A program made the translations under genes and the position numbers. Positions 1 to 64,000 of a stretch of DNA of 64,000 bases are shown here, piece by piece (position 1 is the first letter of the stretch; each line of letters starts with the position of its first letter). The DNA comes from Bugula neritina (Eukaryota > Animalia > Bryozoa), in assembly GCA_964035545.1 (NCBI GenBank), contig OZ037765.1, forward strand, positions 4,846,698 to 4,910,697, in the 5' to 3' direction. The notes beneath the pieces were generated by a model. The model was not told the origin of the DNA. It did no database searches and was given only the letters and a program-made list of their open reading frames with translations.

Positions 1-1004
1 GACTACAGCAATAAAGTTGTCTTTTCTTCTATAACAAAGATCCACTGCAAAAGCCAAGGTCTTCCTAAACAAAAAAAATTGGTCAACATCGGCATATCCA
101 GACTCAGAGTGAAGGTGCAAAGCTAGTTGATTTTATAGAAACATAAATAAGTATAATTTAATATAACTAATTAATATTAATGGGTATGGTGTTATTATTT
201 ATAATTGCTATATTTGTAGCATGGTCATAATATTTATATTATTTTAATTTTCAAGTATACCCATTGGCCATTGGCCATTAAACTTTAAGTTTAACTTAGT
301 TAGTATTTACTATTACTATTAGTATTACTACTACTATTACTATTAGTATTACTATTACTATTAGTATTAGTATTACTATTAATGTATTAGTAATAATAAT
401 TGTTGTATTTATAATTTATATAGTATACAATACGAGCGTGATTCTGAAACTGAATATCAATAATCAATATGAATATGCATGATCATGATTCTCAAAGTTG
501 ATAATAATTATATTGCTAATCAATATCATTATGATTATGGTAATCACTTTTTGATAAGGATTCAGATTGTCACTTATAGTATAAGTTATAGTTATACTTA
601 TAGTTATCCTTATACGTTATAGCTATACTTATACGTATAATTATACTTATACTTATAGTATAACTTATAGTAATATCATTACCATTATAATTATGATTAC
701 TTGTAATATGAAAAATAAATAGTTGAATAAGATTATAATTATAATTTGATCATCACAATTGTGAAGCTCAAACTGAATTTGAATGTAATTTTCAATATGA
801 TTATGATTAACCATTACTTTTGTAATTTTTCTTTTCTTATCTTTTTTCTTCTTGTTTGCAAAGTCAAAGTGCTGTTTGGGTGTACTTCTGATTTAATAAT
901 TTCTAGAACTGAAATAATCTTGACGGTATTAGCTTTTGTTTATGCTTTCCTTTTTTAAACAATGTTACTTAGCTGTAAAGAAGAACAATTTTGTAGTTTA
1001 CAGA

Positions 1005-4000
1005 ATGCCTACCAAGCGTAGGGCATCGACAAGCACGGATGATAGTGCCCCTATAGCCACCCGTAAAGCAAAAAAGCCTAAACCTGTTGACTACAATCAG
1101 GTAATGGTACAATTCGTGTCCAGTGTTGTTTATTACGGCTCTCTAAAACTCCAAGTTTCAATATTTTCTTTTGTGATGAAAATTTTAATATTTAATATTT
1201 GGAACTTAATGCTATATAATAAATTGATAATATAATTCATTGTATATATGCCTTGTCATCAAAGCTCTGTGGTATTATAAATTTATCTACTAATTTTAGG
1301 CAGCCATATGTCAAGAGTTGTTTGATAAAATACGAAATCATAAATTACCAGAAGGCAGACTTTTGTGTGAAACACTCATCAGAGCTCCTAAGCGAAGGTA
1401 ATACTTCAGGTTTGATTCATCAGACGCTTCTGGTGTTTTCTAGTCCCCACCTCACCTATCTCCACCCTGTCTTGCTCGGGTAACGGGTAGTATTTTCTAA
1501 TGTCTGAGGAGAATTTTTCTTTCAAATCTACTTATGGAAACAGTTTGCTCGTTTTTAAATAGATAGTTTTATTCTTATACCTACTGTCTTTACCAGCAAA
1601 TAGTGAGAAGTGAAAAATCACTTTGCACTAAGCTGGTGTTTCATTACGCCTGATGAATAACTATTTTAAATTTACTTATAGAAGCAATATGTTTTTATTA
1701 GCAAACAATATGAAGCAAAATACATGTTGCATTAAGCTTTATTTGGTAGGACAACTCCAGAGTACTATGAGACTATTAGTGATCCCATAGACCTCTTAAA
1801 AATTCAGCAGAAGTTGAAGACTGATGAGTATGAAGAGATCGAGCAACTGACAGAAGATGTTCAGCTCTTAGTGAGAAATGCCAAGGCTTACTATCAAGTG
1901 AGTTGATTTTATGACTGACTTGAGACCAAGTACCACTTGAGTCGGTGCTGATTAGACTTGGTTCTGATGGTCTGATGCTTGATCCACTAGACTTCTTTTT
2001 GCTGTAGTTTTGATTTCAGTTTTGACATAATAGTTTGCTAAGACTATTATAAGACTAATTCATAATTAATGTCATAGATAAAAGGATTAATATTATTGAT
2101 AATTAATATTTTCATAGATGAAATATTTAGCATAAAATTTGTGTGATATTTAATAAACAACTTTCTTTACCAGAAATCTGCTCAAGAGCACCAAGATGCC
2201 ATCAAACTCTGGGACTTATACCAGACGACCAAGTCAGAACTTATTGCTGCCGCATTTGGCGAGAGCTCAACAGCCGAGCCTCCAAAACCTATTGATCCAG
2301 TCATCCAAGCCAAGTGCCAGCAACTTCTGGATGCATTCAAGAAGTTGAAGAACGGCGACAGGTTGCTCTGTGAGGTTTTCATGACTCTTCCAGATAAAAA
2401 AGTAAGAGTTCTACTTCCACATTTGAGGTTTAAAGTTAAAAGGGGCTGTTTAATCTTTTCTGAAAGTAAAGATGAGTTTTTCAAATAATATTTCTGCAGA
2501 ATGCGACCCATCTATCTAACATTAAGTGTAGCTAGTTGGTATGCCATTCCCGGTTCATAGCCAGTGTCAAATTTGAAAATCCCAAGCAATAAAGTATTAG
2601 AAAATCAACCTAACTCGTGAGGAACAATATTTAAAAGAAATTTCTCAGATTCTGTTTAAAGCCTGTTTAAAAGCGTAGTATACTGTCTTCAAATATATTC
2701 TACATCTGCCCTGACTTGTAGAAAATAAAATGTTACTCGTATATTTGTACCAAGATTTGTTGTAAAGTAAGAAATATGTCACTTATCTACTTTTCAAAAC
2801 TGATTCAGCTTGTTTTGTTAACATTAGCTGTTATCTTCTCCATGATTACCATTAACTATAGACTATGGTCTATATAAATATCACAGTTAGTTAAGTTAGT
2901 TATTATTTTGGCCTTTTGGTGGGGTAAAAAAAAGTTGAGATAAAAATCTCCAAGTTGGTTGATGACTCATCATTGAACATGTTAGTGTGTGCCTACTGCG
3001 ACTTTCTGTGCAGTGAATACTTATTGAAATGTTTAGTATAATAATGGTTTGCCATTTGTTTGCTGAGGTTGCTGTTGATCTTATCAAGTTAGTGACTGTT
3101 TGTTTCAGGTCTTACCAGACTATTACCAAACCATAAAACACCCTATAGATCTAGACTCAATCAGTGAAAAACTGAGCACTAGCTCCTACGACTCGGTGGA
3201 CCTCCTCGAGCACGACTTGAATCTGATGTTGAAGAATGCAATGGAGTACAATGAGCCGGGCTCCACTATATACAAAGACGCTGAGACCCTTCAGCTAATG
3301 ATGCGCGCTGTGATGAGTGACATCATGCTGGCCAGTCCCAGTGTTGGCACCTCTAAAGCTGACAAGAAGTACATCTTACATCACTTTTATCCCTAAAATA
3401 CGCAGTTTTAAACATGTGTTTCCACAGTAAAGTACTGAGGCATTTATACTGATCAGCAAATCATTGCTTTGCCATCAAATTTACTGAAATATTATAATTG
3501 TGTTTCTACAAAGTAGACATGAATAAGAATTGTTCTTAAATTGACATAGTTTTTCTGTTAAAGGAAATGCATTGTAATACTTTTTGGTAGTTGTCTTCTT
3601 TTTAAGGGACAAGGCTGCAGTAAAAATAATGACTAAATAACTAATAACTAAATGAACATATTTAATGGAGCTAGAAAGTTGTTGAGGGGGGGGGGGTTAA
3701 ACCCTTGTACCCTTGCATCATTAGTATACACTTATGCTCTACATTACCTGGTCAACTCTAAATAGTAAGACCGAATAGCAAGCTTACTACTAGCTCACTC
3801 CACACTAAGTAATGTTTCCTTTAAAACTGTAGATATTATATAACATAATATATTGTTGTTCATAGCTGTCAATGGGAGGTGAGATATTTTCTCAGTAAAC
3901 ATATTTGACTCCCAGAATATATGGCTTTAGGAGTTATGGGTTGTTGATTTATCCCTAAAGTGAATGTAGCTCTGTTCACTTAGTAAAATATAGATTAAGT

Positions 4001-7000
4001 TTCACTGATGGTGTGGCATATGTAGATCTAGAAGAAGCTCTGTAATGGCCAGTGCTGCCGCTGCCGACCCCATGGAGGAGGAAACAGACACCGATGGGGA
4101 TGACATAGATGAAGACAATAGTATGCTGTCTATGGGGGATGATGATGTCACGGCCGGCAATCCCTATTGGCTCTTGTTCAAGGCTATCGCTACCTTTACT
4201 GATGAGAATGGCAAATCTATAGCTAAGCCTTTCCTCAAGCTGCCAAACAAGCGGTGAGTGTTCCTGACATGCTGACCTCTGTAGCTGACTATACAATGCA
4301 GTGCACTCTCAATATATACTATACATACTATACATACTATACTATACTGTACTATACAGTCTCAATACATGCTATACATACTATACTATACTGTACTATA
4401 CAGTCTCTATACATGCTATACAGTCTCTATACTGTACTATACAGTCTATATACATACTATACATACTGTACTATACAGTCTCTATACATACTATACAGTC
4501 TCTATACTGTACTATACAGTCTATATACATACTATACATACTATACTATACTGTACTATACAGTCTCTATACATACTATACAGTCTCTATACTGTACTAT
4601 ACAGTCTATATACATACTATACATACTATACTATACTGTACTATACAGTCTCTATACATACTATACAGTCTCTATACATACTATACTATACTGTACTATG
4701 CAGTCTCTATACATACTATACAGTCTCTATACTGTACTATACAGTCTCTATACATACTATACAGTCTCTATACATACTATAATGTAGTTGGTTTCCCGAC
4801 TACTACGAAGATATTGCTAACCCCATCTCCATGACTCAAATCAAACAGAGGATCAAGAAGAAGAAATACAATTCTCTCAATGAAATGGCCGCAGATCTGA
4901 ATCTCATGTTTGAGAATGCTAAAGAGTATAATGCAGATGAGTCAAAGATATTCCAGGTATATATGACATTATCACGTATAACAGTGCTCCCTCCGTATCT
5001 CACTAAGCTGCAGTGCTCCCTCCGTATCTCACGTATTACAGTGCTCCCTCTGTATCTCACTAAGCTGCCTCAATTCATGACACAGTAGAATACCAGATTT
5101 AACCAGCGGATCCGTTACATTTGGCCATTTTGTCCTTATACACACACATACATAAGCCACAAAATAGGGGCCCAAACCCTTCTCGTGACCTATGGAATGT
5201 CATGAGAAATGGAACTAAGAAATACGGAGGGGCACTGTATAATATATTACTCTATTTATTATAATGCAGTATTTTAGATTTCTCAGTGAGATAAATTGCT
5301 GTATTACAATATATATTATTGTAAGATATTACCATGTTGAGTATGTAGTGCTCCAAAGTCACCATAACTGAAACCTTCCAATGGTTATATTTACAGAGTT
5401 TTAATATTTATAATTATATATTTTACTGCTTTGAAAATTAAATTATATTATGCGACTCATTTTTTATTGTTGATGCAAATTTCTAGTTGGTATTGTAAGT
5501 GTACTTTAAATGCACGTACTGTGTGGCAAGTCTTCATGTTGACAAGTGTCTGCAAGTGTCTCATGTCGACAAGTGTGTGCAGGTGTTCCTGTGATGTATA
5601 TTGTACGTAATATTTCCCAGAATGCCATAGAGATGCAATCAGTCATGTGGAAAAAGAAGAAACAAATTGAAGAGACGATGACGGTACGTGTGAGTAAGAA
5701 TAGAGATGGACAAGATGCTGGTTTGTCACAGCTGGGAGATTTTATTGGGGCATCAATTTAGCCATAACTGACCTCCTGTGTTTGTTTATATGTAGTGTGA
5801 TAAATTTTTTAATTTTGATTTTACATCTAACCATCTCCTGGTTATACTTTTTGGTAACATACTTAAAGTGAAGCTCAAGTTAAATTTGAAAAAAATTATT
5901 TTCTGTAAAGGGACAAACAATTTTTTTTGTAAATTGTAATTTATATGAATGTTTTAGTCTGAGAATGACGATCTGCAGGCGAATTTGTCGTGCAATTTAA
6001 ACATGGTAAACATGTGTGCTGTTTCACACTGCATCCTCCCTCTCTTTCAGTTTGATGAGTGATTCCCCTACTAGAGTGCTTAGACTCTATCAGCTGGTCT
6101 CTACTTGAATCATTTCTGTTGCCCAGTCTTTTCTGCATTTAGAATTTAGCAGTTTCCATACTTAAAACAATTTTCCATACGAAGCAGTCTACAGCTGCGA
6201 GATTCTACTTTCATTATTGCCTCAAGTAGCCCTAGTATAGCTCTTTAGTGAGGAGACAACTCTATAAATTACTACATAGTGTACATTTCAAATCTCAATA
6301 AATATGGCCATGTTCTTCTCACTATGAACTTTGTGTATGCCTGAACTCTACCTGTCTCTGTTTCATTATCATGTTTGCTGCCACCTGGAAATCTTATATC
6401 AGTAGATCTTTTTCACCAGATCCAACCTGCACGATGTTCTGTAAATATATAATACGGTAGAAATGTTTGAAAACTGTAGTATTGCGTGTTTTTTAAGCGT
6501 TGCAAGAGCCTCCCCTCCTTCATATCATGAAATTGAAATTCCTAGCACCTTTATGTTGGACAAGTTCAGTGGTGATAATTTATAAAAGTCTACATTCTGT
6601 GTGACGGAAGACCTTCAAGTCTTGTATTATATTTCATCTCATTACTTTATATACTCAACTACATTTAATATTTTTTAGACTGAAGGTATTGATATTACTG
6701 CATCGACCCCCAAAGTTGCTGCCAATAGACGGTCTGGTAAAGCTAAGGGAGGTCGGAGTGGGAAAACTTCAGGTTAGTTGGTGTTTGCATCTGCTACCCA
6801 GTGTTGTGTGTAAAGAAACATTAGCCTAGTCTCGGCTCCTGCAGCCCACTGTATGGGTGATATTTGTTTAAAATTGTCCCTGAGCTACACAATTCTTATT
6901 GTATATATGACAGGTGATGTAGCAGGGGAAGATAACACCATAGCCTCAGGGCTATCTTCATCTCCTTCTCGTCGGGCTAAAGGTGGGAAGGCGAGGGGAA

Positions 7001-10000
7001 GGGTATTTCCTACAGACCCCTCGGAGCTGTCTTTAAAGAACAGACTACTGGCTATCTTCAATGTAGTTTATGACTGTGAGGTGAGATAGATAGTTGTAAA
7101 TTCGTTTATTTAACGGTTTTGGTATTCTTTTAATGTTACAACTGGCAGATATATTATTTACATTTGGGTGGTTTTTATGTCAAATAATTAGTGAGCTAGA
7201 TTTAATTTAATTTTAATTTTATATTCAGTCACTTGAAAAAAGTTTCATTTTTGTGTTTCTCAGGATAAAGATGGCCGCTCTTTGATTGGTCCGTTCATAG
7301 AACTTCCTTCTAAGAGTGACTACCCTGATTACTACGACTACATCACGGAGCCTATAGACATGACTATGATTGAGAATAAGATCACAGCTGACAGGGTTGG
7401 TAATACAAACATTCTGTCTTTATCTTGTTGTATATGGATTCTATTCAGCCCTGTATCTGTACATCTCATGTGGAGTCACATTGTACTGTTTTGTGTCTGT
7501 TCTAGCGTCGCAAGGGATCCAGCAAGATCAGGGTAGTGATTCTGTTATTATTTGGTTTAAAGAGTTATTTGTTTCCTTTCTATTTTGATGACTTCTGCTG
7601 TATCAGCTCTCTCTCTGTGAACGTCTGCATGCTGAGTAGGGTAACGGAGCCAGTCTTGGTCTCGCTCTGCTGATGTCTTGTTTTGTTTATCTGTCAAACT
7701 AGTGGATCACTTGACGGCAGCAGTGGTCATATCATTAGGAGTTTTGACTCACCATTCGACTCATATTGTGTTAGGCTATTAGACAGAGCTATTGGTGATG
7801 TTCAAGAAGGCATCTGGTCACAATTGCTCATGTCAGACATGTTGCGAGCATGCTTTGAGGTGCAGTTCCTAGTCCAATTAAACCGGGGGTTGTGTCTACA
7901 AATAAATTTCAGTTCTTATTGAACCACATAGTATCAGGTTTCTTGGCAACACACCAGATAATGTCAGATGATTTCAGACCACCTGGTGGTACCTGATCAC
8001 ATGATCGCGTGGTCACATAATATTAGACCACCTGATCACATGATATTAGACCACCACCACCACCTCATTTCAATTTACCTAAACTGCTTACCTTTATTAT
8101 AAAGTAAAAACAATAATGACAGTAACAAGGTTATCTCCTGTCTCAGTTTCACAGATGTGAAGTTTTGGGTATTCATGGGTACTTGGTTCAAGCATCACTT
8201 ATTTGTCTGTTTTTATTCAATATAACAACATTTCAGCCTCTTTACAACAACATTTATAATCTTAATATTTTCTATGTTGATATTTGAATGTTTGAATATA
8301 TATTTGGGCCTTTAAAGTGTTACAACAGTTGTAATAAATACTAGCAGCTTTTCTTTTAATTACTAGACTCTGAGCCATAGACTTTGTTTTATGTATATGC
8401 AGTATAATAGTGAAAAGGAGCTAATGATGGACTTGAAGCTAATGTTTAACAATGCTAGACAGTACAATGAAGATGGCTCACAGATATATAATGATGCCAA
8501 CACACTGGAGAAAGCTATGAAGAAGAAGGTTATGGAACTGAGTATTGCTGACACTCCCATAGAACCTTTTAGTAAGAGGTTTGTACTTTCCATTCCCTTC
8601 ATTGATTAACACTCCTGTATTTCCTTGTACGTGATTGGCTGTAGCCTTCTGACAAACTGTTTTATTGTGAATATTCCGTACCATTGAGTGACTGTGAAGT
8701 GTTATTGGATATCTTTTGCAGCTAGTTTACAATAAATAGACAACTATTATTAGATGAATTGTTGGAATATTTTTGATAGTTGTCTTCTTCTTAAGGGACA
8801 AGGCTGTAGTAAAAATAATATTTAAAATAACTAAATGAACATATTTAATGGAGCTAGAAAGTTGTTTTGTGTAACATAAACAACAATAATTGAGCAATTT
8901 ATCTAACATACTCTTACATGGTGATTGAAAACTTCGTGCCTCATCAACTATGTGTTTCATTAGGCTAAGAAGATATTGTGTTTGTAATTATAACTATTTT
9001 ATCTCTAAAAATAAAGACTACTCAAATAAATTTTCAAAACTGAAAGTCGTTTATCTGCTACTACTCATTACTTTATGTCAGATTTATGTGAAGCTATTAG
9101 TTTTGTTGTGTTGAGAAATATTGAATAAACATAAACAGAGGTAGTTTCTTTGTTGCAGAACATTCGCGACAGTCAATTCTAGTCTGAATGAGAAGCTCAA
9201 TGATCTCTACGAGACAATCAAAGTGTTCAAGGATCAGCACAGCAGAGTTCTGTCCACACCGTTTGTCAAACTTCCCACTAAGCAGGTCAGCAGCATTACT
9301 AAGAGTCGTATATGACGTATCTGTCTAGATGTTGTAGCTCAGCGGCTTTGATTAATTAATTTGAAAATGTTTTGAAGTTTGTTAGACTGGTGTTTGTTTG
9401 GTAAAATTTAAAGTCAAGACTATAGATCAGTGGTTTTAATCGATTAATTTGTTGATTAAAAAAAAATTTTCTCGAAATTTGCTAAAAACATTTTGTTTGG
9501 TAAAGTGAAAGTTAAGATTATCTAAATATTGTTACTGGCAGACTTGTGTCCGGGTGTTTACAGGAGTATGCCGAGTATTATGAAGTAATTAAGAAACCGA
9601 TGGATATGAACAAGATTTACCAGAAGATACAGTCCAGTAGTTATGATTCGTTGGAGTCTCTTCTGCTAGACATTACTCTCATGTTTGACAATGCTATGAT
9701 ATTCAATGAGCCCGAGTCCATTCTCTACAAGGTAATGCTATTACAGTGTACTTGGTGTAACTTGAGGTGTACTTGTGTGACTTGAGGTGTACTTGTGTTA
9801 TTGGATGTGTACTTGGTGTGACTTGAGGTGTACTTGTGTTACTAGATGTGTACTTGGCGTGACTTGAGATGTACTTGTGTGACTTGAGGTGTACTTGTGT
9901 TACTAGATGTGTACTTGCGTGACTTGAGGTGTACTTGTGTTACTTGAGATGTACTTGTGTTTGTAGGACGCTGCAGTGCTCCTCAATGAGTTCCTCAAGC

Positions 10001-13000
10001 GATACGACTGTCTGGACGACCAATCACAGTACGGTATACCAGACGTAACGACTCAGGTGCAGAAGATGTTGAGCTCTCTCTACAATACAACCATAAATCA
10101 TACGGTAAGAGATCATTGTCACCTGATTACATCATCAGATCACGTTGACCAATCACACGCAGACTTTGGGTGCTTGGAAATAATTCGGAAAAATTACTAT
10201 TTATATTAATATACTGTCACTTATACCAAGAGCTGGTTATTCTAACCACTGGAAATACTGTATTTATGTGTAGCACAGATTCAACACAAGTGCCATATGC
10301 TGAGTTTGTTGAATTTAAATGTGCTATAGTTTTACTGTTGGCTCTGAGATATACTCTGTTGTTGCTCCTATTAGAACATCATAAGGTCTAGAGTCTAGAT
10401 GTATGTTTAATTGACAGGATGAAGATGGAAGGTTTTACGTGGATTCAATTAATGAGTTGGATAGCCCAGCCAGCAGGTATGTGATCGGTTTCTAGTTATT
10501 GTAGATTATTCAGCAGAAGTAGTACTATTTGTAATACTGTGCTATTCGTAATACTGTACTATTAGTAATAATGTACTATTAGTAATACTGTGCTATTAGT
10601 AATACTGTACTATTAGTAATACTGTGCTATTAGTAATACTGTACTATTAGTAATACTGTGCTATTAGTAATACTGTACTATTAGTAATACTGTGCTATTA
10701 GTAATACTGTACTATTAGTAATACTGTGCTATTAGTAATACTGTACTATTAGTAATACTGTGCTATTAGTAATACTGTACTGTTAGTAATACTGTGCTAT
10801 TAGTAATACTGTGCTATTAGTAATACTGTACTGTTAGTAATACTGTGCTATTAGTAATACTGTGCTATTAGTAATACTGTACTGTTAGTAATACTGTGCT
10901 ATTAGTAATAATGTACTCTTAGTAATACTATGCTATTAGTAATACTGTACTGTTAGTAATACTGTGCTATTAGTAATACTGTACTGTTAGTAATACTGTG
11001 CTATTCGTAATACTGTACTATTAGTAATACTGTGCTATTAGTAATACTGTACTATTAGTAATACTGTGCTATTAGTAATACTGTACTATTAGTAATACTG
11101 TGCTATTAGTAATACTGTACTATTAGTAATACTGTGCTATTAGTAATACTGTACTGTTAGTAATACTGTGCTATTAGTAATACTGTGCTATTAGTAATAC
11201 TGTACTGTTAGTAATACTGTGCTATTAGTAATACTGTGCTATTAGTAATACTGTGCTACTAGTTATACTATGCTATTACTGCATCACTGCATGCAGCTAC
11301 AAATGTCATGAAGGTTATTTAAAAAGCATTTATCAATGTAACAGTAAATTTGTATGTTGCAACTATACTTAAGCAAGTGCGATGTCAGGTAGAGAGTGCT
11401 TTCAAGAGTTATATATAAATATAACTCTTATAAATATATAAATATTACTCAGTGTACAAATAATATCTGTTGAGTGCGACTTGCATAATATTTATCACAC
11501 GTAGTATTCTTGGTAGTTTTAGCCATTTATTAAGTGAAAAGACAACTCCCATGCTCTTTGAAATCAAATTGTTATCTGAAATTAGATATTTTGTATTTTA
11601 TTCCCTATCCTTGGCCAATAGCATGCTTTCTATTTTGTTTGCAGCTCATCTTTCATGGCTATTGGCCAGAACTTGAAGTACAAAAGATATAGAAGACTGG
11701 ATATTTTTCAAGATGACATGTTTGCCGTTTGTGAAAATGTGAGGAAAATATCGCGATCGGATTCACAGGTGGGCCTCTTTGTTTGTGTTCTAGCTAGATC
11801 ATATTCTTATTGCTATTCTTGTATTTTCTATTATCTTTTGTTGTATTCTAGCGTATGCTCTTTTATTGTGTTATATTCTTTTTTCTGTTATTATTTTTTT
11901 TATTTTCTTTTATGGTATTCTCTTTTGTTCTACTGGATTTTCTTCTGTATTTTATGTCCTCCTTTCTACTATGTTTTGTTTTCTTTTGTTTTATTCTTTT
12001 TTAATATCTTATATTTTTTATTATATTTTCTTTTCTAATATTCTTTTCTGTTTTCTTTTATTCTATTTCTTTCTATCATCTTCTATTCTTTTCTGTTTTG
12101 TAATTCATCATACTTTCTCAGTAATTAAGTTTGATTTTTGACCCACCACGGCTGTGCTGCGTAAAACTATAGTCTCTTCTGAAACATTTCAGGCCTTTGA
12201 GGACTCTGTTGAGATTCAGAAGATCTTCATTGCGGCTCGTGATGACATGTGTAGAAATGGCGAAGGCTCGGGCTTCTCATCGCCTGCTCTCGCGTACAGT
12301 CTCAGACGTCTTACTAAATCTATTGAAGAGATCACTGCTGAGAAAAGCAAGAGTGAAACTAGTGACAACTTTGACGACCCTTCAAAGCGCAAGGTGCGAG
12401 TTTCTGTTTATAATAATATCTCATATGTCTTGACACCTCATTCTATGAGATCTTTAACCAGTGTCTATTTCTAATAGAAATATGTTTTAATTGAATAACA
12501 GAAAATAGATATGAATATTCATATAGTCCCAGTATTAATGAGTATTTAGAAACTGTAAGAAGCTCTATACTATAACACTCTGTTCTTTTAACTCTAAGCA
12601 TTGCAGTTTTCTCCACATAACGACTTTCTACTCATAATTAGCTTGTTCTCCCTACTGCAAGTACAAAGTAGCATCTCTCAGAATATTTTTGCTGTCGGTG
12701 TTTATGTAGCTATAGTTTGCTGTCTCTGTTTATGTAGCTATAGTTTGCTGTCTCTGTTTATGCAGCTATAGTTTGCTGTCTCTGTTTATGTAGCTATAGT
12801 AAGCTGACTCTGTTTATGTAGCTATAGTTTGTTGACTCTGTTTATGCAGCTATAGTTTGCTGACTCTGTTTATGTAGCTATAGTAAGCTGACTCTGTCTA
12901 TGTAGCTATAGTTTGCTGTCTCTGTTTATGCAGGTGCCCGATAGGTATGAGGCGCAAGAGTTGATAGAGAAGGATGGGCAGAAGTATGAAGTTGGTGACT

Positions 13001-16000
13001 TTGTGTACGTCACTGCCAAGTGAGTGTCACTTCTTCAATATTCTCAATTATTATGGCATTCTTTGCAAATCTTTTAAACTTAGTTATTTTTAATTTTGAT
13101 TGTTTATTCATTTTGTTTTGTTGATTTTTATTTACCCTATATAATAGCAATAATTTTTTTTTTGATTTTTGACCACATTTAGACATTTATTTTTTTATTA
13201 TGTGTTATTCTATATTCATTTACTATATTTTATTCAATAGCAGTTTCTGTATTATCTCTCCATATATGATCTCATTCACTCACTGCCACTCACTGCCACT
13301 TACTAGTAGTTTTTACTCACCTGTTTTATTTTCTCTATAGAAGTGGCGCCAGCTTAGCTCACATCATAAACATTGAGAGGATGTGGAAAGATGGTGATGG
13401 TTCATCCTGGTTGTTCGGCAGATGGTTTTATCGACCCTCCGAGACAGTGCATGGCTCCGCTAAGCGTATCATGAATCAAGTCAGTTCCAATTTTAGTCTT
13501 TATATGAGTTGAAATGTCTTGTGAATACAGAGTGGTGTATATATATACCTCTCAAAGTGTTGTGTTTTAATTTTATATTGTATCGTTCACACTGTGTTTA
13601 CAGGAAGTTTTCTGTGCTGACGTGTTTGACAGCGTGCCCTTCCAAGCTGTGATTGGCCGCTGCTATGTTATGTACATCAAAGATTACGTTCGCTGTCAAC
13701 CTGAGGTAATGTTCCAGAACTTTCTGCAAGTTATCAGTAGATGATGCCTGTACAATAAGAACTGGAGCTGTAGCTCCAGTTAAACTTTCTTATTACTGAC
13801 TGCTCCAGTGCACACCCTGCCTATTGCATTCTTGTTTAGGGGAATGAGACTATTTTAGCCTTTGGCACATCATTTCATAACTTTGAAGAGTAGATTTACT
13901 TACTAGTCACTATATTTTACTCTAGTGACTGTTTTAATGTTGGTTACTCGGGCTAGTTGTTGAGAGGATAATTATGGGGTGGAAGGGCACGCGTCCCCTT
14001 ATTCTAAGCTGTGGTGTGTCTGCTACAGGGAATTCCAGAGAAGGACGTTTACTTGTGCGAGTCCAGATACAGCAAGAAATCTCACGCTTTTTACAAAGTT
14101 AAGAATTTAGCTAATGTAGCCGTAAACTCCAACATTGAAATAAAGCCCAGGGCCGTACCCATGTTAACTACCCGGACACCAACCACTGTGGCTACCAGTA
14201 AAAGAGAAGATAAGCCTGCGATTATTGCCACGTCAAACAAACCAATCATTAAAGACAGGAAGGTTAGCTGAATCTTGTTTCTAGTAACACTTTCGGTGCG
14301 CTGAACCATGAATCTCCACCATAGAGTTGAAGGATAACTTGACAATCTTCACAAGCAAGTATTTATGTTTTAGTCTGTGACGTGCAGTGTGAATGACGGT
14401 GAGCCGGGACACATTTACTACGAGCAGTTTGTAGCTGAGAACGGTATGGCATACAAGGTTGGGGATTTTGTATATTTGAATGCATCAGCTGTGGCTCACC
14501 TCCCCAACTCTACTGCGTCTGGACCTCAGCCTATTGCGAGAATAGAGAAGCTCTACAAAGATGAACGGTTGGTTTAATGCTATACAAGTTAGAAATAACA
14601 GTTGAAAATTATTTCAGAGTTATCTGTTAAGCGAATTTGTATTCAGCATGTAGCTGTAATATAGGGAGCAGCCGTGGTCTAGGGGTTAGAGCATTTGCCT
14701 AGTAGATCTTGGGTTCAAATCCCAACAAAGGCCATTGGTGATGTTGGGAAGAGCATCCAGTCATAATTACTCCTGTGTCACATTTGAATATATCTTTAGC
14801 CGATTTAACAAAAAACTCTCAGGGATTTCTCGCAGGGATGGCGACTATAAACTTGTGTGAGTTTTATGTAGTTGTAATATACTCGGAGTCAGCTGTGAAT
14901 GGTGTGTTGCAGTGGCTGGCTGATATTCATGGGCTCTCTCTTCCTGAGACCTGACTCCATAGACCACACTCCGGCCAGACTTTTCTACCAGAAAGAGGTG
15001 TTCCTCTCGGCTGCTGAAGATAAGAAGTTCAATCTGGCTTCTGTGGTTGGAAAATGTTCAGTGTTGTTCAGCAAAGACTATTCTACTTGTGAGTGGCATT
15101 GCAATACTATTCCTATGACTCTTGATTTGACTGTGACTCAATGACCAACATCATATTAATCAATGTTGATGTTCAAATAATTTGCAGTTGTCCAAAGATG
15201 GTTTCATTCTTGTAATGTAGACATCATTTTCTGTTGATTGTTGTCATAGAGTCAACACTCGTATGCCATTCCACTGAGCTCTAAACTCTGTCTATTAGAG
15301 CTCTGTGTGAAGGAAGGAAGTGATTGGTTGTTGTAGATCGTTTGACTGAGTATCCCGAAGAGCACGTGTACGTCTGCGAGTGGAAGTACATAGAAGGGGA
15401 AACTGAGAATGTCACAAGGAAAATCAGCAAAGGATTTCGGACTCCCCAGATTTCCCCTGCTGTCTGCGATGATGAAATATTTTACTTTTCTAAAAAACTG
15501 TCAATAAAGAGAGTAAGTTGCAGGCTTGTAGTGTGTATCGTAGTGCGTTTTGGGGTGTGTATTTTACTGTGAGTTGTCTAAGAGCTGTAGTACTGACTAC
15601 TTTACTATGTGGGTTACTTATCAACATCATGTTGAAAGTTTGGATTGATTCCATCAACATTGTTTCTAAACTATCCTTCAAAGATCACGTTCCTGATGTG
15701 CAGGAAAAATCAAAACAAAGTAGCATCGAGGCTAAAATATCAACCTGGTTGGGCCGGTTATGTTTTTAGAATGGAAAGCAATCACTTGCCTAGAATGGTG
15801 CATATTGTTAATTTTATGAGCTCCACCTTCTATATATAGGCTTACAGTAGATGGTGCAGTATTATGTTGGTTTCATGCGAGCAGTGTATTGGCTTTTGCC
15901 GTGACGCTATACCTTTGACCTATGACCTTTGCAGGTGCCGTCTCCTCAGCTCACTAAGTTGTGTGCCGAGTCTTATATTCAAGATCATGAGGAGGAAGAC

Positions 16001-18631
16001 AGCCGGGAGCAAACGCTGACTCCCATACATTCCAACTTTGATGCTGTTGGGAATGACAACTCCCGAAACGCTGCTTCTCCTCTAGCTAGCGGTGAAAAAT
16101 TTGGCAAAAAGGTTAGTTGAATTTTGTATTTTGAGGTTTCGTTGCTGATTGTCATTGTTTACATCTGCTCATTGACTGCTACATTTATTCAATTCAAATT
16201 AAAATGTGTCTATAAAATACTTGCCAAGTTGTTGGTTAAATATTTTTTCACGACTTTAGAAAAAGAAGAAACATCACATAACGAGCTTTCAGTTGTTTGC
16301 CAATGATGTGCGAAGAGGTATTCAAGATGCAAATCCTGGAGCGTCATTTGGTGAAGTCAGTCAGCGAGTAGCTGCTAAGGTATGCCGCGAATCTCGAGTG
16401 TGTCTTACGAGTTTCACGAGTGCGTTTGCCAAAGGATCTGTTCTTATTTGCTCATTATTGTGAATTGTGAGCCAAGATTTTACTTTGGTGAAGTGAAAAG
16501 ATATTTCTGTGTAATGTAATGTGTTAATGTTTTAGATTATACGAATGCAGGTGATTTGTTGAAGTTTACTGTTACATTATTCATAAGTTTTTTCTTTGAA
16601 CTATTTTACACATCACTTTTTGCTATCTAGAATGATGACTACGTGTTTATGTTTGTTATATGTGAAAGGTTTTGTCTACTATTTTTTTTGAGCTGGCTGA
16701 GTTAAAATTTTATGCCAAATTTTGCCAGTTGCTAGTATAGAACTCAGCGAGTTTGCGCATCTCACGCACTGCAGCAGGCATTGTATAGTAAACACTTTCT
16801 GGTGTAGTGGAGAAGTTTACCTGATGAAGAAATCCAAAGGTACAAGGAGAAGTCTGTACAACTTCAGAATGAGGCTAAAGCTAAAGAGAGAGCCGAGGCT
16901 ATGGAGGCAGCTGCGAGGGCAGCACCCGCCCCGACTCAGTTCAACAAGGATATGTTCGCACAGCCTGGGCCACAGGCTATGCTCTCTCAGCCCCCGCACT
17001 TTCAACCCTCTCAACAGCCTCAGTTCCAACAGTTTTCACAGCAGCGTATGATGCCGGGTTAGTCACATGATTACAATTTCTTTTAATTGTGTTTAGTTTA
17101 ACAGTTTAAACAGAAAGAAAAGTTGTTTCTCTGTAACCTTTACTATTTAACATAGGGGTGCGGCACAGGGGTGTGATATAGGGGTGCGGCACAGGGGTGT
17201 GATATAGGGGTGCGGCACAGGGGTATGACACAAGTCATGGGGTTCGAGTTCTGGCCATGATGTCAGGAAGAGCATCTTGTCATAATTGCTCTTGTTGCAT
17301 CAGGTAAAGCCTCAAACCATGTCACCAGTGCAGAGACGCAGTTCTTAGCCCATTTAAATACCTTGTTGTCAGGGTTTCTCACAGCGACTTGAAACAAACG
17401 TGATTATAGAGGTGTGCTCTAGCTGGTTGATGAGCTCAACAAGTTGTATAGGTTATGTTTATATATACACAGGAACGGTGATCATACCAGGACAGCCGAT
17501 GCAGCCCGGCTATGCACCCAGACCCATGATTACGGCGGATGGTCAGCAGTGGGTTCCAGCCCCTGCTGCTCCGGGACAACCCCAGCCAATGTACACCAGT
17601 CAGAGCCCTATGCCCCTGCACACCAACATGCCACAGTACCACTCACGACAGAACATGACAGGTGGGCTAAGTGTCATGGGGAATAAGTCATCTTTCTGTT
17701 TGGGAAACTCAGACATTATTTCTTGCTTCTAATGAGGTACCAAAATCGCTGCTGGGTGTATTTTAGGGTCCCCGATGCACAGACCTAGTCCTGCCCAGAC
17801 CCCAGACTCTAATAACCCCCAACAGATGGGACAACCGATGCAGGTGTTTCAGATGACACCGGTCAGTCAAGTACCTGCTATGGCAGGTCAACAGGTGTCT
17901 GTAGCCACACCTCCACAGCCACCTAGACCACCCAGTCCTAAGTTTGTCAGTGTGGACATGCCACCGCAAAAGATTACTCATTCCAGCGTTTACATGAAGT
18001 ATGTTATGTTTTAGTTAATTGTATTGTTGTTGGTTGAATCAAATAATATTTTGATGTATATTTTTCTATTAGTAGAAACTCTTTTCGAAGTGCAGTCTAT
18101 AAATCTAATTGTTATTACATAAAATACATACTCAATTTACTCAATTAAAAAGAAGTGAATGAGATACTATTATATTGCTATTATTTCTGTCAACTTTTTA
18201 GCAAAGACATTAGCTGCACATCATTGAAAAGATAACTCTTGATAATATCTAAATGCTGTAAAATTATGAGACAACTGCTAGTCATGTTAGGCATCTAAGG
18301 ATTTTATATTTCATTTACAGTCACTTGCACTTATCCCCGCAATAACAGATTATAAAGCATTGTGTAAAGCACAGTGGATAGGTTACAACTGATGGACATG
18401 TTTTTCAGGTACATTGGAGGATTGAGAGGGGATAATCCCGTAAAAGTAAGCAATTGGGAAAGAGAATTACTGACTGAAAAGATGATGGAACCGCCAAACC
18501 CTAGTCTTCTACCCACACATTGGCTAGCTAATGGTGCTGGGGCTCATGGCGACGCCCTCAGTGCCCTTCACGCACTCAGAGATGTTATGGTGCAGGACAC
18601 ACTCAAACTCAAACGGGCTTACCAGTTGTAA
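1005..18631 (+). CDS. PBRM1: Polybromo-1 / BAF180 (6 bromodomains, 2 BAH domains, HMG box), ~31 coding exons
   Basis: GT-AG exons join in frame (approx.): 1005-1100, 1300-1397, 1750-1897, 2174-2401, 3109-3368, 4026-4253, 4788-4956, 5621-5683, 6679-6772, 6914-7080, 7264-7395, 8403-8578, 9159-9285, 9564-9731, 9967-10104, 10418-10476, 11645-11768, 12193-12393, 12934-13019, 13341-13479, 13604-13705, 14029-14262, 14374-14567, 14912-15088, 15338-15512, 15935-16111, 16260-16379, 16808-17057, 17473-17661, 17767-17998, 18409-18631. Bromodomain motifs recur (GRLLCETLIRAPKRR, PDYY..I..PID, NA..YNE.GS.IY.DA; BD6 RYRRLDIFQ). BAH motifs (YEVGDFVYV, YKVGDFVYL..RIEKL), an HMG box (FQLFANDVR..NPGASFGEVS) and the PBRM1-type C-terminus (HSSVYMKYIGGL..LPTHWL..ALHALRDVM) follow. 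Confidence 0.96.
3581..3683 (+). repeat. Interspersed repeat fragment, second copy at ~8770-8865
   Basis: Shared TAGTTGTCTTCTT.TTAAGGGACAAGGCTG.AGTAAAAATAAT...AATAACTAAATGAACATATTTAATGGAGCTAGAAAGTTGTT in two PBRM1 introns. Confidence 0.85.
4315..4780. repeat. Compound minisatellite (TACATACTA / TACTGTACTA / TACAGTCTCTA) ending at a PBRM1 acceptor
   Basis: Visible tandem units that stop 7 nt before the exon at 4788. Source of spurious Tyr/Ile-rich ORFs. Confidence 0.95.
5039..5237. mobile_element. MITE with CAGTG termini and TA flanks (Tc1/mariner-like); left end tandemly triplicated (4982, 5011, 5039)
   Basis: Left TA|CAGTGCTCCCTCTGTAT and right ATACGGAGGGGCACTG|TA are near-perfect inverted repeats. 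Confidence 0.7.
7716..7900 (+). mobile_element. Old diverged SINE copy (same core; subfamily like the 17232 copy)
   Basis: ATTGGTGATGTTCAAGAAGGCATCTGGTCACAATTGCTC core followed by GCAGTTCCTAGTCCAATTAAA. Confidence 0.6.
9746..9960. repeat. ~20-bp minisatellite (GGTGTACTTGTGTGACTTGA) filling a PBRM1 intron
   Basis: About 10 tandem units between the donor at 9732 and the acceptor at 9966. Confidence 0.95.
10521..11277. repeat. 17-bp minisatellite TATTAGTAATACTGT(G/A)C with alternating variants
   Basis: Over 40 tandem units beginning ~45 nt after the donor at 10477. Confidence 0.97.
12701..12933 (+). repeat. 28-bp minisatellite containing the 3' splice site
   Basis: 8 units of TTTATG(T/C)AGCTATAGT(TT/AA)GCTG(T/A)CTCTG. 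The ninth partial unit supplies the real acceptor TTTATGCAG|GTG. Confidence 0.95.
14664..14865 (+). mobile_element. tRNA-Thr-derived SINE, near full length, with TSD
   Basis: A box TGGTCTAGGGG, B box GGTTCAAATCC, core ATTGGTGATGTTGGGAAGAGCATCCAGTCATAATT, tail CTATAAACTTGTGTGAGTTTT. Flanked by a 16-bp TSD ATGTAG(C/T)TGTAATATA (14648-14663 / 14866-14881). Confidence 0.9.
17153..17224 (+). repeat. 26-bp G-rich tandem repeat (x3)
   Basis: TAGGGGTGCGGCACAGGGGTGTGATA repeated, giving six GGGG runs at 13-nt spacing. Confidence 0.9.
17232..17400 (+). mobile_element. Related SINE subfamily fragment (same core, longer middle)
   Basis: GGGGTTCGAGTTC B box, GATGTCAGGAAGAGCATCTTGTCATAATTGCTC core, then GCAGTTCTTAGCCC..CAGGGTTTCTCACAG. 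Confidence 0.7.
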
Positions 18632-19461
18632 AGTTATTGTACAGTTGTCTTTGTCGTATTCCAATTTATTTGCATGTATTTGAGACGCATTCTAATTTGA
18701 TTTTAATTGCTCCCTACTCAGTTATTTTAGCCTATTTACGTTCCTCTCGTCGTAATGTAGTTTTAGAAATGTTGAACATATAAATTCACCATTTATAAAC
18801 TTACTGTGTTTTTTATTGTGTAGATAGCTTTTCTCTTTATTTTGTATTATATTTAATAGCAATTATAAACATTTAATTCAATTGTAAAAAACACAGGTAC
18901 AGTTTCATTTAATGAAGAGTAGGTTTACTTGAATATTTTTAGTTTTATTACACTTGTAATGATGTACTGACATACACACGCACACCTTCAATTGTGAAAT
19001 TATTTTGACTAGTGGTTTTGTTAGTTGTACCCAACACAATTCTGTCGTTATCTCATCTTTAAACAAATCAAAGCTACACACCAACCACACAAGTAAAAGA
19101 GGTGAATATTCAACAAAATAGTTGGAGTTGTGTGTACTGCATACTAAACACATTTGACCTTTTGCTGATCGTACAGGTAAAATCAAGCTAATCTATACCT
19201 GCACAAATTCTAATATGTAACTTGAAATAAATAATTTTAATTCATGCGTGCATGGAACAATATAATGGCATTGGATTTTCATATACATCTTGCAAATCAA
19301 TAGTGACTATAAAATGAAACAAATACATTATGATGATCACTGGATGTGAAATATTGATTGTCTTTGTTGGAAATATTGATGTAAATTTGTATTGTTTGGC
19401 GAAGGAAAACACTTGCAGACAGCTAGCTGTGGTAGCCATTAGCCATTTCTATTTTCACAAC

Positions 19462-21250
19462 ATGTCAGCAAGATTGTTCACCTCGTTTCTGGTTATAGGA
19501 GTTTTTCTCCTGAGTCGTACAGGTAAAATTAACTAAAGTATAAGTAGAATTATGTTAGATATTATGTTGTAGGACTTCTTCCATTCTAATATACTTCTGT
19601 ACATGTATTGGTGCACCATATGATTACTCTTTTAATGAAATTAACTAAAATTGTTAGTCAATTCATATATTTTCATTATATTATACTTTAGTTTTAAGTA
19701 AGCAACTGACAACCGGATCAAAATCAACGGAGTATAGCTTTTCAATGGTGCAACATTTACCATGCAGCTCCTTGCATCTGCTATTACTTTTGAGTCAATG
19801 CTGTATTGAAAGTTTCCGTCGTCTACATGTAAAATAACAAACTTTAAAGGAAGGGCTTCATTCCTAACCTGTGTTTATATGTTGCAGTTGACAGTGAGAT
19901 TTTGAATTACGACAACCCCGACTGTGTAATAGACGACTCACTTCCACCAGAACAAGAAGGAAACTATGTGGACTGCAACACGCCAGAGTCGATAGCCGAT
20001 AATAAAACTCGATGCTGTCAAGTTGAAGACTCAAAGGGTTGCTGTACCAATGAAACTAAGTGTGTAGAAAGAGAGGCATACGCTACTAGCTTCAATATTG
20101 CCCTTGTAGTCATGTGACTAAACATTAAATGACTTAAGTCAATTCTATCTAATATCAACATAACTTTGTATGAAATACTTTATGAAAGAGAACATCATAT
20201 CTTAATGAATATGTTCAACTGATATATAGTGAAATCAACTGTAGTGATAGTTTGCTTCAAATTGCATGTTTAATATGTTGTAGTGCGAATAAGATGGTTG
20301 CCATAGGAACCAGTATTGCTGTCATAACAGTAGCTATAGGGACAGCCTGTTTCATTGTATTCTGGTGTAACCCGGATACTCTGCCTTGCCTCAAGAAATG
20401 CCCGTAAGTATTTAGTACATTTGATTGAGAAAAGTCATAAGAGGAATAACAAAAAATTTCAATAGCAAAAGTTCTTTAGTTTTTTTCAAGAGCTTTGACT
20501 AGGGGTGCAGGTTAAAATTCTAGCTAGATCATGAAATTTTTGCAACATTTTTCATTTAGAACACGGGCTATTCTCAACTTTGCTGTAGATGCTTTCTTTT
20601 GTTGTCCATTTTTATTATTAAAACAATGAGAGATTTTGAGCCATGTAAGTTGGCAAGTTGCTAGAAAAATCTGTAACATTATGAAATACAACATGTAGTA
20701 TACTAACATACAGTGTTATAGTAAATAGTGGAATAGATATAGCTACAGTGTACCTGAATTCTTACTGCCAGTGCAGTTTAGTTATTAAAATAGTAAAATG
20801 TTTTCTCCATCAAATGATACTCAAAGTTGTGTTTTAATATTAATGTGCAAGAAAAAGAGAGTTGTAACTGTTCCAATACTAACTTTTTCGGTTTTGAAAT
20901 TATTTTTTATGCTTTGCTACATGAACTTATCAATTGCTATCACCATCTCGGAGCATTATTTAGTAGTATTGTAAGTCGGAAACACAATGAGATGTACATA
21001 TACAGAACATGACCTACAACATGTGGCTTCGTGTAGGTGTAAATGCTGCCACAGAGGCACCAATGAGTTCAGTGGAGAGATGACAGATTTGACTGAAGAC
21101 ATCAAGAAGATAGGGATACAAAACCAGAACTATCTGAGAGAGCCCGAAGAGGATGAGTTTGCTCCACCAGAAAGGTATGACATGCCCGAAGAGCTCAAAG
21201 GAAAAGTAGAAGACGATTGGTGGGGTTCCCCACAAGGAGCTGCTTTTTAA
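19462..21250 (+). CDS. Small single-pass membrane protein with C-C-CC-CC ectodomain (Shisa-like/STMC6-type), 4 exons, ~188 aa
   Basis: Exons 19462-19522 (signal peptide MSARLFTSFLVIGVFLLSRT), 19888-~20059 (C..C..CC..CC; donor uncertain, alternative at ~20113), 20284-20403 (TM VAIGTSIAVITVAIGTACFIVFW, then CNPDTLPCLKKC) and 21037-21250 (CKCCH..., acidic tail ending DDWWGSPQGAAF*). Phases are consistent. The family assignment rests on the cysteine pattern and topology only. Confidence 0.72.
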
Positions 21251-22132
21251 ATGCCCATCACTGTTCACCAACTGACAACGAAACTGACAACAAAGCTGAC
21301 AACAAAGCTGACGAACTTTAATCTTCAACGAATACATTGTCACAGATGTAGCAAATTCGATCACTTTTAAGTCACAAAAAATTTGTTGGCTATCAAATTT
21401 GGTACCACAAGTTTACTCTGTGGCTGCAATTAGCTGTAAGTTTAACACAAGCAACAGCTATTGATATCACCAGTGTAGATTTAATTGCTATTCATAAGAC
21501 TATGAACTACTATAGAAAGAAATTTTCACTTTATTTTGCTACTTGAACCAAATATTTTCTTATATACATCACATATATAACCTTTTCTGGCGATACTTTG
21601 TATAATTATATATATATATCATATATTTTTACAGAGCAAATCAACGACAGGCATTCCAATAAATATAATGTCAAAGCACATTGAACAACTATTTAATAAT
21701 ATAGCAAGATACATGCGGTACTGCATTAAATATTGATTAAAAAATAAGGCTGCAAGACTGGAATGTTTAGCTTGTATATAAAAGCATATAATTTATGTTA
21801 ACAAATGCTAAGCTATCAATACTGCCATAGATTAGTGTATAAAATGAATTCATTAATCGTTGAAAGTGATGGGTATTAACATCTAGTTCTAACTTCTGAC
21901 ATCTTGAAAACCTTATAGAATTCTACGAGTCAGGAAATTGTAATATAATGCCTAATCATCTACGTACTAAAAATAACGTATACTGTATAAGAAATATATG
22001 TATAGCAATGACTTGTGATTAATAAAAATTCAAAAGATAATTCTCAAATGAATTAAGACTGGTTTGGTGACTGGTGCAGGTGAACACCATTTGTATCGGA
22101 AAATTTTGCTTATTGATTATTTGTTAGTCGAG

Positions 22133-25100
22133 TCATGTGACGTGAATAGCAACGCCTGAGTCAATATTGAGAATAGGTTTACCATTGGTAACGCAATGAC
22201 ATTCTACAATAAACTGTCCACTATACAATAACATAATCACATGCTCCAGTTCAAGGCACTCTTCACTGTTGAACTACAAAAAGATCATATAAAGTTCAAG
22301 GTTGAGTTGGCTAAGACACAGAATCCATTAATATAATAGAATAATAATATAACATCATAATATAATGTAATATAACATCACCAATGGCCTTTGTCAGAGT
22401 TCGAGCTCTGACAAAGGCTATTGGTGATGTTAGGAAGAGCATCCAGTCATAATTGCTCCTGTGCCTCATCTGAATAAGTCCTTAGCCCAATTTAACAAAA
22501 AACCTCTCTATCAGGGGTTTCTCACAGGGATAGTGACTATAAACTTGCATGAGTTTTTTTTATAACAATATAATATAACAATAAAGTATAACAATATAAT
22601 ATAACAACATAATAATATAATATAACAATATAACATAACAGTATGACAATATAATATAACAATAAGAATGCACAGAACATACTAATAGTATACTACTTTA
22701 TCAAACCTGACATCGAAGACAATTATTAACTCAGCAGAATCGTGTCATTCAGTAATAATTTTACTTTATATTTGGTACAAAGTAATTAAAACATGGAAAA
22801 CTTTATCACAACATGGAAAAATTGACTTACATTTAGTCCTAAGTGTGAGGATTGACCTATGTGAATGAAACTAGAATTCTCCTGGACCTCAACACGGTTT
22901 GCAGCCACTTCCTTCAGCACCACTATCTTGAAAGTTACATTTTCATATTCTATTCCTGCATAAATCAGTAGCAAAAGCAAAAGTTAGATTGTAATCTTAC
23001 TGGAAGAAGCAATTGTAATTCTAATACCCAGCAGGCAACATGTAACATTTTTCTCCATGATATGTGCTTAAATTTTGCATTCAATTCAAGTTTGATTGAC
23101 TAGAGTAATATACAAGGAGTTACCTGAAATATTTGAGATTTTATACAAGAATTTGATTGGCTCCCCAACTAAGTATCTTGAGCAAGAATTCTTCGTAACT
23201 TGACCTGGGAACAGAGAAAGTGCAAGAAATTCAAAACAATGAAAGACATTGTTGAAGTTACATAAACTAAAGTTTAAAAAAATTCAAAACATATGAAACA
23301 CGTATAATATTAGATTGTAAGGCGCCGCGAAGATTGAAAACGTTCTTTTCTTGAACAAAGAAAAAGTTATAGAGGAGAGTATCTTGCAATAAACAGCAAA
23401 ATACCCAGCTGTAGTACTTAGTAATGCATACACAGGCCTACCTGAAACACTAAATGGTCTTCTCCTCACTTTATCAAGTTCTAGGTCACTCCAATGCAGC
23501 CTCTCAAATGACACTAGCCCCACTTTCTGCCTCTCTGCTGAAAACCAGTCTAGCTGAGAGTTTCTCCTGATAGTCTGTTTACACTCCTCTAAGGAGGCGG
23601 TACTGCCACATTTGGTGATGGAGCAGTGAGCCCTATAGTCAGTCATAGTACGATTGTGGTGTATTACACGGGGTAGAGCAGATATATAATGAGTTATTCA
23701 AAGGCAGTATGAGTATGACAGGCAGTGTGACAGACAGACAGTGTGACAGACAGACAGTGTGACAGACAGTGTGACAGAGTGATTAGGTAACAGAAAGTGT
23801 GACAGATAAACAGTGTGACAGGCAGATCATGTGACTGACACAGATAGAAAGTGTGACAAATAGTTTGATAGAACAGGTGACTGACAAAAGGACAGACAGG
23901 GTAAAGTGAGAGAAAGAGTAAGGTGAGAGAGGGTATGATGTTAGCAGATGGTGGATGAGTCACAGAACATGTTGAAGTAGGACTGTAGGCAGCTGAAAGG
24001 CTGACGAGGTGTTGGAGAGAGAGTGATACCAATTACAAATAAATTATTTTTTTTAAATTGAAAATTGCATCAAAATTACAAAAGGTAGAAGAAAGCAACA
24101 GAATCTTTTTCTGGCAATAAAATGGATTGGAAGACACAATAAAACATATATCATAAGTCTGTCTGGCAGAAGGATTGGAAATGATATTTAAAGCTTAATT
24201 TTGTTGAAAATGTTCATCTTTACATATAACATTGAGAAGAGTTATATTAGTATAACATAAGTACATAGAAACAATAATACAATTGTATGGAAAAATGCTT
24301 TAAATTTCTAACATGTCTGTATATTTTATATATAAGGATAGAGTAGCAGGCCTGTAAAAGGATAGTGACACACAAACAAGCATAATTTGCAAATATTTGA
24401 ATATTTAAGTTATAAACACATGCAGGAAAACTCTACGACAACGGAACTGTGTACAGCTACGTAAACATGCAGTAACTTGCGTTAGTAAACTAAGGTGACA
24501 CAAGTCCTAACTACAACAACAACGGGGTGTGTAAATATGTAGTCAGTTCAAGCATCGGCTAGTAGTGGGTAGAGAATATACAACTACCAACCCATTAGAA
24601 ATAGAGCTAAAACATAACAACATAGAGCATAAAGTAGTTCACATTTCAAACAGAGCTCTTTGGTATTGAACGGTCAACATTTATTTAAACATATGAGAGA
24701 AGACAACTCTGATGAGCAAACTAAAGCGAGGTAGAATACACTCACACACTGGCTGCTGGAAGAAAAGAAAATAACTAAAGTAGCATGGAGTTGGCAGGGC
24801 TACAAATTACAATTCATCGACAAAATAGTTAAGGATTTGCAATGGTTTGTTTCAAGTCATAAATTAGACATCAGTGACTGAGCTCTAGAGTAAAAAAAAC
24901 CAACTTCATTCAAAGGTTGACCAATATGTTACTCTACCAACTAAATTGACCTTTGATCAAATTTTTAGCTACATCCCTGTCTATATTGCTGAATTAAGCT
25001 AGCTACACCCCCGTCTACAACCCCCAGTTGACTTAGCTACACACCTGTCTACAACCCCCAGGTAAGCTAACTACACCACTACTTACCATTCAGACTGCAT

Positions 25101-28100
25101 TGGTTTCAGTGAAACTACACTGTCGGAAGACTGGACATTCAGCGTCATGTTACCCTCATTGAACACCTTGTAGGCTACGCGGCACGTGTCCATATCCACA
25201 CTACAACATGCATAGCACTGTGACAAGACCCAAGGCTAATGCAGGTGCAAGGTGTGTCTGTAACTCATCATTTAGGATTATTGGTAAATATTGGAGTTGT
25301 CTTTCTCGCACTTTACAATACGAAATATAAGTCTGAATACTGACATACTTGAATATTTCCTGAGCTATAATGTTGATAGAAGGAATGAGAACGGTGTCTA
25401 TAGCCATGAAAGTCTCCTTGTAATAACTCATCTTCTCTCCCTCCTCCCCAGTACAGGTTATCCTTATCAACGACTGAATTAGCTGTGATCAACAATCAAT
25501 GATTTTATTACAACTCATCACATAATTTCAATAATTATTTCTGATTCGTAGACCTCCTAATGCAAAACACAGATGTCTAATATTAAATATAATATATAGA
25601 ATGCAACTTTGAAAACTGGCCTCGGAAAACACATAGTCAGTGGTTTGAGTTCAAACACTAGTGGTGATGTTAGGAAGAGCATACAGTCATAAATGCTCTT
25701 GTGTCACATCTCAATAAGTTCTTAGCTCATTTAACTAATCTTTCCATCGGAGGTTTCTCACAGAGATAGTGACTATAAACTCGAGTGAGTTTTGATAGAA
25801 TGCAACTTCTGAAGCAACAAACAATATCTGGCTCTATTGAATCTGTAGTCAGTACAAACAACAAGACACAGCAAATCAGGTTGAGGAAAGCCGAAGCCGT
25901 ACTGAGGTTTCAGCCACATTCCTGGCACAATGCACTCTTCACTTGGAAGAATCACAAATCACACACTTTAACAACAGAGCTCAATTTAATTATAACAATA
26001 TTTATAGTTGGTAGTACTATATAATTATATAGAGGTTAGGCAAATTCAGCATAACTATTATCTATTCTCTCTCATGACTATAAAACTTGATTCTTTCAAT
26101 TTTATTGTACCTAACTAGTCACAATACCACAATCAGCGATGCATATCTGCATGCAATGAATAAAACTCACACGATACCGGTACACCAGAATAGAAGCATA
26201 AAATAATCATGAGGAGGCAATTCTAGGTGGGCATATAATACAGAGTAGGGTACTATTCCATGCAGAGAATATTGAGGCTAGCTGCTTGCTTATTACCTTC
26301 ACTTTATTTATAGCCTGATATGAAGACAGTGGTAACATGGCTTAACCAAGGAACATATGCTAACAGCCTTTGCCATACAATGAAATGGACAGACGCCTGC
26401 ACTTGGGCCATTCTTACATAACAGTCAAGTTTCACCACCATTTTTGAACAAGATTAGCAGTAGAAATATATTGAGTCTTCATCGTTAAGTTTTTTAGATG
26501 CACTGAAAACTTAAAATAGTAAATTTTGCTATAAGAGACAAATTTATTTTAATTGTTTGTATTAAATTTTAGCACTGATAGATTTCCTGTTGAATTGTAC
26601 ATGATAGTTTAGATTATTTAATATAATATTATAAGGCCTGGGAGCAGCTCAAACATGTATCATGTAGATATACTTACAGCAGATGATGTTGTATGCTTGA
26701 TCTCTCCGCTGTGAGTAGGAGATATCAATGAAGTGTCTGGCAGGTCAGAGTGTTTCATAACACCAACAGTCTTTATGACAATATCCGTCTCGCTCTCGGG
26801 TGAAAGAGGTAGGCTGTCCTCCAGATGGGACAAGTCTAGCGTCAATATTTGTCCCAGTATATCTGTACACATACAATTAGATGGTAAAACATATACCAAA
26901 CCGAGCTTGATAGAATTATTTTAAATGTAGAAAAAGGAGTAAGTAGAATAAAAAATAGGCATAAACTGAGATTTATCTTCTCTTTGCTAATAAGTAATTC
27001 TATTATTATTGAAATATTGCAATAAGATAAGGAGTTGTCACACACCACACAGTGTAGATTAGCTGTAAACTTTCCTATCATCCGATAACCATGTAATATA
27101 CTAGTTTACAATTTATATCAAGTATAATTGTAGTGTAGGTCATGTGATTCCTTACTGTTATGTTTCTCGCTCTCCAAGGTAGCCTCTAACTTAGTTATAG
27201 CCACACACCCAGTGTTCTTCAACTTTATGCTATATTCGCGTCTGGAAAACATCAAAAGCCTTATATTAAAGTACTAATATTTAACTAATCACTCTTAGTC
27301 ATGAGATAGCAATGTCTAGGGTCTCGCTTTGACTCGATTGTTCACAAAACTCGTCTGTAAAGAAACATTAAAATAATACAAAAGTCGTGACAATAGAACT
27401 GCCAATCACGCAACTGAAGTTTGCTTATTACCTCCAACATCAGAGTATTAAAGTAAAACTTTTGTGAGACACAACAGTTAAAAATGTGACTTAGTTGATA
27501 TTTTTTGTTAAGCAGCAAAAAATTAAATGATACGGTTAGAGACAGACAGACAGGGGATAGTGAATTGTCAACTTTCAATTAAAAAATATTATAATACAAT
27601 TGGTATTCATTGATCAACTTTTCTATGGCTTTTTTAATCATGTCACTTTTACATGAGCCAAAAGCATCAAGTTAAAATGAGTAGAGGAAATACAACAGTA
27701 CTCAAAATCCTAGAATTAAAATGTTATAACTTCCCTTGGGACAACCTGTTTCCTTTAGTGAAAACTTGAATAACAAGCTGCTCATGCTTACTGTTCAAAA
27801 AATAGTTTAATTACATGACAAAATCATATTAAATTCTTCTGAAATTATTAATAAAACAACTTTTCTTGCACACAATAGTAACAGCTAGCAGGTAAAATGA
27901 AACAAAATAAATTCTTTTATCACATTAAAAAATAATAAATTTGCAACTTTGAGTATTTTTCAAAAAATAATGAGACGAGAAAAAATCCCAAAAAAAAGCT
28001 TGCAGCTCAAGATGGCCGTGACGAATTGATTGGCCACCTGGGTGCGGAAAGGAAGTAGATGATCTCGGTATATAGATATTGTATTAATCATAGAGAGGGA

Positions 28101-31100
28101 GATTAGATGTGTGTGAATACATATATCTGAGTGTAGTTAAGGCAGAACTGAGGCAAGTGTCAACAGGACCTTAACCTTGCTCTAGAAGGCTAACTCCCCT
28201 CTAACAACACATATCCCGTGACATGCACATTCAGATTAGACGAGCTGAGTAGATTATCCACATGCCATCAGTTTCAGCCATCAGTTCGGCAGTCACCAGA
28301 TGTGCAGGGCAAGTTGACATGGCCGAAATGTGTCAACTTACAAATTTTACTGCCAACAAAAATTTAACTGTCAGCTGAATGCTTTGGCGAAGAGTTCAAC
28401 CAGACTTTAGATGGTTTTTTGTGTAAAAAGCATTTTTTGTGTAGAAGTACATACACCGCACTTACACGTATAGACGTACACTGTACTTACATGTATAGAC
28501 GTACACCGTACTTACACGTATAGACGTACACTGTACTTACACACAGAGATGCACACTATACTTACACATAGAAATGTACACTGTACTTACACGTAGAGAT
28601 ATAGTACACTGTACTTACATGTAGAGATATAGTACACTGTACTTACACGTAGAGACGTACACCGTACTTACACGTATAGACATACACTGTACTTACACAG
28701 AGATGTACACTGTACTTACACAGAAAGATGTAAACTGTAGTGACACGTATAGACATACACTGTTACTTACCTTTCACCAATATAAATCTGTAGTAGAGCA
28801 CTGTTTAGTATCTGGTTATCTCCCCTTGTGACCCTGTAGGGACTTTTGGGAAGGTCAGAGTAGGGGAGCAGACTCGGGAGGTTTGGGGCCACGTCAACCG
28901 TGAAGACGTTCTGCTTGATTTGAGGAAGTTGAGCAAAGAGACAGCGACTGACTACACCAAACAGAGTCATCTGGTAGCCTGTGAAACAGACAAATTTTCA
29001 ACAGCTATGATCTTAAATTACTTTCAAGGTCAGAACTATAAATGCCCTTATAATGAACAAGTTAGATAGATCTTAGCCTAATTTTCGTCTAAATTTGCTT
29101 TATTAATTATTTAATGAAATTTGTATAAAAAGTTTTGTGATGTTTAACTTTGCACTTTCAATATATTTCTAAAACCTGTGAGCTTTACCAAAGCGTTGGT
29201 GTGTATCGAATAACCTTCTTTGCAAGGTTACAAACTGTGCCAAATTATTGGTCTAAACTTATATTAAATAGCAACTATACCATAATTTAACAAGTAAAGC
29301 GCATTTTGCTAAAATATGGCCAAAATGCAATGAGCGTGGTGAAGTGTTTTGGTACAGAATTCTGGAGGATTTAATGAAATATTTCCATTCAATCAAATGT
29401 GACACCAGTACATGTCATTCTCGAATAAGCTGCATTAGGCTGATTGATTTATTCATCCCCAATAGTTTAGCAATCATTATAAACAAATTAGAATAAAAAA
29501 TTTGTCATTGATTTCTCTTCAAATTATTTCTGCAATAAATATTTGGGTGACTAAGCAGAGAGTTTGCATATGATTCTTTCTCAATGCCAGGCCCAGCTTC
29601 CAGTGCAACTCAAGTTGGCACAAAATGCCAGTTTTAGTGAGCCTTTGAAAGTTGACAAATTTTGAAGGTTTCTTTTGCTCTGAGAGTGACGAGCTAACTG
29701 CCAATCATTTCATTATTCAACATGTCACTCAAGTTTGGAATAATTTTATTATTCAAATGTTGAAATATTAACACACAGGTGCAACATTTTAAAGTTAGAC
29801 GAGGAATTCAAGCTAGAGGAAAGTTTTACCCGTGATCCTAAAGGTACCGGGCTGGCGGGGCGTACACAGGATGTTGATAAAACAGGGTCCAGACTTTGGC
29901 GGGAGAGTTCGGTTAAAGGGGTGAGACTGAAACTTGACTCCTTCAGCTATTAGACACTGTGAAAGAAAAAAATATATATACATATTTATATATATTTATA
30001 TACATAATAATAAATACGTTGTGTATTTGGAAGTGAAAGGCTATTGCGTGTTGAAACATGGTACATTTCAAAAAAACTTTTCAATCGACAGCAAAATATA
30101 TACATATCCATTTCACAGCCCTTCATTTTATTTGTCAATTTTTGTAGAAAATAACACTTATTTATTATTCAATTACATCATTTCATATTGATTCTACCAC
30201 TTATCGAGTAAACTGACACTAATCTCAACAAAAAATTGAGCAGCAAGATTTTTCCAATTGAATATTACTTTCAAATAATTTTAAACAACTTTTAACCTTT
30301 CCCAATTCTAACCTCCAACATTAATCTCACACATAAACACGTGGATGTAAGGGAGGTTACAGACATGTCTGACCAGACAACATACAGGTCTGAGTAGACA
30401 ACATACAGGTCTGAGTAGACAACATACAGGTCTGACCAGACAACATACAGGTCTGAGTATACAGCATACAGGTCTGAGTATACAACATACAGGTCTATAA
30501 CATTCTGAGAAAAATCAAAATCTAAATGAAATGTGGGCTTCACATTTTGAATTGCATAAAAGCTTTCAATCTGTGAGGCACATACAATGCCAGCAAAGTT
30601 TTTGGCAGACACGCTCAAGTTCAATTTGGCCTCACACACATCGACTTGGATGACATTCGTGATAAATATAGCCCTTGGACAACTCAGGAATCACATGATG
30701 TGTAATTCATCAACAGCTCAACTCTACGAGTGTGACACGAGATACTCACAATGTCGGTGACTTTCAGCGCCAAAGGAAGAGGATTGCAGAGATGTACCTC
30801 CACACTCCCAGCAGTTCCCTGCACCCAGCTGAACTCTGCCAAAATGTAACACGTTTAATGTAAATGTAGTTGAAAGGATGCTTAAAACTCTGCACATCTT
30901 TTTTTTAATTTTATGTATGTTTTAGCAGCCGTGATCTAAGGGTTACAGCGCTTGCTTAGTAAACATCAAAGGCCATTGGTGATGTTAGGAAGAGCATTAA
31001 GTCATAATTGCTCCTGTGTGTCATCTAAACACGTCCTTAGCCCGTTCTAACAAAAACCCTTTCCATCAGGAGTTCTCACAGGGGTAGTGCTTAGTGACTA

Positions 31101-34100
31101 TAGACTAGCGTAAGCTTTTATGTTTTAGCATGACTACCAATATATCTGTATTGAGTTGGTGCAAACCAAAAGCTATGTATGCAAAACAATTAGGTAATAA
31201 TAATCAGTGTCTTTTTTTTTCAAAAAAAGTAATACAAATGTCAATATAGCAATGTAGATGGCTAGTAATAGAAGCAAATAACATGATATAAATAATTAGT
31301 TTAAACAAAAAAATGACAAATGATATTAATGACAAAAGAACACGATTGTGGAGCGTGAAAAGAGTGAACTGGTGTTTGTTAAATATATAGGTTGAACATC
31401 ATATTTCATATAATAAATTCTTCAAGGTGTTTCATCACACAATATTGTATTATTTTTAAACAAGTGAAACTTTTCTATAATTTGTGTTGAATCAGAACAA
31501 AGGAAATGGTTACAGGATATGAGAGTATGTTGAGTAGAACTTGGCAGAGTAATGAATAGTGCAAGTAGTACTGAACCTACCATATTCAGCAACAGATGGT
31601 GATCGGCTAAGTTGAGGCTTCAAGTTCATCGGGGTGTATATAAACACGCTATCGCTGGGTAACACCTTTTTCAATTTATGGGGCTCTAAATGAGGAGGCA
31701 ACTTCAATACTTCAAAGGAACTAGAAATTTATAACATACAATTATGTAATAATACATACAATATGCAGGCAACAAAACATGTGATTATATAATGCAACAT
31801 AACAGTCGAATTTGCATTATTGCTTATGAAGAATGTTTTATTTATTACAAAAAATTGTGTGAAAAAGTTTTTATCAAATAAATTAGGAATTAGTTTGCAT
31901 AAATAACATCAAGTTACATAAATTCCGTGTTCATAGCTCCAATACTTCATGAGTATTGGATAACCAGCTACACATAAGACTCTTTACTCAATTCACCAAA
32001 GCTGATGGAATATGGAAAAAGAATATACCTAAAGTTACAAGGTATTACATGCCAAGCCATGCAAGTGCCACTAGCTAACACATGTATCAATATCTAAACA
32101 AGGAAAAGTGTGAGGATATTAAATGACATATTGGCTAGATATAAATGAGCAGCAGGCGCATCTGAGTGGCAGACGTATCTGAGTGGCAGACATATTTGTT
32201 GTGAGGATTGCTTCCTCTGTACGAGGATGCAATCTTTGTGTTTAGCAAATGGTATTGACAGGTATTGATCTCAGATACAACTTTATAATGGTGTACTGAA
32301 ACATACCATTTAAAATTCTCATACTAGTTTTAATAGTGAGTTATTCTAACCTTGAATAACAAATTAAAAGTTTAAGCTCAGCATAACAAAAATGTTGTAC
32401 AATTTACCGCAAAACTTTGAATCAAGTTGTAAACACATGACTATTTCGCAAAATATGCACGCAAATTCGAGCTAGTTTAACACGTAATGCAAACGTTGCT
32501 TCTCCAGTGTAAAAGGGAGGTCATAGAAGGCCGTTGCTTACGCCTCAAAGTTTAAATACGATGCCTAGAAATTGCACCAAACACAAACACCTGTGGCGAT
32601 GAGGTGTAATGAAGAATAATTAATCGTTTCATGGTTTGACACAAGATGAGCAAAATACAAAACAGGATATCAGCAAGGCAGAGAGTCGTCTCATAAATAT
32701 GTCGGCAAAAAGAGAAATTATCTCGTCTACAGTTTTACTCGTCTGTCTAGACGAAATAAGATTACCGTAACTTTTAAAAGACGGCAAATGCTAAAAGTGT
32801 AACAGCTTGACACGATTCAGCTTCGTTGTTTGACCACATAACTTGTTTTTAAAGCCTGAAATAATGTGTACCTCCACTGATAAATGTGTTCTTGAAATAA
32901 AAATATACGCGGCTTATTGACTTATGTTAAAATCTATGAGAACAACTTTATTTAAAAATTGCAGTACCTAAGTAATGGAAAGCATGTAAATACAACGGGT
33001 GGTAGAACTTGTCCCGTAGCTGTGGTGAGAGGTAGACCTCGGTCTATTTCAACTCGGGTACATGATTCCAGAAGCTGAACAACATCAATGAGCTCTTCTT
33101 CCTGCATCCAGTCATAAAGAGCGTGTAGCCTCAGTGATGAATGCCTAAAACAAGAAGCCATACAAGCAAGTTTTTCCATCACCAATCTGTGAACTGGGCA
33201 TTACAAATTCATTCAACATAGGTGGTCTGTCCATCGCTTTATTCTACCGCCACATCTGCAAGTGTGGCATTCAGCTGGCAGTATATCTTATGTAAGTGGT
33301 CTTTTTACCCAAATATTGAACCCACTACCCCTTAGCTGAATCCTTACAGCCTTCCTCTGTGGTCTTTACCTAGATGGCATTTTGTAATGTTGATGCATTG
33401 AAACGGCAACGCAAAAAAGAAGAAATTGAAAAACGATTATGATAAAAAGAGAAGAATGCATTTCCATCTCAGAGATGTAAATGCCATAATGGGATGAGAA
33501 GGATATTGTCCGAGCTCAATATACTTTACCTCCATCATTGAGAGCTCCTAATTCCGATTGATCCAAATTTAATAAAATAGTCATAAACTTATTACTTGGG
33601 CGGCCATGATGCATGCTAATATTAAGTTGCTTAGAGTTCAACTCCTGCGTGACATGAGAACAGATTTATAAAGTTTTGATTTAATAATAATATAGTATTT
33701 TATAGGACGGCCACTCATCCTTTAACTAGATGTTTAGTATTATAGGCCGATGCTGTACATGGAAATGATATAATACAGAAAAGTTACAGTTCTATTTACA
33801 GCTACAGTAAAGTTATATTAGGACAACTGTACTACAAATATTGGGAGTAATTCAGTTAAGGCTATCATTTCGTTGATATAATAGCAGCTGACCTTGCTAT
33901 GATTGGTTGAGCTCCAAGCTGCCTGGCAGCAAAGATCAGCTCATGGAAGACCCGAGCTCGAATGCCATTCCATCCAGTATCCACTTCTACAAGAGAAGAG
34001 AAAGCACACACCCCATGAGAGTAAGACAATACAAATGCCCAAGGTCAAAAAAGGTCATGAAGTGTTTTATTGTTTACATGTCACATGAAATCAAAGTTTT

Positions 34101-37100
34101 TTTTGGTATAAATATGACACAATTTTAAGATTTTCAGCCAACTTACAGGTTTTTTCTACTGCTTGACTAAAAGGGCAGGAAATGTTTAAGGAATTGAAAA
34201 AAGTATTAGAAAGTATGACACATACTAAAGTCTTGCCACACTATATTTATAACACCTACTTTATTAAAAATATTACTCAAAACTGGCTAGAAAATTCAAT
34301 TTTCACCCCAAAGCAAATAGAGTAAGTCATTATATGCTATAAATAAATTTTCTAAACATTTCAAAATATTCAACTTTTTTAGCGAGAAGACTTGTGAGTA
34401 GATGAATATTATTGTTACAACATAACCAACTGTCAGGTAGCGCCTTGGCTAAAAGCAGGTAAATTGGCCAGTTTTACAGCAGCGGCAAAACAGCTAGGTA
34501 TGTTGTAAAACACAAGACTGACACTCGGGAATGTGTCAGTTGGCTAATTACCTCTACCTCTGGCATATAATCATATGATCAGAGCTCTTGGGAGGGGCTA
34601 ACTACCGCAAGCAAATAGTGAAACAATGTTTTTACAAAACACAGACTTGGTGTTTTGCCGTCACAACAGGTACGGTGAGCAGCAGCTTCTCAGGGTGTCA
34701 GCTTTTGCTGTCGGCAGCGAGTCAAGGGTGCTCAAGTCTACGAACCTGGTTTTGAAGACTTTCAACGTCTGCTCAGTGAACACCACCAACATAAAAGCTC
34801 ACGCAAGTTCATAGTCACCATGCATGTGAAAAAAAACCCTGATAGAAGGGTTTTTTGTTAAATCAGGCTAAGAATTTATTCAGATGAGGCACAGAAGCAA
34901 TTATGACAAGATGCCCTTCCTAACCTCACCAATAGCCTTTACTGGGGTTTGAACCCATGAATTTGTGTTTATTAAGCAAACGCTCTAACCCCTAGACCAC
35001 GGCTGCTTCCCCCTCCCCCAGCACCACCAACAAATGACAGTATCGAATAACTTTAATATGAAAACTTTTAGTGACTGCAGTGTAGCATAGAACGGACTAG
35101 TTCTAGCTACTATGACGAGGCTGTCAACAGACCCCCCCCAACCATACAGCTAATAGACTGAGAGCATGTGTAATAAAGAACACACCTGAGGTGTGGTAGT
35201 CGGAGCCGATGAAAGACATGTTGAATCCTGAGAAAGCTTGAAGCAGCAGTTTATAACACTCGCTCCACGCAGGTGACGGCAGCAGAGGGTTCACGCAATG
35301 CATCGCTGCCACTCGCTTGAAAAATGCTGCCTTTCTGTGAAAATTTAGTTGGCTGTACAAATCTCCAATCACATCAAATCTCTCCACCTGTTAAAGCATA
35401 GCTGAATATTTCAGGTCACAATATCAACACTTCAGGTCACATGATCACCACAAAAAACTTGCACATAGAATAATCGTCATAACTAAAAACCAGAATCTAC
35501 AGAAATACATTATATAAAAAAATTAAATAATTTTTTACCAAAGAAAACATAATAAAAATTACAAATACAAGCAACAGAAAATGATGATTGAGTAAAGATT
35601 TTAGGATTTAGAAAGCAAGGAAAGTGAGTAATGGTACTTTGTAGACTATTACTATATTGTATTGTACTATATTATATTATATTACACTATATAACTACAT
35701 TATATTGTATTGCACTATATTATATTATTATGTTATTATTATACTATATAACTACAGTATATTGTATTGTACTATATTATATTATATTATTATATTATAT
35801 TACACTATACCACTACATTATATTATGTTGTATTATATTATACAGTATTAAATTATTATTTTGACTTATACTTTAAATTATATTGTATTATAATATAATA
35901 CTACATATTATATTATTGTATTATATTAGCCTATTGCACACATATAATTTATCTTGACATAAAAAATTTCATTACTGTTGTTTTACTGCTTTCAGTGTAA
36001 GAAGAATTTTTTCTATAAAAACATTTGCAACCCAGTGAATGCATTTTGTTGAAATAACAAACATAAAACTCAATAGTGCATCTGTGTGGTCTGACACAGT
36101 GTATGAGTGACACATATAATGCTAAACATGACACGTATGCAAGTCAAATGGCATGTTTTTACAACATAAATTCTGTCACATCAATGATTCAAAAATATTA
36201 ATTAAGAAAATCTTTTCATTTTGCTCTCATATAGGATCAAGAGCTTAGAAAACCTTCTCAAAGGCCAAATCCTGGTCTACCCCATTATTTTCAAGCAACT
36301 AGACTGTGACACCTAGGTGACCTTCGGCCAGAAATTTCTTGTATTCTAAATATAGCTCTTTAATAACTTTTTTTCAATGAATAACCACAGGCATTACAGA
36401 AGGTATTAGTTTGATGGAAAAAATCATGAAACAATAAAAAATACTAATAAAACCAAAGAAAAGTTTCAATAGAAACTCAAAATTTACATGAAAATTTTGA
36501 TAGGAAATTGACTGAAATGCACACTCACTGACCCTTTCTTTATAGGTGAAATCATCCAGGATTACGTAAGCTACATCGTGTAAGAATTCTGCAGCTGTTT
36601 TGGTCTTCTGTAAATAAATTTTAAGTACAGAGTAAATACTTCACAATTAACTCATTAAAGCATTACATTTATAAAAATCAACATTTTATAAACCACAACC
36701 TTTTAATCCTCTCAAAAATTAGAATAGCTACAAAACTTTGAAAAATTTAAGTTTATGCTTTTGAAAAAATTTGTAAGAAGTTTATGTGTGGATTAAAAAT
36801 AATAAAAGTGTAGAGAGTAAAAATATTTTTCGATATTTATTTGAAGGTTGTTAAATTAAATATGAAAAATGTTATCTCAAACTCATAACCAAGTTAGTAT
36901 TCAACGTTTACATTAGTTAATTAAGTATCATTCAGAAATCTGTATTCTGCATGTTTTTAAATGTAAAATTAAAGAAATTACTGTGCCTTGAACTTGCTAC
37001 AGAAATTAGCTGATTATTAGTCCACTATAATGTGTTGAAGTAAAGTAAAGCTTGGTTTAAACAGCTTTGCTTGTAAAGCTATATGTGTTTGTTGAGAATT

Positions 37101-40100
37101 TAGGTAAAAATGGCACAGGTAATAACGGCACAAATGAAAAAGTAGGTAAAAATGGCACACTGATGTTAAATTTTCTCAAACACAAACCTACACCCACATC
37201 CCAATATTGAAAATGTGTCATTTTTACCTCCATACTATTTTTGCCTACCTACTATTTTTACCTACTTTTCTATTTGTACCATTATTACCTGTGCCATTTT
37301 TACTGGTCACTGGTAGTTAAATACTTTAGCACGCGGTGCCAAGGCTATGAAAATGCTATTGAATATTTATTTAAAATCTTTCTTGAATGAGGCAAGAATA
37401 AAACATGATAGGGGAAGCTGCAAAGTATCAGTGGCAGTATCATATTAATAGCCAGTATGCACATGGTCAGTGCATTGTAACAGTGACACATATATTGCAT
37501 TATTATGTACAGTAATACACTCCAGACACCACTTGAGTCTATTCTGTAAATATGTCACGTTGAACGAGTGTTACATAAAGCACTGCAAGTATGAAGCTCA
37601 ACAAAGATGAACTGTTTCATCAACTTCTTAAAACTTTGACATTTCTAAGTATTATTATGCTGAGGAGCATTTGAGTTTGACTCTAATGGTCTAATTGAAA
37701 GATTAATTTACAGAGAGACTTTATAACAAGAGGGTTAGACACTTGGAAAGAGCCGACCACATGTCACACTGGCATCTTACTCTGCTATACACTTAACTCT
37801 GCTATTGTTACCTTCATACTCAACCAGCTTGCTCACATCTTTGATTTTTCACACCATGTGTGTGTTGTTCTTAATCTGAGTGTATTTATACATATTATTT
37901 CTATAATATCCTCCGTAGTCATAATACAAAGCTTCGGAGTAATGTCAGTTTATCTTTGCAAGAATTTCAACAATAAGTGCCTAGGCTTGTTCAATGATTA
38001 ATTAGCCAAATGAGAATTGGCCAAGGTTTCTGCCACCATAATTAGGCCACCTATGTTGTGACACACCTGAAAACTCTGTTTCACTTTCAATACACAGCCT
38101 ACTCCTTCCCATTACCTATGATTACCATATTTATGATAAGTATGACACCATCAGGTAACAGGGATAAAACAATTTATAATTATTTTAACCCTCTCATAAA
38201 AATCAATTTTAAATTTTATGTTATAGAAAACGTATAAAATCTGATAATTCAATGTTTAAAACCCTGAAAATGTTTCCTGCTAACAGAATTTTTCAGGCAG
38301 CAATAAAAAACAGTCACACATAAAATAAGACATTTAATTTTTATTTATTCCATATATATAATACAAGTTGTATTACTTGAAGAAGGAAAAAACAGACACA
38401 ACATTTTCTCATCAGAAAGAAAACAAATGAACAAAACAATATATAAGAAATGTCCAACAACAATCATATTAGATAAAATAAATTAGAAAAATATAAACTA
38501 TTGAAAAGTTCCTATATAATCTGAATAGGCTTCTAACACAAAACCAGTTTGTATCTTGGGTTACATGATCTATATTGAGCTTATAAAATATCTTAAGGCT
38601 TATTTAGTTGCACTATTACCAGCAGCACTTTGCTAGGAAAAAAGGGCCAACGGGGCCAGCACTACTGGACCATGGCAGCTTCTATATGTACTCTAAAGAA
38701 CAAGGAAGTTATTATCATAAAGGCTTAAATGTCACTGATACAAATCATTTTATAATTGAAATGGTAATGCACTGATCTGTGGTAAATGGCAGTAAAATGA
38801 TTAATGAAGTAAATGGGAATATTTAGGGGGCAATTTTTTAGTGTTATGCGTTCTGTTTCTGGTGTTAGCAAACCAAGTGTCAACTTTCACAGAAGAAATG
38901 CCACACAGAGATGCCAGCTCTTTTTTCTCTTCGTAGGTAGGGTATGGTCTATACTCGTGCTCTTTGAACCATTCGTTTAATATAAATTTAGCTTTAGGAC
39001 TTAGGTATCGCTTGCCGCTAGATGTGTGTTCAGAACAGCTCTCCGCAGCATCGCTTGGTTCTGGACTACTCGAGGTAACATTTTTTACAACATCTTGAAG
39101 ACTTTCGATAACCGACTTATTCTGTGTGAGGTCAGAAACCAGTTCACTAGATTTCTGGAGGCATCGAGCTACAACCTGCTCCAGACTGGGTTTAGTATTG
39201 GTGGAGGGGCTGCACTTGCTCGGTTCAGGAGAAGATCTGGAAGGAAGATCCTCTAGTGTGGAGCTTTCACTGGGTGATTGAGCACACACCGTCTCCACGT
39301 CAATCAGCTCTTCTTTATTATCTTCAGCTGCCGGTGTTGGCTCAGGTTCAACAGCTTTATTTTCGGCAGCAGTACTGTTAGAAGAACCGCTCAATGGCTC
39401 GATTTTATATTTATGCATAAGCCTTTTTTTCATAGCCAACTTGCTATTCAGCATATGCTTGCCACCATTATAAGTAAGTGTGTTGAAGGACCTTGCTCTT
39501 GTGTTGGCCATCCATTTCTTTACCTATGCATATATCAACGTATATTAATTAGAATGCTACATACCCCTCTGACATGTCACAGCCCAATTAATACCGAATA
39601 AATCTTACCAAAATACTATGTTATGTGGACTTAGTGGCAGCAGGATTGGCAACAAAATTAGCCCTTATTTATGTGAAATCAAGCTGAGCGAGTGGCATTC
39701 CCATGTATAAGCACCATGAGATAATGATAAGTAAGTATGTAAAGTCCATGCCACTCATCCTATGACACTGACTGCCTGTTAGCATGTCAAACGTTGACAC
39801 TTTTTAGCAGCCAATGAAAATGACACCAAAGACCTGAAAGCAGACTTAGCTGCTGAAGGGCTATCAATTTCCAATAGACCCATCAACTCGCAGCTACTCA
39901 ATAATCATCATAGCTTTATGACTCTCATTACTGGGCAACTGCTTTGAAGAACATTAATTCTAGATCTTACACACTACAAGTATTCACACCACAACACGCA
40001 ATTAGCTGGTAATCATGGTGTTACAGGCCAGAGGTGTTATAACCAATAACTGCACTTCCTCCACGCAAAATGAGGCTTCGCAACGGGAAACCTTACGTGT

Positions 40101-43100
40101 ATTATCACCACAACAAATAAATTAAGTTAATTTATAGCAGAGAAATCACATTTTTTACAGCTAAAAATGTATAATTACAATAGGTGAGCATAATTACTGC
40201 TATAAACGTAACAACAAATGTATTACCTGGTTATGGGAAATTCCCCCTGCCAAGGCCAAGTCTTTTACCTCCTCGTCAGTTGCATAAGGGTGGTCCCGGT
40301 GTTGCTGATACCAGCGTTGGAGAATAGATACGGCCTTTTTTGACAAAAATCTGCTTTTCTTTTGTACACCAACATTTGAATTAGCTGGTTTATTTTGAGA
40401 CCCACTAAGATCAAGTGGAGCTTCTATGTTCTCTAGAAGAGCGGAGGGGGTGCTGGAGGCATTGGTAGAAGGCAGGGGAAGGCTGGAACCCAGGCCTCCA
40501 GGCAGATTAACTAAAATAATATATAAGTCATTATTTTTCCACGACTTGAATGATTTCGTCTTAACATCTGCTACAATACCAAGGCATTTTTCTACTGTGA
40601 GTGTTTAAATTCTCATTTTTGTGTCATTGTGACAGTTAGGCACTTGGGTAATTGCTTGATATTAGATAAGTTTTGCAAATGTAAACACAATCGTGTAGTT
40701 AAAAATAACAGCTTGAGGCAGTGTATCAAAGTGTCACCCGTATTTACTCATATTTAGAGCATTTCAACTTGAGAAGTTATGATTAAAGAGATATAGTTAC
40801 ACCTGCGGGGATGATAATCTATATCACAGCACTATTCACACAATACCTCTGAGAAACTGTAAAAACTTGAAGAGGTAAAATAAACGAGAGCCAAGCATCA
40901 GCTGCACTGGCAAATTAGCCAGCATAATAATTAATATTAGGCTAACCTGCGTTGAAAGATATGCATAATTTTACATAATGCTCATGAGAAAAGGCCAATT
41001 AATATAATTTTTTGAAGTGTCATTTCTACGGTTGGCAAATTAGATTATATAATCGTATAGGATTCAAAACCAACAATTTTTCACAGGTTTTTGATATTCT
41101 GCATAATTATCTAAACCCCAGAATAATGAGAGGTCTTATTGTACACGCCTATAAAATCATCATATATTAAAGATAATCAAGGACAATATTCAACAAAGTA
41201 AAAAACCCGGATCTTTGATTATAAAAAAGATTTGAGAGTAAAATTAGGTGCTTGAAAGTTTTTCACAAACATGATAAAAACAGAGTATAAAAATTTTGAT
41301 AAAACAACTAGGAATAGTTTATTGGACCTAGCAAGTGTTTGTAGTTTCAAGGTCAGTGAAATATAGAGAGCTATTTTGTATATAGAAATACAGGTTGCTC
41401 TTTTATGTAGAAACACAGATAGCTGCTGTGTATAAAAGACTACATATAAACACTTGATGAAAAAAAAACCACTGGTTGTGTACCAAATTTGAAATACAAT
41501 TTTAAATATAAGTTAAAAACAAAAATTGAGTTGTGTTGAATAAAACATAAAAAACTGACTTTAGGTACAACTACAAGAGCAACTATGTGTAATCAGTAAT
41601 AAGGTAATACTTTAAGGCACCAAATGTTTTAGAAAGTGAAATTATTTTTATATAATATGTGCACAATCATATACACGCATTTTCATAAGCATTTCTATAT
41701 ACACATTCTCAACAAAAACCTAAGCATGTAAAGCAATATAAAATTAACAAATACAAATGAAATATTTATGTTTGAACAATACTTACCACCAGGTTTCATA
41801 GCAACATCTGGCATCAAAAGTTTAGTCTTTTTCATCAGTGTGTCCAGAGTAACCTTCATCTGATTGATAAGGGTTTCTCGCTCCCGATTATAATGCCAAT
41901 TTATAAGCTGACTGGCATCAGCTCCATGACTGTTAAACGCCAGCGCCTTATACCTCTGAACCTCTATCTGGTCAGTATACTGGTAATACGTAGTAAGCAG
42001 CGCGGGGAAATAAGACTGCAGTTGAATCAGCATCATTTGCAGTACAGCGTGTTCTTTAGCTAAACCGTCGCTAACAGTGGTAAACGAAGAGTCTAAAGAT
42101 CTAGGTGAACTACTAGTACTACTAGTTTCTGTCAGCAACGAATATGGCACATTAGATCTAACACAATCTAAAGCTAACGTAACTTGTAAGTCGTTAAAAA
42201 GAGGATGACTTTTTAGCTGTTCAAGTCTTTTTCGATGATCACTATTGCTTTCACTATCTAGGCTACCAGCCCTTTCGGCTTTGATGGTTGGTGAAGACAT
42301 TTCGAGTAGAGCGTCGCGTTCGCTACGTTTGCTCTCGTGGAAGAGACTGTGAATCGCCAGAACTGGAAGCTCGCTACTCATAATAATATAGCTGATTGAG
42401 AGAGTAACCAATCAGCTATACTCATTCATTGTATCAATATAATAGCAATATGAGAATAGAGCTGCAATAGAGTGAGACTTAATACTCGTGGAGTGCTTAG
42501 TTCGACTGCCTCTGTCACTCCTTTGCATCATAAGTAGCATGAAAACGGTAACAGGAAAAGAATGCCAATAGGTGTTTGTCTGTATGCCAATCAAGCAATG
42601 ATGAGTATTATTCAGCGTGTCAGCAATAATAAACATGTCACACTATAACCTGCCTGCCACACACTCAAGAGTGGATACATTAGCATGTCAATACACTTTG
42701 CTCTAACTGCCCACTCCCAACTTTACTTACACCAAGTAAAATTACATCAAATAAATATCTACATAAAAGGTAAAGAAATAAGTATATAATCATTGAATAT
42801 AAAAACCTAAATATCAAGTCTTATTTTCTGAATTGAAAAAAATATAAATCCGGCCCTGTAAAAAGCATGATCAAGCGTAGCACAAATAATTACGAGCATC
42901 TTTTACACAATCTTTGAGAAGTGGGTGATTAGCTTTTCACGGTGCCGATAGAGTGTATCAAAGAACAACGTGTTTAAACAAACCATCTACTTATGTAAAA
43001 CAAGCTAATCTATTGATGCATTTGAGAGCTACTAAGGCAGTTGGCCAACACAAAATCTCATAAATGAATTTTTTAACATCAAACCTTCAATAAATCATGA

Positions 43101-46100
43101 ACCCTTGGCTAGAGCATGGTTACCACACACTAAATAAAAATATGAAATGGTTTTAATTCAGAATTGTAATCTTTGTCAATAAATAGTCCTTTAGCTAAAT
43201 ATAAATTTTTTTCTAGTTTTAACTTTTAAATTAATAATTATTGACTTAGAGTAAATGGTAGTGCTAGAAGTGCTTCATGAACTTATACGTGGTATTCAAT
43301 TTTTTGTAAATTTCAAATTTATGAAACTCTAAATAAAGTCAAAATTAATTTTAACTTTAATTACACGTCTCAGCAATTTTAGCTGATATTTAATTTTGAG
43401 ACAACTTTCTCAATATCAAGATAGAAGTGAAAACATGTCTCACTCGAGTGTTAAAATATTTATTTAAAATAAAAACTTTGGTTTAAGCAAATATTTCAGC
43501 AACAAAGAATTGCACTACTAGCAGTATAATGTAATTATGCAAGATAATGCCATTTATTACCTAGCCGCATATTATCCTATATAATTATAAAACTCACTCA
43601 TGCAAGTTTATAATCGCTACTCCTGTGAGAAACCCCTGATAGAAAGAGTTTTTGTTAGAACTTATTTAGATGAGTCACAGGAGTAATTATGACCGAATGC
43701 TTTTCCTAACATCACCAATGGCCTTTGTCGGGTTCGAACCCATGACTCCGTGTTCACAAAGCAAACAAACGCTTTAACCCCCTACATAATTACATTATCT
43801 TACATAATTATAATATTCTCTAAAATGCGTCTAATAAAATTCTTTGTTGCAAAAATATTTACTCAAACTAAAGTTTTTATTTAAATACATATTTTTGCAC
43901 CCAAGTAAGGCCTATTTTCAATTTTCTACTTTGATAAAAAATGTTAAGTGAACTTTCTAAAAACCAAACTAAAAAACACCTAATTTCAACAAATGATACA
44001 GTTGTGTCCTACCTTTCTAAAACCTCAAAAAAAACCATCTTAATGCCAAAGTAATTAGAAGGTGGCTTGTGTAATTATGACTATTTAGATTTTACTACCT
44101 TATTACTAACAAATGTTCTCATGCACGGGTACCGTAAACATTTCAAACATTCTGAAATTGTGATTGAAAATGAAAAATATTAAAACATGGCATTAGTTGA
44201 GCTTTTCTCAAAACTATTTCAGGAATACATGATTTATGGCGTCAAAAATGTTTTTGAAAAAGTGCAGGTGGGTATTATTTAATTTCCACTAGTTAGGAGA
44301 AAGGTGAGGGAGTGAAGAATTATAAGTACTAAACTTGGTTGATGGGCAACAATGCAGTGAGTTAAGACTACTATTATGATAGAGCCATTGCAATAGTAAT
44401 TATTACACTGTAAATAAATTACCAGTACCACATTGCTGAGTGTATCCCCATAGATTATAGCATATTACCGTATGGTAAGCTTACAGCTAGTCTGTGTGAA
44501 AAGTAGTTCATTCTCCATAAATAAGACAGCTCAACGTCCTTAGACTCATTCAATAGAAACAGATTTTAATCTATATTTGTGAGCTAGTTTCATCAGATTC
44601 CTATGCCTGAGGTGTTACTTTTTATTTCTGAAGAAAAATGGCATCCACTCAAAAGTGACCATTAAAAATATGAGAACTAAACTTTTTTAGCAAAACATGT
44701 ATGTATTTTCATAGCTTGTGCTTTAATGGAATATAATTATTATAAAGTAAAAAATATTATACAAAACTATTACTATAACGGCTTAAAACTCTCATACAGA
44801 GTGAGAATAGAATAATAATACTAAAATAAAACTTAAAGACTGAAACCCCTACTGTTTACATGTACAAGTTTTCATGAAGAGTAGCATAAACTAATATTTA
44901 AAAACCTAAAATATGTATTTAGCCGAAAATTATAGATAGACTCAGCAAGAGAAATAAAACTGAGTGAGAGATGGAAGGAATACATGCTGTTAAAGTGTGA
45001 AACGACTATACACGCAGCACACTGAGGAGGTGTTAGAATTACATAATGACATTTAGATTTTAGCTAATTAATAGAGTGCTCCACAGTTAATTACGATGGT
45101 TAAAAGAGTGTTACACAAAACGAATTAGAAATGACACACCAGAATAATATAACTTTATTAGAAAATACAATCCTATGCTGATATATACTGTATATCAGAA
45201 AAGGGGATAACATATAATCTGGGCAATGCTAGTAGATGTCACATCAATTGTTTTGTGAACGCCTTTGTACTAAGCTATAAAGTAGATCAATTTCATGAGT
45301 GCACTTCAAAAGGATGCCACGGAACGACTGGAGCACTGATCCTACAGCACCTAGCCAGTGATTTTTCAAACCGAAAAATAATGGAAACGCCTCAGTGCTA
45401 ACCCGTTCCACCACTTTCATTAGCTAGTCAAGTTATAGATTACTTAGTTGTAAGAGGGAATGCATGCACAAGTATAACAACATTACTAATTATATACATA
45501 TGCCAGTCAATTCATATTTTCAAGATTTATATACCTTTTAAGATTGTAAATTTAATTACAACTTAAAAGCAGCCAACACTCCAAACATATGCCCAAGAAA
45601 ACAAATGTCTAAAAACAACACTAAAGTGTACTATTTACTTGTGTGTAGTCTTAGAGATGCTTACTATGTTATATCGGGCTATTAGTACGTTAATCTAGAA
45701 TTCAAATATATATTTTCAAAAATTATAAGTTATTTTTTTGGTCACAGATTGAGTATGTTAGATCTAAACGTGTATAAAATTTGCTGTTAGATGAGAAATG
45801 ACCTCCAACAAAGAACAAATCCCAGTAATTAATACAAATACCCAGTAATATGCAGTATCTAAGGGTATTACAACATACTCTGTGGTAGAGGTTGCACTCT
45901 CAAGCCAAAACAAAGGTGATAGTATTTGACAAACCTTGTGAGTAATGAGCAACCTAGTGGCCTTCAGACTTGCCTCCATCTTTATTATGGCGGCTGCCGG
46001 ATACTATAAAACAGCAAATATATTGTTTTATTATCTGTTATAAAATAAACAATGTGGTGATTAAATAAAAAATTTACTTGTACCCACATATACTGACAAA

Positions 46101-49100
46101 AAATTATAAATGCCTGCATATTGCTGTTGAATGAGAAAAGATTTCTTATTGCGTTTTAGAAAAATATCATTGATTTACAATTTTACTCAAAGCTTGTTTA
46201 ATTTTATACATGTACAAAATTAAACAAGCTTGGAAGGCATATGCACGTATAAATGTAGACTACAGCATTGCAACTTTATAACAGGTGCTTCACAAGAAAC
46301 ATACTTTTTTATGCACGCAAAAATTTAAAGCATTTAAAAAAATTAATTGCTGCCTTAAAAAAAATGGTTTTGCTTTTCAAAAAAGAATGAACGCAAAAAA
46401 TTGAATTTCTAGTGACCAGTTAATAGAAAACTATTAATTTTTAAGTTTTGGCGTATAAAAGCTGAAAAATATAATTATTTCGTGTCAGTGAAAAAGATTA
46501 ATTTTTTGCGTCTATGATGGCTAATAAATTTTATTACAAAGTGACTTTGGCAGAGTATGTGTCGTAACACCTTTTGTTCACTAACGGTAGTGTTACTTCA
46601 TTTTCCTATACTAATCTCAGTTATGAGCACTTGTAGTTATTCTTTGCAGCTTGAGCAATAGAAATAACCCACACATCTCCGACGGCAGGCATTCTAATTC
46701 ATTTGACAGATTTTTTCACCCAAGAACTAATTTCCAATATGTGTCAGTTGATTGCTCAAGGCGCCGAGCCTGCAGAGGCACCACCTAGATGTGCGACGGT
46801 AGGCCACCGCATAGCCTGGGCTACATCCTGAAGTCAACAAATGTCACCCACAATTAACAACTTTTTAATGTACTCGGAATGCTAATTTATTAACAAAATC
46901 TTTTGGGAGCATCCGTAAAATGAACTGGGTTCACACAGCTCATGAATAATATGCCGATAGATCTTCATCATAACCAAGCATCAGCCATTTTAAATGAGGA
47001 AGATTTTATCATCACGTATTTTTCATTTCTAATATCTCTTTATCTTCAATTACATTACAATAAAATGCTAATTTATGTTTCATGTTTACAGGCCTCTATA
47101 GAAAACCCATTGTAACCAATGAAACATTGAGAAAAAATCAATCTAATGACATTGCAAAAATGAAAATTGTATCATTAAATATTATATCAGAGGTGAAGAA
47201 CTGTGAACAAAACTGAAATCATATATACTAGGACAGAAGTTGAAACAATAAAAACTAACACAATAGACCACAGTGTTGAGGATACCAGGATATATTATTA
47301 GACACTTATACTTCTCAGCAGTCACAGTTGCTGGCATATCACCAGTAGCCAATTGCTATGCGTTGCCAGCTCTAGATTGAGTCGCTCTAATATCCAGTTT
47401 GTTGCCAACAAAACACTTTTTTGTCCTTTTCATGAAAATTTTAGAATTTTTGGAGAAATGTTCAAAGAAAGAAATTGGAGAAAAATTTTATAATTCTTTC
47501 CAGCATGTATTTACATCTTTTTGGATAGCAAATATAACTGCTACTTATTTTGAGAAAGATACAAGTACTAAGACGAAAAACTCAACTCAATTGATTATAG
47601 CATAACTCAAGCAATTATCAAGCTAGTAAACAAGTTTTTGAGAAAGGATAAAAAGTTAAACATGGACAAAAAACTTTATATTTAGATTTGAATTAAATAC
47701 AATGTTTGGTTTTTTATCCTTTAAAGAGTAAGTTAGTTATCAAATTTTCTGTTCATAGACCGAGCTACAATAAATATTCTATTTCCCATCTTAATTTAAA
47801 TACTTTTATATATGAAATAAAAAGTTTAAACAAAATTTCAACAAACTTCCACAGTGTATAATATATCAGAAAAAAATTTCAGTCAATAAAAACTATATTA
47901 TACAAAGTGATATCAATATTTATTTGAAGTGAAGTTTCAAAACCGTAATTGCTTTGGCCATTGGAAAAATAAAAATTTTAGGAACATGTCAAGTTATGAA
48001 ATAGTAGGACATGGGACTGTATCCTGGTCCACCTAGACATCATATGGCATCAGAGTTGGGGTTTAACTTGAGGTTAGCAATTCACAAAAGACCTGATAGG
48101 CTGAGCTAAGTGGTGAAGTCATAAGGATTAGTCATAAATTCACATGTCACACCAGAATGTTTAATAAGTCTCAACTGCCACTCGGCTAAGATTATAGCAG
48201 TAGGTGACAGGTGCTTGCAACAAGGCGTGAAATTCTGAGTTACACTTTTTTTCTTAATAAAAATTTCCATCTCTTTTCAGTAAACAAGCAGATACGCATT
48301 TGCACATCAGTAAATATTACCATCTAGCTAAACCCATTGTTGTAAAAATCATTTTTATAATCCCACATCAATATAATTTATTTGAAACAAAGTTTTACAA
48401 AAAAAATGGTTTATACATCAGTCTTCAGAGTAATAAAAAAGCAAAAAGGAAACAGAAATTAGATCTCCTTTTAATATAATGGCCAGCTAAGGCTAGGGAG
48501 TAACAAGCTACAGATTCCTAGAAAGTATTACTGTTGCAAATGCTCATAGTGAAACACAGTTGATTACTGAAAAATTAACTCCATTACAATTTTAATGCAT
48601 ATAAGTTAAAAGAAACTTGAACATGCTCAAAGTATTATAGTATTTAATGTTTGCTAAATTTTTTAACAATGCAATCTTTTATTTTATCATAGTTATTATG
48701 AATACAAAAATATATTTACGAAACAATATGTCATGTATTTTTTGCAACTGTGTAAATGAAATAGAATAAAGTAGTCTTTTCAATAACCCTCCATCATGCC
48801 AAAACATATAGCATAGACATTTCTCACTACTAATTATGTTTTACCAATCGTTACAACAACTAACACCATTTCATGCCAACTGTCTACAGAATTAGCTGCT
48901 TGATATTAGTTGATATAGTTTTGTATAAAGAGTTGTTATTGTTGCTCTACGCTGTTTGAAGATGTCACTTCATATTAATCACCTAATTAAACTGCCCTCC
49001 ACATTTTGCCTCCGTGGCACATAATTTCTAGGCTTTACCAATTCAAGGAGGTTCCTACAGCTTAATTATTACCTCAATATGGCAGCATTACAGTCATTAT

Positions 49101-52100
49101 TAGCTACTGCAAACCTGTCACCTATCTACACAGCAATTACATGAACTATTCAACAAGGCTTTATTACAAAACAACCACCTCATATGATTTGGGCCCGGTT
49201 TTTAAAAATGCTCACCCCCAAATATAACTGTATTCCAGTCAACTATTAATGAAATATACACATTATTACACAGCTGTGTAACAATATTTAAATAACAATA
49301 AGTATGATACCCATGATCTACAATACCACGACACATAATGCATGGCATTTTCTAAATAAGCAACATAATAAAACGTATCATCATGGCACCGCACTGTGTT
49401 ATTATTTTAGTGCAAGTGGACATGTCAAATGAAACTGTATATTTTATATCTCTTCAGTATGTGCTTTTAAACACTCCATTGAGCTATACACTACTTTCAT
49501 AGAAGTTTCATGCGTAACTTTGTACACCTATGCAAATTTCATACAAATCCTTAACTGACAAAATACCAACGACTAACAATATGCAGGTAGCTCTATTTTT
49601 AAAAATATATTTTTGCATCCTTTTAGATTTAATTAAACAAGAAATGTAGTGATTCCCTATTCAGAGTATTACCAAATATTTTTGCAATTCAACAAATAAA
49701 GAAAAAACGTCCCCAACATATATAAAAAGAAAAGGTAATCAAAATCTGAGCACCAGGTTTTCATTAAAAGTTTTAAGTTTTCGAAAAACCCAACATCCTG
49801 GTGCACTTGTTTTTGCATCACGTCTTAGTGATATCATGTTATAAGTGGCATGATGATAAGCAGCTAGGCCGTGCATTTCTATGGGTGTTAACCAAAATAC
49901 TAAAACCGCAAATACACAGACTGGCAAGATACCCTCGCGCAAACAAGATATTTCAAATTGAAAATTGCAATACATTAATTGGAAATGCACCAATTTTCCA
50001 TCAACTACATCAATGAGCTTAGTGGTGCTTCCCTGCATTCACACATCTCTAGGGTCTTCGCTAAGCGACAAATAATGGCGACAGCGTGATATTGATAACT
50101 TTTCTAATAAAAAAATAATTGCGTCTAAACTGCTGAGTAAGCACTCTTACAGTAAGCTGAAGAGAATTTTGTTTAGTTCGATAAGAAAAAAGATTACGAT
50201 CCAAATGATAAGCAGATGAGTTGAAGTAAAACCGCACCTTGTCATAGCAAGCAATGGCTTCCCGGTATTGAGCAATCACGTCGGTAGTCGTCACGTTGAG
50301 CTTCGCTTTCGTTGATGCCAAATCCAAGTGACTAAAACTGTTTTGTAGTGAGAGAGAAGGGTCTTCAATACAAAAAGAAAATAAAATGATATTAATGCTT
50401 ATACAAAATTTCAAAGTCTTGCTATCAAATATAGAAGTGTGGGCTAAATTAAAAAATTAAAATCTTTACCAACCTTAATAAAAAGTATTTCATATAAAAA
50501 TTACGCTTTTTAATTTCAAAACGCATTAATAGCAATGAGCAAGCCGAATGCAATTAGTTTTCACTATATTTAGATGTTGTCCTCTTTATTTAATAGAATC
50601 AATAGTTTAAGAACAACAGCAGTGAAACTACATCAACTTATAGTGAAGATAACTCCAAAATGTCAAACAATACTGGTTAAAACATAGATTTTCCACTGCA
50701 AAGAATTTGATACATCTGTGCTGATGGTAAAGTTTAAAATATTTTTATTACTCAATTCTGATTTACAAATAAGTCATGTGATGATACGTTCTAAATATCT
50801 AAACATGCAAGCTAAAACTTCTCAAAGAAAATTGCCGCAAAGTTAGACCAACCAATAAAATATGAAACCAAGCATAAAATAAAAAAGTGTAAATCCTAAA
50901 AAGAGATTGATTGCTGAGCAGATAGATACAGAAAAAAATATTGCAGCCTTCATTAGACAACTTTTTTTTCAAGTTGCATCACAGTACTTGTATGCAATGA
51001 GTAAATTCTGAAAATTGTCAAATTAATCTATTTTTTCAATACAGCGACTATAGTCTAACAGCACCAACATTTTCAAAGACGTGAAAATGATATTCATCTA
51101 TTTATAATTTGCACACTCTGTCTGGTAGACCTGCCCTGCTCAGGCAACAGTAAAGAGGGTAATACCTAGTAAGAGGACCGGCGAGGAGCGGCCAGTGTAG
51201 GAGGAGTTCCTCTTCATGGTCCCCTCTCCTCCTGTCTTACTCAGTTCCTGAGCCATCAGCACCAAGCTGGAGGCCACAGCAATTCCCTCCAGTGCACCTG
51301 TCACATGGAGAAGACAACTACTAGAGAAGACAATTACTAGAGCAGACAACTCTCAGCAAGTTGCATCAAAAAACAGAAATACAGTCAATCAATGAACTAA
51401 AAATTTCTAGTTATAGTTATAGTTCAATGCAGCCAACTAACATATATGGATTGTTTGTAAAGCCAGGCTGGTATGAAATCTTTATTTACATTATGGAGTT
51501 ATCCTTCCAAAACAACAGTCGAATGGTGCAATTTATCGCTAACAGTCCAACACTGTATTAACTTTTGTGCATGTTTTAAGTTTGTTGATCGAACTCAAGT
51601 GATGATGCACAGCTACTCAGAGTACATTCTAAGTTAACATCATATGTGAAATGAAACGATAAACCTGGAGCTGCTGTAATTTCAACAATTTAATATACTG
51701 ACTATATTTTACCATGTAAGTAGAAATAAATCAGTGCTAAAAAATTTGAAAACAAAAATCCCTAATGGGTATAGCGATTGAAAACTGGTATTGAGAGACC
51801 AACTCCTAGCATCAGCCTACTAATCGAAAACGGTAATGTATACACATATCAAATGCAATTGTTTTGTCACTGTGTTCACACAGAGCCTGCTCAGAATTTA
51901 GTAATCTGGGATGATTAATGATTATAAATACCCATACATAATGATAATTTCTAACACAATAATTACATTCGAAGCACTCACTTTATTACAGTACATTTTA
52001 CTTTTTCGAATTTTTTGTCATATGCACTGTCTCACAATTTTTGCTAATTAAAAATAGCCAATCACACAAATTAAGCCGAAACCTAGTTTGATCATACGCC

Positions 52101-53336
52101 ACCAGAACCTTTGTCTAACTGATCACCACTAAACTATATGCACGTATCATTATTGCACGTTTTAATGAACATTATTCTGCCATAAACTTGCCGGAAACCC
52201 AAAACGTTGAGACAGTTAAATAGATGATAGATACTTACAGCCAACCCAAAGGTCATCACCTGTTGCTTTCAGCAAGTCCATTGCTGCCTGATACTGAACA
52301 ACAGCCTCGTTAGGCATATCAACAAGTAAACACAAGTCGCCTATCTGTTTACGGCACCTTGCTAAAAACCTGTTCCTGACAGCTCTACAACAAACATGTA
52401 AAGTAGTATACCAAGTGGTTATAAACATGCGTCTTGCAGCTCCAGAAATACTATGTAATACATATAAGCTATAGGTCCACAATCTTTGGCTCATACTGAA
52501 TATAAAAACCTAGCCCTAGTTCCATTGTCCCACTCCAACAATTGTATATTCAACTATAGACTTGAGCACAGTCTAACTTACTTCACTTCCAGGTCCATGC
52601 TAATCACGCCAAACTTTTCAAAAGGAGCTGTTAGGATTGACGGCTGTTTCAGCTGAACGTTGGTAGCAGTCAGTCTCCTCGACTCCAACACGTAGAATAT
52701 AGATCTACACATATACTCAATGTCATGGTTGAGATAACGGCATGCTTCATCACAATCCATGTAGCCAAGCATTCGTCTTCTCGTGTCATCCGATATATCC
52801 GATAGCACCTGGCTCAGCTCTTCATCACCATATTGGGGCAACTCTTTGTCAAATGCATTTGATTGGTCGGTGTAATGGTTTGGTTCAATAACCAGGGAAT
52901 CACTGGTTTGAGGTGAACCGTTGATTGATTCATTATGGTTTTCCGTCCTTTCCACTAGGATTTCCTTGTGTGGAATTCCCAGAATTACAAGCCGAGTATC
53001 GAGCAGCGTACTGTCAAACAAATTTTTCAAGTCTGTATACTGTTTCTCCAAATCTTCTCCGGATACCTGATCATTATATTGAGCTATGCATATCAATCCT
53101 AGAACTTTACGGTGATACTGAAAGTCGCCCCACTCGCTATTCTCCACTGGGTAATTCAATACGAAACGAGGAGAGAATTTTCGACCATCTTTTGTCACAG
53201 CAATTAAGTCTATTTTATTCACTTGGTCCCACAGCTGAAAAAATTTCTCCTTTGAGTTGAATGGGCCAATCGCTGAAACAAGAACGATGCAAGAACGGTG
53301 ATCTTCAGGCCTCTGTTTGTATTCCGGGTAACTCAT
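22133..53336 (-). CDS. TRAPPC9: Trafficking protein particle complex subunit 9 (NIBP/Trs120), ~21 coding exons
   Basis: Minus-strand exons (approx.): 53336-52582, 52384-52239, 51297-51166, 50362-50238, 46003-45935, 36607-36533, 35387-35186, 33987-33893, 33145-32968, 31720-31581, 30835-30750, 29957-29831, 28978-28771, 27241-27156, 26863-26678, 25482-25349, 25200-25087, 23633-23441, 23204-23124, 22955-22830, 22273-22133 (TGA). Diagnostic motifs: YPVENSEWGDFQYHRKVLGLI, RCRKQIGDLCLL, LWVGCALEG, FHRKAAFFKRVAAM, FIYTP, WVQG..VHLCNPLP. Confidence 0.95.
22397..22560 (+). mobile_element. SINE copy, 5'-truncated at the B box and preceded by an inverted duplication
   Basis: Same core and tail as the 14664 copy (GGAAGAGCATCCAGTCATAATTGCTCCTGTG ... 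GACTATAAACTTGCATGAGTTTT). Confidence 0.88.
23712..23900. repeat. Imperfect (GTGTGACAGACA)n repeat
   Basis: Visible degenerate tandem units upstream (on the minus strand) of the TRAPPC9 acceptor at 23634. Confidence 0.8.
25610..25794 (+). mobile_element. SINE copy with TSD
   Basis: Core GGTGATGTTAGGAAGAGCATACAGTCATAAAT and tail GACTATAAACTCGAGTGAGTTTT. 14-bp direct repeat ATAGAATGCAACTT at 25596-25609 and 25795-25808. Confidence 0.85.
28450..28770 (-). repeat. ~25-bp minisatellite containing GTAAGT, starting at a TRAPPC9 donor
   Basis: Minus-strand unit GTGTAAGTACAGTGTACGTCTATAC, about 12 units. Confidence 0.95.
30359..30495. repeat. 21-bp minisatellite ACATACAGGTCTGA(G/C)(T/C)AGACA
   Basis: About 6 tandem units. 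Confidence 0.92.
30924..31118 (+). mobile_element. SINE copy (internal deletion across the B box) with TSD
   Basis: AGCAGCCGTGATCTAAGGGTTACAGCG head plus the family core and tail. Direct repeat TATGTTTTAGCA at 30916 and 31119. Confidence 0.85.
34792..35021 (-). mobile_element. Full-length SINE copy with TSD
   Basis: Reverse complement has the tRNA head, B box GGTTCAAACCC and core TTAGGAAGGGCATCTTGTCATAATTGC. 11-bp TSD CACCACCAACA at 34781-34791 and 35022-35032. Confidence 0.9.
35650..35930. repeat. AT-rich low-complexity tract (TATTA/TACTA); similar tracts at 11800-12110 and 22330-22660
   Basis: Simple-sequence composition; generates spurious Y/I/L/F-rich ORFs. Confidence 0.85.
37104..37303. 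mobile_element. Foldback/MITE-like element with ~50-bp terminal inverted repeats
   Basis: GTAAAAATGGCACAGGTAATAACGGCACAAATGAAAAAGTAGGTAAAAAT at the left versus its near-exact reverse complement ending at 37303. Confidence 0.75.
38801..42381 (-). CDS. TALE-class double-homeodomain transcription factor (spiralian TALE/SPILE-like), nested in a TRAPPC9 intron
   Basis: Exon 1 42381-41787 (alternative Met at 42300; contains LKSHPLF; GTAAGT donor), exon 2 40510-40227, exon 3 39523-38801. The spliced ORF is 533 aa from the first Met. HD1 = KKSRFLSKKAVSILQRWYQQHRDHPYATDEEVKDLALAGGISHNQ|VKKWMANTRAR, with an intron at the Q|V position typical of TALE genes. HD2 = GKRYLSPKAKFILNEWFKEHEYRPYPTYEEKKELASLCGISSVKVDTWFANTRNR. 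Both have the 3-aa loop extension. Minus-strand AATAAA at ~38339-38344. Confidence 0.92.
43590..43785 (-). mobile_element. SINE copy (slightly 5'-truncated), ~1.2 kb upstream of the nested homeobox gene
   Basis: Reverse complement has B box GGTTCGAACCC, core CCATTGGTGATGTTAGGAAAAGCATTCGGTCATAATTACTC and the family tail. Confidence 0.87.
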
Positions 53337-54977
53337 AACTGAAAACCAAAATAGATATTGTCCAATAAAAAAATGAGCTAAATATGACTTTCTTATTTAC
53401 AGCCTACAGTTACTCATTCATGTAAAACTAAGAGAATTGTAGAATTTAGTTATCATAAAAACAAACTAAAATGCTCGATAGGTATTTAGTATATAAAATA
53501 TAAAGCAACATGCATGTAAGGAAAATCACGTAGAAAATGAACAACTAAATTGAGCCATATTTATCAAGTTTTTGTTAAAAGAAAGACTCTAGCCTACAAT
53601 AACTCCTTATGATTATTCTATTGGTGTAATATAAAGAAGCGTATTGATGTAGAATAAATCTGATTAGTTGACCAAAAAAAAACAATTTATTGCAAATGAC
53701 AGAAAGATTTATTTGGGACAACTGGTCAATGGGTAACTTACTACTCTTAGCTACAACTACAAGTACAACTACAAGTAATAGTACATCAAATTCAACATGA
53801 ACATATGTATTGTATAGGAGTTAAGATTAAGAATAAGTATCAGTGTGAGTACCAGTAGAATTAGAAGGTATCACTATAACAGCATAAGTATAATGCTATT
53901 ACATTACTATTAGTACTATAATAAATATAATACCTAGTAGTACTAGTAGTCAGTGACTGTAAGTATAGCACTGGTAACACTCACACTGACTCCAAGTATA
54001 ACTATTAGTATTATCAGTATTAATAGGCAGACCAACTACTACTAGTACTATTACTATTAGTACAGAGTACTAACTAACCAAGGGCAAGTGGGCAAGTAGT
54101 AACTAACTAAGACTTACAGTTAGTGTTACAGTTTCAGTTTGAGTTTGAGTTACAACTAGTACTACAAGTTACAGTTACTGTTAGTGTTACCATTTACGAG
54201 TAAGACAGTCTGGCAGTTATAAAACATAACCAAGTTAACGTGTTAATTATAATTGATCATAGTGACCATCCAATAGCTGAAAAACTATAACTTTAATATT
54301 TGTAATAAGTAATTATTATGATTAACACATCAAATTTTCTAGCAATCGAGAAGTACAAAACGAAAACTTGTAGGTTTATTGTAGTCTGCTTTTACGCTCG
54401 ATAAAGGTCTTGCTTCATTTTATTCAAAAATAATAAAAACTGTTGTAGAGCGTAGCGGGCAAGAATTAATAGCACGTAATCTAGACATAAGGCAGGCCGC
54501 AAGATCAATTTCAGTCATTACTCTAACGATAACATTGAAACAAAGAAAACTGAGCTAGAGTCAAGGACATTGCTGTAAAATGATATACATGTTGGCCAGA
54601 GTCAAATACTTATATTGATATTCAGATTGCTTACTCCACTTTCACATCAGTTTAAACTGAGCAAAGGTTTAAACCTACTAGAAATCATATGGTTCTTTTT
54701 AGAAATAGATTGAACCAGTTCTAATATAATTGTAACTACATCTGTGATCTGTAAAAATCTACAATACTTTCAGTTTCTAGTTCTAAATTAAAATGAAAAT
54801 CTAAATCATTTTAATTTTTATTAGAATAGGTAGCCTTTAGAACTATTACTAGAAACTGAAAGCTTTGGAGATTTTTTATTTTAATGCAAGTTTGAAATGC
54901 TGACACTAGTTCGTTTGCATCACTTTATACTAGAGTAAAGTTTTTTAATCTATTTTATTTGACTTGTCATTCAGAAT
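53337..54977. promoter_or_regulatory. Divergent TRAPPC9/WDR89 intergenic region, probable bidirectional promoter (core likely ~54340-54510)
   Basis: Head-to-head start codons lie 1.64 kb apart, and both ATGs are directly preceded by a YAG acceptor. The only CpG-containing patch is at ~54345-54500. TSSs cannot be seen directly. Confidence 0.55.
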
Positions 54978-57900
54978 ATGGCCAATATAAATATAGAAGA
55001 TGTGTTTACAAAGATGTCACTCTCTGGAAAATCAGCTGTAGAATTGATAGAAAAGAACAAAACTGCTTCATCGAATGCAGATGTTGATATCTATTATCTC
55101 CAAGTAAACCAATATACTGGGTAACGTAGATGACGCTTTCACTAATAAACAAATCTAAGCCAAATTCTAAATATATAGTCATGAATCAGGTTCTAAAACT
55201 TATTAAGCTAACTTCAAATATAATTTTCAAATTTAACGAAGAATACTTTTAAAATAAATTGATAGATATTTTTATTTTATACTGTTGTAAAATTCTGCTT
55301 CACTAGGAAATAATAGGGCGACTCTTAAGTCGTAGATTCTTTTTAGTTAATTGATAATTTGTAGGACATCAAAAGATTCGGTTGCAGACGGTAGACTGGC
55401 AATTCTCTGTTCCACTCATAATGTCAGAATATATGACTCTACAAGACTCGTCAGGACAGCAACAATTAATGGTGAGGCAACTCCCACACTCTACAGCATG
55501 TTTTGATATGTGTCATGTTATATAATACTTATCAGCCAATGTTTTTTACAGGATCTGAGGCTCAAGTTAGCAAAGTGAGGTTTGGACACAACTCACCTGA
55601 CCTAGTTTACACCTGCTCTCTTGACTCTAAGATAAGGTAGTCTAGTATTTCTAACTGCTTTTATTTTAATATAGAAACTGATTTAACTAATATTTTGCTT
55701 TATTTATGCTTTGATTCAAGTTTTTATGATACAGGCATGTTTAATGTAATATTTTATGCAGTACACTATCAAATGGATATAGCTTCACTATTTTAAGAAT
55801 GTTTTAATATTGTAAAAGTAATAGACTTGTTTACTATAAGAAAATAATCTGTCTGCGTTGAGTTTAGTACCTTTTAGTGCCAATCTGCTTAGTGGAGTGC
55901 TAGATAGGTGTATGTTCTTTATATCGTTATTGACATGTAGTTGAATTATTATCAATAGACTTTGTCACCAAGTTCAGCAGTACCTGCTAGGAGAATGATG
56001 CACACAATTCAGCACTGAGATTTCATATTATTACCCAGTTTAATATTTCTGAAACTCCACCCCTTCCATAATCCCGAATAAAGCATATCATGTTTTTTTA
56101 AATAAAGGTTTCATTCCCTACTCTTGTGAGTCAACTTATACAACTGTCATGTGATAATGTAGCATATAATGTGTATATTTGGTTTACTGTTAGGAGCTGG
56201 GATCTAAGAACGAAACTAGAAGCACCAGCATCAACCTTTAAAGGTCACTTTGAGTTCTTCAAGTTTTTCTGAGTTGTGCATTTAAGATTAGCCACTTCTG
56301 TAATATGTATGCTGGTGTGTGCCAAGTCTTGTAACGGGAGTTATCTGTTCTATTACAGCATCTGGTAACACTTCTTCATCTTTCCTGTCATTTGACATGA
56401 CACATAATGACAGGTTCTTGTGTGCAGGCACAAAGCTTCACAAGGAGAATGTTTATGTCTATTTTTGGTGAGATGTGTTCCATGAATAGTAAAACTGTCT
56501 TGATAATAGAATGTGTTGTACTCATATAATAAAATTATCTATATAAATTACATGTTATGTTAAATTGTTATTGCTCCATGTTATGAGCATATGATAATTC
56601 GGAAGTTGTGCAAGTCAAGGGGTGTGTCTGTTGCAGGGATCACAGGCAACCCGACTCCGTAGGCTGCTATGAAGACCTCCATAGTGATGACATCACACAG
56701 GTGAGTAGCTGTAAACTTCAGGTAGGTTATTCAGTGTACAAACTGGCTACAATCCATCACCTTATTATCACTTAATGAGAGTGGCTGCGTTTTATTGATA
56801 TTAACTTTTTTTGTTAAATTCTGTTGAAACTTCTAGATTCATGCATTTATTTAATATTGTTAAATTCTGTTACAAATTCTAAGTTCATACATTTATATTA
56901 AAGTGTTTAAAGTAGGTAAATTAAAGTTGATGTGTACCACTGCCTCTGCTGCTGCTGATTGGATTATTTGGTATGTTCCAAGGTGAGATTCCACCCGAAT
57001 AAGCAAGACATGTTACTCACAGCTAGTGATGATGGGTTAGTCAACTGTTTGGATATCAGTCAGCCTTCTGAGGAAGACGCTTTGCTCTATACTTTGGATA
57101 CGACTTCTACGCCGGTATGTATGTAATACAGTACAGTGTTTTCCTATGCTATATATCTCTGTATTTTATCTACCTGTATTATATACTTACCCCGCACTTA
57201 CTACTTATCCTATAGGCTTCATGTGTTTAATCTATGGATTTATCTATGTACTTACTTTGTACACTTACTCATGTATAATTACTCTGTACACTTACTCATG
57301 TATACTTACTCTGTACACTTACTCTGTTCACTTACTCTGTACACTTACTCATGTATACTTACTCTGTACACTTACTCTGTATACTTACTCTGCCTGTTTT
57401 AGGATAAGCTAGCATGGCTAGATGACGATTCAGCTTTCATATCTACGTTCTGCAATACAGCATATATATGGAATACTGACACAGTATGTGAACCCTTAAT
57501 TCTATAGCAACTTTTAAATGTCTATATTCTATACACTATATACACATGTATGTCTCTCTCACATTGAACGCACATTATTATATCACAGTAATGAGTGACC
57601 CTCGATGTTTATATTTTCAGGGTGATGAGTCAGTGAAGCGTAACCTGGAACACTTTCAGGTGTGTAGCTTCTATAGACTGTAATACATTATATCTACTGG
57701 TATGTGATCCTGTATTATGTATCCTTCTCTTGTTTGATCATTCTGTCTGCAGGACCAACTTAAGACTCATCGTGTGGACTACTTAGTCGACTGTTTCGTT
57801 AACAGCTGTAACACGCCAACACTCCTCGCTGGAAACGACAAGTATGTACTATATATGTACTATATATACTCTGTATACTTACTCTGTATAATCACAAGTA

Positions 57901-58961
57901 TGTACTATATATGCACTATATATACTCTGTATACTCACAAGTATGCATGTACTATATATGCACAGCAAGCATTTTACATTCACAGCTATTAAAGTCACTA
58001 TCACTACTTGATATAAATTGACGGTTTTAATTTTTTGATTGATTTGTTTTTATAAAATAAGTACTGGTTATGTTGCTTGCGCTAGCCTACTGTCCTGTGT
58101 TGTTTTTCATTGTGTTAGATGTGACGGTCTCCTCTTTACCCTCAGTGATGAGCCCTCCACCCATTTAGGAACTTTGCCATCCGCACACTCAGAGTGGATC
58201 AGGGCGTGTTGCTATAACAAGATTGTAAGTATTTCAATACTTGGCTACCAGTTCAGTATAATATTTGTGTGTGTACTGTATATTATATGAGTATAATACA
58301 CACATAGTAACTGTATACTATATGAGTATAATATATGTACTAACTGTATACTATATGAGTATAATATATGTACTAACTGTATACTATATGAGTATAATAT
58401 ACGTACTAACTGTATACTATATGAGTATAATATATGTACTAACTGTATACTATATGAGTATAATATATGTACTAACTGTATACTATATGAGTATAATATA
58501 CGTACTAACTGTATACTATATGAGTATAATACACACATAGTAACTTTATACTATATGAGTATAATATATGTACTAACTGTATATTATATGAGTATAATAC
58601 ACACATAGTAACTGTATACTATATGAGTATAATATATGTACTAACTGTATACTATATTAGTATAATACACACATAGTAACTGTATACTATATGAGTATAA
58701 TATGTGTACTAACTGTATACTATATGAGTATAATATATGTACTAACTGTATACTATATGAGTATAATACACACGTACTAATTGTATACTCTATGTGGTAA
58801 CTTTGTTTCAGTCACAGAGTCTGTACACTGTTGGAGAAGATGCACTTCTTTGCTGCTGGAAACCATCTGAATCAGTCAAAGCCTCTCCTTCTAACTCCAG
58901 GTCAGCGAAGGCGGGTCATACAAAGTCAGCAAGAGACAGGAAACCTTATACTAGACCCTGA
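54978..58961 (+). CDS. WDR89: WD repeat-containing protein 89, 12 coding exons
   Basis: Exons approx. 54978-55120, 55365-55471, 55552-55636, 56193-56242, 56359-56468, 56637-56700, 56982-57114, 57403-57483, 57621-57659, 57753-57841, 58119-58224, 58812-58961. Motifs: LAILCSTHNVRIYD, FLSFDMTHNDRFLCAGT, YEDLHSDDITQVRFHPN, SDDGLVNCLDISQPSEEDAL, TVGEDA..CWK and a C-terminal RKPY, all as in WDR89. Confidence 0.92.
57245..57392 (+). repeat. Minisatellite (TACTTACTCTGTACAC) ending at a WDR89 acceptor
   Basis: Tandem 14-15-bp units ending ~10 nt before the AG at 57401-57402. Confidence 0.9.
58275..58790 (+). repeat. 33-bp minisatellite containing TACTAAC, in the last WDR89 intron
   Basis: Unit TATATGAGTATAATATATGTACTAACTGTATAC, with a CACACATAGTAAC variant; about 15 units. 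Confidence 0.96.
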
Positions 58962-59166
58962 TTACTTGTAGAATTAGGAGTTGTGCTACCAACTACTACT
59001 TTATAATACATGTCTTAGTGTATATATGGAACTGTATATATGGATTTTATAAACTCATTTATTTTTATCTAAATATATTGTGAAGCAATTTTAAAGTGAT
59101 TGTATATAATGTGGATATGTGTGTAATACAATGTCATGTTACAATAGCTATTTAATAAAATTTTCA

Positions 59167-60171
59167 TTACTTTAAGATGTAAGGTTGTGTTTTTTGGAAT
59201 TGTCTTATTTTGTTAATTATTATGTGAATGAATGATGCTGGGAAAGCTTGATATTTCTCTTGAGAGTATTTGCTGTACTGTGCAGGGTCAGCTGTGGCCT
59301 CTAATAGAGTCTTCAACAAGTGTTGATTCTGTAATATAAGATGTAACTACTTGTCTTGAATCACTATAAGATATACTGTAGCTGCTAATATCCAACATAA
59401 CTTATGTAGGGGAATGTTTAGTTTAAGCCTAATTCACCATCGTAACATTAAGCTTAGGTTTTAAGCGTAGAAGGGAAACAGAACAATTGACTGTTGTGGT
59501 AAATTAGTAAGCCCTTGTGTGATGTGACCATATGTGACAATTGCAACTACTATAGCACTTATTATTCAATTATATTGCTCATCAAAACTTGTAGTATGGC
59601 TCAATATGTAAATGAGACTGTTGGCATCAAGTTGTCTCATAGCACTTTTTAGCTCAATAATAATGCCTGCACACTGCAAGGAAAATACTAGTTAATTACA
59701 ATAAATTAAAAATTCACATGTGCATACCTTGAAGATGGCCTGGTGCTTAGGAATGTCGAAGAGTTTTCCTTCCTTTACTATTGATTCTATCAACCATGTA
59801 TATCGAGCTAAAGCATACATGTGCGTAGTCACAATCTTGTTTTACTTGGTGAACATTTATGATTAAATAAAAAAAGATTTTGAACAAGACACTGCATAAT
59901 TTACTAAACAAAATGATCAGTTGACCTTAAATTACAATATTAAATAATCAAACCTTCAAATGTGACGAACTGCAAGTTGAAGCCATTAGCAGTTGCCTGC
60001 CCTTTAGTTTTAAATCCAATCTTAAGGGCATCAGATTTTATGATAAAGGCTTGTGGCTGGTCAACGGAGTTGCATGTTTCATAAACCAGAGTAGAGTGTC
60101 GAGTTCCTACAGTAGGCTATATAGTCTTTACATGTATATAAGAGGGATATGTTTACAGATACATATAGTCT

Positions 60172-60231
<60 letters not shown>

Positions 60232-63200
60232 CGCATTTTGTCGTAAAAAATTTAGGTCTAGTATGCAAAAATAAAATAAAATGATTTATTTTAAAATTAT
60301 ATCACTAACCAATTTTTTGTAGAGTGAGCACAGTTTCACATAGCAAATGGCCATTCTCTTGCAATGACAATTCAGGTATAACAATGAGGATTCGTCTGTT
60401 CTTTGCTGGGAAAACCTCCCACAAGCAATTCATATTGGTTGGATATTCACCTGGCCAGTTAGGACTAGTAATATATCCATGTATAGTGCCATTATACACA
60501 CCTCCACACTTTCTCGCTATATGTAACAACAAGGCCCTAGTAAAACTTGTAACAGCAATTTATATGTTAAATGGATATGCTAGTCTAACGATTGTTTGTA
60601 GCATCTCTAACCAGGACTGTTTTATGCAAAATCTAGCTTATGCTTTACATTTACTATCTATGTAGTCCATGCTTGTCCCTTTAATTACAATATAATACAA
60701 AATGTAGAGTTAATTATATATTGAAGTAAAAGATCAATTAAAACAATATTATTATAAGCATTAATATAATAATAGACTAAAATTACTAAAATATTTAGTC
60801 ATAAAAACATTTTTCATATCAAAAAAGACTTCATTTGAAATGCTGACTCAATTAAATATTACTGAGGAATATATTATTTGTTAAATCTAGAATATTAATG
60901 ACCTTCTATTGCTGCTATTTTGTTGCTACATCAAATACAAGGTTACATAATGAATGCTCTGTTACCTTTACACTGACTGGCTGACACAGCTCCAGTGCTG
61001 TCGGTATACGTCAGCGCAGGACACTGAATGCAGTAGTCTTTCCCCATTTCTGACTGGTAAGTATTCATTGGACACAGTGTGCAGCGCAGTGTATGCTGGT
61101 CGTAATAGTGTCCAGCTGTACATGTCTCTATTGGTATACAAGTTTGAGGTGGAAACACAATACACAACATGTGGCAGAATATTAATATTGCATAGGCTTA
61201 AGTTATACACAAGTTTTTATAATATCTAAGAATGCAATCAAAACAGCTTCATTGAAGTTATTTTTTATTGATAAAAAAACTCACGCAAGTTTATAGTCAC
61301 TATCCCTGTGAGAAAACCCCTAATGGAAAAGGGTTTTTTGTTAAATCAGGCTAAGGACTTATTCATGGGTGGGGCACAAGAGCAATTATGACTGGATATT
61401 CTTCCTAGCATCACCAATGCCCTTTGTTGGGTTCGAACCCATGACATCGTGTTTACTAAGCAAACGCTCTAACCCCTAGACCACGGCTGCTCCCTAATTT
61501 ATGTCACATTGATAATTTTTGAAAATAAAGTTCATTGACTATTATCTCCCATGTACAAGGATTCTTTCACAATAAGAACACAATATCTGTATAAAATATA
61601 AGTTGCCAAACTTTGCCTGGTAGAAAAATTAGGTTTAACTAATCAGTCTTGCAAGTATTGCAGCCTAGTGAGTCTAAGATTCTCACCCAAAAGACAGTCT
61701 CTGAAAGACTTAGCTCCGGTGTACTTTGTATCTGCATTACTGGGGCAGGAGATACAACGCACTCTTCTGGAGTAAGGCTGGTAGGTTCCTTTGCTGCAGG
61801 AAATACATGGCTGAAAGCCTGTCTTTGAGAAAGTGCCTGGTTCACAGGCTCCTACAAATACACAGAATTATAGGTATTCTAATTTGAAGAATTATCTGGT
61901 AATCATATATACAACCTTTATTCAAGGAGCAGTATATATTATGTGAACATAGTCTGTAGGTCATAGTGACTAGCTCTTTTATGTGAGTTACAAACAGATT
62001 AATTAACTATAGGCTAATGAGTTAATACATGGTTGTAAACTGACAAAAAAGCAAACTGTCTACTAGTATACTTTTTATATAGCATCAGTTCTAATAAATT
62101 TTCATATCATATGAGCAGCATTGTAATTTGAAGCCAATGCATTCTATGAACAAAAGCACCAAACTCCTCTAAATAATCTAAATAGTTTAAGAATCGGTTA
62201 AATAAATGTAAAATAATAATAGTATGAGAAATTACACAATGACAGAATTCCAGGACTAAAACCTATTAAATCTTACCATCACAGTCGGAGGGTTTTCTAG
62301 CTCCTACAGTGTGACCTCCTGAAGGACAAACTTTGCAACGTAGCTGGTTGTCCTCATCCTGATATGTCCCTCTTGGGCAAGAGATGCATGTGGAGTTCAG
62401 AGTATTGAAATATGTGCCAGCTCGGCATTTTACTAACAATATAAAGAGCTAACTTGCAAGCAGTGAAGGCACTCAACACACTTCAATATACTATGTGCAC
62501 AGAGCTTGTTTTGACTTGCACACAAAAAATCAGGATTTAAAATACCACTAAAATATTAGGATTCTATATATAATAGAAAGGATTACGATAATAAAATATT
62601 ATGTTATTTATGTACACTAACATACTAGAATACTATACAATGATGGATTTGTTTGCATAAGCTTTGACCAGGGAGATTTCCAGTCAACAAGAAACTAATT
62701 CAAAACATGAATGAATAAAATTTGTTCAAAATAAATATTTATGAATATGTTGATTATTGCTAAAAACAGCCTTATAGCTTTTGAGTTGAATTTATTTTTA
62801 GAATGCAGATATAATATCCAAAGCATTTATTTTGAAAATATTATACTGAATATTTTATACATCATTAATGTATTTTTACAGTTTGATGAATTGCTCACAT
62901 TTTTCATAATTTACACATTCCTTATTTCCATTGATGACATCATTGATAGTTGAGAAGCTGAAATTATTAAAATATTACTCTCAATTACAAGATCTGAACA
63001 TTTCATAAAGCCTGCCTTTGGAAAAGAAATAAACTACGTTAGAACGTTACAACTGAGGTTGGACAACATTAATGTGAGTAGAAAATATATAGTAATATAG
63101 CTAAAAGCCTATGATAGCTTTTATAACTACCAGGTAAAAAGTAGTACTAATTAGCTAAGGTAGCAGTAATTAGCAAAGGTAACAGTATTTAGCAAAAGTT

Positions 63201-63887
63201 GTATTAAGTAACCATTTAATGTAGTGATCCATAGCTAAAAGTAAAAATTTAAAGTGCTTATGAACACTTTAAACATATATGAGCTAAGAAACATATTAAA
63301 TATTGATAAAAAAATCAACAAGTAATAAAAAGTAGATAATAGAATTTTTATAAATACTTTTATTCTTACCGCACCGACTATCCAAACCAGCTATGAGCTT
63401 ATGTCCCTTCACACAGCTCAGCCGCACACCTGAGACTCTGAAGGTCTTCTTACTCAACGTCAGGTAGTGATGCTCATGAATTGTTCCATCTCTTTCTTTT
63501 CTACGAAGTGTTTTTGTCAGCTTCCTGAAGGATTTGCATTCTAAACTTCTGCATTCACCTGCTTACAAAACAGACAGCAGTTGTGATGATTGATCAAATA
63601 GCTAGCAATTGGTATTATATAGCAATATTCCGATTGAAAACTAGAAATATATATATATATATCTAATAATCAGTACAGTGTTAGTATAGTTATATTGTGA
63701 TAGTATAGTTATGCTGGAGTAATATATTGAATATGCTGGTAAAGTTTACTATCGCAAGTGGATGCCAGGGTAGCCGTCACGAGAAAGACTGTGAAGACAA
63801 TTCTCTTCTGTCTTTTCTCAGTTTGATATTCTGCCCGTCTGCTTATACATCTAACTGCCATGCTGGGGACGTGAAATCCTTTAATAC
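59167..63887 (-). CDS. SCUBE: SCUBE-family protein (signal peptide-CUB-EGF), 3' part only: spacer, three Cys-rich (GCC2/GCC3-type) repeat exons, CUB domain and C-tail
   Basis: Exons approx. 63887-63752 (RQKR furin-like site), 63558-63371, 62432-62277, 61851-61687 and ~61127-60966 (Cx.GTY/F..C..CP..TYQ..C..CP repeats), 60516-60310 and 60106-59954 (CUB: CGG..GYITSPNWPGEYPTNMNCLW..RRILIVIPE), 59808-59728, and 59328-59167 (LLKTLLEATADPAQYSKY..FPASFI..KIRQF..QPY, a SCUBE-type tail). The gene continues beyond the window. Confidence 0.88.
60175..60228. repeat. (TA)n microsatellite
   Basis: Pure TA run in a SCUBE intron. Confidence 0.98.
61273..61494 (-). mobile_element. Full-length SINE copy (best-preserved head)
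   Basis: Reverse complement GGGAGCAGCCGTGGTCTAGGGGTTAGAGCGTTTGCTTAGTAAACACGATGTCATGGGTTCGAACCCA aligns by eye with metazoan tRNA-Thr(AGT), including the TAGTAA anticodon loop. Core and T-rich tail follow. Confidence 0.9.
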
Positions 63888-64000
63888 CTGAATCTAAAAA
63901 ATTATTTTACAAAATAATTGACTTTATAAATAATAACAATTTTATGCAATTTTCGAAAACTGTGCTTTTTTAGAGGGTTGAAAATATTAAACAACTACTT

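Follow-up and report, generated by a model that had tools for sequence, protein, structure and literature searches.

A probable TALE clade IV (SPILE-B) gene nested in a TRAPPC9 intron of the bryozoan Bugula neritina

Few lineage-restricted regulators have been tied to the specification of blastomeres in spiral cleavage, and the SPILE/TALE-IV genes are among them. TALE clade IV is also reported by Paps et al. in 2015, and the SPILE-B clade reportedly by Morino et al. in 2017. TALE clade IV (Barton-Owen et al., 2018, PMC6118893) is the same group as the SPILE-B clade (PMC8524836), and its members have already been published with two TALE homeodomains. A conserved region lies C-terminal to each homeodomain (PMC6118893, section 11, Fig. 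4), a PADRE-like region lies upstream of the SPILE-B homeodomains (PMC8524836, Table 1), and in molluscs zygotic expression of SPILE-B begins at the 16-cell stage (PMC8524836). An earlier note on the present DNA had contrasted the two TALE homeodomains only with the canonical one-homeodomain families; they are not a novelty, the two-domain clade IV having been described before (PMC6118893, PMC8524836). Here we analyse a 64,000-nucleotide stretch of B. neritina DNA (the window; GCA_964035545.1, contig OZ037765.1, positions 4,846,698 to 4,910,697). The best explanation of the locus as a whole, which we hold to be very probable, is a single-copy orthologue of TALE clade IV (SPILE-B), nested in sense orientation in a TRAPPC9 intron and constrained. 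The two-homeodomain family is already known from molluscs and annelids; what is notable here is the microsynteny with TRAPPC9.

Gene model, homeodomains and constraint

The nested gene consists of three minus-strand exons with GT-AG introns (595 + 284 + 723 = 1602 nt; intron phases 1 and 0) that form a 533-codon frame plus stop with two TALE homeodomains, bearing out the proposal of three exons splicing in frame into about 530 residues. Exons were searched singly, HD1 was analysed as two pieces, and the continuity of the frame was read across both introns. Exon 1 (41787..42381) carries the start codon (ATG at 42381), the N-terminal conserved region and the donor GTAAGT; its translation is 99% identical to P0001 from related contigs. 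Exon 2 (40227..40510; acceptor TTTTAG, donor GTAATA) encodes a linker and the first 47 positions of HD1. Exon 3 (38801..39523; acceptor GCATAG, stop TAA) encodes the end of HD1, a conserved basic extension, a long linker with three conserved motifs, HD2 and a C-terminal extension. The first AATAAA after the stop, 452 nt downstream on the same strand (38344..38349), is a candidate poly(A) signal by motif only. The gene is present in one copy in the B. neritina genome.

HD1 is divided between part a (40227..40367, minus strand), which supplies positions 1-47 of a 63-residue TALE homeodomain, and part b (39476..39523, minus strand), the recognition-helix end with the motif VKKWMANTRAR...NTL that also occurs in published TALE-IV HD1 sequences and in all orthologues. 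This end reads VKKWMANTRARSFNTL in the window and VKKWMANKRVR.(F/C)NTL in Pv_TALE-IV.1, Cg_IV_7.1/14.1 and Pd_IVB.1. Pfam Homeobox_KN matches the exon-2 part of HD1 with E 8e-4 over profile positions 1-29 of 40, and the remaining positions correspond to the first residues of exon 3. The HPYATDEEV motif of HD1 is kept in L005, L009 and L011. HD2 (38837..39025, minus strand) is complete at 63 residues and matches Homeobox_KN (E 1.6e-15, above the curated cut-off) and Homeodomain (E 8.8e-7) in Pfam; among solved structures it scores best with Exd/PBX1 (E 5e-11). The earlier reading of two TALE homeodomains, with an intron splitting the first, thus stands: HPYA and WMANTR are present in HD1, RPYP and WFANTR in HD2, and the split falls at canonical position 44/45. 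Since W48, N51, R53 and R55 are kept in both homeodomains, both would be expected to bind DNA. The regions that follow, NTL.YNGGKH...KL..KKRL after HD1 and NRTHNTKKLPPKYS after HD2, are common to annelid and mollusc members.

Exon 1 residues 46-189 (41815..42246, minus strand) form a predicted N-terminal helical domain with motifs of the HPLF.DLQ and IE..RY types. In the AlphaFold model, helices span residues 46-75 and 105-189, with pLDDT > 90 for residues 110-180. The domain aligns with the N-terminal regions of mollusc TALE-IV proteins (a putative PADRE-like region), with 18 invariant columns in 14 sequences (alignments A2 and A4). It has no Pfam match in the window or in 12 relatives. Homology to the PBC domain is not claimed, as the language-model lead from the protein atlas (0.78) lay below threshold and the fold search gave at most TM 0.36.

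Selection was measured against L005, a genomic contig 95.5% identical to the window that ends before HD2. The dN/dS values were 0.025 for exon 1, 0.14 for exon 2 and 0.11 for exon 3, the last compared only as far as before HD2. The 60 exon differences fall mostly at third codon positions (44, or 73%; first 10, second 6). The 1351 exon bases are free of indels, whereas the 2308 non-coding bases contain 24 gap columns. All four splice sites are kept, and exon structure and splice sites are conserved even in species with only ~45-65% protein identity. Judged from these comparisons, the TALE frame is under purifying selection, far beyond chance. Two observations could nevertheless fit a decaying or silent relic, that is, an unexpressed pseudogene open by chance. 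The HD2 of the window departs from otherwise invariant clade residues (ANTR for ANKR, KEHEY for RKHLY), which hints at somewhat relaxed constraint in the B. neritina lineage; and a profile search of the protein collection with the three exon translations as separate rows returned only mollusc-type members and no full-length spliced protein of the species. Since P0001 and P0153 both run on into introns, the contigs that encode them are genomic. However, the low dN/dS, the third-position excess, the absence of indels and stops and the retained exon structure make a pseudogene very improbable. The locus is, on the evidence of its conservation, a real and selectively maintained gene for a two-homeodomain transcription factor.

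Two non-coding segments of the gene are also conserved. An upstream block (42474..42666, minus strand), 95-285 nt before the ATG, is a candidate promoter or 5' UTR of the nested gene. In blastn it matches L011 (73.5% identity, 219 nt, E 4e-35) and L009 (74%, 85 nt), and it shows invariant columns in alignment A3. ATTGG (reverse CCAAT) boxes lie at -210, -188 and -31 from the ATG. The second segment lies in intron 2 (39524..39944, minus strand): from 39944 to 39413 (531 nt, intron 2 into exon 3) there is no difference from L005 vs a background of ~4.5%, and identity to L011 is 81.8% over 510 nt, above that of any exon. It is single copy in the genome, and an nhmmer search of L009 and of the annelid and mollusc loci gave no match. 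We rejected it as an RNA gene (no Rfam match; no RNA fold signal, z -0.64). Together, the upstream block with its CCAAT boxes, the intron-2 element and a TGA at 42414-42412, in frame 30 nt before the ATG, suggest that the nested gene has its own regulation.

The TRAPPC9 host intron across phyla

TRAPPC9, a trafficking gene, holds the whole TALE gene inside one 9.3-kb intron, and both are on the same strand. The host exons directly upstream (45935..46003) and directly downstream (36533..36607), both on the minus strand, are open frames with AG/GT borders. Homologues of the former precede the TALE gene in L009/L010, L016/L017 and L019, and in L012 one stands on the TRAPPC9 strand; homologues of the latter lie downstream of the TALE gene in L009-L011, L021-L025, L012, L018 and L019. 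In Lamellibrachia, Patella, Argopecten and Liolophura the two follow each other directly within TRAPPC9, and the placement of the gene between 46003-45935 and 36607-36533 on the host's strand, as first noted, is confirmed by this homology. Further upstream, the N-terminal TRAPPC9 exons (52240..53159, minus strand) match Pfam TRAPPC9-Trs120 over profile positions 70-133 (E 0.001) and 254-300 (E 0.0027). Seven more downstream exons (28773..35390, minus strand), mapped by tblastn with the TRAPPC9 part of the Lamellibrachia protein, are collinear with TRAPPC9 residues 769-1114 of P0163 (best E 1e-14).

With all exons on the host's strand, the three TALE exons might be alternative exons of TRAPPC9 rather than an independent gene, used either for a fusion of TRAPPC9 with the homeodomains or for a different 3' end of the host transcript. 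Indeed, the NCBI model KAI0210378.1 of Lamellibrachia satsuma, which bears the name TRAPPC9, continues from the TALE frame into downstream TRAPPC9 exons, and exon 36533..36607 matches its first TRAPPC9 residues. That model also splits TRAPPC9 in two, and for this reason we regard the fusion as a prediction artefact, a mis-annotation that the nesting explains. In the window, the in-frame TGA stands between the host and the ATG, and the sole plausible acceptor before the ATG is destroyed in L005. In the limpet Patella the same TRAPPC9 intron contains the gene in antisense, and NCBI annotates the TALE gene and TRAPPC9 as two separate, nested genes in Liolophura and Argopecten. Some family members also lie elsewhere, with no TRAPPC9 exon within 10 kb (L013-L015, L020). 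Alternative host exons are thus hardly credible, and a separate nested gene is the reading we retain. Mis-assembly of the segment into the intron is unlikely, because at least five related species show the same order on independent contigs.

The earlier note had asked whether the orthologous TRAPPC9 intron holds a TALE gene in other spiralians, and it does, in an annelid and in molluscs. The gene lies in sense in the same intron in the relatives L009-L011 and L021-L025, in the annelid Lamellibrachia (L016/L017), in the chiton Liolophura and in the scallop Argopecten. With the antisense Patella gene, this distribution indicates that the nesting is probably older than these phyla; the common ancestor of bryozoans, annelids and molluscs probably already had the gene in this intron. 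The description of a regulator using a housekeeping gene as host was therefore right as to the nesting in TRAPPC9 and understated as to its extent, the arrangement being common to annelids and molluscs and not a quirk of one genome. We found no paper mentioning that TALE-IV occupies the same TRAPPC9 intron in three phyla, and none on a bryozoan TALE-IV member or its candidate regulatory elements. The nested pair offers a rare, easily scored synteny marker, which helps to separate the ancestral copy from dispersed, often intronless duplicates. It is also a natural case of a sense-nested developmental gene coexisting with a housekeeping host.

Family membership and proposed function

A length-free search yielded first seven clusters of exon-3 orthologues, with 53-65% identity, and then about 50 clusters with both homeodomains; in intronless orthologues both homeodomains lie inside one open frame. 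In the published alignment, Pv_TALE-IV.1 has the same HD1 as the Patella vulgata protein P0033, and Cg_IV_14.1 differs from P0053 at a single position. The homeodomain tree, built only from family members (HD1 of the window gene as its exon-2 part) and one TALE-I outgroup, has one branch (81/81) that parts the family HD1s from the HD2s, with the window domains on the expected sides. Proteins P0009-P0013, with 4-10 TALE homeodomains, were rejected as relatives: none has the family HD1/HD2 signature motifs, and one comes from the diatom Cyclotella. All comparisons excluded L048, a contig from a human oral metagenome.

Mollusc and annelid members can be aligned with the window protein over the N-terminal domain, both homeodomains and both C-terminal extensions, which argues for a TALE-IV orthologue and sustains the suggestion of a spiralian-specific TALE lineage. 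We see little chance that the gene is instead a divergent canonical TALE gene of IRX/MKX or PBX type, outside TALE-IV, that gained a second homeodomain independently. Ala50 is present in both domains, as in IRX/MKX, and had been read as a link to these families; it is uninformative, being family-wide in TALE-IV, and among solved structures HD2 is best with PBX/Exd. That match and the sub-threshold lead from exon 1 to the PBC domain would point towards PBX. However, published TALE-IV proteins from molluscs and annelids have the whole of this architecture, the entire family shows the HD1/HD2 split, Pfam detects no PBC, MEINOX or IRO domain, and the fold search found nothing above TM 0.36.

As a TALE-IV orthologue, the product would have four parts: a helical N-terminal domain common to other spiralian TALE clades, HD1 with its basic tail, the long linker, and HD2 with its tail. 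Most likely the protein is a sequence-specific transcription factor, reading a bipartite site or bridging two sites. Transcription of the gene probably starts from its own promoter inside the TRAPPC9 intron and is probably controlled by the conserved non-coding elements within the gene. By analogy with mollusc SPILE-B expression, we infer a role in early embryonic cell specification. A constrained single-copy member in a bryozoan gives a broader taxonomic footing to the question of when the two-homeodomain family arose, and why. It is a speculative and rather unlikely further step that TALE-IV/SPILE-B and TRAPPC9 form an ancient host-guest unit, the guest being kept in one intron since before the split of bryozoans, annelids and molluscs because its regulation is tied to the host locus. 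Such a tie could consist of enhancers interleaved with host exons; alternatively, transcription running through the host could gate when zygotic activation takes place. Bryozoans are a group that gave up spiral cleavage; if the host-guest reading were true, a strongly constrained cleavage-stage specifier in a bryozoan would allow its role to be studied where the cleavage programme has changed.

Comparison with described systems

The likeness to PEG13 of mammalian TRAPPC9, also a transcript nested in a TRAPPC9 intron, is a positional curiosity only: PEG13 is a non-coding imprinted RNA of unrelated sequence in another clade. TALE-IV/SPILE-B proteins share with the window protein the motifs KKWMAN.R...NTL in HD1 and WFAN.RNR..NT in HD2, the two TALE homeodomains, the C-terminal region after each and, putatively, the PADRE-like region upstream; the intron inside HD1 is also found in some annelid members. 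They differ in the linker between the homeodomains, ~150 residues with three clade-specific motifs here and ~30-40 residues in molluscs, and in HD1, where PYA replaces PYP and TRAR replaces KRVR throughout the clade of the window gene. There is one copy here, whereas bivalves have 2-3, and Bryozoa is a phylum unsampled in PMC6118893 and PMC8524836. PBX/Extradenticle (PBC class) provides the best solved homeodomain for HD2 and likewise has an N-terminal helical region ahead of the homeodomain. However, PBX has one homeodomain and Gly50, and its PBC domain was not detected here by Pfam or fold search. DUX4/DUXA are activators of the early embryonic genome, restricted to mammals. These PRD-class proteins resemble the TALE-IV product in carrying two tandem homeodomains in one polypeptide, and offer a model for linked homeodomains reading a bipartite site. 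They belong to another homeobox class, which lacks the three-residue loop extension, appear among the solved homeodomain matches only as weak, single-domain hits, and are not homologous to TALE-IV as a two-domain unit.

Structure of the nested gene and its host

The nested gene lies on the minus strand and comprises three exons. Exon 1 (42381–41787, 595 nt) begins with the ATG at 42381 and ends at the donor GTAAGT, exon 2 (40510–40227, 284 nt) is bordered by the acceptor TTTTAG and the donor GTAATA, and exon 3 (39523–38801, 723 nt) follows the acceptor GCATAG and closes with a TAA stop. Together they amount to 1602 nt, or 533 codons plus the stop, with introns in phases 1 and 0; the same frame carries a TGA 30 nt ahead of the ATG. 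Sequence searches were run exon by exon, not on the joined protein. Exon 3 encodes a complete TALE-type homeodomain (Pfam Homeobox_KN, E = 1.6e-15). The extreme end of exon 2 matches positions 1–29 of the 40 in the same profile (Pfam, E = 8e-4), and the recognition-helix residues absent from this match come at the very start of exon 3. Since the rest of the recognition helix opens exon 3, an intron interrupts HD1 at canonical position 44/45, which bears out the division of this domain proposed in the earlier note. No full-length spliced protein of B. neritina was found by profile search of the protein collection.

The search with exon 1 returned a single protein match, 99% identical, which was found on four contigs (JGI, Logan) collinear with the window at 94–96% DNA identity, introns included. 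The longest of them, L005, extends from exon 1 into the middle of exon 3, stopping short of HD2. Compared with L005, the exons contain no indels, whereas the non-coding parts have 24 gap columns, and splice sites are conserved (4/4). The dN/dS values are 0.025, 0.14 and 0.11 for exons 1, 2 and 3 respectively (exon 3 up to its middle, HD2 excluded), and the 60 exon differences fall mostly at third codon positions (44, with 10 at first and 6 at second positions). Such a pattern is characteristic of purifying selection on a translated frame. Within 39052–42710, third codon positions differ from L005 by 9.8% (44/450) and introns plus flanks by 3.6%; synonymous sites thus seem to change almost three times as fast as the non-coding DNA around them. 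Only part of this fast third-position change is accounted for by CpG context (21 of the 60 exon differences). The nested gene is single copy, with no second copy in the genome.

The host exons on either side (46003–45935 and 36607–36533) have proper borders and are homologous to exons that directly follow one another in TRAPPC9 of other species. They enclose an intron of 9,327 nt; the nested gene fills 3.6 kb of it, starting 3.55 kb past the upstream host exon and ending 2.19 kb ahead of the downstream one. Elsewhere in the host, minus-strand exons within 53159–52240 match positions 70–133 and 254–300 of TRAPPC9-Trs120 (Pfam), and seven minus-strand exons at 35390–28773 are collinear with the TRAPPC9 portion of a Lamellibrachia protein. 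Tandem repeats on the minus strand at 58248–58811 and 30295–30690 can be read as long open frames, with units of the YSYSIQLVHIL and DLYVVYS types, and are probably intronic minisatellites. Upstream of TRAPPC9, minus-strand exons at 59943–62448 code for a CUB domain and cysteine-rich repeats; judged by eye, they belong to a SCUBE-like gene.

Membership of the TALE-IV clade

A length-free HMMER search with exon 3 gave seven clusters at 53–65% identity, which are exon-3 open frames from related species, followed by about 50 clusters of 300–950-residue proteins with two TALE homeodomains 85–135 residues apart. The named two-homeodomain members are molluscan (Patella vulgata, Patella caerulea, Haliotis, Gigantopelta, Argopecten, Tegillarca, Potamilus and the chiton Liolophura) and annelid (Lamellibrachia satsuma). 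The contig L048, derived from human oral metagenome data, was excluded from all comparisons. HD1 of the Patella vulgata protein (P0033) is identical to Pv_TALE-IV.1 in the alignment of Barton-Owen et al. (PMC6118893, supplementary file 11), and P0053 agrees with Cg_IV_14.1 of that alignment at all but one position. The TALE-IV group is the SPILE-B clade, described as having 'two homeodomains, modified PADRE domain' (PMC8524836). The exon 1 region can be aligned with mollusc TALE-IV members (18 invariant columns), and HD1 with its tail and HD2 with its tail both match the family. As judged from these alignments, every part of the TALE-IV architecture appears to be shared by the gene in the window. 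Its HD2 departs at a few positions that are otherwise invariant in its clade. In a tree of family members and one TALE-I outgroup, built on homeodomain positions 1–46, a single branch (81/81) splits all HD1s from all HD2s, and both domains of the window fall on the expected sides. Because this split is family-wide and the architecture is shared, the two-homeodomain design is ancestral to the family, and it is already published.

The earlier note set the gene against canonical TALE families with one homeodomain, and the novelty this implied does not stand, as a two-homeodomain clade had already been published (PMC6118893, PMC8524836); its account of the structure, the sense-strand nesting and the spiralian lineage was correct. 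The nested gene is a new member of this known clade, probably from a bryozoan. Bryozoans were not sampled in the two open surveys of spiralian TALE genes (PMC6118893, PMC8524836), and our literature search returned no bryozoan TALE work.

The same genome holds a spiralian TALE-I orthologue, with a homeodomain at G000:C1:13103230-13103412 (L002) that by eye is close to published TALE-I sequences. Scanning the whole genome with Homeobox_KN yielded only 15 matches, and there is therefore no large SPILE-type expansion in this genome. Proteins with 4 to 10 tandem TALE homeodomains were also recovered (P0009–P0013), one of them from the diatom Cyclotella meneghiniana. Because these lack the HD1 and HD2 signature motifs of TALE-IV, they look like an independent instance of multiple TALE homeodomains outside animals.

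Residence in one TRAPPC9 intron

At least five species, including that of the window, have the same three-exon structure, and in these relatives (L009/L010, L011, L021–L024, L025) a TRAPPC9 exon, the TALE gene and a further TRAPPC9 exon follow one another on one strand. The orthologous intron also holds a TALE-IV gene in an annelid, a chiton, a scallop and a limpet. In Lamellibrachia (L016, L017) the gene is intronless and is flanked by homologous host exons on the same strand. In Liolophura sinensis (L018) and Argopecten irradians (L019), NCBI annotates a separate TALE gene within TRAPPC9 on the same strand; the downstream host exon is the same as in the window for both, and the upstream exon also for Argopecten. 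The Patella vulgata gene (L012) occupies the same intron, antisense to TRAPPC9. In Lamellibrachia satsuma (L017, GCA_022478865.1), KAI0210378.1, which is named TRAPPC9, is a chimera of the nested TALE-IV gene and the downstream half of TRAPPC9, and the upstream half has an annotation of its own, as a gene of 470 residues.

No TRAPPC9 exon was present within 10 kb of four family members, from Potamilus (L013) and loci L014, L015 and L020. These are likely dispersed duplicates, because all four are intronless. At L014 (ENA ERZ25072999 contig, 10001–14366 and 21389 onward), at least three intronless TALE-IV genes, each with two homeodomains, lie in tandem, a lineage-specific expansion outside the ancestral nest. 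Most simply, the ancestral copy would have occupied this TRAPPC9 intron, in sense orientation, before bryozoans, annelids and molluscs diverged, and the antisense Patella copy would have arisen by a later local inversion on that lineage. A literature search, with Morino et al. (2017) outside its reach, found no published account of TALE-IV genes residing in the same TRAPPC9 intron.

Candidate regulatory elements and protein function

A block at 42474–42666, 95–285 nt upstream of the ATG, is conserved at exon level (73.5% over 219 nt with L011 and 74% over 85 nt with L009). It contains ATTGG (reverse CCAAT) boxes at −210 and −188, and another lies at −31. A pyrimidine-rich CAG just 5′ of the ATG was considered as a splice acceptor and rejected, being destroyed in L005. 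On the minus strand, a 531 nt stretch running from intron 2 into exon 3 (39944–39413) shows no differences from L005 where about 24 are expected, and is ∼82% identical to L011, above any exon. The stretch is single copy in the genome, matched no Rfam family and gave no signal of an unusual RNA fold. It contains six TGACA/TGTCA cores against 1.2 expected; this post hoc count offers a lead, not a finding, for possible binding by TALE proteins. We infer that the upstream block and the intron-2 element (39524–39944) act as promoter and enhancer of the nested gene. The 3′ part of intron 1 (40600–41099) differs from L005 at 4 positions in 500 nt, compared with 5–13 per 100 nt in adjoining bins, and blastn against L011 found no counterpart for it. 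The residence in one TRAPPC9 intron, kept across three phyla, and the conserved intronic element are worth following up.

In molluscs, zygotic activation of the SPILE-B genes takes place at the 16-cell stage and is seen in the second quartet or in blastomere 2d (PMC8524836). Both homeodomains of the encoded protein retain the DNA-contacting residues W48, N51, R53 and R55 together with an arginine in the N-terminal arm, and both have alanine at position 50, as does the whole TALE-IV family. The N-terminal region contains a predicted helical domain (pLDDT > 90 for residues 110–180), for which Pfam, a protein atlas and a fold search detected no relative outside spiralian TALE clades. P0188, a 314-residue protein, has a single TALE homeodomain yet carries two N-terminal motifs as in TALE-IV; the N-terminal domain is therefore common to other spiralian TALE clades. 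In canonical TALE proteins the PBC and MEINOX domains mediate protein contacts and, by analogy only, the N-terminal helical domain may do likewise.
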